From positions 434,001 through 498,000 of the forward strand of contig JAYWIR010000063.1 of assembly GCA_036172245.1 (NCBI GenBank): DNA of 64,000 nucleotides. Direction: 5' to 3'. Both the position numbers and the translations under genes were made by a program. This document shows, in pieces, positions 1 to 64,000 of the stretch (its first letter is position 1; each line of letters begins with the position of its first letter). The notes under the pieces were generated by a model. The model saw nothing but the letters and a program-made list of their open reading frames with translations, made no database searches and was not told the DNA's origin. The stretch is from Raillietiella orientalis. Taxonomy: Eukaryota.

Positions 1-611
1 TAGGTTTGATCTGATGCATCAACGAGGCCGGTTTTGGTGGATCTGGAAATTGAACAAACAAATAATGGATATTTGAAATGAAGACTGCTTCAAGTTTTCA
101 TATGTCACAAATTCCTAAATTAGAATAGGTTCTCACAAAACCATTAACTGCATTTAAAAAACCACTCAAGGAAATGAATATTGGGAGACTCAAGTTTTAT
201 GTAACCTGAACACAATTAATGCTTTGTGAATACAGAGTTAACAATACCCATGCAACAAAATTTTACCTGATATTAAAAAAAAAAAAAAACTACGAATAAA
301 CACACGAAACTGTATAATAAACACACTGCTGCCTTACATTACAATAAATATGCAAACATTCAGACATAATTTCGAACTCTTTTGGCTGAGACGTGCCCCT
401 AGTACTAAGGAAACGTAAATCTAAGTAAAGTCGAAACAGCGGACACAAATGTAACACTTTTCGATTCTTACTTGCTTTTTTGTGCGTATTCCTTCAATTT
501 TTGAAGAAACAGACCTTGAATCGGGTCCTGTGGCACTTTACTTGCTGCATACCGTCTCGTAAAGACCCGACATGGAAGGAGATGGAACACCTCCCTGTGT
601 AAGGCAGCCAT
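1..611 (-). CDS. ATP5PF: Mitochondrial ATP synthase coupling factor 6 (first two exons; continues beyond window start)
   Basis: Exon 611-472 encodes MAALHREVFHLLPCRVFTRRYAASKVPQDPIQGLFLQKLKEYAQKSK and ends at a GTAAG donor. Exon 42-1 follows a TTTCCAG acceptor and continues in frame as STKTGLVDASDQT. DPIQxLFxxKxxEY..GxVDA is the F6 signature, preceded by an Arg-containing presequence. Confidence 0.9.
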
Positions 612-1340
612 CGCGACAGCGGTCGAATGGAGGAGCTCCCGGGCAGGGGCGGCGAAACTCGAAATTACACAAAGGCTTCAGATTCATACTTAATGGCTTT
701 CAATTATATAGTTTTGCAGATATATCGAATTAACATTTCACATTATAAAAAAAAACATTCTTCCACAGTCCACGGCGGCCGCCGGGTGTCGATCCCGATT
801 TCGGTGGAGACTTTTTAGATCCATCTTCACAGAAATTCGCAAATTCCCATTCGTCTTTCTGCCGAGTCCGAATCTGCGAATGTCTTAAAAAGGGTTTTAA
901 GAATGCTTTCACGGTAAAAGAATAAATAAATAAAAAGAGAGAAAAATTTGCTTGTTGCAGGCAAGAGTCTGTCTCCTGGACTATTCTGCTATTCTGTTTG
1001 GGTTTGGCATCCCAATACCGACTTACATCCCAATTTCCATGAAATGGACGCTGGCGGTGCCATCCTGGCTAACCACCGAAATGCATGAACACTGTTTTAT
1101 AAACATTTTTGGACAGTGCACACACCTGGAATTTCTCATTCTTCGTCTCATCTTGTGACAGAGCTGTGTTTCCTTTCCTAGTTCATTACTCCCAACTCTG
1201 AACTGCGAGAACTGGGGGGAAAGATGCTCCATTGGAAGTTTGCAACTGGTTTCATCCATGAAAAAATACTTTTTACATATGTTGCGAATGTATAACAAAC
1301 TTTATCAAATCTAGCTGGTTATTAGGTGTACTCATATAAT

Positions 1341-1394
1341 ACACACACACACGCACACACGCGCGCACACACATATATATAGATATACATATAC
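1341..1394. repeat. Compound (CA)n/(CG)n/(TA)n microsatellite
   Basis: acacacacacacgcacacacgcgcgcacacacatatatatagatatacatatac. Confidence 0.85.
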
Positions 1395-4300
1395 AACCGA
1401 AAATTGAGTATCGTCATATATCCTTGATGGATAATCATGTTTACATAGACATATTTTCCTCTAGTAATTGTTTTTGTCTTTTCTTGTAAGATGCAACATG
1501 CTATGAACCTTAAAATATCGTGACTACTGAGCCTTTTCAGACTTATTTCACCAGCATAAAAGTATCAGCATTCAGCTAGAACATTGTTAAACTGAAACTG
1601 ATTCTCTCCTCAATGCAGAGGGAAACATTATTGGTATCCAATTTTGATTTACCATGAGTGACTTTGTTTTTTTTAAATCTGAGTTTCAGACGACTATTAG
1701 AAATCTAACAAATGTGTTCGCATAAACTCAGAAAATGAGGTGATTAATGCTTGTCTCATCTGCCACTGTCCACTTCTCATCACAATCGGAAGTCCCAAAT
1801 ACTGTCATTTACCGGTCTAGTCACTTTGTTTGAAGATACGGGCGGAGCTGCAACCACACAGAGCTGCAGTCTTAGGGTACCACCGAAAGCATCTTACATA
1901 TTGAAGTAGCCAAAGCGAGTAACTTGTCAGCCTCCACGGCTACAGCTCCCGTAAGCAAAACTCGTCCTAGTTTGCTTATTAATTTTGGTGATCACAGGAT
2001 ACCAGATTCCATGCAAAGCAGTATGCGTACGTTGAGAGAAAGCAAAAGCTTTGTTATTAAGTATTCGTAAAAAGGCAGCTTGCTTGTATTAGGAAAATTC
2101 TAATAGCAACATGCCAGCGTGTTTGGAGCAACATGAATGTTCCTAGAGTTTTGTTGAATGGAAACTCAGCAAAATTCTAGCAACATAGAGGCTTTAGTCA
2201 GCAGTTTTAAAAGTGTCTTATATAGACAGAATCAATTCTCAAAGTAATGAAATATAGACAATGTTTAACGTGGATATTGCAGTCTTGGTAGTTCTAAAAT
2301 TGAGTTTCCTTTATGAATTCTCAGTGAGATTCGAGTTCCTCCAAGTAATCATGAAACAAAATTCAGTTCATGTTTCCTGAAAGTGGAGTCATAAGCTAAG
2401 CCAGAGAGGAAAGATGAAGTGACATAGGTAACAAATCAATACATGCATGCAATACATACATACAATACACGCACATTTGCTACTCTTGGAACTATGCCCA
2501 TCAACTTTCCGATGTTTCTTTGCAATGATCATCTGATTTCCGGAATGGACGGACCACATATCGGTAATTCCAAACAGGTAGTCTTAATTTGTGGCCAAAG
2601 TCATGTCTGAATATGCGTTTCTTCGATCTGAATATCATGATCTCTTTTGCCACTTTTTAAAAGTACTTTATCAGCAAGCATCATTTTCCATCCTTTCCGA
2701 ACATCATATGTTATATTGAAATAGTGATTTCAGAATTAAACCTCCTTTTTTTTTCCTACAGTGACCCCAAAGTAAAGTTTAGAAAGTCATAAACATTTAT
2801 TTAAGGACAGGTTAAAAATAACTGAAAAGTAGCTAAACTGTGATGCAACTTCGCAATCATAGGGTGATTGTCCTTTCATAATAAGAAAGCATCATCAAGA
2901 AGTGAATATTGGCAATGGACTTTTCAGTAAACTAGTGCTATAGAACGAACGGGCTGATTTTTGTTTTTGATGTGAACCGTGAGCTCCAGGCGTGAAGACG
3001 AATTCGAATAAGTCTGAAAATTTTTATGAATAGAAATTCTAAAACAATACATGCAATGATCTTTCAGCATCTTCTACTATGAGATCAAATGCTTTCGTGC
3101 ACGCTTTCCAGTTCACATCTTGTTCTCATTAAAGAGATGCGACTGGCGGAAATTAGATCTGCTCAAATAATCAAGAATTACTGATTTCATTCATACCAAT
3201 CCCAATTGATTTGATTCTTGATATCATTTTGGATCAGATAGATTGTTACGATACTTCCATTTGGTCTGGGGTTCCTGACGTTCATTTCCATCAAATTTAC
3301 TGAAACCTGAGTGCGTTTTTTTTTGTTTAATATTAAAGAATTCAGCAAATTTCATGTCAGGGAATCATCGATTATTTTGAATAAATAGGGGCAAAGGTTT
3401 ATATTAAGAAATGGCGGCCGCATAGCTACGCAAGATTCAGGAGATTGGCCTTGAATCTGAGGAGTGGTTTCAAAAAATGCCGTATCATTCTGGAAAATCA
3501 AGTTTTATTTGTATATGCACATCAAAAGTTCATGCTAAACCCATAATTTGTCCTTAATGAGTGCTTGAAAAAAACTACAAAACATAATATGATGCTTGGA
3601 CTGACTACAGTTTTTTTTCTTTTTTTACCAGCCACATGGTATGCAATGCCAAATGGATGCGGATATTAATTGTCTCAATTAGGCAGCGCACGCGGAACGA
3701 GATACAGGCGCGTAATTCATGAATGCGGAATTGCCACCTTTATAATTGTGCTACGAAATAGGGTGCGTAGAATACGGATATACGTTACATATGTATAGAG
3801 ATATAGAAATACATGAGTGTGTGCGTGCTGTGCGTATATACGTGTAATGTGTACATGCAAACCTAAACGTGTTCACATATATAACTACACGTATATACAT
3901 ATAAATACTCCAAAGCACTCAGGTATATTCATATTTATCTCCAACTGTACGTGTATAAAGAGTTTCCCAAATATTGAGAAAATGCTTGCAATTTCACGAA
4001 TCAAACATTGAAAATGAATGCACTCTTTTCAGTTTTCATAATGTGATTCGGTATGTATCGCGTCATATCTGAATTTTAAATCTTGGTTTGATTCCTTTGG
4101 GACGGCAAAAATTTTTTTCTAGCTGCTTTGCAAATGTGTTCGCATGCGAGACCAGGTTCTGGATGGTTGCATTCGAATGGTTTTTGTCGAAACCATTTGG
4201 AAGCTTGAAGGATTGTGAGATTTCCCTCATCTTCCAATACAGCTTATCCGTTTATGTCACAATCGCTTTTTTTTTTTCGGACTGATGCAATCTTTCGAAG

Positions 4301-4399
4301 TGTTCGTTTCGTTAATTGAAAGCTGGTAGGTATTAATGTAGGAAAAACATCCAATGCGCCTTGCTTTTTTTTTTGGTTTCGAAAGTCTGCTATTGGAAA

Positions 4400-4750
4400 G
4401 GCAAGATCCGTTGCCCGAGGGTGGAGGCATTTGAGGGAGCCTTTTGCTGGGCGCCTTTCGGGAAGGCTGTCGGACAGATTGGGACTCGGGAAAGGGAGGC
4501 GTGCGGCCGGCCACCCCCAGTCTGGTGAAAAGGAAAGAGCCAGAAGGAAAGTCCTCCTCCTCCGCGCGCCCGGGAACAATGACAAGTGCGCGCGCGTCCG
4601 CCGCCTACTGCGTACTCCCTGCGCAGCTGTTGCCCTGTGAATCAGCTGTTCGGTCGAAGGACACTTCCTGCTGCCAGGCGACATAGGCAGCTGTGCGCTG
4701 GACGGGCAGGGGAACATCGATTTTCAGAAGGAAAGTGGAGAGTAGCTTTT
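4400..4750. promoter_or_regulatory. GC/CpG-rich island, probable promoter of SCCPDH
   Basis: Sharp GC-rich patch in AT-rich DNA 400-750 bp upstream of the SCCPDH ATG. The overlapping short ORFs show no recognisable protein. A similar island lies upstream of sti-1. Confidence 0.45.
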
Positions 4751-5157
4751 GCGAGCAAATTCAAATGTGAAAGGTGTTCCTCTCCTTGCTGAGGAAACCA
4801 CGCGGTGTACAGTTTGCATTTCGGTTGTGCAAAAACGGGTTCTCGTTTCATGTTTAATCGGCAGTATGTTGAGCGGAATTGAACGCCCATGTTCGTGGCC
4901 AGGGCATTTTTCAGCCATATTTTTGAATACGGAAATTGTACTGTGGACGGTGTTTGCGATTAATAAATTCCATTAATCCATAGTGCTTGAAGTCCGTCGA
5001 TTGATCTGGATGGCATGCATGAAACCTTATCTGTAAGACATAATCGGTTGCAAAAAAAAAAAAATTTGCAAAGAGATGATGTATTGATAAAAAGTCCAAG
5101 GTCTTTGTGTTTTTAAAATATAGGTATTCCAGAGTAGCCTTTAGACTTTTAGGAAAT

Positions 5158-8100
5158 ATGAAAGAATTTGATGTTGTAATTTTTGGAGCTACTGGTTTCA
5201 CTGGAGAGTATGTAATCCAAGAGCTTGCAACAGTAAACACTCAAAACATTAAATGGGCAGTATCTGGAAGAAGTAAAGAAAAACTAAGTGATTCATTAAA
5301 AAAAGTATCTAATTGGCTTGGTAAGAATGCAAGTTGTAATGGCATTAAGTTAATTTTATCGAGCACTTATAATTCCAAATTAGCAAAAAAAAAAAATTGC
5401 AATAATTAGTGTCATTGTTTAACTTATTTGCTGACTTAGAAGGAATCAAAGAAATCTCCCCCCCCCCCAAAAAAAAAAAAAAAACTTCATCAAATGTTAT
5501 TCTTTGCCGATTTCGTAACGCATTATTTATCGAAAAATGTTTTCGAAAAAAAAAAAAAATACACAATTGTAAACAACACTGTTATGAAAGTATGTTTCAT
5601 TCAGTATGATGGGATGCTTATCAGTGCATTGGAGGCGTTTCCAGTCATTTTCGTTAAAAAAATTAGCTTGTGAAATGTAGAAATCGTTTCGAGACTTTAG
5701 CAGGTGTAGTTTTTGTAATAAAGTAAACTGTTATGCATACAGCCAATCACTGTGTTAGTTAATTGTGAAGTATGAATGGGGATAGGAACCATGGCATAGA
5801 TTATTGAATTCCATGGGTATTTCAGCTTCTCAGAATCAAGTGAAGTTTCATAATTGAATGATAATATTCTGAAAATAAATGTTGCAACTTCACAGGATTA
5901 TTATGTTGTATTTGTTTTTGAAGTCTACTGGAATCTTAAATTGAATGGATTATGATACAAGTTTTTTAATCTATTTGGAGGTAATTCTGAACAAGAGGAG
6001 TCATTTTAATTGTATGCATCTAATTGAAATCATATGTTCCTATATGTATATTGGTTTGCTTTTGGAATAAACTGCATGTTGTGTGCTGTTTCTTTAATCT
6101 ACAACTGTTAACAAGTACACGTTAGCAAACTTTTTATATTCGTAAAATTTATTGTGTTCAGTTTATGAATCATTAAATCATGACAGTTCTACTTTGCAAG
6201 CAACTTAAGCCAGAAAAAATTTTCGATTTTGTTTTTTCTCTTAGTGGACAAGCAATATGTAACATTTGCCAGTCTTATTGTTTAGCATATTATGTGTCTA
6301 TACTTGTCAAGTGATAGAGCCACTTTGAACACTTTTAAAATAATTATGTTTTTTTTGTATGAGGAAAAACGTCATGCATTTTGATACAATTTTAATGTTT
6401 TGAACAGGATCATGAAATTGTAATAGGACATGAATTTCTCATGGATCCTTACACTGATTATGTAGAATAGGTGATTTGTTAAGCAGTATATGTTAAAGGT
6501 GAAAATATATCAAATAATTGGTGGGAGGCATGATTCAAAAAAAGAAAAATTGATACAAATGCATTGATTTTTTGAAACAATGAGGGAATGGATTTCTGGG
6601 AACAGAGGGAACTAGCAGTTTCAGAAGAATGATTTTAACATTAGTTTGTTTTGACTGTAAGTCAAATCAAGTCATGCATACTTGTGTGAGTAATGGAATT
6701 TTGTGCATGCACAAAACTGATGTGATATTGCTCCATGGTGTGATGAATTATATGATGTGATGAAGCTCATCTTTATATTATATTATCATAAAGCAAGTTT
6801 TTCCCTTTCTCCCCTAATATTTGTTTAAAATATGTGGTACACATTCATGTAACTTTGTGACATTAATTTGAAGGCTAGATGCTGAGTTAATGACACATGG
6901 TTTGATGTTAGTGTTGCATACTTGTTCATGTTATGTGATTTGTGTTAGAGTTCAGATTTGTAACTAACTGAAAGAATTGACTTGTAAGCAATTTTTCACT
7001 AGAACAAGACTTGAGTACTGTTCCTATTATCATTGCTGATGTTAAAGATGCTGAATCTCTTAGAGCCATGTGTCAGCAAGCAAAAGTGTTGATCAATTGT
7101 GTGGGACCTGTAAGTGTTTGTTTTATAAAGTATTGATTAAAATGGACTATTTTGTAGTACATGTCATACGGAGAACCTGTTGTACAGGCATGCATCGAAT
7201 CGTCTACAAGTTATGTTGATATCAGTGGAGAACCAAGGGTATTTTTCATTTTAGTCTAACTTTCCTTCGGAGTAAATATTTGTTTCCGCTATTTTTTTTC
7301 CCGTTTTCTTAAAGTCGCTGCGTACTATTAATTTAGAAATTAACCAATGAGTGCCTTGATTCATATCTAGTAAGTAATTCAAAAATTGATTTTTAGTTTT
7401 GTCCTGATATTTTGGTGATTTCATGATTTAATACATCTAGCCCTTTGTTTTGATTCTGAAACAAATGAATTTATTTTGGTTAATTATTGAATTTAATTGA
7501 TTAAATCCATCAAAGCAGAATTTTGCTTGTTAAGGTGGGAAGAGGTTCTAATACCACTGCAAAACATGAAATACATGGGCAGTATTACAAAATTGCATGA
7601 TTTTTTTTGTTTTTGTTTAATTGGCCTCTCGTTATTCAGTTTTGCATTCACTTTTAAAATCAATACATTAATGTATTGATTAGCAATACATTAGCGTAAT
7701 GAGTATACTGCCAGGTTTTATAGTTTCATATCCTTATTAAAACCCTGGATAAGTGGATAGTTAAAGTAATCTTCCAAGCAATGTGTGGCTCCATATAAAA
7801 TATATATACTAAAAATTATATACTTGGCATGTTTCTCTTAAATCAGTTTATTTATTAGATGTGGGTTCTCAAGTACAGAAAACAGGTTTAGCATTCCTAA
7901 ATAAAACTGTTCCGACAACACAGAAGAAGGAATCCTTTCTTTTAAACAGAGTTTTATTTGTAAATCATAATGGAAGAAATTTTTTTTTTTATAATTTCTT
8001 CTAGGTCATGGTTTCAAATTTGTGTTCCAATACCATGATGCAGCAGATTTACTAATGTCATAATCAAATATCATACATCTCATTTTGCCTTTTGTGTTTC

Positions 8101-11100
8101 TTTACTGAATCTTATTGGTTTTATATAGAGCCATGTTTTGTTATCTGTTGGCCAAAGGTTGATCTATTTTCCCGTTTTTCCGGAGTTCGTCTTCTACAGA
8201 CAGTACTTAAGAATGGAATGAACACATGAAACACGTGCACGATGACCATTTATCTTTCAAATTCGTTATCTTTGTGCAATTGTTAGTCCTGCCCCAAAAG
8301 TCCAGTCCTGCCACCAGTTTTTATCTACACCAAAAGTCACCAGTTTAACTATTGAGCAGATATGCTTTGTAGATCACAATTTAATATTCTTTAGCAACAG
8401 CTCCATTTTTCTTTGAAGATTAAGTTACTCTACGCCCATTGAATAAAGATCAATATTTCATTTCCTTCCTCGACAATCTTCTTCAAAACTTAGTCTTAAG
8501 CTGTAGATTTTTTGTTTTCTTCCCATTTATCTGTATTCTGTTCTGATTATTTTAATGTTTCTTTCCAATTGCAACTGGTATTTTAAAAATATTGAAGTCA
8601 TGCTTTTTCATCCTGCATTGACTTTGGAAGTGCTCAAAGTTTTTGGCTCAAAGTATCATTAGTTTCTTAACACAGCAAAAGTTCTTGTTTTGACTATTGG
8701 TTGTTAAAAGAGTATTTTCTGCTTTACGTAATCATTATTGTATATTAATTACACAGTCGAGTGCACATTTTGTCTCAGTTCTCTCATTCAGCTTCAGTAT
8801 TCATACAATTTTAAATTCATTTGTGTGAAACAGAACTTTGTTTTTAATTTTAGCGACAAAGTTATTGAACTTTGACATTTGGGTGCTAATGATGCAGTTT
8901 TTTGCATCATTTAAATGAGTGTTTGACCATTTTGCATGATGTAATAGAAGCATTTACCAGTATTATCCTTTATTTTGGAAAATTGTGATGATTTCAGGTT
9001 TGATCATGGTGCAGTTACCTAAGATGCGAAGTAATTAATTCTGTCAAAAGCATGATTTGGGTTTCAGTATTCTCCCTTGTTTGTATAAATACCCTAGGAA
9101 TTTTTTTTAAAATTTTGGCACTTTTGTTTTATGTGTTGCCTTGCAAGAGTTCATCAATTTTTATTTTGTTACAATTCATGCATTTGTTTTTATTTTTGTT
9201 TGGAGTCTAATGTTTTGTTGGCATGTTGTGTTGTGGATTCATTAATAACCGTTGGTGAGCTGCGTTTGTATATTATTACTCACCGAACATTGATATACAT
9301 TTTTGATGTATATGTTTTTAATGTGAAAAAGGTTGGGCCTTTTTTTTTTTCTTGAGTTTGCTAATAACTGAAGAATGAGCAGGCTATATTAATTATCAGC
9401 AAATGGTATTTGCATACTTTAATGCTTTGTTTAGTACTAAGTATTCAGTAAATATCGGTAATTTGATTTATTACATGTTTGTGTGTTCTTACTCTGTGAA
9501 CTTAGAAAGTCCAAATACAGTAAAGCACACAGATCATGTTTGATTCTGTTTCTTGTCTCTATGTTTTACTCCCAGTTCTCATATGCAGTTTCAACCATCT
9601 GGAAACATTTGTGCACATGTTTACATTAGGACACTATAAAGAAAAAAATGCATATAATTGAGTTTTCTTTCCATTATTTAGTTTGTATTTCAAGTGATTT
9701 CTGAAGTAAGAATTTATATGTTAAAAATAGGCAAAACATTTTTTCATACAGGTTCTTGCACATATGAAATTTATATCAGTAAGAAATTGCATTTTGGAAG
9801 TTCTTTCATAAATATTTACTGATTCAAACTGTGTTTTAGTTTTTGGAATCAATGCAACTTACATATAATGAAAATGCCAAAGAGAAGGAAGTATACATCA
9901 TTAGTGCATGTGGATTCGATAGTATTCCTTGTGATTTGGGATGTACATTCTTACAACAGAATTTTAAAGGTGATTAAAATAATGTTCACTCTATCATAAA
10001 ATTTGCATATTAATTTTTCTGGATAAATTTTGTTTTGTCATAAGTAATCACTTTTATTTTGAGGCAGTTGAAAAATAGTAGCAGTTATGTTTCAGTTAGC
10101 ATTCGTTCATCACATCCAGCATTAGGAACTTATTGAATGGTTGCTTAAAACTTTAAATAAAATGTATTTAACTTTTAATGCTGATCTATATGTATAGTTG
10201 GCATTGTAAGTCATGATTGTAAAATACAAGCAAAATACCTCAGTACCTATTATTGCCTCTGGTCCTCAGTTTATCGTATGTCGCTATAATAGAGCTGTGT
10301 TTTCTGTTTGTTCTTTGAATTTGGTACATGGTCAGCTTTGTTACATTTCGAGTTTCATGTGAATTGGGTGGGTGTTCATGTTTGTTTTGAATATTGCATA
10401 GGTTCATCTTTGGAATCAATGTGAGGAGAAGCTCGCAGAAAATCCATCCTCAGCTTAGTTATTATGGTGCTTTACTATGAGTGTTTCATTGTGAGTTTGT
10501 GAAAGCGACGTTATTTGCTTTTACTGCATTGTATTCGAAAAGTGGCATTTAAATTTTTGCTCTGCAGGTGTAGAATGGGATATTCTATGGTCTGAAAGTT
10601 ATTTGAACAGCTTTACTCTGAGAAAGGCCGGTTGCAAAAAGGTTTATTTTCTATATACGTGAATTTTGATTTAATGTTTATGTATTGTGCGTAAATATAA
10701 AATTTGAGGATACTTATGCTGAAGCTTTGTTTTCATAAACATTTTGCATGTCAAGGTGACGTAAATGCTGTGGAATCCTATCTGGAGCTTGGAGGAGACA
10801 AAAGACATGTAAGAAATAGTGTAACGACTATCTGTTTTTAAATTGTTTTGAAGGGGAGTGTCATACATACTGGAACCTGGGAATCAGCCATTGGTGGTAT
10901 TGCAGATGCTGATAAACTAAAAGCAATAAGAAAACAGTTATTTACTGTTCCCCTCCCAAGTTCTCCTTATAAAATTAAAACTAGGTAAAATTTTTCAAGC
11001 TGAAAAGATTTGAAATTCAGATAAGAGTTAAAATCTCTAGTTTTAAGATGAAATTTCGGTGTTTCTTTGTTATGCCTCTTAGAATAAATGGTTAAGATAA

Positions 11101-12348
11101 TAGCCATAGAGTAGTTCTGAAATGTGTTAAGCAGTGTTCATAATGAGAAAATGAAAGTGCACCAACAAGAAAAAAAATAACGCAGGTGCACTGATATTTC
11201 ACTCATTTACTCATGCATGTTTGTAAAAATCGGAACCAATAGATGAATATTTCTTTCACATGTTATCAAAGATTTTTTTTTTGTTTCCAATAAAGATCAT
11301 TCTGATATTTTAGCATTCTTACAGGATTTTACTGCTATGTATTGTTTTTGAGGAACTTTTCCATGAACCACATTTGATGTGCAAAATTATACTTTGATTT
11401 TCATTATTTATTTGGAAATTCTTTTTCTTTGGAATAAAAAACGTATCGCTTTATCTATTACCGTACTTTGGAATTCCTGTTGGTTGAAAACTAAATGCAG
11501 ATAACAAATGCAGTGTTTGACAGAACTGAATCTTGACCAAAATTATCTTGAGCATTTTTCTGAAGGTCAGCACTTCATTACAATCAGTGCGTGAACAAAT
11601 GGTGCTTACCCTTTCCGGGTTCAGATCGCTCAGTAGTTAAGCGCACCCAGTACTTGTGTTATGTCCATGACAAACGGAGACCCATCCAGATCAACACTTA
11701 CCTGACATTGCCTTCACTGTGGAGTGCCCTTCTTGTTGCGTTTGCAGCAATAATCTTTGGAATAATGGCGAAGTTCAGATACACACGGTATTTACTCAAA
11801 AAAGTAAGTACTGTGTGCTGTGTTCTGTGTTGGAGACAAACCATTGTTCATTCTTAGTTCCCATCATTCTTTTCATTTGGTCGAGTATCAAAGGAAGGAC
11901 CAAATCATGATGAAGTAATTGTTTTCCTTTAATTTCCATATGATGTTCTCATGACATTTTAAAGCTCAGTAAAGCGTATTTTAAGTTGAAGCTATATGGC
12001 GAAGGCTGGACTGAAAGCCTGAGTTCTCCTGAAGAGCAACATGCTGTACCCCCTAATAAGAAATTGGTTGTAGAGGTGTCTGGTGGTGAGCCTGGATACA
12101 TTGCCACTTCATCCATGTTAGTCGGATCAGCTCTTATGCTTCTTAATGAAAAAGACAAGATACCACAAAGGTAAGAAATCAGCTTTGCGGTCTTTTGGTA
12201 ATTTTATTTTAGTGGTGGTGTATTGACACCAGGATATGCATTTGCAAATACATCTTTGCGCCCTTATCTGGCTGGTAGAGGCATTAAATTTGAGGTAAAA
12301 AGTGAAATTGTGGTAGATACTGCAGACAAAGAGGAAGTGAATAATTAG
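5158..12348 (+). CDS. SCCPDH: Saccharopine dehydrogenase-like oxidoreductase, 10 exons, ~433 aa
   Basis: Exons 5158-5320, 7003-7109, 7158-7238, 9840-9969, 10756-10808, 10854-10984, 11566-11803, 11858-11914, 11965-12170 and 12213-12348 splice GT-AG in frame. Motifs: FGATGFTG, NCVGPY, YVDISGE, SACGFDSIPCD, TGTWESA, PFPGSDRSVV, EPGYIAT, GGVLTPG. Confidence 0.95.
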
Positions 12349-14190
12349 GAAATTATTCATTCACCTTGATTCTTCATGGAGAATTTGAGTGTTCAGATTG
12401 AGCTTTTCAATAACATGTAGCTTTTGGAAATAACTGTTATAACTTATTCATCATGCTTTGCAAACACGTGATTTTTGAATAAGATCTTAAATCTTCATAT
12501 GCATACAGATGCAGTCAGATGTTGAATTCACACCCGAAGGCAAGTCTACACATAACATTTCCACTTGAAATACAGACTCTTTATAATGCGGCAGCATTAT
12601 GTTCATGGATGTTTATGCTGATATATCATCTACCTTTTAACATTCGAGTGCTAGTTAATTGCTCAAGGAGGAGTCTCAAATAGGTAGCAAGTCAGGCAGA
12701 TGCTTAAAATCTTTAGGCATTGCTGACTTGTTTATTAACTGTTTTGCTAGAGATAGAATTCCATTTTACGAATTCATTCAATTTATTCATTCAACTTTCA
12801 AAAAGTAAGTAGACTTCAGATGCAATAAAGGAAACTAGTTGGCAAAATTATTATAATTCAACATCTTGGTAAACTTGTATCTAAAATTGGTGGAAACATT
12901 GAATAGCCAAAGGTGAATGCTAATGTAATGGATTGGCATAAACTTGTTCAATACTTAGAATTCAGGCAGTTTGTTGTAATGCTGTACTTATATCCACTTA
13001 CTGTCATGTGTTGCTGTAAAGCTACACCACAAAGTGCAAGCATTTGTATGGACGAAATTACAGGGATCAAGCCAAGTGTGAATCTGTTGTGGTAACCACG
13101 ACATGGGTTTTTAGCATAATAAAAAAATCAGTCACACATAGTCACTTAATGTTGGAAACTGCTTTCTACTCAATTCATTAGCTACTCAGTAAATGGTCCA
13201 TGCTCAAAGTATGACAATTGCATTGCAACATGAACAAGGACCTTCAGCATGATTATTCTCCATAGATGCATATCATGTTAGGCAGAAATAGTTCCTTGAA
13301 ACTGGAGACAGAACATTAGCAGATGCACTTACTCCCAATGTATGTTGGTTGGCAAATCACGATTCATCCTTTTTGAATTCCTGCAACCTGTGGGTTGTTC
13401 ATTCTGTTGAACTGATACAATTCATTTTTTCAAAATACTGTATTCCGATGACTATTAGTCTGTCATTTCATCCAAATCATCAAGCTCAACCATGCTTGGT
13501 ATGCTGATTTTGGTCAGCCATACAATAGCAAATTAGGATCGCTTCCGAAATTCAGCAAAATTCCATACATATTCCTGTGAGTGCCAATTAAACTACGTAG
13601 GAATGCATTAAATTGAATACAACTTCCACTTTTCATGAACATTTTGCAATAACATTCCCTGCATACATATGCATGCATGTACAACTCTGAACACTTGTTA
13701 GAAAACTGTAGAAAATGCCATATTCCTGTTTCCATACAATTGTCCTACACCCTGCAGATGAGGAAACGTAATCCCAGGGAACTACAAAAAAAAACTCACT
13801 TTGACATGACAAACCTAATTTCAACTTTCAAACTGTTGCACATGCCTTTCCAGAATCAAGGTTCATGATCCTGAACACATTTCGAATTAACAACTATTTT
13901 TAATTGCAAGATGTTAATGAACACATCATTTATAACTAACATGACAATCATCTCATCGTGTGTTTAGTAGCTCCTTTTATGCACCTATACTGCAAAAAAC
14001 TGAGAAAGGTTCGCAACATCATTAGTAACATGCCCCCAAGTATGGAACAGCGTAAATGAAGCAAATATTTTTAACATCATTGCTTTACTGATTTGTATTT
14101 GCAGCTATTAGTGTCTTAAATCGATATCATTGAAGAAACGCTTCTCCCACAAGGGAACGAACATGTGTTACTTCTGTAACAAAAATAACC

Positions 14191-15505
14191 TCAACGAATT
14201 GCTATAAGACCTGCTTCAAGGAGTTTTTGTATCTTGGCTGCAATTTCTGGATTTTTCAGATGACTAAAAACAGAAACACATGGAACAAAGCAAAAGTCCA
14301 TTGAAGTACTTACTCTTGTAAAGCTTTAGGCTCATTCTGCATTTGTTCCAAAATCAGCCTCATTGCTGGATCTTTAAGAATGTTTTGAACTTCTGGATTT
14401 GCCATTGCTCGACGTCTAACTTCTTCAGGATCTGCCTCAGATTCTAGAACACACTGCTTATAACCTTCAATTGCTTCAGAACAATTTGGATCAATATCCA
14501 TTGCTTTGTGGTAGGCATCCATAGCTTGAGAATATTGCTTCAGACCCTTAAGGATGTTAGCTTTTCTCAAATACCCTTTAACTATCAGGGCAAAAAGTAA
14601 CAATAGCACCAACAACACCTGCACTTACTAAATTTGGAATCCAACTTGATGCATTCGTCACAATCATTCAATCCATATTCAAAAGCTGCCAATTTTGTAT
14701 ATGCAGCAGCCCGATTGCTATACAACTTGGGATCATCAGGATTTCTTCTGATAGCTTCGGAGTAATGCTTCACCGCACTTGCATAATCACCTACAATCTC
14801 TAAATAAAAACACTCATGACTGTTCCCACCTTTTTGGAAACTCTCATTCCCTTTCTGCTTCTCTTCTTCAGCCAATTCTGGATTAATATACTGTAGGCGT
14901 TCTTGCTCCTTCAATAATCTCTCTATCTCTGAAAGTTGCTGTTTGGTATCAGGAGTTCTATGTTCTGCCAGGGATTTTTCGAAAAAGATTTTGGCATTCC
15001 TGTAATTCTAAAATGCTCAGGAGTAAAAAATTGGATGGGCACACATGAATACCTTCATCTGTTTGTAACAATTACCAATACGGGTAAAGGCTTTTGCAAT
15101 AAGTTTATAATCTGCTCTATTCTCTCTCCCAATTTCAACAGCCTTTTCACATTGCGCTATGCAATCCTCATACTTTTTTTCTTCATAAAGAACGGCTTAA
15201 AAATACAAAGCTGAGGTGACTTAAGTCCAACACACGTGGAATCCGCATTAAAAATTAAGCAGCATTTTTGCAGCGATTTTTGATCAACAAAACTAAAATG
15301 GGTTACCTGCAATATTCAAATAGAACGTGATCTCATCGGGATTCAGTTCTACAGCTTTATGATAATGCTGTAATGCTTTTTCAAAATCTCGCTTTTTGTA
15401 AGCAGCATTTCCGAGCTCTTTTTCATCCAAAGCCTACATGTTATGTTTTACATTTTGTGGCTGCCATTCGGTTATACTCACTGAACGTTTGGAATCATCT
15501 GTCAT
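14191..15505 (-). CDS. sti-1: Hsp70/Hsp90 organising protein (Hop/STI1), short TPR2A-TPR2B-DP2 form, 7 exons
   Basis: Exons 15505-15482, 15433-15307, 15195-15053, 15007-14830, 14790-14629, 14581-14314 and 14263-14191 splice in frame. Translation includes [85 protein letters not shown]. Confidence 0.95.
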
Positions 15506-15758
15506 TTTCTATACCATCAAAATGTTAACAGCAGTAAGTAATGAAAACCAATTACTATAGGGGAGACACAATTTTATTACTGGTCGAAAGAAGCGAAATC
15601 TAAAACAGACACTCGTTTTACACACTTGGAGAAACCATTCAATATGCAGAGCTTTAATCGAATTAACGTGTTGCCCAAAATCTGCCCAAACGTGAGAGGC
15701 CCCACTGCTGGCTGGTGGTGCGGGTAAACAACGCACCACCACCACAACTCGCTACCAA

Positions 15759-15773
15759 GTTCCAGAAAGTTCA
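15759..15773. promoter_or_regulatory. Heat-shock element (HSF site) upstream of sti-1
   Basis: gTTCc-aGAAa-gTTCa is three perfect alternating nGAAn units, ~255 bp upstream of the sti-1 ATG, at the edge of a GC-rich island (about 15690-16200). A weaker element (GAAttTTC..TTC) lies near 15985-16004. Confidence 0.75.
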
Positions 15774-17999
15774 CTCGGGGTTCAAAGCATCCCACCGGGA
15801 AGGGTCTCTCTTTTTTCCTGAACGAGAACGGGGGAGGAATGGGGGGGGGGGGCGGAGGGCCAAAGGAAAACGGAAAGAAGAGGAAGAAGCACCCAACCGA
15901 ACACTCCCCTGCACTTCCCCACGTGAACGCCGACGGACGGCCGCGCGCGAACTCTGCAGCTGCCCGAGCGGCGGGCGGCGATCGAGAATTTTCTAAATTT
16001 TTCCGCCCGAGCGCGGCAGACGGGCAACCTGCGCGTCGGGGCAACCACAATCAAGTGGTGCCAGGTGCGTCTGGTAATCCGTTCGAAACACGGAAGGGGG
16101 GGGGGCGGATTCAGAAAAGAACAAAAAAAAGGAGGAGGAGAAAGGGAAAGAAAAACGTGCGCGCTAAAAATTGTGAGGAAGCATTCCGACAAACTGAGCT
16201 TCCGAGTTTCTACTGCACAGGAGCAAGTCGTCCGTATTCAGGATCGGAAAAAATCAAAACGGAACAAGAAATGGCAAATTGATAAAGGATTTTGCGCTTT
16301 TTCAGAGTACTAGAGGGTTCCTTTAGACAAAGCTCAGGCACTTTACAGCCAGTTTACTCATACACCAGCAGAAATCTCATCTATATGATACAGTTGATTC
16401 CCCCTCATCCTAAGATGTTCTCCTTTTGATTCCATTGAGCACTTGTTATGAGCGCATCGAGAAGTCTGTATGTCCGAATTGACGATCGTCAATTAAGATA
16501 TTAATTTCTGTTTCCTGCATTCAGCAGTATTATTTTTCCTAATAAGAAAACGTTGGTCGCCTACTTAATTGCTTTGGTGGTATTTCAATGTTCACTTTTG
16601 AGTTTTGCTTGCTTCCGATGCTTGAGTAACCATCGGAAGAATTTTGGCAATTTCTTTTTCTCAAATTCCTAATCGAAACATCTCTTGTTTATTCGAAAAA
16701 TCCGAGCAGTAGAGGAATTATTTGTGCAGCAGTGATCCGAAAGCTTTCAAGTTAGTGACTTTGAATCGCTCATCAGGATATTGATAATTTGGCAGTATTA
16801 CATCTATTTCCGCCTTTTCGCTCCAAGGAAAATGTATAGGCACAACGACGGAACGAATCAACTCCACTCTCCTTTATTAAAAAAACAAAAAAAAAGCAAA
16901 AAAAGTGTATTTATCAAGATCCTGTTGCAGATCTTTCAAGGATGACCTTTGCAATCATGCAGATGATATGAACGCCTAATGTTCCGAAGATGGAAAAGTA
17001 GGCCAAACAGCAAAAGAAAAGTGCTGTTCAAGTATTTTATTTCTGGAAACAGATGAAAGATGATGGAACACTCACAAGTATTTAACACCCATTTCAAACT
17101 GATACATTTCCCCGTCACGTAATGATTCCCACTGAACTCAAGGTGGCTGCCTTCACAACTGCGCGCGAGTCCACCAAGAAGTTTTCACAGCCGACAGCAC
17201 TTTCCAAGGTCCACAAGATATGACTTCACGCTATGTATGTGTGTGTGTTTTCTAGAAGTTTTCTAGGTCGAGCAAAATTACCTTTGCACCTTTTAAATGT
17301 TTTCCTCGATGCCTTTTTTTCGAACGAATGGAAACTGCTAGTGCCATATACTGACGATCAATCCATTTCATTCTTTCTTTTTTCTGAGATTAGTGGCATT
17401 TCGTTTTACATTTCGGAGATGGAGAAGGCTGCCTCGGCGCCGATTTCCCAATGATCCGTGGAACCAGCAGCTCCTTCAACTATCAGCTCTTTACCGCACC
17501 TCGGCCAGACTTTCGGAATTCACAATGCTGAAGACTTCAATCTCGGGTTGTGATATCTTGGAATTCTGGAATAAATTGAAAATCTTCTGAGGGCAAAAAT
17601 AGTAAACATAATAGCTTGAAAATTATCAACTTTCAAGTCAACTCTCAGTTTAAGTTGTTTTTCATTTCATCAAGTAAAAAACCCATTCAGTATCACTTGG
17701 TATTTGGTCGAAAGAACAAATTTGATTGTAGAATTTATTGAAAGGTGTCCAGGCTTAGACTCATTTATTTAAATTCGTCGTAGCTAATTTTCGTGACATA
17801 ATAATTCTCCACGCGTAATACTTTCAATCAGAATGCATCCTGTTCCATGAAGGATAGTAGTGTGAATCAAAAATGCCATACAAATGCATCTTAGTGATAT
17901 ACAGGGTTGTTATTAGCCTGCTGTTTATAGATCCTTGCACTTTCCTCTCGCTGAAATATAAACCACTGGAAGGTCTCCTCCTTCACTGTTTTTGGTGAA

Positions 18000-18600
18000 T
18001 TTTCGCTAACCCTTGTTCAAGAATTCGGGAAAGCTCTTACAGTTATCTTGGAATTATCCTTCTCGAGCTCTTCATACGGCAGGGGGGCTGTTCTCACTTT
18101 CATTCTCACAGGTGTCCTATTCTTATATTCTGCCTCTGGCATCATTTTCGTTCCAACCAGGGCTATCATTGATGTGTTCTGCGCTTCTGGTACCCAGCTG
18201 GCAAAGTTGGTGACCTCGGTGTCTCAGGTTTCGAACTTTGGCACTTAGAGCGACCGAAGACGTTATTTACTCTGAAGGCTGTCAGGTGACTGCGCGTGGA
18301 TGAAGGCGGAGGGGAATCCACTCCGAGGTTGTGATTCTGACCCTGCCATAAGATTCTTCGATTCCAAGCACAAAGAGGGTCGCAATAGTTTTCTTCTCCT
18401 TGTTGAAATCTCGCAAAGACTTTGGCGTGAGGACTTTGGAAGAAATCCACGCTTTTTTCAAAGTCAAGTTTCCACGCTGCTTCTCCGGGTAGCAAAATTG
18501 GAGTGGATCTGATATGGATGAAAAGATAGGGAGATCAGAACAGATCAGTGCGTGGTTCCCCAATTATAAAGACATCAAATTTCAGTTGTCCCAATTCGAA
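18000..18600 (-). mobile_element. Degenerate L1/Tx1-type LINE fragment (end of AP endonuclease plus linker)
   Basis: Frame-broken motifs in the expected order: GNHALI (SDH-like), AWKLDFE (WKLN-like), PLCAWNRRI (linker Trp). Boundaries approximate. Confidence 0.4.
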
Positions 18601-20349
18601 TTCAAGAAATAGCAAGTGGTAAATGGAAAAACCTTTCTGTTCCTACCAGCAAGTATGGCTCCCAGAAATGGCAACTTTCAAGGAAATTGGAAAAACACAT
18701 CTTTCAGACGCTACTCCGCGCAACGAGGGTCGATGGATCAAGTGGATGGAGAAGAAGAGCAAACAACTCGGTGTCTCCTCTTCGCGACACGGATCAGAAC
18801 GCAATGGTCCCGGTCGCACGCGTCCATGGTCCGTTTTCGAAAGATTGTGATGGCTCTAGCACTTCACCTGGTGAAGTGTGCCTCAGCTGGGAGGAAGGCC
18901 TCCTCCCAGAATAGGTCACAGCGCTTTTTCCAAACAGCACGGGGCAGCGTTCAACATCATGCGATGATTTTCAAAGCAATATCTCCGTTATTAGTGTGAA
19001 GAAAAATAACAGTTCACCATGTAAATCAGGAAAGAAATGGATTACATAGAAATACATCGATACCGCTGCTCTAACGTTTGACACCGAAGTGTTTTCTGAC
19101 CATTTCTGCCTCGATCTATAGGGGGTATTTACGAAACAAACCTTTCCAGACCTGTAACCAATTTATAAGAGAGACGATGCTTAAAAATGCACTGATCACG
19201 TGTCTTTCAACTTTTGATCCTCGCAGGAAAGCAACCTTTCCTGGAAGTTTTGATCCAATCAATGAGAGACATATTAATACTATTAAAAAGAGCCAGCCAC
19301 TTGTTTTGAAATTGTTGTTTCAATTAATTTGGATAAAGCGGCAACAACATGATGTCGAGCAACGTGAGGAAAAAGTTGAAGGGATTCGTGAAGCCCCGTT
19401 TGACAGAGTTCTGCCTCCCACTCTCATTTTCGCAGTCGTGCATTTGCAGCAGCCCAGCCAAACCGAGGAAAGAAGCTCTCAGGCGCCCTCAACCCCAAAA
19501 TAAACAAACCAGCGACTCCCAGCTGCAGCTAGCTGGTCTGTGCCCGGGGACACGAGAGTTTCTTTCTTTATTCTTCTGTGCGAGAAGAATTCGCCTGATC
19601 CGCTGTTTCCCTTTTTCATTTCATCCATAAGTACGGTTCGCCTTCGTCCTGGAATCACCGAAAGGACCGTGAGGAGTTTCCGTCACCATGATCACACCCT
19701 CTATGCAGACCGTTGCTTCTTCCTACGCAGAATCAGTATATCACCAGATGATGAACACCTGGGATGGTACGACACTGGCGCTGCAAAGATGTCGGGAACT
19801 GCGCTTGTGGAGCTGTACGCTTGTACGATGAGTCAGAGCGAAGAAGCAGCTTCGCTCTGACTCGTGCGGTTTCCTCCAGATGTCTGCGACGCATGCAGCC
19901 CGCCTAGGCGCTCCCTCTGCGGCCTCTTCCTCTTCTTTCCTGTGCCCCACGTCATGCTGGATTTGCCGAAAGGAAGAATCCGAAAAGCACGGTGGAAGAG
20001 CCCTTTCAGCTTTCTTACGGCTTTCTCCCCCCCTTCATCCTCCCGGATTTTCCTTTTTCTTCGACTGTTCCATGCCACCCGAGGGTGCATGTTTAAGATA
20101 GGGGGCATCCCGGGAGGAGACCAACCCATGAATCCGGGAAGGACTCCGCTCCCTATTTCCTCCACTGAAGGGACTCCTGAGGGGACGCTTCCGAATTTCC
20201 TCTGAAGGTCGCTTCCCGAAGTGGGCAGAGCGCTTCCTGCACTCTGGAAAGGTGTCATCAATCCACCAGCTCCATGGTACGAGATAAAGGACTCCATCTA
20301 CACAACCGGAGGGCAACTCCGAAGGGCGATTTGATTCCCTGAAGGACCT

Positions 20350-21847
20350 TGGTCAACAAGGGGATCCGGTTTCCACCAGTGCCGCACCTTCGTGGATATC
20401 ATCCTTCACCTCCTGCTTTTCGTTTACCTTCCTCCAGATCATCCTCTGGGACAAAGGAAGACCCCGAGTCCGTCTTGTGGACTTGTGTGCTCTGCGCCGG
20501 GACAGCAGCCTAGGCCTCCTGACGCTGGAGCGAATGGAGTTGCAGCTCCAGTTTCGAACACCTGCCCTGTGGCAAACCTCTGGAACACCATCTGGTACCA
20601 ACCCGCATGCCTTCTCGCCCAGCAAGCCACCGGCAGCGTAGGACTTGCGTCCTTCTTTGAGCGCCGCCCACGCAGTCTCATCCTCTGCGAACTGCACCTG
20701 CGATAGGTGACCGCGCTGGCTAGGAAGAACGGATGGATCTCATGCCGCCCCTCCAACGGTAGTGTTCGGCTGCAGGGAACCCTTCGCACGTGGGTGAGGA
20801 TCCAGCAGCCAAGCGCAGAACAGGGGCGACGTTTTCTGTAGGCACGTAACAACAACTGCATGCTCTGGGAGATCCTGGAAGATCCCGCGAGGGAGGTTCT
20901 GTTTGCATAGGCAAACAGAACCTCCCTCGCCGCCGCCTTTCCTTCCTATGGGGAGCACATAGGCAGCAGCCTTACGGCTAGATGGGAAGTTACCGTGGAA
21001 ATCTCCGGAAGGAGAAAAGGACTGAGCGAGTGGACTATGGGCCAGCTAGCTGACGCTGAGACCCCGAGTGCTCGGCTTCGTGAACCTTTGAGCTGGGGCG
21101 TGCTACTGAGTATTCCGTGAAAAGTGGCCCCCGGTTCCTGCAGTGGCCCCCGGTGCTCACAAACAACCGCACCCTCCCCTTGAAGTGGCAAGAGTCGGTG
21201 TTGATGCTGCTGCACTGGGCCTCCCGTGCAACTCCCTCCGGCATCACTGGACACGGGGGGAGGGGGGATCTGAACTGTGCAAGCTGCGGGGAGAAGGAAT
21301 CTCTCTGCACCTCCAAGTGGACTGTGTTGCCCTCCGGCCCCTTTGGGGACGCTTAAACACGACCCTTGGAACCCCCGGCGGCAACGCCAGAGACATTCTG
21401 AAGTGCCTCTTCCTCTGGGACGTTCTCACACCGGTCGCATCCCCAGCAGCACTTTGCTACCTAAGCGGCGGGACCGTGGCTGCATGGAGCAACGCCAGAG
21501 GAGGTCAGGATGACAGGACGTCAACTATTTTGCTATCCTCTTCATGAGGACAGCGTCAATATGGCCCCATCTTGGAGTCTTGAAACAGGAACTTGCCGGC
21601 ATCCTTACAAGGATGCAGAGGACGCCATCCAGCACACGGTGATCCCTTCCCGAACCCCCCTCCCCCATCTTTTTACTTCATTTTTTGTTTTGCTTGTTTT
21701 TCTTTTTGTTTGTCTCCTCTTCCCCTGTGCTGTCGAGTGGAACCCCACTGACCTGCGTGCTAGTTCCCGGCAGGTCCCCTCTCGTAGTTTTAAGCAACGC
21801 GGCAGGATCAAACGTCCTGCCACAGACGTTTATTTTTTATAAATAAA
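20350..21847 (+). mobile_element. 3' ~1.5 kb of an L1/Tx1-type non-LTR retrotransposon (post-RT region, zf-RVT, 3' UTR)
   Basis: IILWDKGRPRVRLVDLCALRRDSSLGLLTL (FLW..RV...LC..GGLG motif) near 20435-20530. Then LPLKWQESVLMLLHW..NCASCGEKES/LHLQVDCVALRPLWGRL (CCHC zf-RVT with one frameshift) at 21170-21360. Then a pyrimidine-rich UTR and AATAAA at 21842. Confidence 0.75.
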
Positions 21848-21970
21848 TTCCCCGGCGTGACCGGGTGTCAAGCAATGCAGCACACGAATAGTCCAACCAG
21901 GTCATCTAGCGGTGAATACTCAAAACCCACGACATCCCCCCTCCTTCACCCCCTTCTCTGCGTCGCTGCT

Positions 21971-22041
21971 TCCCCGTGCAAGATTCGAACCCGCAACGTC
22001 TAGCGTCTCTTCTCGCGGAGGTTTCCGCAGCTGCACAGAGA
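21971..22041 (-). pseudogene. tRNA-like sequence (pseudo-tRNA or tRNA-derived SINE head)
   Basis: T-arm/B-box GCGGG-TTCGAAT-CTTGC and a 7-bp acceptor TCTCTGT/ACGGGGA at tRNA spacing (71 nt). D and anticodon arms do not fold canonically. Confidence 0.4.
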
Positions 22042-24349
22042 GAGTGGGAAGAGGAGGGGGGAAGCGATGCCTCTGCCACCCAAGGGAAGAAAGTTCCAAC
22101 TGAAGGACAGGAACCTCGATGCACGCCTGAACCTTCATATTACCTACAAACGGGGTGCCCATTTTAACGTGGTCCACATGACATTCATAATGTATCTGAC
22201 GGGTCTCTCTCGGCGCTGGTCCAGAGGAAAGGACAGAGAAAAAAATTGGTCTCAGACGGACAGGGAAGCAGTGCTCACCAAGAAGACAAGATCCAAGGGA
22301 GGTACTCCAACCAGGGTACTGTAGGGAAAAGAGCTTGCCAGGTGGCACATCCTTACACCCCATGCCATGGTACAGAGGGTACGCTTGGATATGCGTGGAA
22401 ACCAGGGGCTCTCTGAAGATCCGAAAGCGCGAGCAGCTTGCCATCCTGCCGGCGAGCACTTTCAAGACCTTCCCTGTTGCACGCAGTGAGAACATCCCGG
22501 ATTGCCGACTGCTTTGCTCTAGAAGAGAGGGAAAACGAAGAGCTGCATTCACTCTGAAGAAGCGGCTGCAAGATGCTGAGAACGGGGTGCGCTATCGGAC
22601 CAGTCTTCCCGGATGGGTGGTGGGTGCCAAAGAAACGACTTATGGAAAGTCGGAGAGGGGAAGTATTTGAAACTGAAGCTTCAGCTCCATCTGCTCCAGC
22701 GTCAGAAGGCCGAGGATGTCGTCCTGACGCAGAGACGTTCATTTCCCGGAGGATGCTGGCTAGTTGGCGTTTCCCAAATGGAGCCATCTCGCGTCCAGCC
22801 ATCTATCCTCAAAACGAGTTCCCACCAAAGAATGGCAGCTCTGTCCTGTTGGTCGCTCCTCGCGGAGTCAGGAGGACGGCTGGACGTGCTCTCGTTGCCT
22901 CCCACCGCTGATCCGGGCGCTTTCTTAATGATGCCTGCCGTCTCTTAGGCTCCGCGATGGCACAAAGAGCTTTCTTCTGGGAGAACGGCTGTCCGAGATG
23001 CGTCGCGTCCCTGCTCGTCGACCTGCAACCGCAGCTCTGAAAGAAATTCTCCTCGCACGACACGTCAAGGCGAGCCTTTGATACGCGCCTCACGTCAGCT
23101 CGGACCGAGCGTTGCTGGCCTCCTTCGCGGGCAGCGATGCCGTGTCTTCTGGTATGCGAGGGAACACTCCAGCAAGCAGTCACTATAAACAACGACTCAG
23201 CCACCAACAACAAATTCCATCGTCTCTCATCGACCGTTTCACCTCCTCCAAAACACTGCTCCCCATACCACCAACTCGACATCGGCAACGCCAATCCCAA
23301 GACACCTTCCCTATATCTCTTCCTCACGCTCGCCATCACGCAGGATGAGCTTTTCAGCAAACTCCACTCCTGAATGCGCACCGACTCTCACGAGTGCAGT
23401 TGTCCTTCCGCACAACACAGTCAAGCACAATCCCGTAGCAACCCCATGCGTCCTGAAGTCTTGAGTCCAACCGGGTCCAGAGCGGGCAATAGTAGCCATG
23501 CATGAAGCACGCGACCCTTGTGGATGCAGTTTCCACGTGTAGGAGGAGATGGAAACGAGCTTCGAGACGGTGGTTGGTGAGTATCGGCGGATGAGTCGAC
23601 CAGCGTTACTCCTCTTCCGACGAACACGAATATGGATCCTGTGCACCAGAGCGGCAGCACGGTACCAAAAATTGCTGACAATGATACCATGTACCTGTGT
23701 CTACTGTAGATTTGCATGTCTGTTGCGATGGCGATGATCACGGCGCTGAGGCGAAATCCGTTCGCAGATGCACGTGTAAACCTACGTCGTATGGAGGAGG
23801 GATCAAAGCATCCATCCTGGTAGGTCCGCTCTCGGGCGGTTGTTGCAGAAATTCTTTCCGGGGGGCCGAAGGTTTCTTTCGTCACTCCATTGAGCGGGAA
23901 TGACACTGGACGCGATTTCGAAACTGGGTGGAATAAAAAACGGCGTCCTGATTACCAGAATGAATGCTGGTTGAGATGCGGAGAATAGCGGCGATCACCA
24001 GGGATCTTCGCAAAAGGAAGGTTCGAGAGGGAAATGTGTCCGCAGAGGACACTAGCGGAAGGTGCATGGATCACATGCTGATTGAGATTCTTGCAAGCTG
24101 CAGGAACAAAATTGCTGGGTCACTTCTTCAGGAGATGCAGCGTCCATCCTTCTCTTGGTCCCTGCCGAGTATGCACGCTTATGGAGCGCACTGCAAAACT
24201 ATGGTGGCAAACGGGGGAATCTGGGGTTGCACCAGCGGGATTCCAGGGCCATATCTGGTGTCCTCGTTAGTAATGGGGTGAGTCTGTGACCAAAACTAAC
24301 TTTGCCAGCTTGCGTTGCAAGCAAGAGCGTTCTGATCTGAGCATGAGCG

Positions 24350-26563
24350 GTGATGATGACGCTGATGTTACATGTAAAGTTCGTTCCTTGCTTGTCTTTT
24401 GCTTCTTTTTTGGATGTTCGCGAGATTTGCGAAAGGACGAGGAACACTCGGAGGGTTCTGGAGTGAGCAGCCCACGCGAACGGAGGAGGATGAAATGGAA
24501 CCTTCCGTTTTCCTCACGGCTTGTCAACGCGAGTCCTCGCCGCAGGAAATTCCCGGAAGATTCCGTGTTCCCGAAGTTGAAGGCGATTGCTTCCGAAGCT
24601 GTAGGACTTGCGATCGTGGGGATCTGAGAAGTGCACATTGGAGTTTGAATCCGGAAGCTGTGGGGAGACAAGCGGTGCGTCGCGAATTCGTTCAGGATGA
24701 ATTTCTTCCGTGCGGTAGGAGGGATCGTCGTGCTCTTTGCATAGGGAAAACCTCCTGTAGATTTCTTGATTTCGCTGTCAGTTCCACTGCTTGCCTATTG
24801 CAAGTTGAAGTTTGGCTTTGTACTTTGTACGTCACTTTCCCCTTACCGTATTCGCAGGGGTGTGGCGGTTTCTGCTGTGTTTCTGCGCAGGCAAGAAAGT
24901 GCCCAACGACCATATCGGAACGCCCCTTGGCTCCAAAAATCGCATTTTTCGAGGAACCCGTATCTTAGACCTTCTTAAGAGTGACGTCAAGCACTTCTGT
25001 TGACACACTGCTGTGCAGGAGGACGCTGTTTTTTGAGATCCATTGGCTGATTGCTCCACCTTCTGTTGCACGAAACGCGCATTCCCATATGCATTCGGTG
25101 AGCACCGGAAAACGAGCAATCCTAGTGGATGACGATGGATTCATACGACGTTTGCAACATGACCTGCAGAGTGTTGTCAGGAGAGACCTAGGGAATGCCC
25201 AGACGAAGAAGAAGGAGCGCAAAATCTCCCACACGGTGGGAAGACTCAAAGGAAGCCCCAAATGGAGAAAAAGAAAAGGAAAGGCTGTGTTGGCTGACGA
25301 AGGAACGATTTTGCCTGGACCTCTTGAACCCGTTTTTGAGTTGACCTAAAACCCGAGTAGACATCTTCGAGAAGATGAGATCTCGACGCCGCTCGGCTCA
25401 TCCCTGCTTGTGGCCCTAGCGAAAGAGAGATCGCTTCCGCAGACGCGCGTCGCTCCTCACATTCGCCCACAGGAATGGACCAGTCCGCGCGTGGTCCGCT
25501 TGGGACGCGATCCTCTCATCCGGACGATACGAAGCTCGCACCCTTCCCGTAACCCAAGGCAACCAAGTGGGCAGCTGAGCGAAGAAGAAAACACGGAAAC
25601 TTGGTTTTCCGTAACGATGGAGAGTGTGGGGAAGTTGCTGGAGACCCTCTGCCTGCGGGAGGACGAACCCATGGATGGGAAGTCTTCCGGATGCAGTGCA
25701 GCAGAAGAAGGAGGACTTGGAGCCACTGCCGCTTCGCGGACTCTGGCGGTGGTGCCCCTGTCCCCAGCTCCAGGAGGAGACGGCCAAGGGAAAATCAAGG
25801 GAAGCACTCGTTCGGGGGGAAATCGTTGCTCCTCCTTCCAGGACCGGTGTCCAAGCGACGGCGACGCTATCGGCACCGTCTCCTGCTCCCACGGACGCAG
25901 ACCGACCGGCCGAAGGGGATTCTGGTTCGGAGGGCCCGCCGCAGACCCCCTTCGTCCTGAATCAGTACCGTGGGGAGCGGAAGGCGACCTTCCCGGAGAG
26001 AGGGTGGCCGCAAGTGAAGCTGCTGGGAATTTCCAGTTGCCCGCCGTAAGAGAAGCCTTCCCGCGTCTGAGCACCTGGGGCCAGGGAAAGAGAATGGAGC
26101 ATCGCCCCAAAGGGTCGTGGAACCGGAGACCATGCAGCCACTGCAGGAATCAAGGAAGCGCAGCTGCTGCAGTGTCGAGCTGCTCGTCCATGAGCCACTT
26201 CCCGGCCATGGGGTCGGCGAGGCCGGGAGCTCCTGTGCGTCCAGGAAACAACAGGTAAGCGGAACCCTTCTTTGAGATCCGATTGTATTTTCCAGTTGGC
26301 AGGGAGACTCACGGGCACGATGCCAGTCCGTGAGCGGGGGAGGCCGCCGAAACATCTTGGACGCCCTTTGAGTCTCAGAAGCCATGGGCTTCCTCTCCTC
26401 TGCAGTCCTCAGCTCCTCACCCTACAGGTCTCTGGTGCATCGGCAGGTACGACGAGACGTCGCGTCACAGGTTCGACACCTGGAAGTGAGCGCTACAGGC
26501 GAATCTCGGAGAAAGCGTCTCTGAAGACCAGCAGCGAACTGGAGTGGGCGTGTCCAGCTGCGG
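24350..26563 (+). repeat. Left arm of ~2.2 kb inverted duplication (dead LINE ORF1 and endonuclease start)
   Basis: Reverse complement of 41395-43618. Identical ORFs (282, 217, 158, 141, 119 aa) appear mirrored in the ORF track. Contains frameshifted GATTGTATTTTCCAGTTGGCAGGGAGACTCAC (DCIF-LQETH-like). The LINE linker KLRQRMVATCIRYSS follows at ~26625-26670. Confidence 0.97.
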
Positions 26564-27013
26564 ACCTGGGATCCTGGAAATGGAGAGGTACTACAATACC
26601 TTGGAATACCAAAAAAGAAGCTTGTGAAGTTAAGACAACGGATGGTAGCCACCTGCATCCGGTATTCAAGTAGCATATGCAATCCACGTAGGAAGGAAAT
26701 CGGAGCCCAACCCGATGATCTGGATAATGTTCGCCCTCCGGAAGAAAGCACCGAAGAACCGTGAAAGACTGGGAAAACAATAATCGCGGAAGATTCTCAA
26801 ACAACGTGGATTCCCGTCTTCTTCTTCGACATCTTCGAGTGTGTGGCCCATACACCCTGCGGGAAAGCGCTGCAACCTCCACAAGAAGGAAGTGGTACCG
26901 AGTGTATGCCTACAATCCTATCCTTTTACAAGGTGTCTAGTTAACGCTGTTTTGCGAACTACTTGACAAGTAGATAATTTTGCGTCTAATGCAAAAACTC
27001 TAAGGAAAAAAAG

Positions 27014-27450
27014 ATTCCTTAACATGACAGTTGCTCTGCTCACCCGAGAGTCTGCTCAAAACGCATCCAGTAATGGCATTGCAGCTGCCCAGATTTTGAA
27101 ATTTTTCCATATCCATGCCCATCCGGTATGCTTGAAATCGGATTGTGTCGTCCCAACAACTATTAGTGACCAGATCCAACTGTGGCAGTTGGAAAGAGAG
27201 AGGTAAGCAAGTGCACGACTGTACATAGATTCTTAACCACTCTTTTAGAATTGTGTGGCAGGAGGGTGTCCTGTATAATCAGTTCTTGTCACAAGGTGAC
27301 TTTCAATTGCTTTGTAGTTACAGTAGAGATGCTGGTTTGCTCATCTGGAGTAACAGTCAGAAACGAACCATGGTTGTAACGAAAAATGGTCATGACACTG
27401 TCTGGAAAAAGCTGGAAAAGATATGGAACAAAGGATGTGTGTACACATGA
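27014..27450 (+). pseudogene. GTF2H4: TFIIH subunit p52 (Tfb2): last two exons only, 5' part not found
   Basis: Exons 27014-27202 and 27249-27450, separated by a 46-nt GTAAG..TTTTAG intron. Translation: RFLNMTVALLTRES..GIAAAQILKFFHIHAHP..VPTTISDQIQLWQLERER..EGVLYNQFLSQGDF..KRTMVVT. AATAAA at 27546. Homology is clear; pseudogene status is not. Confidence 0.7.
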
Positions 27451-27582
27451 CTTTCAAAGGTTCTTAAAGAGAAAAAGAATGAGTACGCATATGACAGGAT
27501 TGCCGATTTGTGTCTTCTCTGGCACAACACTTTCAAACAGTGTCCAATAAAGCTGACTCTGATTCATTTTCGGTTTTGAACG

Positions 27583-30109
27583 TTATGTTTTTACTATGTG
27601 TTTTCTAGCATCCAAAGGTTTCAAACTACATAGATTCAGAAATCTCTTCACCATGGTTGTTTTCCACTGCATCAGCTGACTTTTGCGGACCTTCCCAGAC
27701 CACTGCAAATTCCTCCTGATGGTTTGTCCCTGATAGTCACAAAACATGCTAACACATTCCACCAGTTGCTGTAAGAAGGTATCAGGAATCTCATGCTTTT
27801 GAAACACTGGACAATGCAATTTGTGGATAGTTGCACCATTCTTCCAAGGAGAACATTCTTTTACTTGTAATAATTTCAACATGGAGTGCCGACATTGCAA
27901 CAGTTTATCGGTGGGCTGAAAGTGTTCACACACAACATAAACTTCCGAATTTCCTGGTTTACTGCTTGCTGGTTTAAACACTTGCACTTTGTGGAAAGAG
28001 CAAACCAACAAATACATTAAGCATATTGTTTGACACTCGAATGCAGTAAATATTTTCAGAACAAAACATCCTCCCGCTTTAAGTAAATGTATTGCCAAAA
28101 GGGTTTCACAGAATTGTAGCTCATATGTCATTGATTCTTGATTCCCAGGATTTGAACTGCAGTCAATGCTCCCATCTGCAGTAACCTAGGAAAGCCACAC
28201 ACAATACGCAACAGGTGATTCAAGCAAAGTATACCAAGTTTATCTCGCCTATTTCGGAGAGCTGTCCCATGAGTTCCATGAGGTTGGACGGAATTGTAAT
28301 GTCACCTGTTTCATCTGCTCCAAACAACCAGTGATGCCATGTTTTCGCCATAAACCAGCTATCTGATGCAATGCAACTCTCAGTACCTCCTTGATAGAAG
28401 GGATTCAAGCTGGAAGCTCTCCAAATCCACTTGTAGGGAAAAAAATTGCCAAATTATTTTGGAAGAAGCACTTTTGCCTTTACATCCAGTTCTGAACAGA
28501 TATTTGCAAAGTAAGCTGTGTGTGCATTGTGATGAGCTTCAACCTATTTGAATCCTCAAGATATTTGCCAGGAGAGTGTGTTTTGAAAACTTAACCTGAT
28601 GCTGTTGACTGATCAATTTTCATATGAACAGATTAATCAGCAATTCATCAACCAATCTGGTCACTTTCGATTAAAAGGAAAACCTTGCTGTTTCCCTTAT
28701 GGCTATCAACATCGAAGTTCCAATTTTCATATTTTCAAAACTTTGCATCAATCAAGGAAGAAACAACTACATTCCTTGGTGCATAAAACACCTCTAAGGA
28801 TGATTTTACATATTAATTTTAGATACTTATGAAAAGGTGCCAAATTTACAGAATTGTAAGGTGTATCACACAGCATTAATACAAGCAATCCTCATTACTA
28901 TCTCAGTCTACTTATGGAGTAATTTCCTGTACAAATCTCCATGCATTTTCCTTCAATGAATTACATTTCATGTCCGTAGTAACCCCCTATTTCGAATACT
29001 GAGAATTTGACACGAAGTATTTAGTTAAAATAACTCACACCTGTAAAATCCAAATCCTTGCAAGGACATTTGAATGGGAAATATGACAAGGACTAGGATT
29101 CTCAACTACATGCAGATATTGCTACTTTATAAACACAGTTTATAGATACATTAATATAAAGTTTCAAAGTGCAGCTTGTAACTTGAAGCTGTCATAATTC
29201 AGCAGCCAAAAGAGCCCAACTAAGGGTGCTGCTGATCTCATAGTAAGCAATTGTTTTCACAATATAATTTACATTCGAACAAATTAACCAAGCACCTAAT
29301 ATAAAGCATTCAAACAGCAACAAAATCAAATTGCCACTATTGAATAGAAATCCATAAAACCATGTAATCAGGACAGTAAAACTGTAAATGGAATTGCAAA
29401 TGTACAGTAATTACAAGAATGCCTTCGATAAAATAAAAATAAACATACTTTGATGTTTGGGCAACATGTTTTCATATGATGGTTCAGAGCTGTAATGAAA
29501 GCACCAGGAGCTTCACATAAATGCACAGAACAGAATTCGTCTGATGATTCCAAATTATTAAGAATTGGCAAGCGATTTATAATTTCGGTAAACTTACACC
29601 AAGCCTGTAACATAGAATTTTGGAAAGCATGAATACTTCAGAGTAACAGTGGAAATATTGTAACAGACACACCATTTATCATTCCTTTCATAGAAACTTC
29701 ACACACTTACAAGAATCATCAAGGATATTATTGCCTTGCAAATGTAGATGAAAAGTCCATGAAGAAATGAACAGGAAAAACAAAATTCATTCACTACCTG
29801 AGTGCACAATTCAGCACCAAATTCTTGTTTACAAATCTGAATAAGAAGTTTGCTGAAGTGAAGATTATTGGTATGCACATGCCACTTTTCAATATTCAAA
29901 TTGCTTAGATCAGCCTTTACAGCATTTAACTCACTTTTCAACTCCTCAAATACTGGAATCTGAAGTAATGGTTTAATGCATGCATAAGATATCCATGAGC
30001 ATACCTTCCACACACTGTTTGCATTACACTGTGGCAAATTCCAATCTTCTTTCGGGCAATCAAATACATATAGTTTGTTAAATGCATCAGTAACATGAAA
30101 ATATTTCAT
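27583..30109 (-). CDS. CMTR2: Cap-specific mRNA 2'-O-methyltransferase 2 (FtsJ/RrmJ fold), 5 exons, ~406 aa
   Basis: Exons 30109-30005, 29959-29798, 29604-29449, 28429-28235 and 28185-27583, all phase 0. Motifs: ELCTQAWCKF, HLCEAPGAFI, SLNPFY, GADETGDI, VTADGSIDC, GGCFVLKIFT, KPASSKPGNSEVY (K-D-K-E tetrad). Confidence 0.93.
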
Positions 30110-30249
30110 GATTCAACACATCTGGATATGGCAAATGAGGTAAAAATGAAAGATGACTACAAATCAGAAAACAGATTGCTCTCAGATGGTTTATTTCCAA
30201 GTCATATCATTAATTTATGCAAAGAATGTCATGATTGAAAAAACAAAGC

Positions 30250-30289
30250 ATCCAACATAACTTCTTCCACTTTCAAGTTATGTTTTCAT
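30250..30289 (-). promoter_or_regulatory. SECIS element in the SELENOF 3' UTR
   Basis: mRNA sense AUGAA-AACAUAACUU-GAAAGUGGAAG-AAGUUAUGUU-GGAU: AUGA/GA core, perfect 10-bp helix II and apical AAA, ~45 nt after the stop codon. Confidence 0.88.
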
Positions 30290-30335
30290 AATTTAATTTC
30301 CTATCATAACACAGTTCACAAACCTAAAAAGAACT

Positions 30336-31205
30336 TCAATTTTCCAAATGTACTGACAAAAACTCTTTTATCGAATCAGTGTCCCATTTGTCAATTGGAA
30401 GAGTGTCTTTCACCTCACCAGCATCATTGACAAGCTTAAGAATGGGACTGGAACCACGTTTATATGTTACTGCTAAATTTTTGAATTCTTTATGGTGCTT
30501 TCCTTTCACAAAGGCTGCAAAAATAAATTGCGATAAGTAAGGTGCATGTAATAAATCACGCCTTTCAACCAAAGCAAACATTCTGTAACTGCAAGCCCTA
30601 AATTTCGTACACATGCTGCACACTTGTGATCAAACAAACGATGCAGTACACATTAAAACAAAGCATGCAAACGTCTTGTTTTACGTAACCAACAGAGCAA
30701 GCAAAAGCTAACCCACAGAAGCATTCCAAAAAGATCATACCTCCCACATGTGGGTATGCCCTCAACTTTCAGGAACACACTTCAAGAATTGCCCTTGGAA
30801 ACCTCTCAGGTGTTTTTCTCTTATCTTCCTTCTGACAGCATTCCAGACACCGAGGTCTACAATTCAGAACATTGTCATGAAGAGGCTTGGAACCGCGTTT
30901 GTTACACTGGACTCAATTGATGACGAATGAGGACGATGATCAAGTTCAAAATGAAATACTTGCCCAAGTTCTTCCAAGTTCAGATGCTCCAACACGCTGC
31001 ATGATGAACACAACAGATTCGCTTTGTTAAAACCAACCTGCCAACACTCATCGACAGTCAAAGACGAAATGGCCCTCTCAATCTTAGAAAGGAAGGGGGG
31101 GGGAGGGCAGGGGCAATCGCCAGAATATCAGAGGGAAGGGAAAGTGCTACTTACTATATTGGAGAGTACTGCTGAAAATGCCCAGACCGACACCGTGAGC
31201 CACAT
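30336..31205 (-). CDS. SELENOF: Selenoprotein F (Sep15), 4 exons, ~154 aa, Sec at UGA 30771-30769
   Basis: Exons 31205-31155, 31082-30964, 30856-30741 and 30514-30336. Signal peptide, then NLLCSSC..CLECCQ, AILEVCS-U(TGA)-KLRAYPHVGAFV, GSSPILKL, IDKWDTDSIKEFL. SECIS downstream. Confidence 0.95.
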
Positions 31206-33099
31206 CTCCCTGCCACCTCAGCGCTCGTCCTCATCGCCTCGGCAGAGATTGCCGTGAGCGGTGACCTCCAGGACCGGCGACCTCTTTCTTTGCTCCCCAA
31301 CTTCCACAAAATCCACAACGGTTTCTAACATCGTACTCTAATTCGGGGACAAAAAATCCATCATCTACTTATACTATGGGATATCTATAAGCAACTGAAA
31401 TCGGTATTCACACGGTATTTTGTTGGATGGCCAACTTTCAAATTTGAATATCCCAATTACATGTGCACCAGTAAAAGGTCAGAAGACAACGAATTTTAGA
31501 TGTTCTGGCTTTCCAGAACAAGAAGAAAGAGTTTTATCGAATTCTTCCATTCAACTTCACTTCTAAGGTGCTCAGGGCTGCTGACAATGTCAAGTGGGTT
31601 ATGCCATTTTATGCTTTCTACCAGATAAAGTCAACCCAAATAGGATTGTAATGGACATATCTGGGAAACGAACACTCTATCCACAGAATGGCCTGATCTT
31701 GATGGAGAATAGCGTCCCTGCTCTGACTATTGTCACCTGTAATGTCACAGACGTACAGTACACGTCATTCTGTCCTCTAAATCAGAGCACAGAAGAAAGT
31801 AGCCATTCCTCATTTTGTATGGAAATACGCGGAGAGAGTTGTCTTCTTCGATATTCTAGCAAAAAGACGTTTGTTTGTTTTTTTTGTATTTCTCAATGAA
31901 TTTTTCAGCAAATAGCAAATTTAGCATCCCCAATTCTCTCATGTTCTTAAATGTGTCTGAATGCAAATTTCCTGAGATCGCGTCAGAGAAGATATTCTTC
32001 TTGACTCACTTCAGATCTCCTAGCCCACGAAAAAAGTAGACAATCTTTTTTGTTGAGCAAATCCATTATTCGGTGAATACTGGGACATTCGATAGACATC
32101 CGGAGAATCAAAAAGCAAAAGATCATTTCTTTTTTCCAGTGTTTTGGCGCTTTCCGGGAAATTTTTCAGCTTCCATCGCCTTGGTTTGTGTTCCTATCGT
32201 TTCCACCTAGCTGTTGGCTATCCTGAGTCCGCCCGAGCAACCGATTCCGCGTTCTCCTCTCATGGTTGCCGCGTGACAGCATAGAGATCAAAATCCCATC
32301 CCAGCGAGGAGACAAGGTAATCAAAATTACCTCATCCCAGCTTTCGTTGTCCAAAACCCTTTGCGGTCCAAAACCTCTTCACGCAGTATCAGTGCACTCG
32401 GAGGGGCTGACTGCTTTTCTCGAAAGTGTGCTTTCACCGAATGCACTCTTCCCACCTGCACACCAATGAAGAGACACTGGAATGTACCAGGGTTTCACAA
32501 ATGAATCAGCATCCATGAGCAGCATTTGAATTCCCCATTCCTTTTATGTGTCTCCTTTGAAATATTTTGCAATTTCGTTTTTCTCATTTTTGTTCACCTG
32601 TAAATACAAACACTCTTGTAAAGATGGTTTTGAAAGCATTCTTCTAATCGATCGAGCACACGTTTTATTTATCAAATTTCCCAACTGATTTCCTGTCCTC
32701 TTGATGTTTGTTGAGAGCCAATGTAACGCTTTGGCACTTTAGTTGCTGTTCTTGATATTTTTGCTCAGGAGCAATGTGCCAGCAGTGATGTTTTGGTTTC
32801 CTGAAATTTCCCTGTTTTTGTTTTCTTTATCACGACTTCCGTGATCTCACACTTCCTCTGTTTTCATCATCTCCCCCCGTTTATCGTGACTTCAGGAGCA
32901 TTTTCCTGCTGAGGTTGGTTTTTTAACCGCCTAGCGTTCCAAAGATGAATATTTCACCTTTGGCACCATCGTCGTTGGTTTCGGTTTCATCTCCTCTGTT
33001 GCATTGGGGAAGATGAGCAGAAACCATTAGGCACAGCTCATGGCTAGGAGGTTCCTTTGCTTTCTTCCGGTTTCCATGTTTCTACACTGGAAACCTCGC

Positions 33100-34450
33100 C
33101 AATGGTTATGGACAGGAATGGACTACCGTAAAGGTCTCAGTGCCGGAGATACGACAAAACCTTTTCTCGTTGGAGATGACAGAGAATGACGAAAGTTTCT
33201 AGAAAGATGAAACGCACGTTCCATATGGCAGCATGCGGCAGCCGTTTTACGATGGCTGCATCTGGTTTGCTGCCTCATCAAGAAAGGGTGTCCCCGAACC
33301 GACAAGAACTGCCGACGTAGGCGCAGCAAACAGTTGGAATGTGTGCGTGCAATGAACGGAAAGCATTTCCAAGAAGCATGTCCACCGAGCCCAGGCATGA
33401 TCTTGCTAAAATGATGGCAGGACTTTATGGCTTTGCATGTCCGAATTTTAGTTCACGTACGAGACGAAAGAAACTCAAGGATGCGCTTCCCTATGAGATT
33501 CTCCAGACAGCAAGCATGCACAGACCAGAAAACACGAAGGCAAACTGAATGCCAAGTTCGGCATGAAAACCGGGTATTTCTCAAGTGCCAACAACATGTT
33601 TTCCTCAACGGATTTCGGCTAGAAATTCTGGTAGTCCCCTTCTTCGTTCCGTAACTCCTTCTCCCCAGCTTCGATGCGATGTATGAACCAAACGATAATT
33701 AAGAATTGGCACATCTGAAATGCCTGGAAAAAATGAGACAACACGAAGGGAACGCGCTGGGTGCAAGCAGAAATGAGGTCTTCATTGCCCCGCTGACACC
33801 CCGATGCCTCCAAGGGCGCCGTAGGGGCGCAAAAGATGGGAGCCTTACGGTCTTCCTGTGGGGGCAGTTGGCGTCTCTCGAGCTGCTGTGGGTCAGCGCT
33901 TGCCGGCTGTGCTGTCGTATTAGGAATCGGTATGCTGCTGCCATGGCAGCATACCGATTCTTTTGGAACACCGTGTTTCCTTTCTTCCCATCCAGTTCTT
34001 TGCGCCCAGTGGGTCACCCACGCCCTTCGGCGATGTCAGCATCAGCAACGGGCTGCGCAGCTGGACACGCCTTCACGATGCTCCCCGAGGCCGCGCAGCC
34101 CCTCGTTTTCGAATCGTGGAAGCAAAAAAAAGTGTTCTTCCTTGCTCGAGTGGGAGGCCGAGGAACGACGGCGGTGTCTCAGGCATTCGGGATGGCCATT
34201 CTTTCTTTCTCACGTCCGGACAAATGGAGAGTCGGTCACCCGTGGTGTTCTCGGAAGCAACGGATGTGCACTTTCGTTCCCTGGAGGCCGGTGATTTTTT
34301 TTCGTGCAGCCTTTCTGCCAACCTTTGATCATAATTTTCGTCACAGTTTCGCGAAAGCTTTGCTTGCAAAATCGTGTGCAACTTTTCCGCTCCACATTTG
34401 CCGTGTGTGTTCCCCAAAGTTGGTTGATAGGTGTTGGCGGTATTCATTTA
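33100..34450 (+). mobile_element. Degenerate LINE 3' portion
   Basis: GC-rich block with AGLYGFACPNF (GGLGLP-like) near 33415-33450 and HPWC..EATDVHF (zf-RVT-like) near 34235-34275. Boundaries approximate. Confidence 0.3.
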
Positions 34451-34591
34451 TAGTGTGGAATGGGAATTTTGTGACTCCTGTGCTTATCACTGTAATTTGT
34501 ACATGCGTGTTCCTACTTCTCCAGATTTAAATACAGTTGGAGTTCCAGTTTGACCGTTTGTTTTTCAAGTCCATTCATTGAACTCGGAAAA

Positions 34592-35207
34592 ATGTCATCA
34601 AGAAAGACTGCTACACGACGGTTGACCACCAAGAAAAGAGCCCAGAGAGCCTCTTCTAATGTGTTTGCAATGTTCGATCAAGCACAAATTCAGGAATTCA
34701 AAGAAGCCTTCAACATGATTGATCAAAACCGGGATGGTTTCATTGACAAAGAAGATCTCAATGATATGCTTGCTTCCTTGGGTCTGCAAACTTTTATACA
34801 GAGAAATTTGAAAGTAAAATGTTTTAGGTAAAAATCCAACGGATGAATATCTTGATGCTATGATTAACGAAGCACCAGGATCCATTAATTTTACAATGTT
34901 TGTAACTATGTTTGGAGACCGCTTGAAAGGCACTGATCCGGAAGAAGTTATTAAGAATGCATTTGCATGCTTTGATGAAGACAATACTGGATCTATAAGC
35001 GAAGAAAAATTGCGAGAATTGCTGACAACCATGGGAGATCGATTTTCTGATGAAGATGTAGGTAGAATTGGGATATGTTGATATTGCTACCATCATGTCT
35101 AGGTTGATGAAATGCTTCGTGAAGCACCAGTGAAAAACGGAATTTTCGATTATTTAGAATTCATTCGTATCCTTAAGCATGGGGCTGTGGATAAAGATGA
35201 GCCATGA
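34592..35207 (+). CDS. mlc-4: Non-muscle myosin II regulatory light chain (mlc-4/sqh-type), 3 exons, 174 aa
   Basis: Exons 34592-34781, 34828-35057 and 35103-35207. Translation: [69 protein letters not shown]. Confidence 0.95.
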
Positions 35208-37445
35208 TTATTAAGAACTTGGATTTGGAATTTCACCTGAGGATGAGTAATGACAGTGGGTCTGCTAGCTTTGGAGGGATTGCTTTCCTAATTCATCTTA
35301 TGGGTCTGATCCCTAGAAAACAAGTGCTAATACCTTTAATAAATAAGATTTTTATTATATTTCTGTTTGAAAGCCATCTTAAATTATATATCACTTCATA
35401 AGTAGGTAGTTATGTCCTTTGTAATTTTCACTGATGCAGAAGGTCAGTGAGCATAAAGGAATCTTTGATTTGTTATTCCACTTCACCTTGTCGCAGTTTG
35501 AAGTTGTCTACATTCAGAACGTTCAGATGGTTCTTCTTGGAAATTTGAAAAGGAAAGAAGAAGAAGAAAAAAAAAAGCTGAAATCCACATTGTGTTCCTT
35601 GGATTTGAATTTCCTTGCATATTTAAGTTGAAGTATTCCTTGGGTTTGATAAGGTTTATTTCAAGATTCTTTGTTTGTGTTATAACATTCATCTTCCAAA
35701 ATGTGATTCCAATAGTACAGGAATGAATAAAATGACATACTTGCAATTGTTTTGAAATTAAATGGTGTGCTGAAATGAAGTATACAATTTTTAATGAACC
35801 CTGAAATTTTATGCCATTTTGAAATGCAAGGTAAAGTTGTTCATAGTATTCTTGCCTGAACTCTGGATGGTAGTGCTGCCAAACAGGTGTAAAGAAAGTT
35901 GTTTATACTCTTTACTTTGTTCCACTTTCTTCTTTAAACCCTGCTAATGGTCAGAATCACAAATTTTGCCAAGCATTTGATTCAAATCATGAACATTATC
36001 AGGAATCTAATTCAATATTATGAAAATTTTTATAATAATCTACTCAAGTGGATGAATGAAATCTTTGGTAAGGTTATGACTAAGAACACATTTGATTAAC
36101 ATGAGACATGCACGTTTGGAAAGCAAGTTTCAAGCATGAAAGGTATTAACGTGTTTATAGATTCGGCTAAGCAAAAAGTAACTGGGAAACCAAATGACAT
36201 TGCATTTTAAGGGACTCATCAGGAAAACCAAATGATGTTTGAAACAAATTATGGCACATGTGCCATGATTTGTTTCTGTGCCATCTGAATATGTGCTTGG
36301 GATTATTTAACTGCAGCTACCAGTTTAAACATCTCGCCAAAAATGTTCATTGTAAAGGATCTGCACAAGAAATATCCAAACAATCCTTTTATGTTATAGA
36401 ACACTAGCAAGGTTTCTTCCCATATGAAAGTTTTGAACTGTCCTTTTAATAATCCTGATTAATCAGTGCAAATAAAATATTTTGAAGATCTGTCAAATAG
36501 CTGTAAATTACCGACGTGAAAACTTTCCCAGCGGGCTTGGGATGGTCTGTTTTTTTACATTTATCTGGAAAGTGAAGAAAAATTGATGACAATTGCAAAC
36601 TATTCTTGATTTTCGGAGGACCTTGCTAAGCGGCATGCAAACCGAATAAATATCAACGTCCTTGGATACCAAAAATTAGAATTTCATGCCAGCTTTCCAT
36701 ACCCTTCAACTGCGGAAAGCCTTGGTATGATGGAAAGCCTACCGACGATCAATGGAGAAACCCGCGCAAGGAGAGGAAAAAAAGTGCTTTGAAAAATGTC
36801 GCTTTCAATTCGATATTTCGGGCGTTTCATCAAAAGGTACTCGGGCGAGTGTGGCGGTTTTCCAAGTTGTTTTTCTCGTTCAATTGCACCAGTCTTCGGT
36901 GCCAGGTTCAGGTTCCTCCTTCAGCAGTGGCGCAGCAAGCCTGAAAGAAGGCTCACCACCGCGTGCCAGGTGGTGAGCGCGCCTGCGCCATGGGATGCGT
37001 GGGACAGCTCACCCTACTCTCATTTACACGGCGAGGGCCCGCTGAGGCGAGCGTCCAAGAACACCCAAGAAGCGAACACCGACACTCTCTTCGAGGCGCG
37101 ACACTTCGTACATCCAGCCGCGAGGCGCTTTGCTCAGGAAGCCGTTGGGGCTGCCTGCGCACCAACGGCTGAGATGAAATCTCAGCTCCACCCACAGGTC
37201 TCCCCTTATTTCTGAGGATTCTGGTGTCTTTAGGGGAACCAGCTGCATCTGCTCGAACTGAAGCCTCGACTCCAGGAAAGTGGTTTCTCCCTTTTCCCCG
37301 GGCGGCCTTTCCTTCCAGATGAGTCTTCCTGAAACTACGCGCTGCCGTTCTTTCATTCTTCGAGAGTCAGATCATCGACCCCAGACAAATGTATTCATTC
37401 ACACCAGGATGCACGGTTTCGGGAGAATCAGAAGTGGTTCCTGGT

Positions 37446-38549
37446 TCAGGCGTATTTCGTCTCCAACTCATCTCGAAGGGCACTCAGTTCCTCATCGGTT
37501 ACGGTCATCACTGCGGGACTCTCCCAGCGGAGGCTGGCGAACGACTTGCACAGTCTTTCCCACTCCACGCTGTAATCGTTCTTCGACTGCACATTCTTCC
37601 TGGAAAAGTACGGCGACTGAGCCAATTTGGAACGGGGATGTACGCAGTAGATGTAGCATCCCAGCCTTCCCATGAAGGAGTTTGCAGTGCTGTCCTGCAA
37701 TTTCGATCTTCTCTTGCCGGTGAGTTGCCGGGCTCGCAGGTGGAAGGAAGGCCGATCACTCCGTATCCGCTTCAGTACTTTGGGCAATCTTCTCATGTTC
37801 TTGAGGTTGGGGCAGTAGCTGGCGAGTGGAGAGTGGAGTAGCATTTTGTATGCCTCGAAGCACACGGAGTGCGCATGTGTGCCAGCGGGATCCGTTGCAA
37901 ACAGGAAGTTCGTTCTAAAAGGCAGCGACGAAGTTACACGCTCTCGTCCATACACCGGGAAAGTGTTTGGCAGATTTGTATATCCAGCTTGCGATAATAT
38001 GTAAATAGTACTCGAGTAATGTCCCAGTTCAAAAGCAACCCTGAGTAGACTGTCGACGTCAGCCGAAGGCCAGTACTTCTTTATGAATTGTCTCACGTAT
38101 CCGCTCCCTTTTCCTGCCTGTTCGACATGGCAGTTCGTTGCCCAGAAAGATACTTTGGTAGCGATCATCAGGTGTGTAGCTCTCTCGCACGTCCCTGGAT
38201 CCAGTATGTCTTCGAGTGTCTTTGCGTCTTGGCGTGAGAGCTGCTTGGAGCCCCTCACATATTTCCAATCGCCGTCGGGTACTAAACTGGATCTGAACTT
38301 CCTGGTTCGCACAAACCCATACAGAAGTATTGCGTAGACTCCGTTAATGAAGACGGTCCGAGCGACACCTGTGTATTTTGTTCTGTACAGTGCCCATAGC
38401 AACGTATGCGAAAACATTTTCGATTGCGATGCCTTTTCCTTCCTCATTATTGGTAGTTTGTCTTCTTCATAGAGCTCAGGGTCGAGGGCGGTCGGTTTAG
38501 CGAGCTCAGTCACGTGGGCTAGGCAGGGATCACGTAAGATGAGTGACAT
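37446..38549 (-). CDS. Intronless 367-aa ORF resembling a qinvirus-like (negative-strand RNA virus) nucleoprotein; candidate endogenous viral element
   Basis: Longest uninterrupted ORF in the window, with globular composition. Motif order ATKVSFWATNCH, GHYSST, PAGT, FHLRARQLTG, GRLGCYI..P.SKLAQSP, DY..EWE matches my recollection of Qinviridae segment-2 proteins. Not verified by search. Confidence 0.6.
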   Translation of the reverse strand: MSLILRDPCLAHVTELAKPTALDPELYEEDKLPIMRKEKASQSKMFSHTLLWALYRTKYTGVARTVFINGVYAILLYGFVRTRKFRSSLVPDGDWKYVRGSKQLSRQDAKTLEDILDPGTCERATHLMIATKVSFWATNCHVEQAGKGSGYVRQFIKKYWPSADVDSLLRVAFELGHYSSTIYILSQAGYTNLPNTFPVYGRERVTSSLPFRTNFLFATDPAGTHAHSVCFEAYKMLLHSPLASYCPNLKNMRRLPKVLKRIRSDRPSFHLRARQLTGKRRSKLQDSTANSFMGRLGCYIYCVHPRSKLAQSPYFSRKNVQSKNDYSVEWERLCKSFASLRWESPAVMTVTDEELSALRDELETKYA

Positions 38550-39899
38550 CTGTCTGGATCACTGAAACGACACCAAGTTCCCTGAATCTGCAGTTGGCCA
38601 TGAAAGGGATGAACAAATTCGAAATCCGCAAAGATAAGAGGTACACAATTTCCGAAGGTCCGATGCTCCCATATCATTGGGTTCACGTCACATAACTTCC
38701 GTGCAACCAGAAAACGGCGGTAGGATTCCAACAGGGACGCTGAGTGTAGCTAAGGAAGAAGTTGATTACCCACTGCTGACGAGTACCATAAGAGAAAGTG
38801 GCACGAAACAGCGATAACCCAGAAAATAAAAACTCCATGCGCACAAATGGACCGCGGATACGAAGCATCTGGTTGTGGCCTTCTGGGAATCCGTTGCTGG
38901 CCGGTCGGGTCATGGGGGTTCCTGGAAGACTTATGCGAGTTTTGTTTCTTACGTCCATACACGGAAATTTTTGGAAAACAAGCCGTTTTGGACATCCTCC
39001 CTCGCTCTGGGATTTCGAATTCCATCACAGTCTTTACGACCAACCGATTTCAAAGCTTGCGGCATGACAAATGACCGGACGAAATGAAGACGATGGCTGC
39101 ACCGCTGGACCAGCCGTCATTGCGCTGCCGAAAGTTTCCCCCGGAAACACCACTTTCAAGAGTGACACGTGAGCGTTTGGGTGCCACACGACTCGTTCCC
39201 CGCAGGGCACTTTTCTCCAAAGCTCGATTCGCCAACAAAGAATGAAGTGGCACTGAAACTGACCGGCAGCTTAGCAGAAGCGCCCACGTGCGTGGACTGT
39301 TCAACGAAAGGAGGAAAGGACAGCAGTTCAACCACGGGAAAATGAGAAATTCCTCGCAAGTGAAATTCCACGCTTCAAGATCATATTAGGCGGAGTCAGC
39401 TTTAAAAAGAAGTGCCTGTCGCGTACTCCTTCTCTTCCGTCACGGGCGACGGACTCGAAGACGTGAGAAGTATGACCGGGAATCGACGTTGTTTCGTCGC
39501 TTGCACGTTGCGCCACGCGAGGCTCACTCCTCCACATGCCGGCCACCGACTGTGTCTTTGCTGAGGGTCCATCCCATGTGGAACTGCAGCTGCGGTGTTC
39601 GTCAAAAGTTGCCGACCTTAGTCCTCCCGGTACGGTCGCTCAGAACGTAGTCGAGAGCGAGTTTACCAGCATCAGGTCTCTGTGTCGAACACGAAAGGAG
39701 AGCCGGGCATTCTTTTCATCCCGTGGGAACTACCAGCGCGACGCAGGACCTACTGGTTAATGCGGAACTTATCTGAGGAGCAACGGTCGCTCCTCATGTC
39801 CAGTCATGAAGGGCAGGCAAAGGCTAAAGGACGGACGATTGAGGTGGCGTGAAACCTCCCCACGATGACGGCACAGTAGCAGCAGACTACGTCGGATTC

Positions 39900-41394
39900 G
39901 CTCGCCTGAACACTGACACACACCCAGCGTTTCTTCATCTTTGTGTACGGCTCGACATCTCTTATAAAACCCGAGATTTGGAAACGCAGAGCCTCCCCTT
40001 GAAAAGGCATTTCCTTGCTCGAATAGGAGCGCATGTTCAGGCGGCAGACCACGAAGCGGCTGGAAGCCTTGCGTTCAGCAACCATCTCTTCGCGAAGAGC
40101 AAAGCTCCAACATTCTTCGCTACCTTCGAGACCCAAGGCATCGGGGTATTGAAGAAGAATGGAATGAGCCTGCCCCGAAATCGGCACATCCGTGGCGCGC
40201 AAAGACCCTGCTTGTATTCCCTGGACAACATACACACCTTGGTCATCTCCAGCCAGTTGTGACAGTCCCGTTTCGTCATATGAGCGTCACTTGTGGGATA
40301 TCGTCGTCGACAACTGGAAGTGGGTTCAATGGTGGCGACGGCAACACCGCCCACCAACCAACACGTGAGGCGGTACAGCTGAATTCGTTTAAGTAGGCAG
40401 CCCTGCAAAACGCGAGACCACTTCTCGCATGTCAAGGTTGCAGGGCTTTCCTCCAGGGTGTATGGGAAGCGTTATTTCCGTTCCAGAACGTTCCGAAATT
40501 CATGCACGCGATTAGGATTGGAAGTGGCTGAATCGGAATGCACCACCTCAAGTACTCTGACCACGTGGATCAGCTTGCTGAGGAACATGACACCCCAACG
40601 AACAGAATGCTGCTGTTAAATGGAGTTACAGTTCACGATGAGTTAAGTCTCAACTCGCGCGTTCTGGCAGAAGCGCGGATGGGCGGTTGCACTTTCCGTC
40701 ATCGGTTTCGATGAGCACCGAATCGACAGTTCAGGTCTGGTGGAGACAAAGCTTGAAATCCCAAACACCGCCGATTTCGGTGCCCGAGCATGAGAAAGAA
40801 GAGCTTACCGCTGCACATCCGTGTCAACTTCCGCCAGACATGCACCCTCCCCCCGGACATTGGCTCTTCCTTTCCCGCGCTCTGTCGCGAGGGTGCAGTA
40901 TATCGATCGGCCGGCGCCAGCAAAATCCTGGCGGTCCACACCGCCTCCCACGGATGAAGACCCGCCACTCAAACGTGGTATTTCGTTACCTCTGCGAAGA
41001 AGAGGGTACCACGGTGAAGATGTCCCCCGCACGTTCACTCGAGTGTGCCTTGACCCCTGACCACAAGCGGTGAGCGGTTCCTCACTGAACTCCGTTCGCC
41101 AGAAGCCGGTTTTATTTTTGCAGCCCGGAGAAAAGGAGTACGTTGGAAGTCGCCAAGATAAAACGTCCAGTAAGACACCACTACCAAGTGCCCAGGGCAC
41201 CAGCTGCATTCCCAGGGGACAACCCACGGAAGCAAATCATGGAGCCTGATTCTTCTCTTTATCTTGGACTGTTGACTGTTACGGAAATCCCAGCGACTCT
41301 GATAGTCATCGAAATGGACTGCGTGCCTGTTTCCTAGCAGAGAGTGCTCGCACGTTGGAACTGCGTCAGCATCCCAAGCTACTGGAGATCTCAC
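39900..41394 (-). mobile_element. Continuation of the degenerate LINE beyond the right repeat arm (endonuclease to RT)
   Basis: In the expected order: YLGDF (~41150), LHPWEAVWT..RSIY (~40900-40960), EKWSRVLQGCL (~40400), VQGIQAGSL and LLQYPDAL (RT QG and YADD-like motifs, ~40135-40230). Confidence 0.5.
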
Positions 41395-43618
41395 CCGCAG
41401 CTGGACACGCCCACTCCAGTTCGCTGCTGGTCTTCAGAGACGCTTTCTCCGAGATTCGCCTGTAGCGCTCACTTCCAGGTGTCGAACCTGTGACGCGACG
41501 TCTCGTCGCACGTACGGTTGCCATGCCGATGCACCAGAGACCTGTAGGGTGAGGAGCTGAGGACTGCAGAGGAGAGGAAGCCCATGGCTTCTGAGACTCA
41601 AAGGGCGTCCAAGATGCTTCGGCGGCCTCCCCCGCTCACGGACTGGCATCGTGCCCGTGAGTCTCCCTGCCAACTGGAAAATACAATCGGATCTCAAAGA
41701 AGGGTTCCGCTTACCTGTTGTTTCCTGGACGCACAGGAGCTCCCGGCCTCGCCGACCCCATGGCCGGGAAGTGGCTCATGGACGAGCAGCTCGACACTGC
41801 AGCAGCTGCGCTTCCTTGATTCCTGCAGTGGCTGCATGGTCTCCGGTTCCACGACCCTTTGGGGCGATGCTCCATTCTCTTTCCCTGGCCCCAGGTGCTC
41901 AGACGCGGGAAGGCTTCTCTTACGGCGGGCAACTGGAAATTCCCAGCAGCTTCACTTGCGGCCACCCTCTCTCCGGGAAGGTCGCCTTCCGCTCCCCACG
42001 GTACTGATTCAGGACGAAGGGGGTCTGCGGCGGGCCCTCCGAACCAGAATCCCCTTCGGCCGGTCGGTCTGCGTCCGTGGGAGCAGGAGACGGTGCCGAT
42101 AGCGTCGCCGTCGCTTGGACACCGGTCCTGGAAGGAGGAGCAACGATTTCCCCCCGAACGAGTGCTTCCCTTGATTTTCCCTTGGCCGTCTCCTCCTGGA
42201 GCTGGGGACAGGGGCACCACCGCCAGAGTCCGCGAAGCGGCAGTGGCTCCAAGTCCTCCTTCTTCTGCTGCACTGCATCCGGAAGACTTCCCATCCATGG
42301 GTTCGTCCTCCCGCAGGCAGAGGGTCTCCAGCAACTTCCCCACACTCTCCATCGTTACGGAAAACCAAGTTTCCGTGTTTTCTTCTTCGCTCAGCTGCCC
42401 ACTTGGTTGCCTTGGGTTACGGGAAGGGTGCGAGCTTCGTATCGTCCGGATGAGAGGATCGCGTCCCAAGCGGACCACGCGCGGACTGGTCCATTCCTGT
42501 GGGCGAATGTGAGGAGCGACGCGCGTCTGCGGAAGCGATCTCTCTTTCGCTAGGGCCACAAGCAGGGATGAGCCGAGCGGCGTCGAGATCTCATCTTCTC
42601 GAAGATGTCTACTCGGGTTTTAGGTCAACTCAAAAACGGGTTCAAGAGGTCCAGGCAAAATCGTTCCTTCGTCAGCCAACACAGCCTTTCCTTTTCTTTT
42701 TCTCCATTTGGGGCTTCCTTTGAGTCTTCCCACCGTGTGGGAGATTTTGCGCTCCTTCTTCTTCGTCTGGGCATTCCCTAGGTCTCTCCTGACAACACTC
42801 TGCAGGTCATGTTGCAAACGTCGTATGAATCCTCGTCATCCACTAGGATTGCTCGTTTTCCGGTGCTCACCGAATGCATATGGGAATGCGCGTTTCGTGC
42901 AACAGAAGGTGGAGCAATCAGCCAATGGATCTCAAAAAACAGCGTCCTCCTGCACAGCAGTGTGTCAACAGAAGTGCTTGACGTCACTCTTAAGAAGGTC
43001 TAAGATACGGGTTCCTCGAAAAATGCGATTTTTGGAGCCAAGGGGCGTTCCGATATGGTCGTTGGGCACTTTCTTGCCTGCGCAGAAACACAGCAGAAAC
43101 CGCCACACCCCTGCGAATACGGTAAGGGGAAAGTGACGTACAAAGTACAAAGCCAAACTTCAACTTGCAATAGGCAAGCAGTGGAACTGACAGCGAAATC
43201 AAGAAATCTACAGGAGGTTTTCCCTATGCAAAGAGCACGACGATCCCTCCTACCGCACGGAAGAAATTCATCCTGAACGAATTCGCGACGCACCGCTTGT
43301 CTCCCCACAGCTTCCGGATTCAAACTCCAATGTGCACTTCTCAGATCCCCACGATCGCAAGTCCTACAGCTTCGGAAGCAATCGCCTTCAACTTCGGGAA
43401 CACGGAATCTTCCGGGAATTTCCTGCGGCGAGGACTCGCGTTGACAAGCCGTGAGGAAAACGGAAGGTTCCATTTCATCCTCCTCCGTTCGCGTGGGCTG
43501 CTCACTCCAGAACCCTCCGAGTGTTCCTCGTCCTTTCGCAAATCTCGCGAACATCCAAAAAAAAAGCAAAAGACAAGCAAGGAACGAACTTTACATGTAT
43601 CATCAGCGTCATCATCAC
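41395..43618 (-). repeat. Right arm of ~2.2 kb inverted duplication
   Basis: Reverse complement of 24350-26563, with a few substitutions, a 1-bp indel near 42833 and a small indel near 41510-41525. Confidence 0.97.
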
Positions 43619-44337
43619 TGCGGATATTTTTTCTTTGCTTGCCCTGCTATCTGGTGAAGATCCGAGCGGAGCGTCTCCGCAAAGCCATGTAGAGCGCTGC
43701 AAGATTCCGAATCCTACTGAAAGACTTGGTGGCGCCGCCCAGGATGCGGGATTGGGCATCTCCACTCTCGAGAAGACCCAACTGCCGGTGTAGTTCCGAC
43801 TTGTTTCTCTGTGTGGAAAATTTTGTGTTCCGGCGCGCCACATTCTGCAGAGATGCCTCGGCAGTTCAGGACTTCTTTCGTTGCCGCCGCGTACGCCGAA
43901 GGACTAGGTTCGACTATCTCCTGAGACATTTGCACTCGTTGCTGTTAGCCGATCCGTGGATCTGCCGCTGCACCATCAACTGAAATGCCTGGCTCTGGGA
44001 AGCTCTAGAGCACTGGATCGCCACCTTGGAGGTGCGTGCAGAGCAACTGCGACAGCTGTAGGGTCTCCTGCGCAAGCTACTGGGAGATATCCTGCAGGAT
44101 TGGACACAGTGGTCCCGGTTAGCCGTCTCACCGCTTACTGAGCGCTAACTGCCCTCAGGGCAAGCAATGTCAGCACCCGACCAGAAAGGTGGGAGTTCTG
44201 CAACATTGAAGGAGCTGAGAAACTCCTGAACGGCTGCAAGACGAGTGCGCTGGTGGACGCCGTCACTCCTTGTTTCCTGGAAAACAGACTCCTTTGGTGG
44301 AGTAATCAGCTTGGTTTTTCAGCCTGGACGACGGGAC

Positions 44338-44940
44338 GTTTATTATAAGAAATAAACATGCACGCAGGTCGGCGATCCCTGTGCCGGACGAGGAATGCGA
44401 CTCGGCACGGAGCCTTGCCGCCAATGGAGCGCCCCGCCCTCGCGACCTGCGAGATCGGCTGCTTGCTGCTCGGAGAGGGCGTGGCTCTCCTGCAGCAGGA
44501 CCAGATCGATGTCGCGAAAGACGTTAGCTACCAACCGCCTCTTCTCGTTGTCCTGCAGCCCGTTGACGTTCCCACAGGCCACGCGGAAGCGACGAGAAGA
44601 TGTGAGACCGCGCATCACTGCTGCGGACATCGCTGGAGGTGCGTTCCTTGCCCCTCCCGGCCAGGCATCAGCCGGGAGCATGGCGGATTGGGGAGCGGAG
44701 CCGCCCCCGGTCTCCGCCGCGCCTCATGCGGCTGGCTCGGTGGAGTCGAGGACCATCGCCTCGGGCTCCGAGGAGCATCGGGAACCGTTCAGGCTCGCGC
44801 CTGGAAAGTTTCGGCTTGTGCGCATCCCCAGGTTGACCCGGGGCTTGGTGCACTTACGCGCTGCAATCAGACTTCAGCTCGACTTCGCGAGGCAGCCGTT
44901 TTGCCTGTCTGCTTTTCTGCTGGCAGCTTAAAGCTGGCCT
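44338..44940 (-). mobile_element. Internally deleted L1/Tx1 element: ORF2 endonuclease N-terminus fused to the 3' tail
   Basis: RFRVACGNVNGLQDNEKRRLVANVFRDIDLVLLQESH (AP endonuclease motifs NVNG and LQExH), followed after ~110 nt by GACCTGCGTGC-ATGTTTATTTCTTATAATAAAC, which resembles the 3' end at 21750-21847. Confidence 0.75.
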
Positions 44941-44989
44941 GAAGTGAACGAGTATGTGTTCATATCCACATGCTCTCCTTCCAACGTTG

Positions 44990-45415
44990 ATGATTTCATG
45001 TTTTCATTCAAATGTTTGCATTCAGCTGCTTGCAATTACGTTTGCATTAATGTGTTAGTGTTCAGATGTCCGTATTTATATGTGAGAATTCATACATTTG
45101 GGCTTACAATTTCGGATTCAGTTAATCAGATTTTTATGTACACATTTATGCATTTGTATTAACGTACGTATGCATCCATGCACCCATGCTGGTAAACTTT
45201 TATTAACATGCTGATACCCATATTCTTATATTCTCATACAGACATGAACATGTTTATATTCATATTAAAATGTATTTATGCACACATTCCATTGCGAAAA
45301 TTTACATAAATTTTATATACATAGCCTTTTATGCATATGGAGAATGCACATCTTTTATTACCGCATGTTTATATGCAAATATATAGGTTACACATATACA
45401 TGTTGAACATATATC
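44990..45415. repeat. AT-rich low-complexity tract (degenerate TATG/CATA/TACA)
   Basis: Dense tatg/cata/acat words within a GC-rich block. A similar tract lies at ~3775-3960. Confidence 0.5.
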
Positions 45416-46586
45416 TTTGTGATCTTTTCGGAGCATCATAGTTCTCTCATCCCCATTTTCCGCGGAGTCTCGCATCTCAGGATGATCCAGAACTGGGAAT
45501 GCATCCTTGGATACGTTTCAGAGACCAGCAGCTGTGCGCTCATCTTATTCGCTTTACCTCCCTTAGTTCTTCCTTCCCACTCATGTCTGTGGTCTCTTGA
45601 ACACCATAAGACTTCCTCATGCTTTGGACAAATAGAATATGATACATATACGCAAATACGATCCCCCCCCCCCTGCCAAAAAGGGGATTGAATGTCGCTT
45701 TGTTTGCTAAATGTTGCAGCATTGCTCCAGTGGGAGTTCCCGGTTCCCATACACCCTTGGTTTGAGATAATATCCTTCAACAAATGCTGAGTGCAACTAC
45801 CGTGAACTCGAGGGACTCTTAGACTTTGTAAAAAGGGAGGCATTGAAAGGCAATGAGAACCATCGAAGCCGAGTGCACGTTGCGAGCTCGTACAACCTCA
45901 TTGGTGCTATGGGATTCCACTCATGCTGTTCTCTAGGAACATAGCATTGGCCTCAGTGTCCCCTTATTTCGGATAACGCGGAAAAGTGGGAGACGCATTA
46001 CAAATCGCGGTCGGCCATCGAAACGATATTCTCAGATGATGCGGACGGAGATTGAAAAACTCAGAGAACGATGCAATTCCATCCCAAGTAGCCACGTGAA
46101 GGTCAAAGGCTTTCGACGACCACGCATTCGGCGTCCACATTGCTTGAGGGCTAAGTTTGGAAAGAAGAACGTCAGCCAGTCGCCCACCGCCTGCCTCTGG
46201 CCATTTGACTAGACGCCTTCTCAACATCCTCATTATGGAGGCAACCTGCAATCCTTCGCCATGGTGGCTGTACAACGCGCGTTGCTGCGGAGGCTCACTC
46301 GTCGGAGATTCAGAACCGTAGGTTACCATTGAGGAAGCGCAAACGAATTCTTCCCTCCTGCAGCACATCGCGCTCCACTGCGGTCACAAACCGTGGGGTC
46401 TTGCAACTGCATGCAGGGAGTTCCCACCAGGCTACCCATCTTCAGCAGCATCTCCCTCTACTTTGTGAAAACCGGAACCTGCAATTCACTAAACCTCAGA
46501 GCACCGATGCATCACGGCTGCATCAGTTGTAAGCAACTGCATGGAGATTTCTGGAAGTTGCTCCATTTGCTCACCCTCGCCTGGCG

Positions 46587-49500
46587 GTGATGCAGACATG
46601 GCGTGTGAACGAAAACTGGAAAACGTGCAGCTATCCTTCGCAAAATCTGTTAAACAGAGATGCGTGCGATGTCTTCATTTTCCCAGCATGTGCTGATGAG
46701 AACTTTGAGAGCCGTTCACAGAGAACATCGGATGGATTCTGCCTTTTCTCTCGGCGGAATGGGAAAAAGTTTGTTGGAGGGTTTCCAGAAAGAAGGAAAA
46801 GTATGGAAAAAGAAACATTCACGAGGGTGAGCCAAGAGGAATGCGGAAAAGAAGCAGCAAAAAGTGCTGCTTCAGATGCAGCCATGATGCATAACATCAA
46901 TCTGATATCGAAGGGAGAAAGCAGTTTTCTATTTTTATGTAACCAGGACGAAACTCTGAATTACAAACGTTTCACGGCTGCCCTTACCAAAGGCATCATT
47001 GGGGAATCCCTTTATCCTGAACTCCTCTGTGGGTGCCTCACTCAAGGAAAATGCCTACAAATACTTGTCCTTGCATTTCGCTTCCTTTCACCACCAGGAG
47101 CTCACCATGGGCGGCGCAAACAGGGCTCCAAAAATGCCAAGAAGAGGTTTCTAAGGAGTATTCGCGCAGACACCTGTCCACGCCAGACAGGAAGAAGCAT
47201 CACCATGGTAACCGAATCACACGCGCACACATCTACGAGTTGCGTCTCCATATGGGAATCATTTTTGGATCAAATTTTTCCTTATAGTAGAATCATTGAA
47301 AGATTAGGTGCATGCACGATTGTGCCTGAACGAATGAACCGTGACCTTTGGAAATCCAAGATTTCCAAATGTTCCCTATCGTACAAACAAACCCAACCTT
47401 CGTGAGTTTCACATATGGTTATTCCTGAAGCAGCCTCTTTACTTCTGCGGTCTAAAAAGCATGGAATCCTCTAAAACGCCAAAGAAGTCGTTCCTTCCTC
47501 CCGGCACAGTGTGTGTGTCTTTCGCATTTTCTCCGCGAAAACTGTAGGCTCCCCCACAAAATTGAAATCGGCAATGAATTTCTCGAGGTTCGTTAGGTGG
47601 GGCAGCCTACATATTGCGGGCAATGCAGGACGTTCGGGCAGCTGAAAAAGAGATGTCCGGACGCAGAATGCCCTACGTGCGGCGAGAAGGGCCACACAAT
47701 CGTAATGTGCCCCAAGAACGTCGCTCCACTGCCGGAAACCACGGATCGAAAGAAGGCGGAGAAAATCAAGCGAGAAAAAAAAAACGAAATGACCAACCCC
47801 CAGCAAGGAAAAAGTTTGTGCAGCCAAATGAGGAATGCGAAAAAGGGCACCGTAATCAAGATGTCGGGGACGAAGGCTGGCAGTTGGTCATCGTCAACGA
47901 AAAGGGAAACGGATAGGAAAACGCCCAAAAAGAAGAAGCGAAAGGCGAGGAAGAATCCTAGCCCCACGAATGAGTCAAAAAGCGCCGCGCGGGCTCGGTC
48001 GAGGGAAAAGCCGTAGGGCGAGCCACACCCGTCGCTGCAAAAGCGCTGACACAACGGGGCCGAGCGTGAGTAAGCACGAGCGAGATTTCGAGCAAGCAGC
48101 GACCACTCTGCAACAGTCGCCTGAGGCCGCGAAAAAGGCCGTCAGGCGTTCGGCAGAAGCGAAAGGACGGCAATCGTCCGCTTCCGGTGTCAGCGCTCCC
48201 TCCGTCACTCTCCCAAAATGGACGGCTGGTCGCCAGTCCGGGAACCCGACGCGGCTCGTTTGCCCTCAGGAGAAAAAAGGAAGGAATGGAAACGCACGCG
48301 AAAGCATGCAACGAGACCGTGGAATGATTTGAGGCACGTGGGCGCCCGTGGAGGAAAAAGCGAGACCACCTCCCGCCCAAGGAATGCGAGATGGTCCAGG
48401 AGCCAATGTCGGTGCGGTGCGCGCTGCATCAGGAAAGCGTATAGCGGGCATGCAGCCATGCACTTTTCTGATCTTTTCCTCTGCATGCACAGAATTTCCT
48501 CTTTCTCCCGAAGACACTTTCTAGTCGGAGGTCGTCATAGTGTGACCTTGGATTCGGAGCTGGAAGGTAACGACAGAAGCATCGGGTTGCACAGGAAAGG
48601 GTTTTCCCGAATGGCTGCTTGAAGAAGTAAACGACTTTATCCGCGGAATTGGGGTGATGCGCCCAAAATTTTCGCGTTTGCGTTCCGCAGCTGCCCACGC
48701 TGTGGTCACGTTTCCTGCATTCAATGGATGCTCAAGTGGACAACAGGCTTCCCACGTGCCGGCTGTAAGGAAAAGATTTTCCCCTGAAAAGGTGCACTGA
48801 GGCGACCTCCATGTGTGCGGAGTGCAGGTGACCTTGCAAACAGAATCCCAGTTTCTCGATTCCGGTGTGCACTCTCCAGTGAGAAAAAGAATCGAATGGC
48901 AACAGACGTGAAAAGGGGAGATCGAAACAGCAATAAGGAACCTGCAGAACCACGCACGTGATGTGCTAGAAGCTTATTGAATGAAACCATCACGTACAGC
49001 ACACATTCGTTTGCTTTTCTTTCCGGGCGGCAAGAGGTGATTCACACTACTCTGAACTCTTCAAAAATGAGCACCACCAAGCAGTTCGAACACGGAAACC
49101 AACAGTTAATGGTGAATGGTGTTTCCACAAGAAGAACTCGATTCAAAGGTGCATCCCTGAAATGAAAGTTTTGTTAGTGGATGGGACTCCAGCACCCGGA
49201 AAGCGCTGTGTATCGCGTGTGCGGATTCCCAGTTTTCCGAAGACTCAACGAAAGTGGTCTTCACCAAAACTCGAAATGAGTACTATTCCATATTTGACCT
49301 CTCGCTGGAAAAACGGTCAGCTGCTCGGTTGTTGGATGTGTCACAGCCGTGAAAGTTCAAGTGCGCTTCCTGCGAGGTGAGAAGCAGCTGCGCTGATGGG
49401 GCAGAAGATTCAGTTGGTTCCGATTTCCAGGCAACACTGCAGGAAAAAGCACGATGGTCCTTGCGATTGAGAATGTTACTGAGCGATTCCGTGCAGAATG

Positions 49501-49700
49501 GGCACTATGCAAACAATTCTGCAAGCACCATACAAAGTACAGGAATTCGGAGTTCACTGAGGACCACAACGTTGGGGATACGAGTCATAAAAGGCAATGT
49601 TTTACGGAAAGCCTTCAAACGAGCACATTACAAACCGTTATGCGTGTACACTCCACTATGCGTACTATTGCGACGCTAAAAGAAGAATTACTCTCTTCTT
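46587..49700 (+). mobile_element. Degenerate L1/Tx1 element: ORF1 with tandem zinc knuckles, then endonuclease and linker remnants
   Basis: GQPTYCGQCRTFGQLKKRCPDAECPTCGEKGHTIVMCP (two CCHC knuckles) at 47600-47715, then a basic tail, LVGGRHSVTLD (GGDFN-like) near 48520 and EWALCKQFCKHHTK near 49500. The 272-aa ORF at 46587 may be the ORF1 N-terminus. Confidence 0.65.
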
Positions 49701-49899
49701 TGGCCCAATTAGTATAGCATTGACACTCCTTTGGAGCTCCTTTTACTAAGAGTATGACTTTGTAATTTTCACCAAAATACTCCTGAAATCAGTGATCACA
49801 TTTTTGGTAATATACATTCCTGGTACCTGGAATTTAAAAAAGCAAATCAGCGTATACAGAAGCATGGATATCCTCCTCCATTGCAGCGAACTTGGATTC

Positions 49900-51500
49900 A
49901 TTTCAGACGTACGATTCTGGGAAGTCACGAGGTCAACTGCACAATCCGTGGTATCGTCTTTCAAGAAAGAAAGAAAAATCTGCACCGCTTTCGGAGGAGT
50001 AACCGGCAGTGTGTACGTTGGTCGACACAGCCAAACCAGAATGATCGGACAGCCTGGACCGTACCTTGTTGCGCCTGCCCACGCGGGAGCGAAGGTGCTG
50101 GTCAACGAGTACACGGTCCACCTGTCCTCCATTCGCGTATCTCCGGAACACAAGCTGCGCGTGTGCATCGACGCGCACAACTCGTTGACCCGGTCTCGCA
50201 GTTGGTCGCACGCAACCGACGGCAGGCGAAGGTTCAACTCAGCTGCCACAGGGTATGCTTTTTCCACGCCCGCTTCAACTTGGGGTTTCAAGGCACGGAA
50301 GAATTCCCTCCTTTCGTTTGCCGTGACTGCGTTAGCGCCCCAGGGGACGTAGCGTTCGCAACGACCAGGTCGAGGAAGTCGGACCACCTGATAGTCAGCT
50401 GGCCGACACGCTATTGATCGTCTGAGCGAACACTCCGTGATGCGCCCTCGATGGCCGGCTGAAGCAGGAAGCCAAATACGCAGGTCTTTTTTCTGCCACA
50501 GCAGCCGCCCGCATGAGATCCGTTCCTTCTCCTGCGCTTGTTCTGCGAAAGTCACGTGGATGTCCAGGAAAAGCGCAAAGTCCAAGGACCGTAGGATGGA
50601 TGGCGGCCATGTCCCGTCTCCTGCCGTCGTGTGTCATGCCGTCATTCACGTTCCGAACGACGATTCGCAGACGACGGCGAGAGGCGGTTCCCGGCATTCA
50701 GGCTGGGAAGGTGCCGCTGTAGCTCCCGTTGGCTCCTCGGAGGGAGGGATGGGGCCATAACGGCGACAGCCTCCTCAGGTACCTGAAGCACCTGGAAGGA
50801 TTCCGCCCCGTCCACCCTCATCGCGTCGGAGTCGGAAATCTGGATTGCAAGCCCTTCGCCTCGAGGCTTTTTTTGCGACCTCGGAAGGTCGCCGCAGCGA
50901 GCTCTTCGGCCGCGCGTTCAAACGCGACGTCATCGAGCGCGGCCTGGACGAAGGACGCCGCCGCAGGCTCGCTAGCCTTCGTGTTGAGATTGCTGGAGGG
51001 CTGGCAATCGGCAGCGGAGGGTTCAGCTTTGGAGCACTGTTTCGCCGCAGCAATGCGTTCCATAAGAACAGAAAAGCTTTCTGTTTTCTCACGGCGCGAC
51101 GAATTTTCGCTGCTTTTCGCGATTTCTCTTTCTTTCTGTTTCTGCTCTTTTTTGAACATCCTGGTCTGGACCACCCGCCAGGCAGCTTCTTGTCCGGTTT
51201 CCTCTACCCTATCGGCATTTTCCAATGGGATGTCGGATGCGGCCTTGGGCTTTGGGACGAAGACCGTTTCCTTAGCAGCGGATCGCGTTCTTACTTTCTT
51301 CCTTTTCCTCGCAGACGCGACGCGGCCCACGCTTTTGTGGCATATCGGACGGGAATGCCGCATGGTTTGGCAAAGGTGACACTGTACTTTCAAACACTGT
51401 CCTTTTTCTTGCTTCCACCTTTCCATTCAAGAATTCGTTTTCCGCCTGGATTCCTTCCCCCATCTTTCCTCCATTCCATCGTATTGCTGTAACCAAACCA
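49900..51500 (-). mobile_element. Degenerate L1/Tx1 element: ORF1 zinc knuckle and ORF2 start
   Basis: QCHLCQTMRHSRPIC (CX2CX4HX4C) in ORF 50818-51426, followed by LRIVVRNVND and DFALFLDIH (endonuclease start motifs) at ~50555-50670. Confidence 0.65.
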
Positions 51501-53049
51501 TTCTCACTCTCCATTTTGCCTCTTCCTCCGTCGCCCTTCCCATTCACCCTTAATCATCCCGGTGTTGCGTCTTTCTGCTATTTTTCTACTCCGACTTCCC
51601 CTTCCCTCTCTCTTTCATCTTCCCTCTCTGCACGCGTTTCCAACACGGTGCGTTTCCATTCTTCTGTTCGCCTTCCCTCCGCTTCTCTTCCTCATGATGA
51701 GACTGCTTCTTGTCTGCGCATGGATACCGGATGAGGAAGATGCATAGGAACGTGTGCATATTCCCACGAACAATGAACCCGTGCACTGCATTTTCTACTC
51801 TTTGGAAAGACGTCCGCATAAATTTGCGTCACTGTCTGCGATCAAGGGGAACGCGCATTTCTACGACAACAGCATACTGGAAGGTCAATTTCCGCCTCAC
51901 CAGAAGAGATCAAGAAGAGCAGCCGCTGACAGGCTGCAGGCACTTGACTCTGCGTATCCCAATTGGGATTACGTCCCATATCCTACTCCTGACCGTTTCT
52001 GGATTTACCATTGTGGCTCTTCAATTGACACGCAAACGCCCGTAATGCTGATTCCCAGCCATGGAAGCCCCCTGAAGCCTCCAATTTCCTTTGCACATGT
52101 CCTTTCGAGTTCGGAGGTGATGGATTCGCTACCGTTGAAGGATTTTCTTCGGAGCGAACCAAAGTTTCTTCTGGAACGACGTCCTCATTTTGACGGGGAA
52201 ATGGGAACGTGCAGATCCCGTGAAAGACGGATTCCATGCGTTCCCCCTCTTTGGTGTGCCAATGCACCTTTGCGCATCCGTCTAAGTGTTCATTTCTTTG
52301 CGACTCCGAAATTGAAATTTTCCATGACCTCGAATGCTTTGCCCCGGAAGACTCCATTTCGTCGTTGTCATCACAAACCGTCCAAATGGGAATCCACCTT
52401 CAGGACATCTCACGATTCCGCCCATCGCATTGGAACACTTTATAGGACTCTTCACGACTCGCATGCTGCGAAACACCGATCCGCGAATTCAGGAATCATT
52501 CACGAGCCATCCAATGACCACATGGATGATTTTCTTTGCTCGGATTGGAATCTTGTATTTCTATGTGCTAACACTTACGAGGATGCATCCTGTTTACAGT
52601 ACTTCTTGCGTGAGAATCACGGATACGTTTGCAAGTGAGCAAATGCAGCAAAAAGCGCACATTCGTCTTCAGAATGCATACAGTCCTACTTGTATGTGTT
52701 TCTCAAGAGATCATTCGAGAAATGCATTTCCAGGTGCACATTTGTGAGTAATGTTTCAGCAGAATCTGAATCGTGCATTTCATGTTCCCTTTTTGCAAGG
52801 TGTTGATACGTACTGAAGAGGGATTGATGCAGAGCCTCATGAAGTTTTCTCGGGCAGTGCCTCTTTGTTTCCAAGAATCACAGCTTCTTAAATGGACCAT
52901 CATCCGAAGCGTATACTCAATTCAGCACTGCTCTGAAAACACCATTTTACCCAATTCTCTCCCTCGGGTGTAATCATGCAAGCAAGACGAATTCCTGGCT
53001 GCCGCAATTACAAAGCTCGGTTTTTGCGATGTCCTATTTTTAATGCGGG

Positions 53050-56000
53050 GTCGATGGGGCTCGCGATCGTTTCCTGCAACAAGTCCACTGTATAAAGCAG
53101 ACTCAGGAGATGCTTAGAAGTGAACCGTGTGAAGGGAAGCACTCGGGTAGGAGAAAAAGTGTTGGCGTCCGAATCGCACACTTTTGTACGTCTCAGTCGC
53201 AGACTTGCTGCGACTTGGGCACACCACCCCGAGGCAGCCAGCCTTCTAGCTTTTCGTTGCGAAGCAGACGATGACCAGGCGAGAAAGGTTCGTATGCTGC
53301 ACTCAGTTTTATGTTCTCTTTTGAAATGAAATGCAGTCCATCCTTTATGGGATCGCGTTCAAATCTTCTGCTGTTCACCCGCTGTTCACCCGATGACTGG
53401 AACGAATTCTGTTTTTGATGTACATAAATCTTTCCATGTACTTCGCAACTGTTCAATGCAACTCGAGGAAACAGCTGAATCGATAACCTGATGATATACG
53501 CACCACTTCGGATTGATCTGAATGAGTCAACCAGAAAGGAGAGCCGAGTGGGCGCCAGAGAGCTGCGATCACCACCCCAAACGCCCAGCCGCTGCCACTG
53601 AAGACGCCCCTTGTCCCGCTTCTTGCAGTTTCTTTCTGCCTTAAAAAAGGCAGGCTACTTCCCACTTTGCTGGTTGAGCGGCACCGCTTGAGATGAGGGA
53701 GAGCAGCTCTGCAACAAGTGGTGTAAACGAGGTCCGCAGCAGCTTGCGTGGGCTGCGCATCCCATCTCCTGTGGCGGCTGTCGACAGCGCCTCTTTTTCC
53801 GGAGCCAGGCGTACTCCGACCCGCTACAGCCGTAAATCTTTCCGCACACCGGAACAGCTTCGTGGATCCTGGCAGTGCAGTTGGCCAAGATTAGGGAGAT
53901 CCAGGTGTTCTCTTGCATCAAAGGAACCATTTGCTGCAGCTGATGGCCGCATGGCCTCAGGCTAATCTCGTTCGTCACGGGAATCGACGAGAGTACTTTG
54001 CACGAGGGCGCTCTTCCAGCGAGACACTTCTTACTGTGCTCACCAAGGCGTGTTCCATAACTTCACCACAAGGACAAGCTCTCTGAACTCTAGCTGAAGC
54101 TCCAATCTCTCCAGCGTAAGGAGGCTGTGTACACCATTCCAGCGCGCAACACACAATTCTACAAATGGAACACAGGACCTCTCTGTGCACCCAGTAGAAA
54201 TCCCGTGAAGGAGTCTTTAGCGCGCTTTTTGTTGCCTACTTCGCACTGAGTAGAGCAAATTGTCAGTGCTAACGACTGAGATGTGGAGCGGTGGCTGCTC
54301 AAGCAGTCCCGGTCGTTCATTTTCGCCAACCGTGGAAAGCTGGCTGATGCGTAGGAGTCAGGTGCTTGGCCCGTCTCCCGATCCTTAGCGCCAGCCCGTG
54401 TGAGCGAGTTCTGCTGCAAAGAGTCGCAAATTCTGCGGCGAGCTCGTGCGCGGGGGAGGAAATTTTGCTTCTACACCCTCCAATGGCCGCTGCATTCGTT
54501 TGATCGGGAAGGGTAGCGCCAGCCGGCTAGAAGCCTCGTCCACCATCCGCGTACGCATGGCTGCCTCCAGCGGCCCTGTAGCTCATTCCTGATCGAGAGG
54601 CGCACTTGCTCACAGTGCGGCCTTACCACGCGACCTGCGTGACTCGTCGCACAACAGAATTGACAGTCAGGGTTCTGGAAGGCCTGCTGCACCGTCTGCC
54701 AGGGTTGTTGTCTCGCCGGAGTCGTGCAGCATCGGGCTGCCCTCCAGAAACTGCAAAGCTCTTGCAAAAAGCTCCCCTGACACGCTTCTTTTTCGCAGAA
54801 CCGGTAAGAGATGAGAAGGATGCCACCGGGAAGGAATCATTGTGGTCGATCTCAATCCGTTACCGTGTCGATGGAGCAGCCCATCTGGTAGGTTCGCAGT
54901 TCCTCTTACCTTTCCGATGGCTGATCCAGACTCCGGACATGCTCCGTGTCTTCTTTTCCGCAGTAGCTTAAAGAAACTCGATGCCGTTATGATCTCACGA
55001 GTTGGCTTTGTTTGTTCTGGTCATCTCATTCCCAAACAGAGGTTGGCACCGGGGTATGCTTGGTCGAAAGAGTCGGACCATTCACGCTTCTCTGCCAGCG
55101 GATTAGTGACGTGCACCTGCACACATATTTTATTGGCTCAGACTTAAAAAGCGCTTCGTGTGAATGCAGACAAATCAGAAGGGATTTTCCCTACCGTGTG
55201 GTGTCATTCCGGAGTGCGTTGGTCGCAATCAAGGATCACCTCAACCCCTCCAGAAAGTCAACCTTGTTCTGATAGTGTACACAGTAGAAGGGAGCGTCGT
55301 CGCTCGTTATGATGAGGTTCATTGCGCGATTCCCTTACCATTTCCAATATCCTCATTCTTCATCCTGAGGACATCAAGAACTCGAAACAACCCAACAGTC
55401 AAGGTACCCATAAACAAAGAGCATCAGCCCTCGTTCCCTGGTCACTGGATCGCCGCTGACCCGTCCGTCTGTCCTCGTCGAAGACAGCAAGCGGAATCAT
55501 CCAACTCAGGTGAGGATCGGGAAGACGCATGCGACTCCAAAGATGTATGCAAAATCGCACTTTGCCTCAAAGGATTCCTCCTGATGGTTCGACCTCGCAA
55601 ATGATCTGCATGGAGAGAGAGTGCACCTTCTGCAGGAGCACGAGGTGGGAATTCCGGAGGTGCCCCGCTAGCTTTTACCAATTGGTGCTCTTGCACGCAG
55701 GCCGCTGACGCTCCACGCATTCTCGAGGGTTGTGTTCACGGTGGTTTTACACCCGGGTGCGCCAGGTGTGGATATTTTCCCTTTTTTAAAAAGAAAGCGT
55801 ACCAAAGTGTGGCAGCACGCTCGGTTCTGGCCACGTTCATCGCATGCAAAGCCTGCCGACATGCCGGAACGCAGACCAGACAAATTCACCTCGGCTGCAT
55901 AGGGATAAGGGGCAAGAAAATGAAACAAAAGCAACAAAAAAAATGCAAATAAGAACACCTCTGGATGGATCGGAAAGGGATAGTCAAAGGTGGCCACAGA

Positions 56001-57100
56001 GGCCGATCTTCTCGGTGTGTCTGCAAAGAAGACTTTGGCTTGCACGCCTTTCCACGTGGGGTGGTAGGTCGCACAGCCGCTGGAGGAACAGTAGCCAGGG
56101 ACTCATCTTAGGAGGAGGCAAGGCTGCGGTCGAACACGATTCCTTGTGCGTTCCGTCAGATACTCGTACGCTTCCCAACTCTTCCTCACTGGAAACCATT
56201 TTCCCCATAGGAGCCTTGGGGTGCCCTCCCCGGTCCGGTCCAAGCGATTTTGTCGCGCTGAAGTACTTCATTTCGGAGTCGCGCGAGGTTATTTGATGCT
56301 CCAGAGCCCGTGGGGACCTTTTCGATGGGATGTTTCTCCCTTCGGCAGAGCCAGCTCCCAAAAGTCGCGTGCAAGGAGAAATATATCAGTAGTGTCGTTA
56401 TTTGGTTTCCTGCCTAGCCATCGTCTTGGTCGTTTCTGCTCGCATTGCACGCAGTTCACTTTCCTCCTTTGTCCCCTTCGCGGTACCATTTTCTTCGTAT
56501 GCAATGCTCTTTCTGGAAGGCTTCTGTCTTTCGGACTTTGGTGCGTCATTTTCTTCAGGCAGTTCGCTTCCCGAAGTCTGTTTGGCTCCTAGGTAAGCCG
56601 GAAGCATCCGCTGCATCTTCCGATTCCTTAGGCGATGTGAGGGCGAGTCCCTTTTTTGTGCCCGCGTTCTTTTTACGGGAAGTTGTGGCTGTACGTGTGG
56701 ACCCTTTTCTCTTGCAAGAGTTTGCCTGCAAATGCCAGATTATCGCAGCTTGACCGCAGCGAGTACGACTGATGTTCGTTTCCCGTGACCTTGCAGAATG
56801 TACAACATTAGGCCTGACCACCTACCACATCTCTTTGATTTCGTCGTTGATGCCTAGTTCTTGTGAGATGAACGACCTATTGGCTGCACGCGTACGCGTT
56901 TCTTCCAGCCCGCTGAATGTGGTGAAAGGCTGTTATAGCACCTGTTTCGCGCCAAATAGCATAAACAGCACCACACTTTGATAGTCCGCATTCTTGTGCA
57001 CATCGACAGCAAACCCCTCTTGGATGGATCCACACGGATTCGTCCTTAGGGATAGGATAGGTCACATCTCACCTGTCCACACACATTGGCTTCTTTAGTA
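53050..57100 (-). mobile_element. Long degenerate LINE (ORF1 knuckle remnants, RT, zf-RVT)
   Basis: In order on the minus strand: CTFCKVTG..RCGQAAIIWH (~56730-56805), KNEDIGNGKGIA (NWRPI-like, ~55340), DSFDQAY (~55060), HAYADG (YADD-like, ~54545-54560), LDLPNL (~53890), CPSRSKSATET (~53190-53225). Confidence 0.55.
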
Positions 57101-57199
57101 GGCGGTGGACCGACACTACATTTGCACTGCATAGCTCTCCCCAGCTGCCGCTTGCAGGCGTTACCAGCACTCGTCGAGCGCACTCGGAAACGTTGAAAT

Positions 57200-59600
57200 C
57201 CCTGAAGGAACGAAATGGAAAAGGATTTTGATATCAGATCTACTTGTATTTAAGGGCAACTGCTGCACCCATGGACAAAAGAAGTCCTGGTCAGCAAGCT
57301 TATGTTTTTCTCCCTGCTCGTTGGAGCAACCACTGCCTCCGGAAAGGTCTCCGATTCGACTTTTGCCACAGGGAATTCGCCAGGCCCAACTTTTGAAATT
57401 TGCAGGAGAGTCAATTCACGTTCAAGGGTCATCCGGAATGTGAAAGCTCTCTTCGCCATCCAGGTCTCACTTGGAATAAAAAGCCGTTGCTCACCCTGTG
57501 GGATCAGCCGAACAACATGCGCACAGGGAGAGCGAAACCCACCCTCGCCGCTTTGGCACAACCTGGTGAAAAGGCGTTCTTTGTAGAGCACGACCCAACA
57601 TTCCCAACCACCAGAGCGAATCCCTTTGCCCGAGAATGTGGAGTCCGCCGGTTCGCGCGCTGTGCGACTGTGAGCTGCTTCCACACCTACCGTCATTCGG
57701 AAGAACCACTACCCCACCGGCTGAAGGTCTTCCTCTTAGCGCAGGCAGGGCTGTGAGGAGCTTTTGCCTAAGTTATGGAGGAAAAAAATGAAACACGAGA
57801 GGCTGGTTGTCATCGAGAAGAATCATCAATCCATCGACGTAAATTCCGATATCACTTCGGTCTGCGCAGCACTTGGTCTGCTCCTGTTGAAAGGAGAAGA
57901 CCTGGCTCAGCAAGAGCTAGAAGTACGAAGGACTCCTTTGAACGTAAGGCCTTACAGTACAATGACTTGCTGGTTACACAGTGTGCTTTGAAGAACACTG
58001 CGATGTCTTTGAAAGAAACTGCATGAGGGCACACCGGAAGCGTATCTCAATGCGTGGTGATTCCCTTCTTTTTCCGCAACCTCATTGCAGCGAGGCAAAT
58101 CTGCTAGAGGAGTTCCCAAACAGTGAGATCTTCGAAATCCAGGTGATGCACCACGGAATAGCTGGAAAACATATGTTCTCTCTACGTAAGGCAGAAATCC
58201 TCTCGTTCGTTGATCACCTTCTATTTGGGGGTGCTTTGGATGAGTTGCTGCTTTCACGGAACGTGTGAGAGCAGTGCTGCTCCCACGCCACGCAAAGATA
58301 AACGTTGACCAACTACGCGAAAGAATGCAGCTGTGGACCGGAAACATTGGCGAGAATTCTCTCCAACGAGGAACAAACACATCTTAGAAAATGCGATTGG
58401 CATCTGTGAAGATGACACCGGTTTTCTTTTCCAGCACTTGCGTCCAGGTTTAAGCAATTCGTGATAACTGCATGATAACCTAATTACGTAGCCGGAAACA
58501 CTTGTACGACGGCGGAATCTTCATTTATTCTCAAGAAAGAGCGCTCACCTCGCAGTTCACCCTTCCAGTTTACGTGGCGTCTTGTTGCTGCATCGGAGTC
58601 TCCAGTAGGCATCTGTAGGCAATGCACAAGAAATCAAGCGAAATGATTCTTCCGAGGATGCACATGGTGAGAGTCTTTTGTATTCCTTACTCTTCAGTCA
58701 GGCGGACGGGAAAAGCCCTCCTGGCCACTCTTCAGAGGAACGAGCGCATGGGAGCGCAGCTTCGGCTGGTCGACTGGTTGTCCTTCTCCTTCCCTCCTGA
58801 ACGACACAATGAGGGCAAATCCATGCTCCTCGGCCTGCATCTTGGGATGCTTGCGCAGTCGGAGGCTCCTACTTTCAGGGTTGCCAAGCGCGATCGCGAC
58901 AGGTGACAGCTCGCTCCTTATTTGCGGATTAGGACTCCAAACCGCTTCTCGAAACGCGGCACGCGCGTTGCCACTACTCAGAGGTAGCACCGTGAGATGC
59001 GGGCTGAGCTCATCTTTGTTCCTCCTTTGCATCACCATGAGCTAGAAGTGTGTTTAAAGGCGTTTCTTGTTGAACTCTGTGGCTAATGCGGAAGGTGCGC
59101 TTGCGGGACCAATGCTGAAGAAGGTAAGCCATCCCGAGCAGCAGACTCATAGCCAAGCAGTCCGATGCTCGGGATGCCTTACCGGTGAAACGCAAAACTT
59201 CGGAAGGTTTCTGAGATGAAGGTGCATCTCGGGATGGGGTCGTAGGAGTCTTGGAAGTGCAGGGACGCAAAAGTGGACGTCTTAGCGGGAATCCTTGCAT
59301 TGCTAAAGTGCAACCGCTGCGCTGCAATGCCGACAAAGACTCTTCGTCACCGTCGAAGACTCCCACGCGCATGGGGAATCGAGGTGAGTGCATGGCAATG
59401 GGGTTCTTTTGCTACCCCGAATCGTGGATCCTTCCATGGTTCAAGCACCATGTTGGAAGACTTCGCAAGGGAATAAATCACGCGTTTCAGCTGCTTCTGC
59501 AGGCCGTAGTTCTCTTGGCAATCAGCATGTCTGCCGCAAACAGTCTGAGGCTCCGCGAGAGCTGGGATCACTTTAAATTTCGGAAGTTCACTGGAAACTG
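57200..59600 (+). mobile_element. Degenerate LINE ORF2 (endonuclease end to RT)
   Basis: RHPGLTWN (~57455), MGAQLRLVDWL (~58750), FRVAKRD-RQ(G)D..APYL (RQG motif, ~58875-58925), VHLG (~59225). Confidence 0.5.
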
Positions 59601-60799
59601 TTCACTGGAAATCTTCGAAATTCCAAGTGCACAGGGGACGTCTCTGGATGCTTGCAGGCTAGGATGGGGACCCGATGCGTGGAAAACAGAACGTGACGAA
59701 CGATGCTCGGTCGATGTCACGGTAAGAAGACAATACGCTCTGAGAAATGTCATATCGGTTTTCTCAGACTGACAACAGGTTCCAGAAGTATATAACCGTC
59801 TTCTTAATCGGAAGTCCCTGTGATGCTTATTGCATATTCTCACCTGAAGGAGGGTAAGAGACCGTGCTTTGCCTCCATTTCGGCATCTAAGACTGGACGT
59901 TGCTTTGTTCCTTCTGCATTGATATATTTCCTCACAAATACGACATGCAATTCAAATGGGGACTTCTGTCCTGCATCTGGATGCGATTTTCATCACAGGA
60001 TGAACGCGCAACTCGGTGCTTTCCATCTTCCGCATTTTGAAAGGCATGAAAGCATGTCGATGATCAACGATGCTGTCTTTTCGTGATTTTTATATCACCT
60101 TTGATAAACTTGCAAGGCAATGGAGCCTCGCAACGATTATCAACCTGATTGCGTGGTTCGGGGTGGCGAACTGCACATTACGATTTTTCCCGATCTCAAC
60201 ACAGTTTCAGAGACGCAAATGCCAAAGTCCAAATCCAAACTTCTCATGAGAATCATCCATTGCGTTCACAGAATTCACTGCATGAAAGCACCCAAACCAC
60301 CATTCATAGAGAGCCTTCTCTTTCAAAGAGCATGTTTTTTATTTTAACCAAAACTTTATTTATTACAGTTTCGACGTAACGTTGAACCGTATCCTATCAA
60401 TACCAACTCCGTTCACTGTAACGTGCAATTTTCATACGAATTCCTCATGCTGGCTGGAATTCACGCCAGGTATTTACACGAAGGACGAAGGCGTATAATA
60501 CGCTCCCGAAGAATACCATGCAAGCAACTGATAATGCGAGGAAGACTTATCATTTTTTGCTTTGTAGTGAAGAAATAAACAGTTTATCGTTCTCATTTAT
60601 TCTCATTTCCTAAAATAGAGGAACCATCAAAGACGCCCATCAATGCGCAGAGCTTTCAAACGTGAGACCACCAGGTCCGTGTCTTTCGTTTCGTATCCTC
60701 ACGAACAGCAGTGCACATATTAAATCCAGGTCGCAAGCTCGGTGCATGCGAGTCAAAGGTCATCTGACTTGTTCGTGCACAGAAATCAGTACTGTTACT

Positions 60800-61600
60800 G
60801 AAAGCTATGCAGATGGGCTTAGCTGATGGCTCCCTACGAGGATATTTCTCGGCAGAAGCACAGCGTGTTGCTCGATCAATGGGGAGCGAACTCGCAGCTT
60901 CGCCGTTGGAAAGCACATGCGGCGATGGGTGGGTTTCCAGAATCTGCAGCCTGCGGCAAGCAGCCCAATAGCGATGAATGAATGGACGGAAGGGAACGAA
61001 GCTGACCAGCTAGGATAACATCCGCGATGCAGAAGCAGTCACGGCCCTACACTGCTGCCGAGCATCTCCGAAAATACGTGAATTGATACGAGAAACGCGA
61101 ATGTTGCACCTTGAGGCACTTCTATTCGAATGGTGATAATAATCTGCACAGAAAACTTGAGAATAATGGAGTTGCTTTCAAATTCCGTGAGTTTCAGATG
61201 AAGCTAAGATGAGCATGTAGAACCTTCTCCTGCTTTTTTGTATGCAACCTGGAATTGCATCGGCGAAATTATATCGGAATTGCAAGCATTCTTCAGCTTC
61301 TGTATCACTTGAAAACAACCAAAGTTACGTGTCTCTGTGAAGCATTGGCACCTGCCTTCTCAGAATTGCAAACTTGAGATGAACCAGACTAAGCTTCTTT
61401 TTTGAGTTGTACGTGCACTACTCTGAGAAGTGTGCCTCAACAGAAATTTCTGGATTTGCCTCCAGTAATCTCTTCTGTTTCGAGCCAGAGTTGAAGTGAG
61501 CACTCGGGAAATGACGAAAGCTAAGCCAGGCTTCTGCAGCAGTCACCTTAATTCTTGCAATGACATGCTCCCAATTCGAGTTTCTTCTCGAAACTCACGA
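60800..61600 (-). mobile_element. Degenerate LINE RT fragment
   Basis: NSEKAGANAS (DxEKAFD-like, ~61340-61365) followed by frameshifted VTASA-ADV (YADD-like, ~61015-61040). Confidence 0.4.
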
Positions 61601-64000
61601 GCTTTTCTGCAGATCATGCAGGTAAAACATCGCAAGCATGCCTGCTCGAGCTTCCATACTTCCCACAGATGATGCATCCTAGGCGTCTTCACGGTGAATT
61701 GAAAGAATTCTCGCAACGAATGTGTTTCTGGAGGAAGTTGTTGGGGAAAACTTCCGATGGAACACGACGGCTTACTCCCATTCCTTCTTACCAAGTTCTT
61801 GCCAGCTGGGAATTCCAGGGGCTATGGAGACGTTTCGCGTGCCCTGTGTACCCCACTCAGGTGAGCAGAGGCAATCTCTCACCGATTCTCCATTCCGATG
61901 AATTCTCTAAAGTATCTCCAAAAATCTTCCTTGCTCTAATGTCGACTCTGTTGTCTCCGGCCACCTGCACCATAAACAGTCTCGCACCTACTGTCCTCTC
62001 CTTCCCTTGATGATTCAACAGCTGATTGTGACCTTCCAGACAACTATCTCCATCCATCACATTTCTTCAATCTCGCTAATCCAATGCAGGCAAGGTGGAA
62101 ACGAAAGACATCATCAAGTCTCTCTCCACTAATAGAAACCATAAATCTCAAAATTCAACCCATATCGTTTCACCCACCACAGGAAAAATTTTCGCATTTG
62201 TATTCTAAAATGGTCCCACCATCCTCATACCTTAATTCCCAATTGTTGCCATGCAAGTAACTGTAGGATTTATTGAAGCTTACAGCTTTTCTACCCAAAC
62301 CTCTCAACGTACAAAAATGCATTCAACATCAATACACCAACTGTTTGTTTTTCACTCCTGCAACCCGAACCCAGCCCTCATACTTTCTCAGCACCACCGA
62401 TAACCCTTTCACTAATCTTCACATACACAGGAAGACACTCTTCTGCAAAGTCAAAATTTTAGGTAGATTTATCCAGCAGAACAGCAGTCTGAATTTCTGC
62501 ATATCCTTGCAAGAGTAAAAAATGCACTCAAACTTGCAACGTTCAAATCCATTCTGTAAAGGACTCTCTCATTCATTTCTTTCTTTCGAACATTCGTCAA
62601 TGTTGGACCGAGGGTAAAGTAAGAATTCAACTTCTCCAGACACTTGTCCAATAGAATTTCTATGGATGGGATGCAATAGTCTTTGCTCGACAGCTTTAAC
62701 TGCCATGGTAATCCAAAGTATTTCAGTAATTGCTGGCCTTCTTTGTTTTACTCTCCTTTTATTTCGAATGTTTATTTTTTCACTTACCCATATCCACTGT
62801 CTTCTTCTTGAGGTCTCTCTGTGTAACTCACACATCATGGATGTTGAATGACTATTCCTCCTTCGAATTCTATGCTTATGAAAAAGCTGATTTTCAATAT
62901 ATAGGCTAATTACTGAGAAATAATGAGCTGCACCCTTAATATAACAAATACAGAACACATTACCCATTCAAAACGATTACCCTCAGACAAAGTTACAATT
63001 GATTTGAACTCAGGCATACCACTGTTAATGCAATTCATTTCCTCCAATCAAAACACCTCAGATTCTCAGTGCAATGTCTATCAGTCTGCTAAGCACTTTG
63101 AATATTATGCATTTTAATCCTTGCACCATATGATTACCACATGAATCTCAGAGCAGTCAGCTACTGGTCAGTTCACTTAAGGAAACACATCCAAGGACAA
63201 TGAATAGTGACCACAAATATTGACTTCACCATCTTTGCTCTTCTGCAGTATAGGGAAACACCACTCTTCTTTTCACTTTTCGTAGTAGAATGCACACCAA
63301 CGTCAAAGCACATTTCCTGTATTCCATCTACGCTTTCCTAATCGCTTGTATTTTTTTAACAGTCGATTTTAAACTTCCTATCCTTCTCTCCCATCCTTCT
63401 TCCCATTTTCTCACACTCACTCTCTAAACTTATGCCCTCTCACGGAATGTAGGATTTAAATAAAAACTATACACTAGAATGATTCTCCAGAATTCTAATA
63501 CAAAAACTGGTCAAAGGTCTAGTTCCAGACATTCCATGAAATTGATGTCTACACACCTGCTGATGCTAAACAAGTGCACATTCACTCTCAAATCAACAAA
63601 CATTCAATGTGAAATTTTCTCCCTTTTATATTGTATTCAGTGTGTCTTACGGATTGATCTTACTTGTTCATAAGGAATCGTGGTGATACAGTGATTACTG
63701 TGGTAAACGAAGGGGCGCTCTTTTGTCCGTTCGCAGCTGTTATAGCTTAACTAGAAAGCTATTGGTTGGCCAAGGTAAGGCTCATTCCCATGTTCCTTTT
63801 GACCTTAATATTTTGGAAAAATTATTCAATCTTTTCCAAAACGTTTTTTTTTCTTTGTGGCATTGTGTCGGCAGCAAAATTATCAGTGCAGCGCGTGAAT
63901 TGATTCACAATAGTTACTGTCGCATAGCACCCCAGGATCTCAACTCTTAGTTTCGAGCTTCAGTTCCCAATACAAGCAACAACTAGCACTTTCTGTGCTT

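What the first reader, a model, noticed from the sequence alone, without database searches (positions are those of the whole stretch)
24350..43618. Near-identical 2.2 kb inverted repeats enclosing a 14.8 kb cassette of host genes plus the viral-like ORF
Seen: 24350-26563 and 41395-43618 are almost perfect reverse complements. Between them lie the GTF2H4 fragment, CMTR2, SELENOF, mlc-4 and the N-like ORF. Both arms share the same inactivating frameshifts, so the identity post-dates decay of the LINE. Inference: a DNA-level duplication or conversion rather than two retrotranspositions. The structure could be an invertible segment, an inversion scar or a composite element carrying host genes. I saw no transposase or target-site duplication.
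Basis: partly seen in the sequence, partly recalled or inferred. Interest (0 to 1): 0.75.

Follow-up and report, generated by a model that had tools for sequence, protein, structure and literature searches.

The report
Inverted duplication around a gene block
Two nearly identical mirror-image copies of 2.2 kb of apparently non-coding DNA bracket three ordinary genes, a broken gene and a fossil virus gene in an invertebrate genome; this looks like an ordinary rearrangement scar in a much-duplicated region, not a jumping element, and nothing shows that the block flips.

Summary
The repeat is real: 24347-26563 and 41395-43621 are 99.2% identical. The arms are low-copy: one more near-identical partial copy lies 103 kb upstream. 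They show no LINE, transposase or RNA-family homology, so 'decayed LINE with shared frameshifts' is unsupported. There is no target-site duplication, and three other copies of the gene block lack the arms: not a composite element. The junctions are polar. The left arm continues its outer flank (old paralog), the right arm its inner flank (third copy); the other two junctions cut older repeats. This fits DNA-level inverted copying in a segmental-duplication cluster, with patchy homogenisation. Two ~80% inverted remnants show older exchange between the block ends. Inside: a truncated GTF2H4, intact CMTR2, SELENOF and myosin light chain, and a qinvirus-like nucleoprotein ORF. Flipping would cut no gene. 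No sequencing runs were listed, so an artefact is not excluded. Unchecked earlier scan notes describe similar inverted duplications elsewhere in this genome.

The parts
24347..26563 (+). Left arm of the inverted repeat; low-copy, no detectable coding or RNA-family homology
   Evidence: identity; copy number; no homology; no private change against the other two copies over 25080-26563
41395..43621 (-). Right arm; carries three private events (1-nt deletion, one substitution, an 11-nt insertion with two adjacent substitutions)
22956..24385 (+). Left outer flank that runs 39 bp into the left arm in an old paralog on contig C43 (67-71%): the outer-left junction is old
   Evidence: exact 16-mer 24344-24359 spans the junction in C43
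26564..26800 (+). Fragment of a high-copy dispersed repeat, cut at both ends, abutting the inner end of the left arm (NeSL/R2-type 3' end is my label from recall)
   Evidence: 33 of 41 matches fall here; alignment of 8 copies shows the family continuing on both sides
26799..26849 (-). Old inverted remnant of 39444-39494 (43 identities, 6 mismatches, 4 gap columns)
   Evidence: 0 of 300 shuffles reach the score; C73 keeps 745 bp of this segment at the same place
26847..26903 (-). Old inverted remnant of 40410-40466 (45 of 57), joined to the cut GTF2H4 exon
   Evidence: 0 of 300 shuffles; same junction on C73
26896..27447 (+). 3' remnant of GTF2H4 (Tfb2/p52): 5' exons absent, in-frame stop, 7-nt deletion; pseudogene
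27583..30109 (-). CMTR2, 4 exons, 421 codons, GT-AG introns, no internal stop; the only frame-intact copy among the 5 loci compared
30336..31205 (-). SELENOF (Sep15), 4 exons, one in-frame TGA in a CxU-type motif, one GC-AG intron
34592..35207 (+). EF-hand myosin regulatory light chain, 3 exons, 174 codons, intact
   Evidence: family name from recall
37446..38558 (-). Open 370-codon frame of a qinvirus-like nucleoprotein (endogenous viral element); one of a family of at least 51 matches in this genome
38356..41394 (.). Inner flank of the right arm, duplicated together with most of the arm in the third copy (G000:C63:355384-359895, 97.8%, patchy)
43624..44331 (+). Decayed LINE ORF2 piece (region downstream of RT) that begins 2 bp outside the right arm; relatives continue upstream

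Best explanation
A genuine, recent inverted segmental duplication made at DNA level inside a cluster of repeatedly duplicated and reshuffled gene blocks. Steps: (1) shown: the GTF2H4-CMTR2-SELENOF-light chain block exists in several copies on contigs C63, C73, C89 (pieces on C43), and this copy is cut inside GTF2H4. (2) shown: the left end of the block holds two short, ~80% identical inverted pieces of the right end, so the two ends were joined or copied in inverted orientation long ago. (3) inferred: break repair by template switching later placed the 2.2-kb segment at both ends; it is native to the left outer flank and contiguous with the right inner flank, and the two new junctions cut older repeats. 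(4) inferred: ectopic gene conversion among the three copies, or simply a very recent copy event, explains the 99.2% identity. Consequence (inferred from known inverted-repeat biology): crossing over between the arms could flip the 14.8-kb block without cutting any gene. It has no enzyme, ends or target duplication of its own, does not move as a unit, and has no evident function.
For: Arms low-copy: 6 matches genome-wide, 3 near-identical, all on C63. Outer-left junction crossed by a 67-71% paralog; inner-right junction shared with the third copy; inner-left and outer-right junctions truncate older repeats. Third copy versus right side: 54 internal differences in 4286 columns, strongly clumped (dispersion 3.63; 0 of 10,000 random placements reach it). 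The block is itself a mosaic of paralog identities, from about 91% to 100% against C89 per 500 bp. Block copies on C89 and C73 have no arm. In 614,510 held bases, 6 of 8 same-contig pairs of >=500 bp and >=97% are inverted (a biased sample). Young inverted duplicates and duplication-flanked inversions are described (PMC2728529, PMC1885836; passages).
Against: The two new junctions (26563|26564 and 43621|43622) occur once only in the held sequence, so nothing independent confirms them. Patchy identity can also come from polishing or haplotype mixing in an assembly. The direction and order of events rest on paralogs inside one assembly; no outgroup genome is held. A 5'-truncated LINE insertion followed by deletion would give the same outer-right junction. 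Conversion is inferred from the third copy, not from the two arms themselves.
Confidence: 0.72

Rival explanations
1. One-step inversion by staggered breaks: the block was inverted once, the overhang at one breakpoint was filled in and so duplicated, and the other break fell in GTF2H4.
For: The junction polarity (left arm native outside, right arm contiguous inside) is what this model predicts (model from passages of PMC1885836). C73 shows right-end sequence joined directly to the cut GTF2H4 exon.
Against: It predicts the 5' part of GTF2H4 beyond the right arm; a LINE piece lies there and no Tfb2 match other than the remnant is on C63. The GTF2H4 cut is older (remnants ~80%, C73 copy 95-96%) than the arm identity (99.2%), so extra steps are needed.
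Confidence: 0.12
2. Assembly or amplification artefact: one arm was copied by a chimeric read, a haplotype switch or a mis-join.
For: No reads could be examined. Near-identical inverted pairs are frequent in the neighbouring contigs and in unchecked scan notes. Amplified DNA yields inverted chimeras and false duplications in long-read assemblies (bioRxiv 10.64898/2026.06.11.730069, passages); how this genome was prepared is unknown to me. Two junctions are unique.
Against: The arms differ by 6 substitutions, a 1-nt and an 11-nt indel outside homopolymers, and the third copy sides with the left arm at all three right-arm events. A single fold-back chimera keeps the outer and inner junction of the same arm native; here the independently supported junctions belong to different arms. 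The inverted link between the block ends is also seen on another contig.
Confidence: 0.11
3. Composite or foldback-type DNA transposon whose long terminal inverted repeats carry host genes and the viral ORF as cargo.
For: Long near-perfect terminal inverted repeats around unrelated genes; the block occurs at several loci.
Against: No TSD; no tandem sub-repeats; no transposase hit; the arm is not a dispersed family; the other block copies lack the arms; the left outer end is contiguous with its flank in an old paralog, so it is not an element terminus.
Confidence: 0.03
4. Two independent insertions of one young retrotransposon in opposite orientation.
For: The region is rich in LINE debris.
Against: No RT or endonuclease homology in the arm; only 3 near-identical copies, with different end points; no TSD.
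Confidence: 0.02

Closest known systems
Inverted duplications at inversion breakpoints, staggered-break model (Ranz et al. 2007, PMC1885836; passages read)
   Same: Low-copy, non-transposon sequence duplicated in inverted orientation at the two ends of a segment; size (their largest about 1.9 kb) is close to 2.2 kb; broken partial gene copies at breakpoints; breakpoint reuse.
   Different: Their inversions are between species and polarised with outgroups, with duplicates about 88% identical. Here the segment is 14.8 kb, the arms are 99.2% identical, the predicted other half of GTF2H4 is missing, and no inversion is demonstrated.
Inverted-repeat-flanked recurrent polymorphic inversions (Aguado et al. 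2014, PMC3961182; passages read)
   Same: High-identity inverted repeats around a segment in the same size range (5.1-226 kb there); exchange inside the repeats can leave genes intact; gene conversion between repeats is discussed.
   Different: Both orientations were genotyped there; here only one orientation in one assembly is known.
Young inverted gene duplicates of Caenorhabditis elegans (as summarised in PMC2728529; passages read)
   Same: Newborn duplicates often nearby and inverted, median span 1.4 kb, many partial or chimeric.
   Different: The duplicated arm here carries no recognisable gene and the copies are 14.8 kb apart.
Foldback / Mutator-type elements with long composite TIRs (Tm1, PMC3169594, passages read; Drosophila FB-flanked composite elements recalled, no call)
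   Same: Long terminal inverted repeats around other sequence.
   Different: No tandem sub-repeats, no 8-10 bp TSD, no dispersed family, no transposase, and one end is contiguous with its flank in an old paralog.
Qinvirus small-segment nucleoprotein and endogenous copies of it
   Same: The ORF at 37446-38558 has the fold (TM 0.80, E 3e-18 to Sanxia qinvirus-like virus 1 nucleoprotein) and about 30% identity to a Wuhan insect virus 15 protein.
   Different: It is a passenger: one of at least 51 matches in this genome, and its presence inside the arms is incidental.

Membership tests
Inverted segmental duplication (low-copy repeat) | At least 1 kb, at least 90% identity, inverted, same chromosome | tested here: met
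   2217/2227 bp, 99.19%, 14.8 kb apart
Inverted segmental duplication (low-copy repeat) | Low copy number, not a dispersed transposon family | tested here: met
   6 matches, 3 near-identical, all on C63 (lower bound); 7 protein-level matches at the same 6 places
Inverted segmental duplication (low-copy repeat) | Both copies present in the organism (read support) | not testable with these tools
   No run was listed
Staggered-break inversion scar | One copy keeps the outer ancestral junction, the other the inner one | tested here: met
   inner support is a 98% copy, so it shows shared recent origin, not deep ancestry
Staggered-break inversion scar | The sequence cut at the second break is found in two halves at the two ends | tested here: not met
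   5' GTF2H4 is not beyond the right arm or elsewhere on C63; the LINE cut at 43622 has no other half at the inner-left junction
Staggered-break inversion scar | Outgroup shows the non-inverted order | not testable with these tools
   No relatives held; paralog C89 differs in orientation of 45773-50041 but lacks the arm
Recurrently invertible (flip-flop) segment | Near-identical inverted repeats with no gene cut by exchange | tested here: met
   All genes lie within 26896-38558; arms without recognisable genes
Recurrently invertible (flip-flop) segment | Both orientations observed in reads or individuals | not testable with these tools
Foldback / composite TIR transposon | Target-site duplication | tested here: not met
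Foldback / composite TIR transposon | TIRs with tandem sub-repeats | tested here: not met
   No tandem array in either arm
Foldback / composite TIR transposon | Same termini at several unrelated loci; cargo moves with both arms | tested here: not met
Foldback / composite TIR transposon | Transposase inside or recognisable in trans | tested here: inconclusive
   None inside; a transposase elsewhere was not sought
LINE (non-LTR retrotransposon) copy as the arm | ORF2 endonuclease/RT homology | tested here: not met
   Pfam none; 0 of 30 intact RT ORFs; best hit within shuffle range. Only clades with intact ORF2 among the 39 queries were tested; ORF1 and UTR sequence would be missed
Qinvirus-like nucleoprotein EVE (the internal ORF) | Sequence and fold similarity to qinvirus small-segment protein | tested here: met
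Qinvirus-like nucleoprotein EVE (the internal ORF) | Expression or small-RNA production | not testable with these tools

The most novel reading that the evidence does not exclude
The block is a standing flip-flop segment whose ends have exchanged sequence repeatedly: three age layers of inverted homology (about 80% remnants, a 95% piece kept on C73, 99.2% arms) would record inverted repeats being built, eroded and renewed at the same two ends, around the only frame-intact CMTR2 copy found and an open qinvirus-like nucleoprotein frame, with both orientations segregating today.
Probability: 0.2. Interest if true: 0.45.

Novelty: new member of a known kind. Interest (0 to 1): 0.24.

Why it matters
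Modestly. If real, it is one more example of inverted duplication and homogenisation in a duplication cluster, with unusually legible junctions. It warns against reading long inverted repeats around genes as composite transposons. It would matter more if both orientations segregate (an invertebrate case of recurrent inversion at renewed repeats), or if the reciprocal losses among block copies (intact CMTR2 here, complete GTF2H4 elsewhere) are what keeps the copies in the genome.

Tried and rejected
Public runs for 36000-44500: none was listed, so no reads were laid; this is no evidence either way. LINE origin of the arm: Pfam on 138 ORFs and on six frames read through stops, tblastn with 9 and then 30 retroelement ORFs and a profile. 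One weak hit of one query at the arm's outer end (E 5e-4 on a 322-bp subject) was rejected because 10 of 25 shuffled arms scored as high. Exon-like piece at 25137 (its two old paralogs are preceded by a TGCAG word): no third-position bias (12/7/6 and 6/4/5 differences by codon position) and no intact relative; not called a gene. Templated origin of the 11-nt insertion: no local match longer than 8 nt. Rfam: 0 matches in 19000-46000. For the viral ORF the word-indexed protein search, the ESM Atlas, Pfam and the PDB sequence search found nothing; the exhaustive search and the fold search did; Foldseek against PDB gave only weak nucleoprotein matches (best E 0.03). Earlier-finding look-ups near this place and by sequence were empty. 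The host taxon was not determined: CMTR2 is 35-47% identical to many animals.
Full report
OBSERVATION. The window holds one long inverted pair, 24347-26563 and 41395-43621, 99.19% identical over 2228 columns with 6 mismatches and 2 gaps; the gaps are 1 and 11 nt. Every other self-match is at most 79 bp. The spacer is 14,831 bp.

WHAT LIES INSIDE. Pfam finds Tfb2 and Tfb2_C, FtsJ, Sep15_SelM and EF-hand domains (138 ORFs, of which 25 of the 48 ORFs listed for 27000-36600). Spliced models are open for CMTR2 (421 codons; named relatives), SELENOF (one in-frame TGA) and an EF-hand light chain (174 codons; the family name is from recall and 'mlc-4' orthology was not tested). GTF2H4 is a 3' remnant with an in-frame stop. 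The 370-codon ORF has 236 relatives at E<=0.001, one named as a Wuhan insect virus 15 protein (3 of 10 looked-up proteins bore a name). Its model (mean pLDDT 90) matches qinvirus nucleoproteins (TM 0.80, E 3e-18). This genome has at least 51 matches to it, so it is a passenger.

WHAT THE ARMS ARE. A genome search with the arm gives 6 matches: the two arms, a third copy 103 kb upstream on the same contig, and three short 71-75% paralogs on C73 and C43 (a lower bound). No Pfam family, Rfam family or tandem array lies in them. None of 30 intact RT ORFs of this genome hits the arm at E<=1e-3, while 10 of 30 hit a decayed LINE in the left flank used as a control. The best tblastn score of 39 retroelement queries on the arm is reached by 10 of 25 shuffled arms.

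JUNCTIONS. Outer left: a 67-71% paralog on C43 runs from 22956 through the junction to 24385, with an exact 16-mer across it, so the arm is native to its left flank. Inner right: the third copy (C63:355384-359895) carries the arm from 25080 on and continues through 41394 to 38356. Inner left: the arm abuts a piece of a high-copy repeat (33 of 41 matches) that is cut at both ends relative to 8 aligned copies. Outer right: a decayed LINE ORF2 piece starts 2 bp outside the arm, whereas its relatives share several hundred more bases upstream. There is no target-site duplication. One arm is thus anchored outside and the other inside, which is the pattern of a DNA-level inverted copy and not of an element with two termini. 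Against this: the two new junctions occur once only in the 614,510 bases held, and the inner support is a recent copy.

HOMOGENISATION. Over 25080-26563 the left arm has no private change, the right arm has three events, and the third copy has five plus nine in its first 54 bp. Against the right side, the third copy's 54 internal differences are clumped (dispersion 3.63; 0 of 10,000 random placements; longest clean run 806 bp). The gene block is likewise a mosaic: about 91-100% to C89 and 70-99% to one C73 copy per 500 bp. This fits ectopic conversion or serial copying; polishing or haplotype mixing could mimic it.

THE BLOCK ELSEWHERE. C89 holds 26896-37623 (89-97%), and two places on C73 hold 26801-33013 and 26896-28797; none has an arm beside it (90 kb of C89 and 159 kb of C73 examined, not the whole contigs). 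GTF2H4 is complete on C89 and one C73 copy and cut at the same place in the window and the other C73 copy. CMTR2 is frame-intact only in the window among 5 loci compared. At the cut, C73 carries 745 bp of the block's right end (39444-40188) inverted, at 95%; the window keeps two remnants, 26799-26849 and 26847-26903, about 80% identical to 39444-39494 and 40410-40466 (0 of 300 shuffles each). Inverted contact between the two ends is thus older than the present arms. Such structures are common here: 6 of 8 same-contig pairs of >=500 bp and >=97% in the held sequence are inverted (stretches chosen for being paralogous, so not a genome-wide rate). Unchecked scan notes list others on other pieces of this genome.

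MECHANISM. Most likely (0.72): repair by template switching in a duplication cluster placed one low-copy segment at both ends of a duplicated, truncated gene block, and conversion or recency keeps the copies alike. Shown: copy number, junction polarity, paralogy, clumped differences, older remnants. Inferred: the repair route, the order of events, conversion. A one-step staggered-break inversion (0.12) fits the polarity but not the missing 5' GTF2H4 or the age gap. An artefact (0.11) remains open because no run was listed and amplified DNA is known to give inverted chimeras; the non-homopolymer differences and cross-contig support argue against it. A composite element (0.03) and twin retrotransposition (0.02) fail their defining tests. 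Crossing over between the arms could flip the block without cutting a gene; nothing here shows that it does.

KNOWN KINDS AND PAPERS. Passages were read, by term search, of PMC1885836, PMC3961182, PMC3169594, PMC2728529 and bioRxiv 10.64898/2026.06.11.730069; other papers were seen only as search listings. No supplements were opened. The Drosophila FB composite elements and the NeSL/R2 label are from recall. I make no claim that this locus is absent from print; no search for it was possible without the organism's name.

VERDICT. A real-looking, ordinary inverted segmental duplication: a new member of a known kind, interest 0.24. The boldest reading not excluded, a flip-flop block with repeatedly renewed arms, has probability about 0.2 and would deserve 0.45.

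Noticed in passing
window 27583-30109 versus G000:C89:18000-23000, C73:92200-95200, C73:348700-351900: Reciprocal loss among block copies: CMTR2 is frame-intact only in the window among 5 loci compared, GTF2H4 is complete only on C89 and one C73 copy. The copies may be kept because each holds a different working gene.
   Followed up: partly
L050, L051, L053, L055, L056, L058, L060, L061, L067: 9 of 20 nucleoprotein-like loci (three are one array on C22) have 3' pieces of one LINE family on the same strand within 1.5 kb, often on both sides; the same family lies at window 43624-44331, but the window's own ORF has none within 1.5 kb. Earlier scan notes describe such arrays.
   Followed up: partly
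window 37446-38558; G000:C89:30085-30261; G000:C63:359691-359897: Both recent duplicates of this region end inside the nucleoprotein-like ORF: C89 keeps only its 3' end, the third arm copy only its 5' end; the window holds the whole open frame.
   Followed up: partly
window 45773-50041 versus G000:C89:34479-38811: A 4.3-kb paralog (93.6%) lies beyond the block on C89 in the opposite orientation relative to the block, so a further inversion separates the two copies.
   Followed up: no
G000:C43:1253607-1255939 (L083, L084) and its inverted twin at C43:715417-717757: An 83% piece of a CMTR2 exon (window 28236-28486) sits between two arm-related segments, so arm-like sequence and the gene block have been neighbours and mixed for a long time.
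   Followed up: partly
G000:C73:61348-62195 and 90681-91528: Another near-perfect inverted repeat (848 bp, 99.9%, 28 kb apart) ends 14 bp before the C73 copy of the block's cut end.
   Followed up: no
window 30336-31205: SELENOF has an in-frame TGA and one GC-AG intron; its 3' region runs to within about 230 bp of the CMTR2 start codon on the same strand. No SECIS was found at Rfam's cut-off.
   Followed up: no
window 51388-63613 versus G000:C63:548076-560807: A 12-kb older direct duplicate (77-88%) lies about 63 kb downstream.
   Followed up: no
L069, L073, L076, L084: Long uninterrupted ankyrin-repeat frames (596-813 codons) lie near the paralogous blocks on C73 and C43.
   Followed up: no
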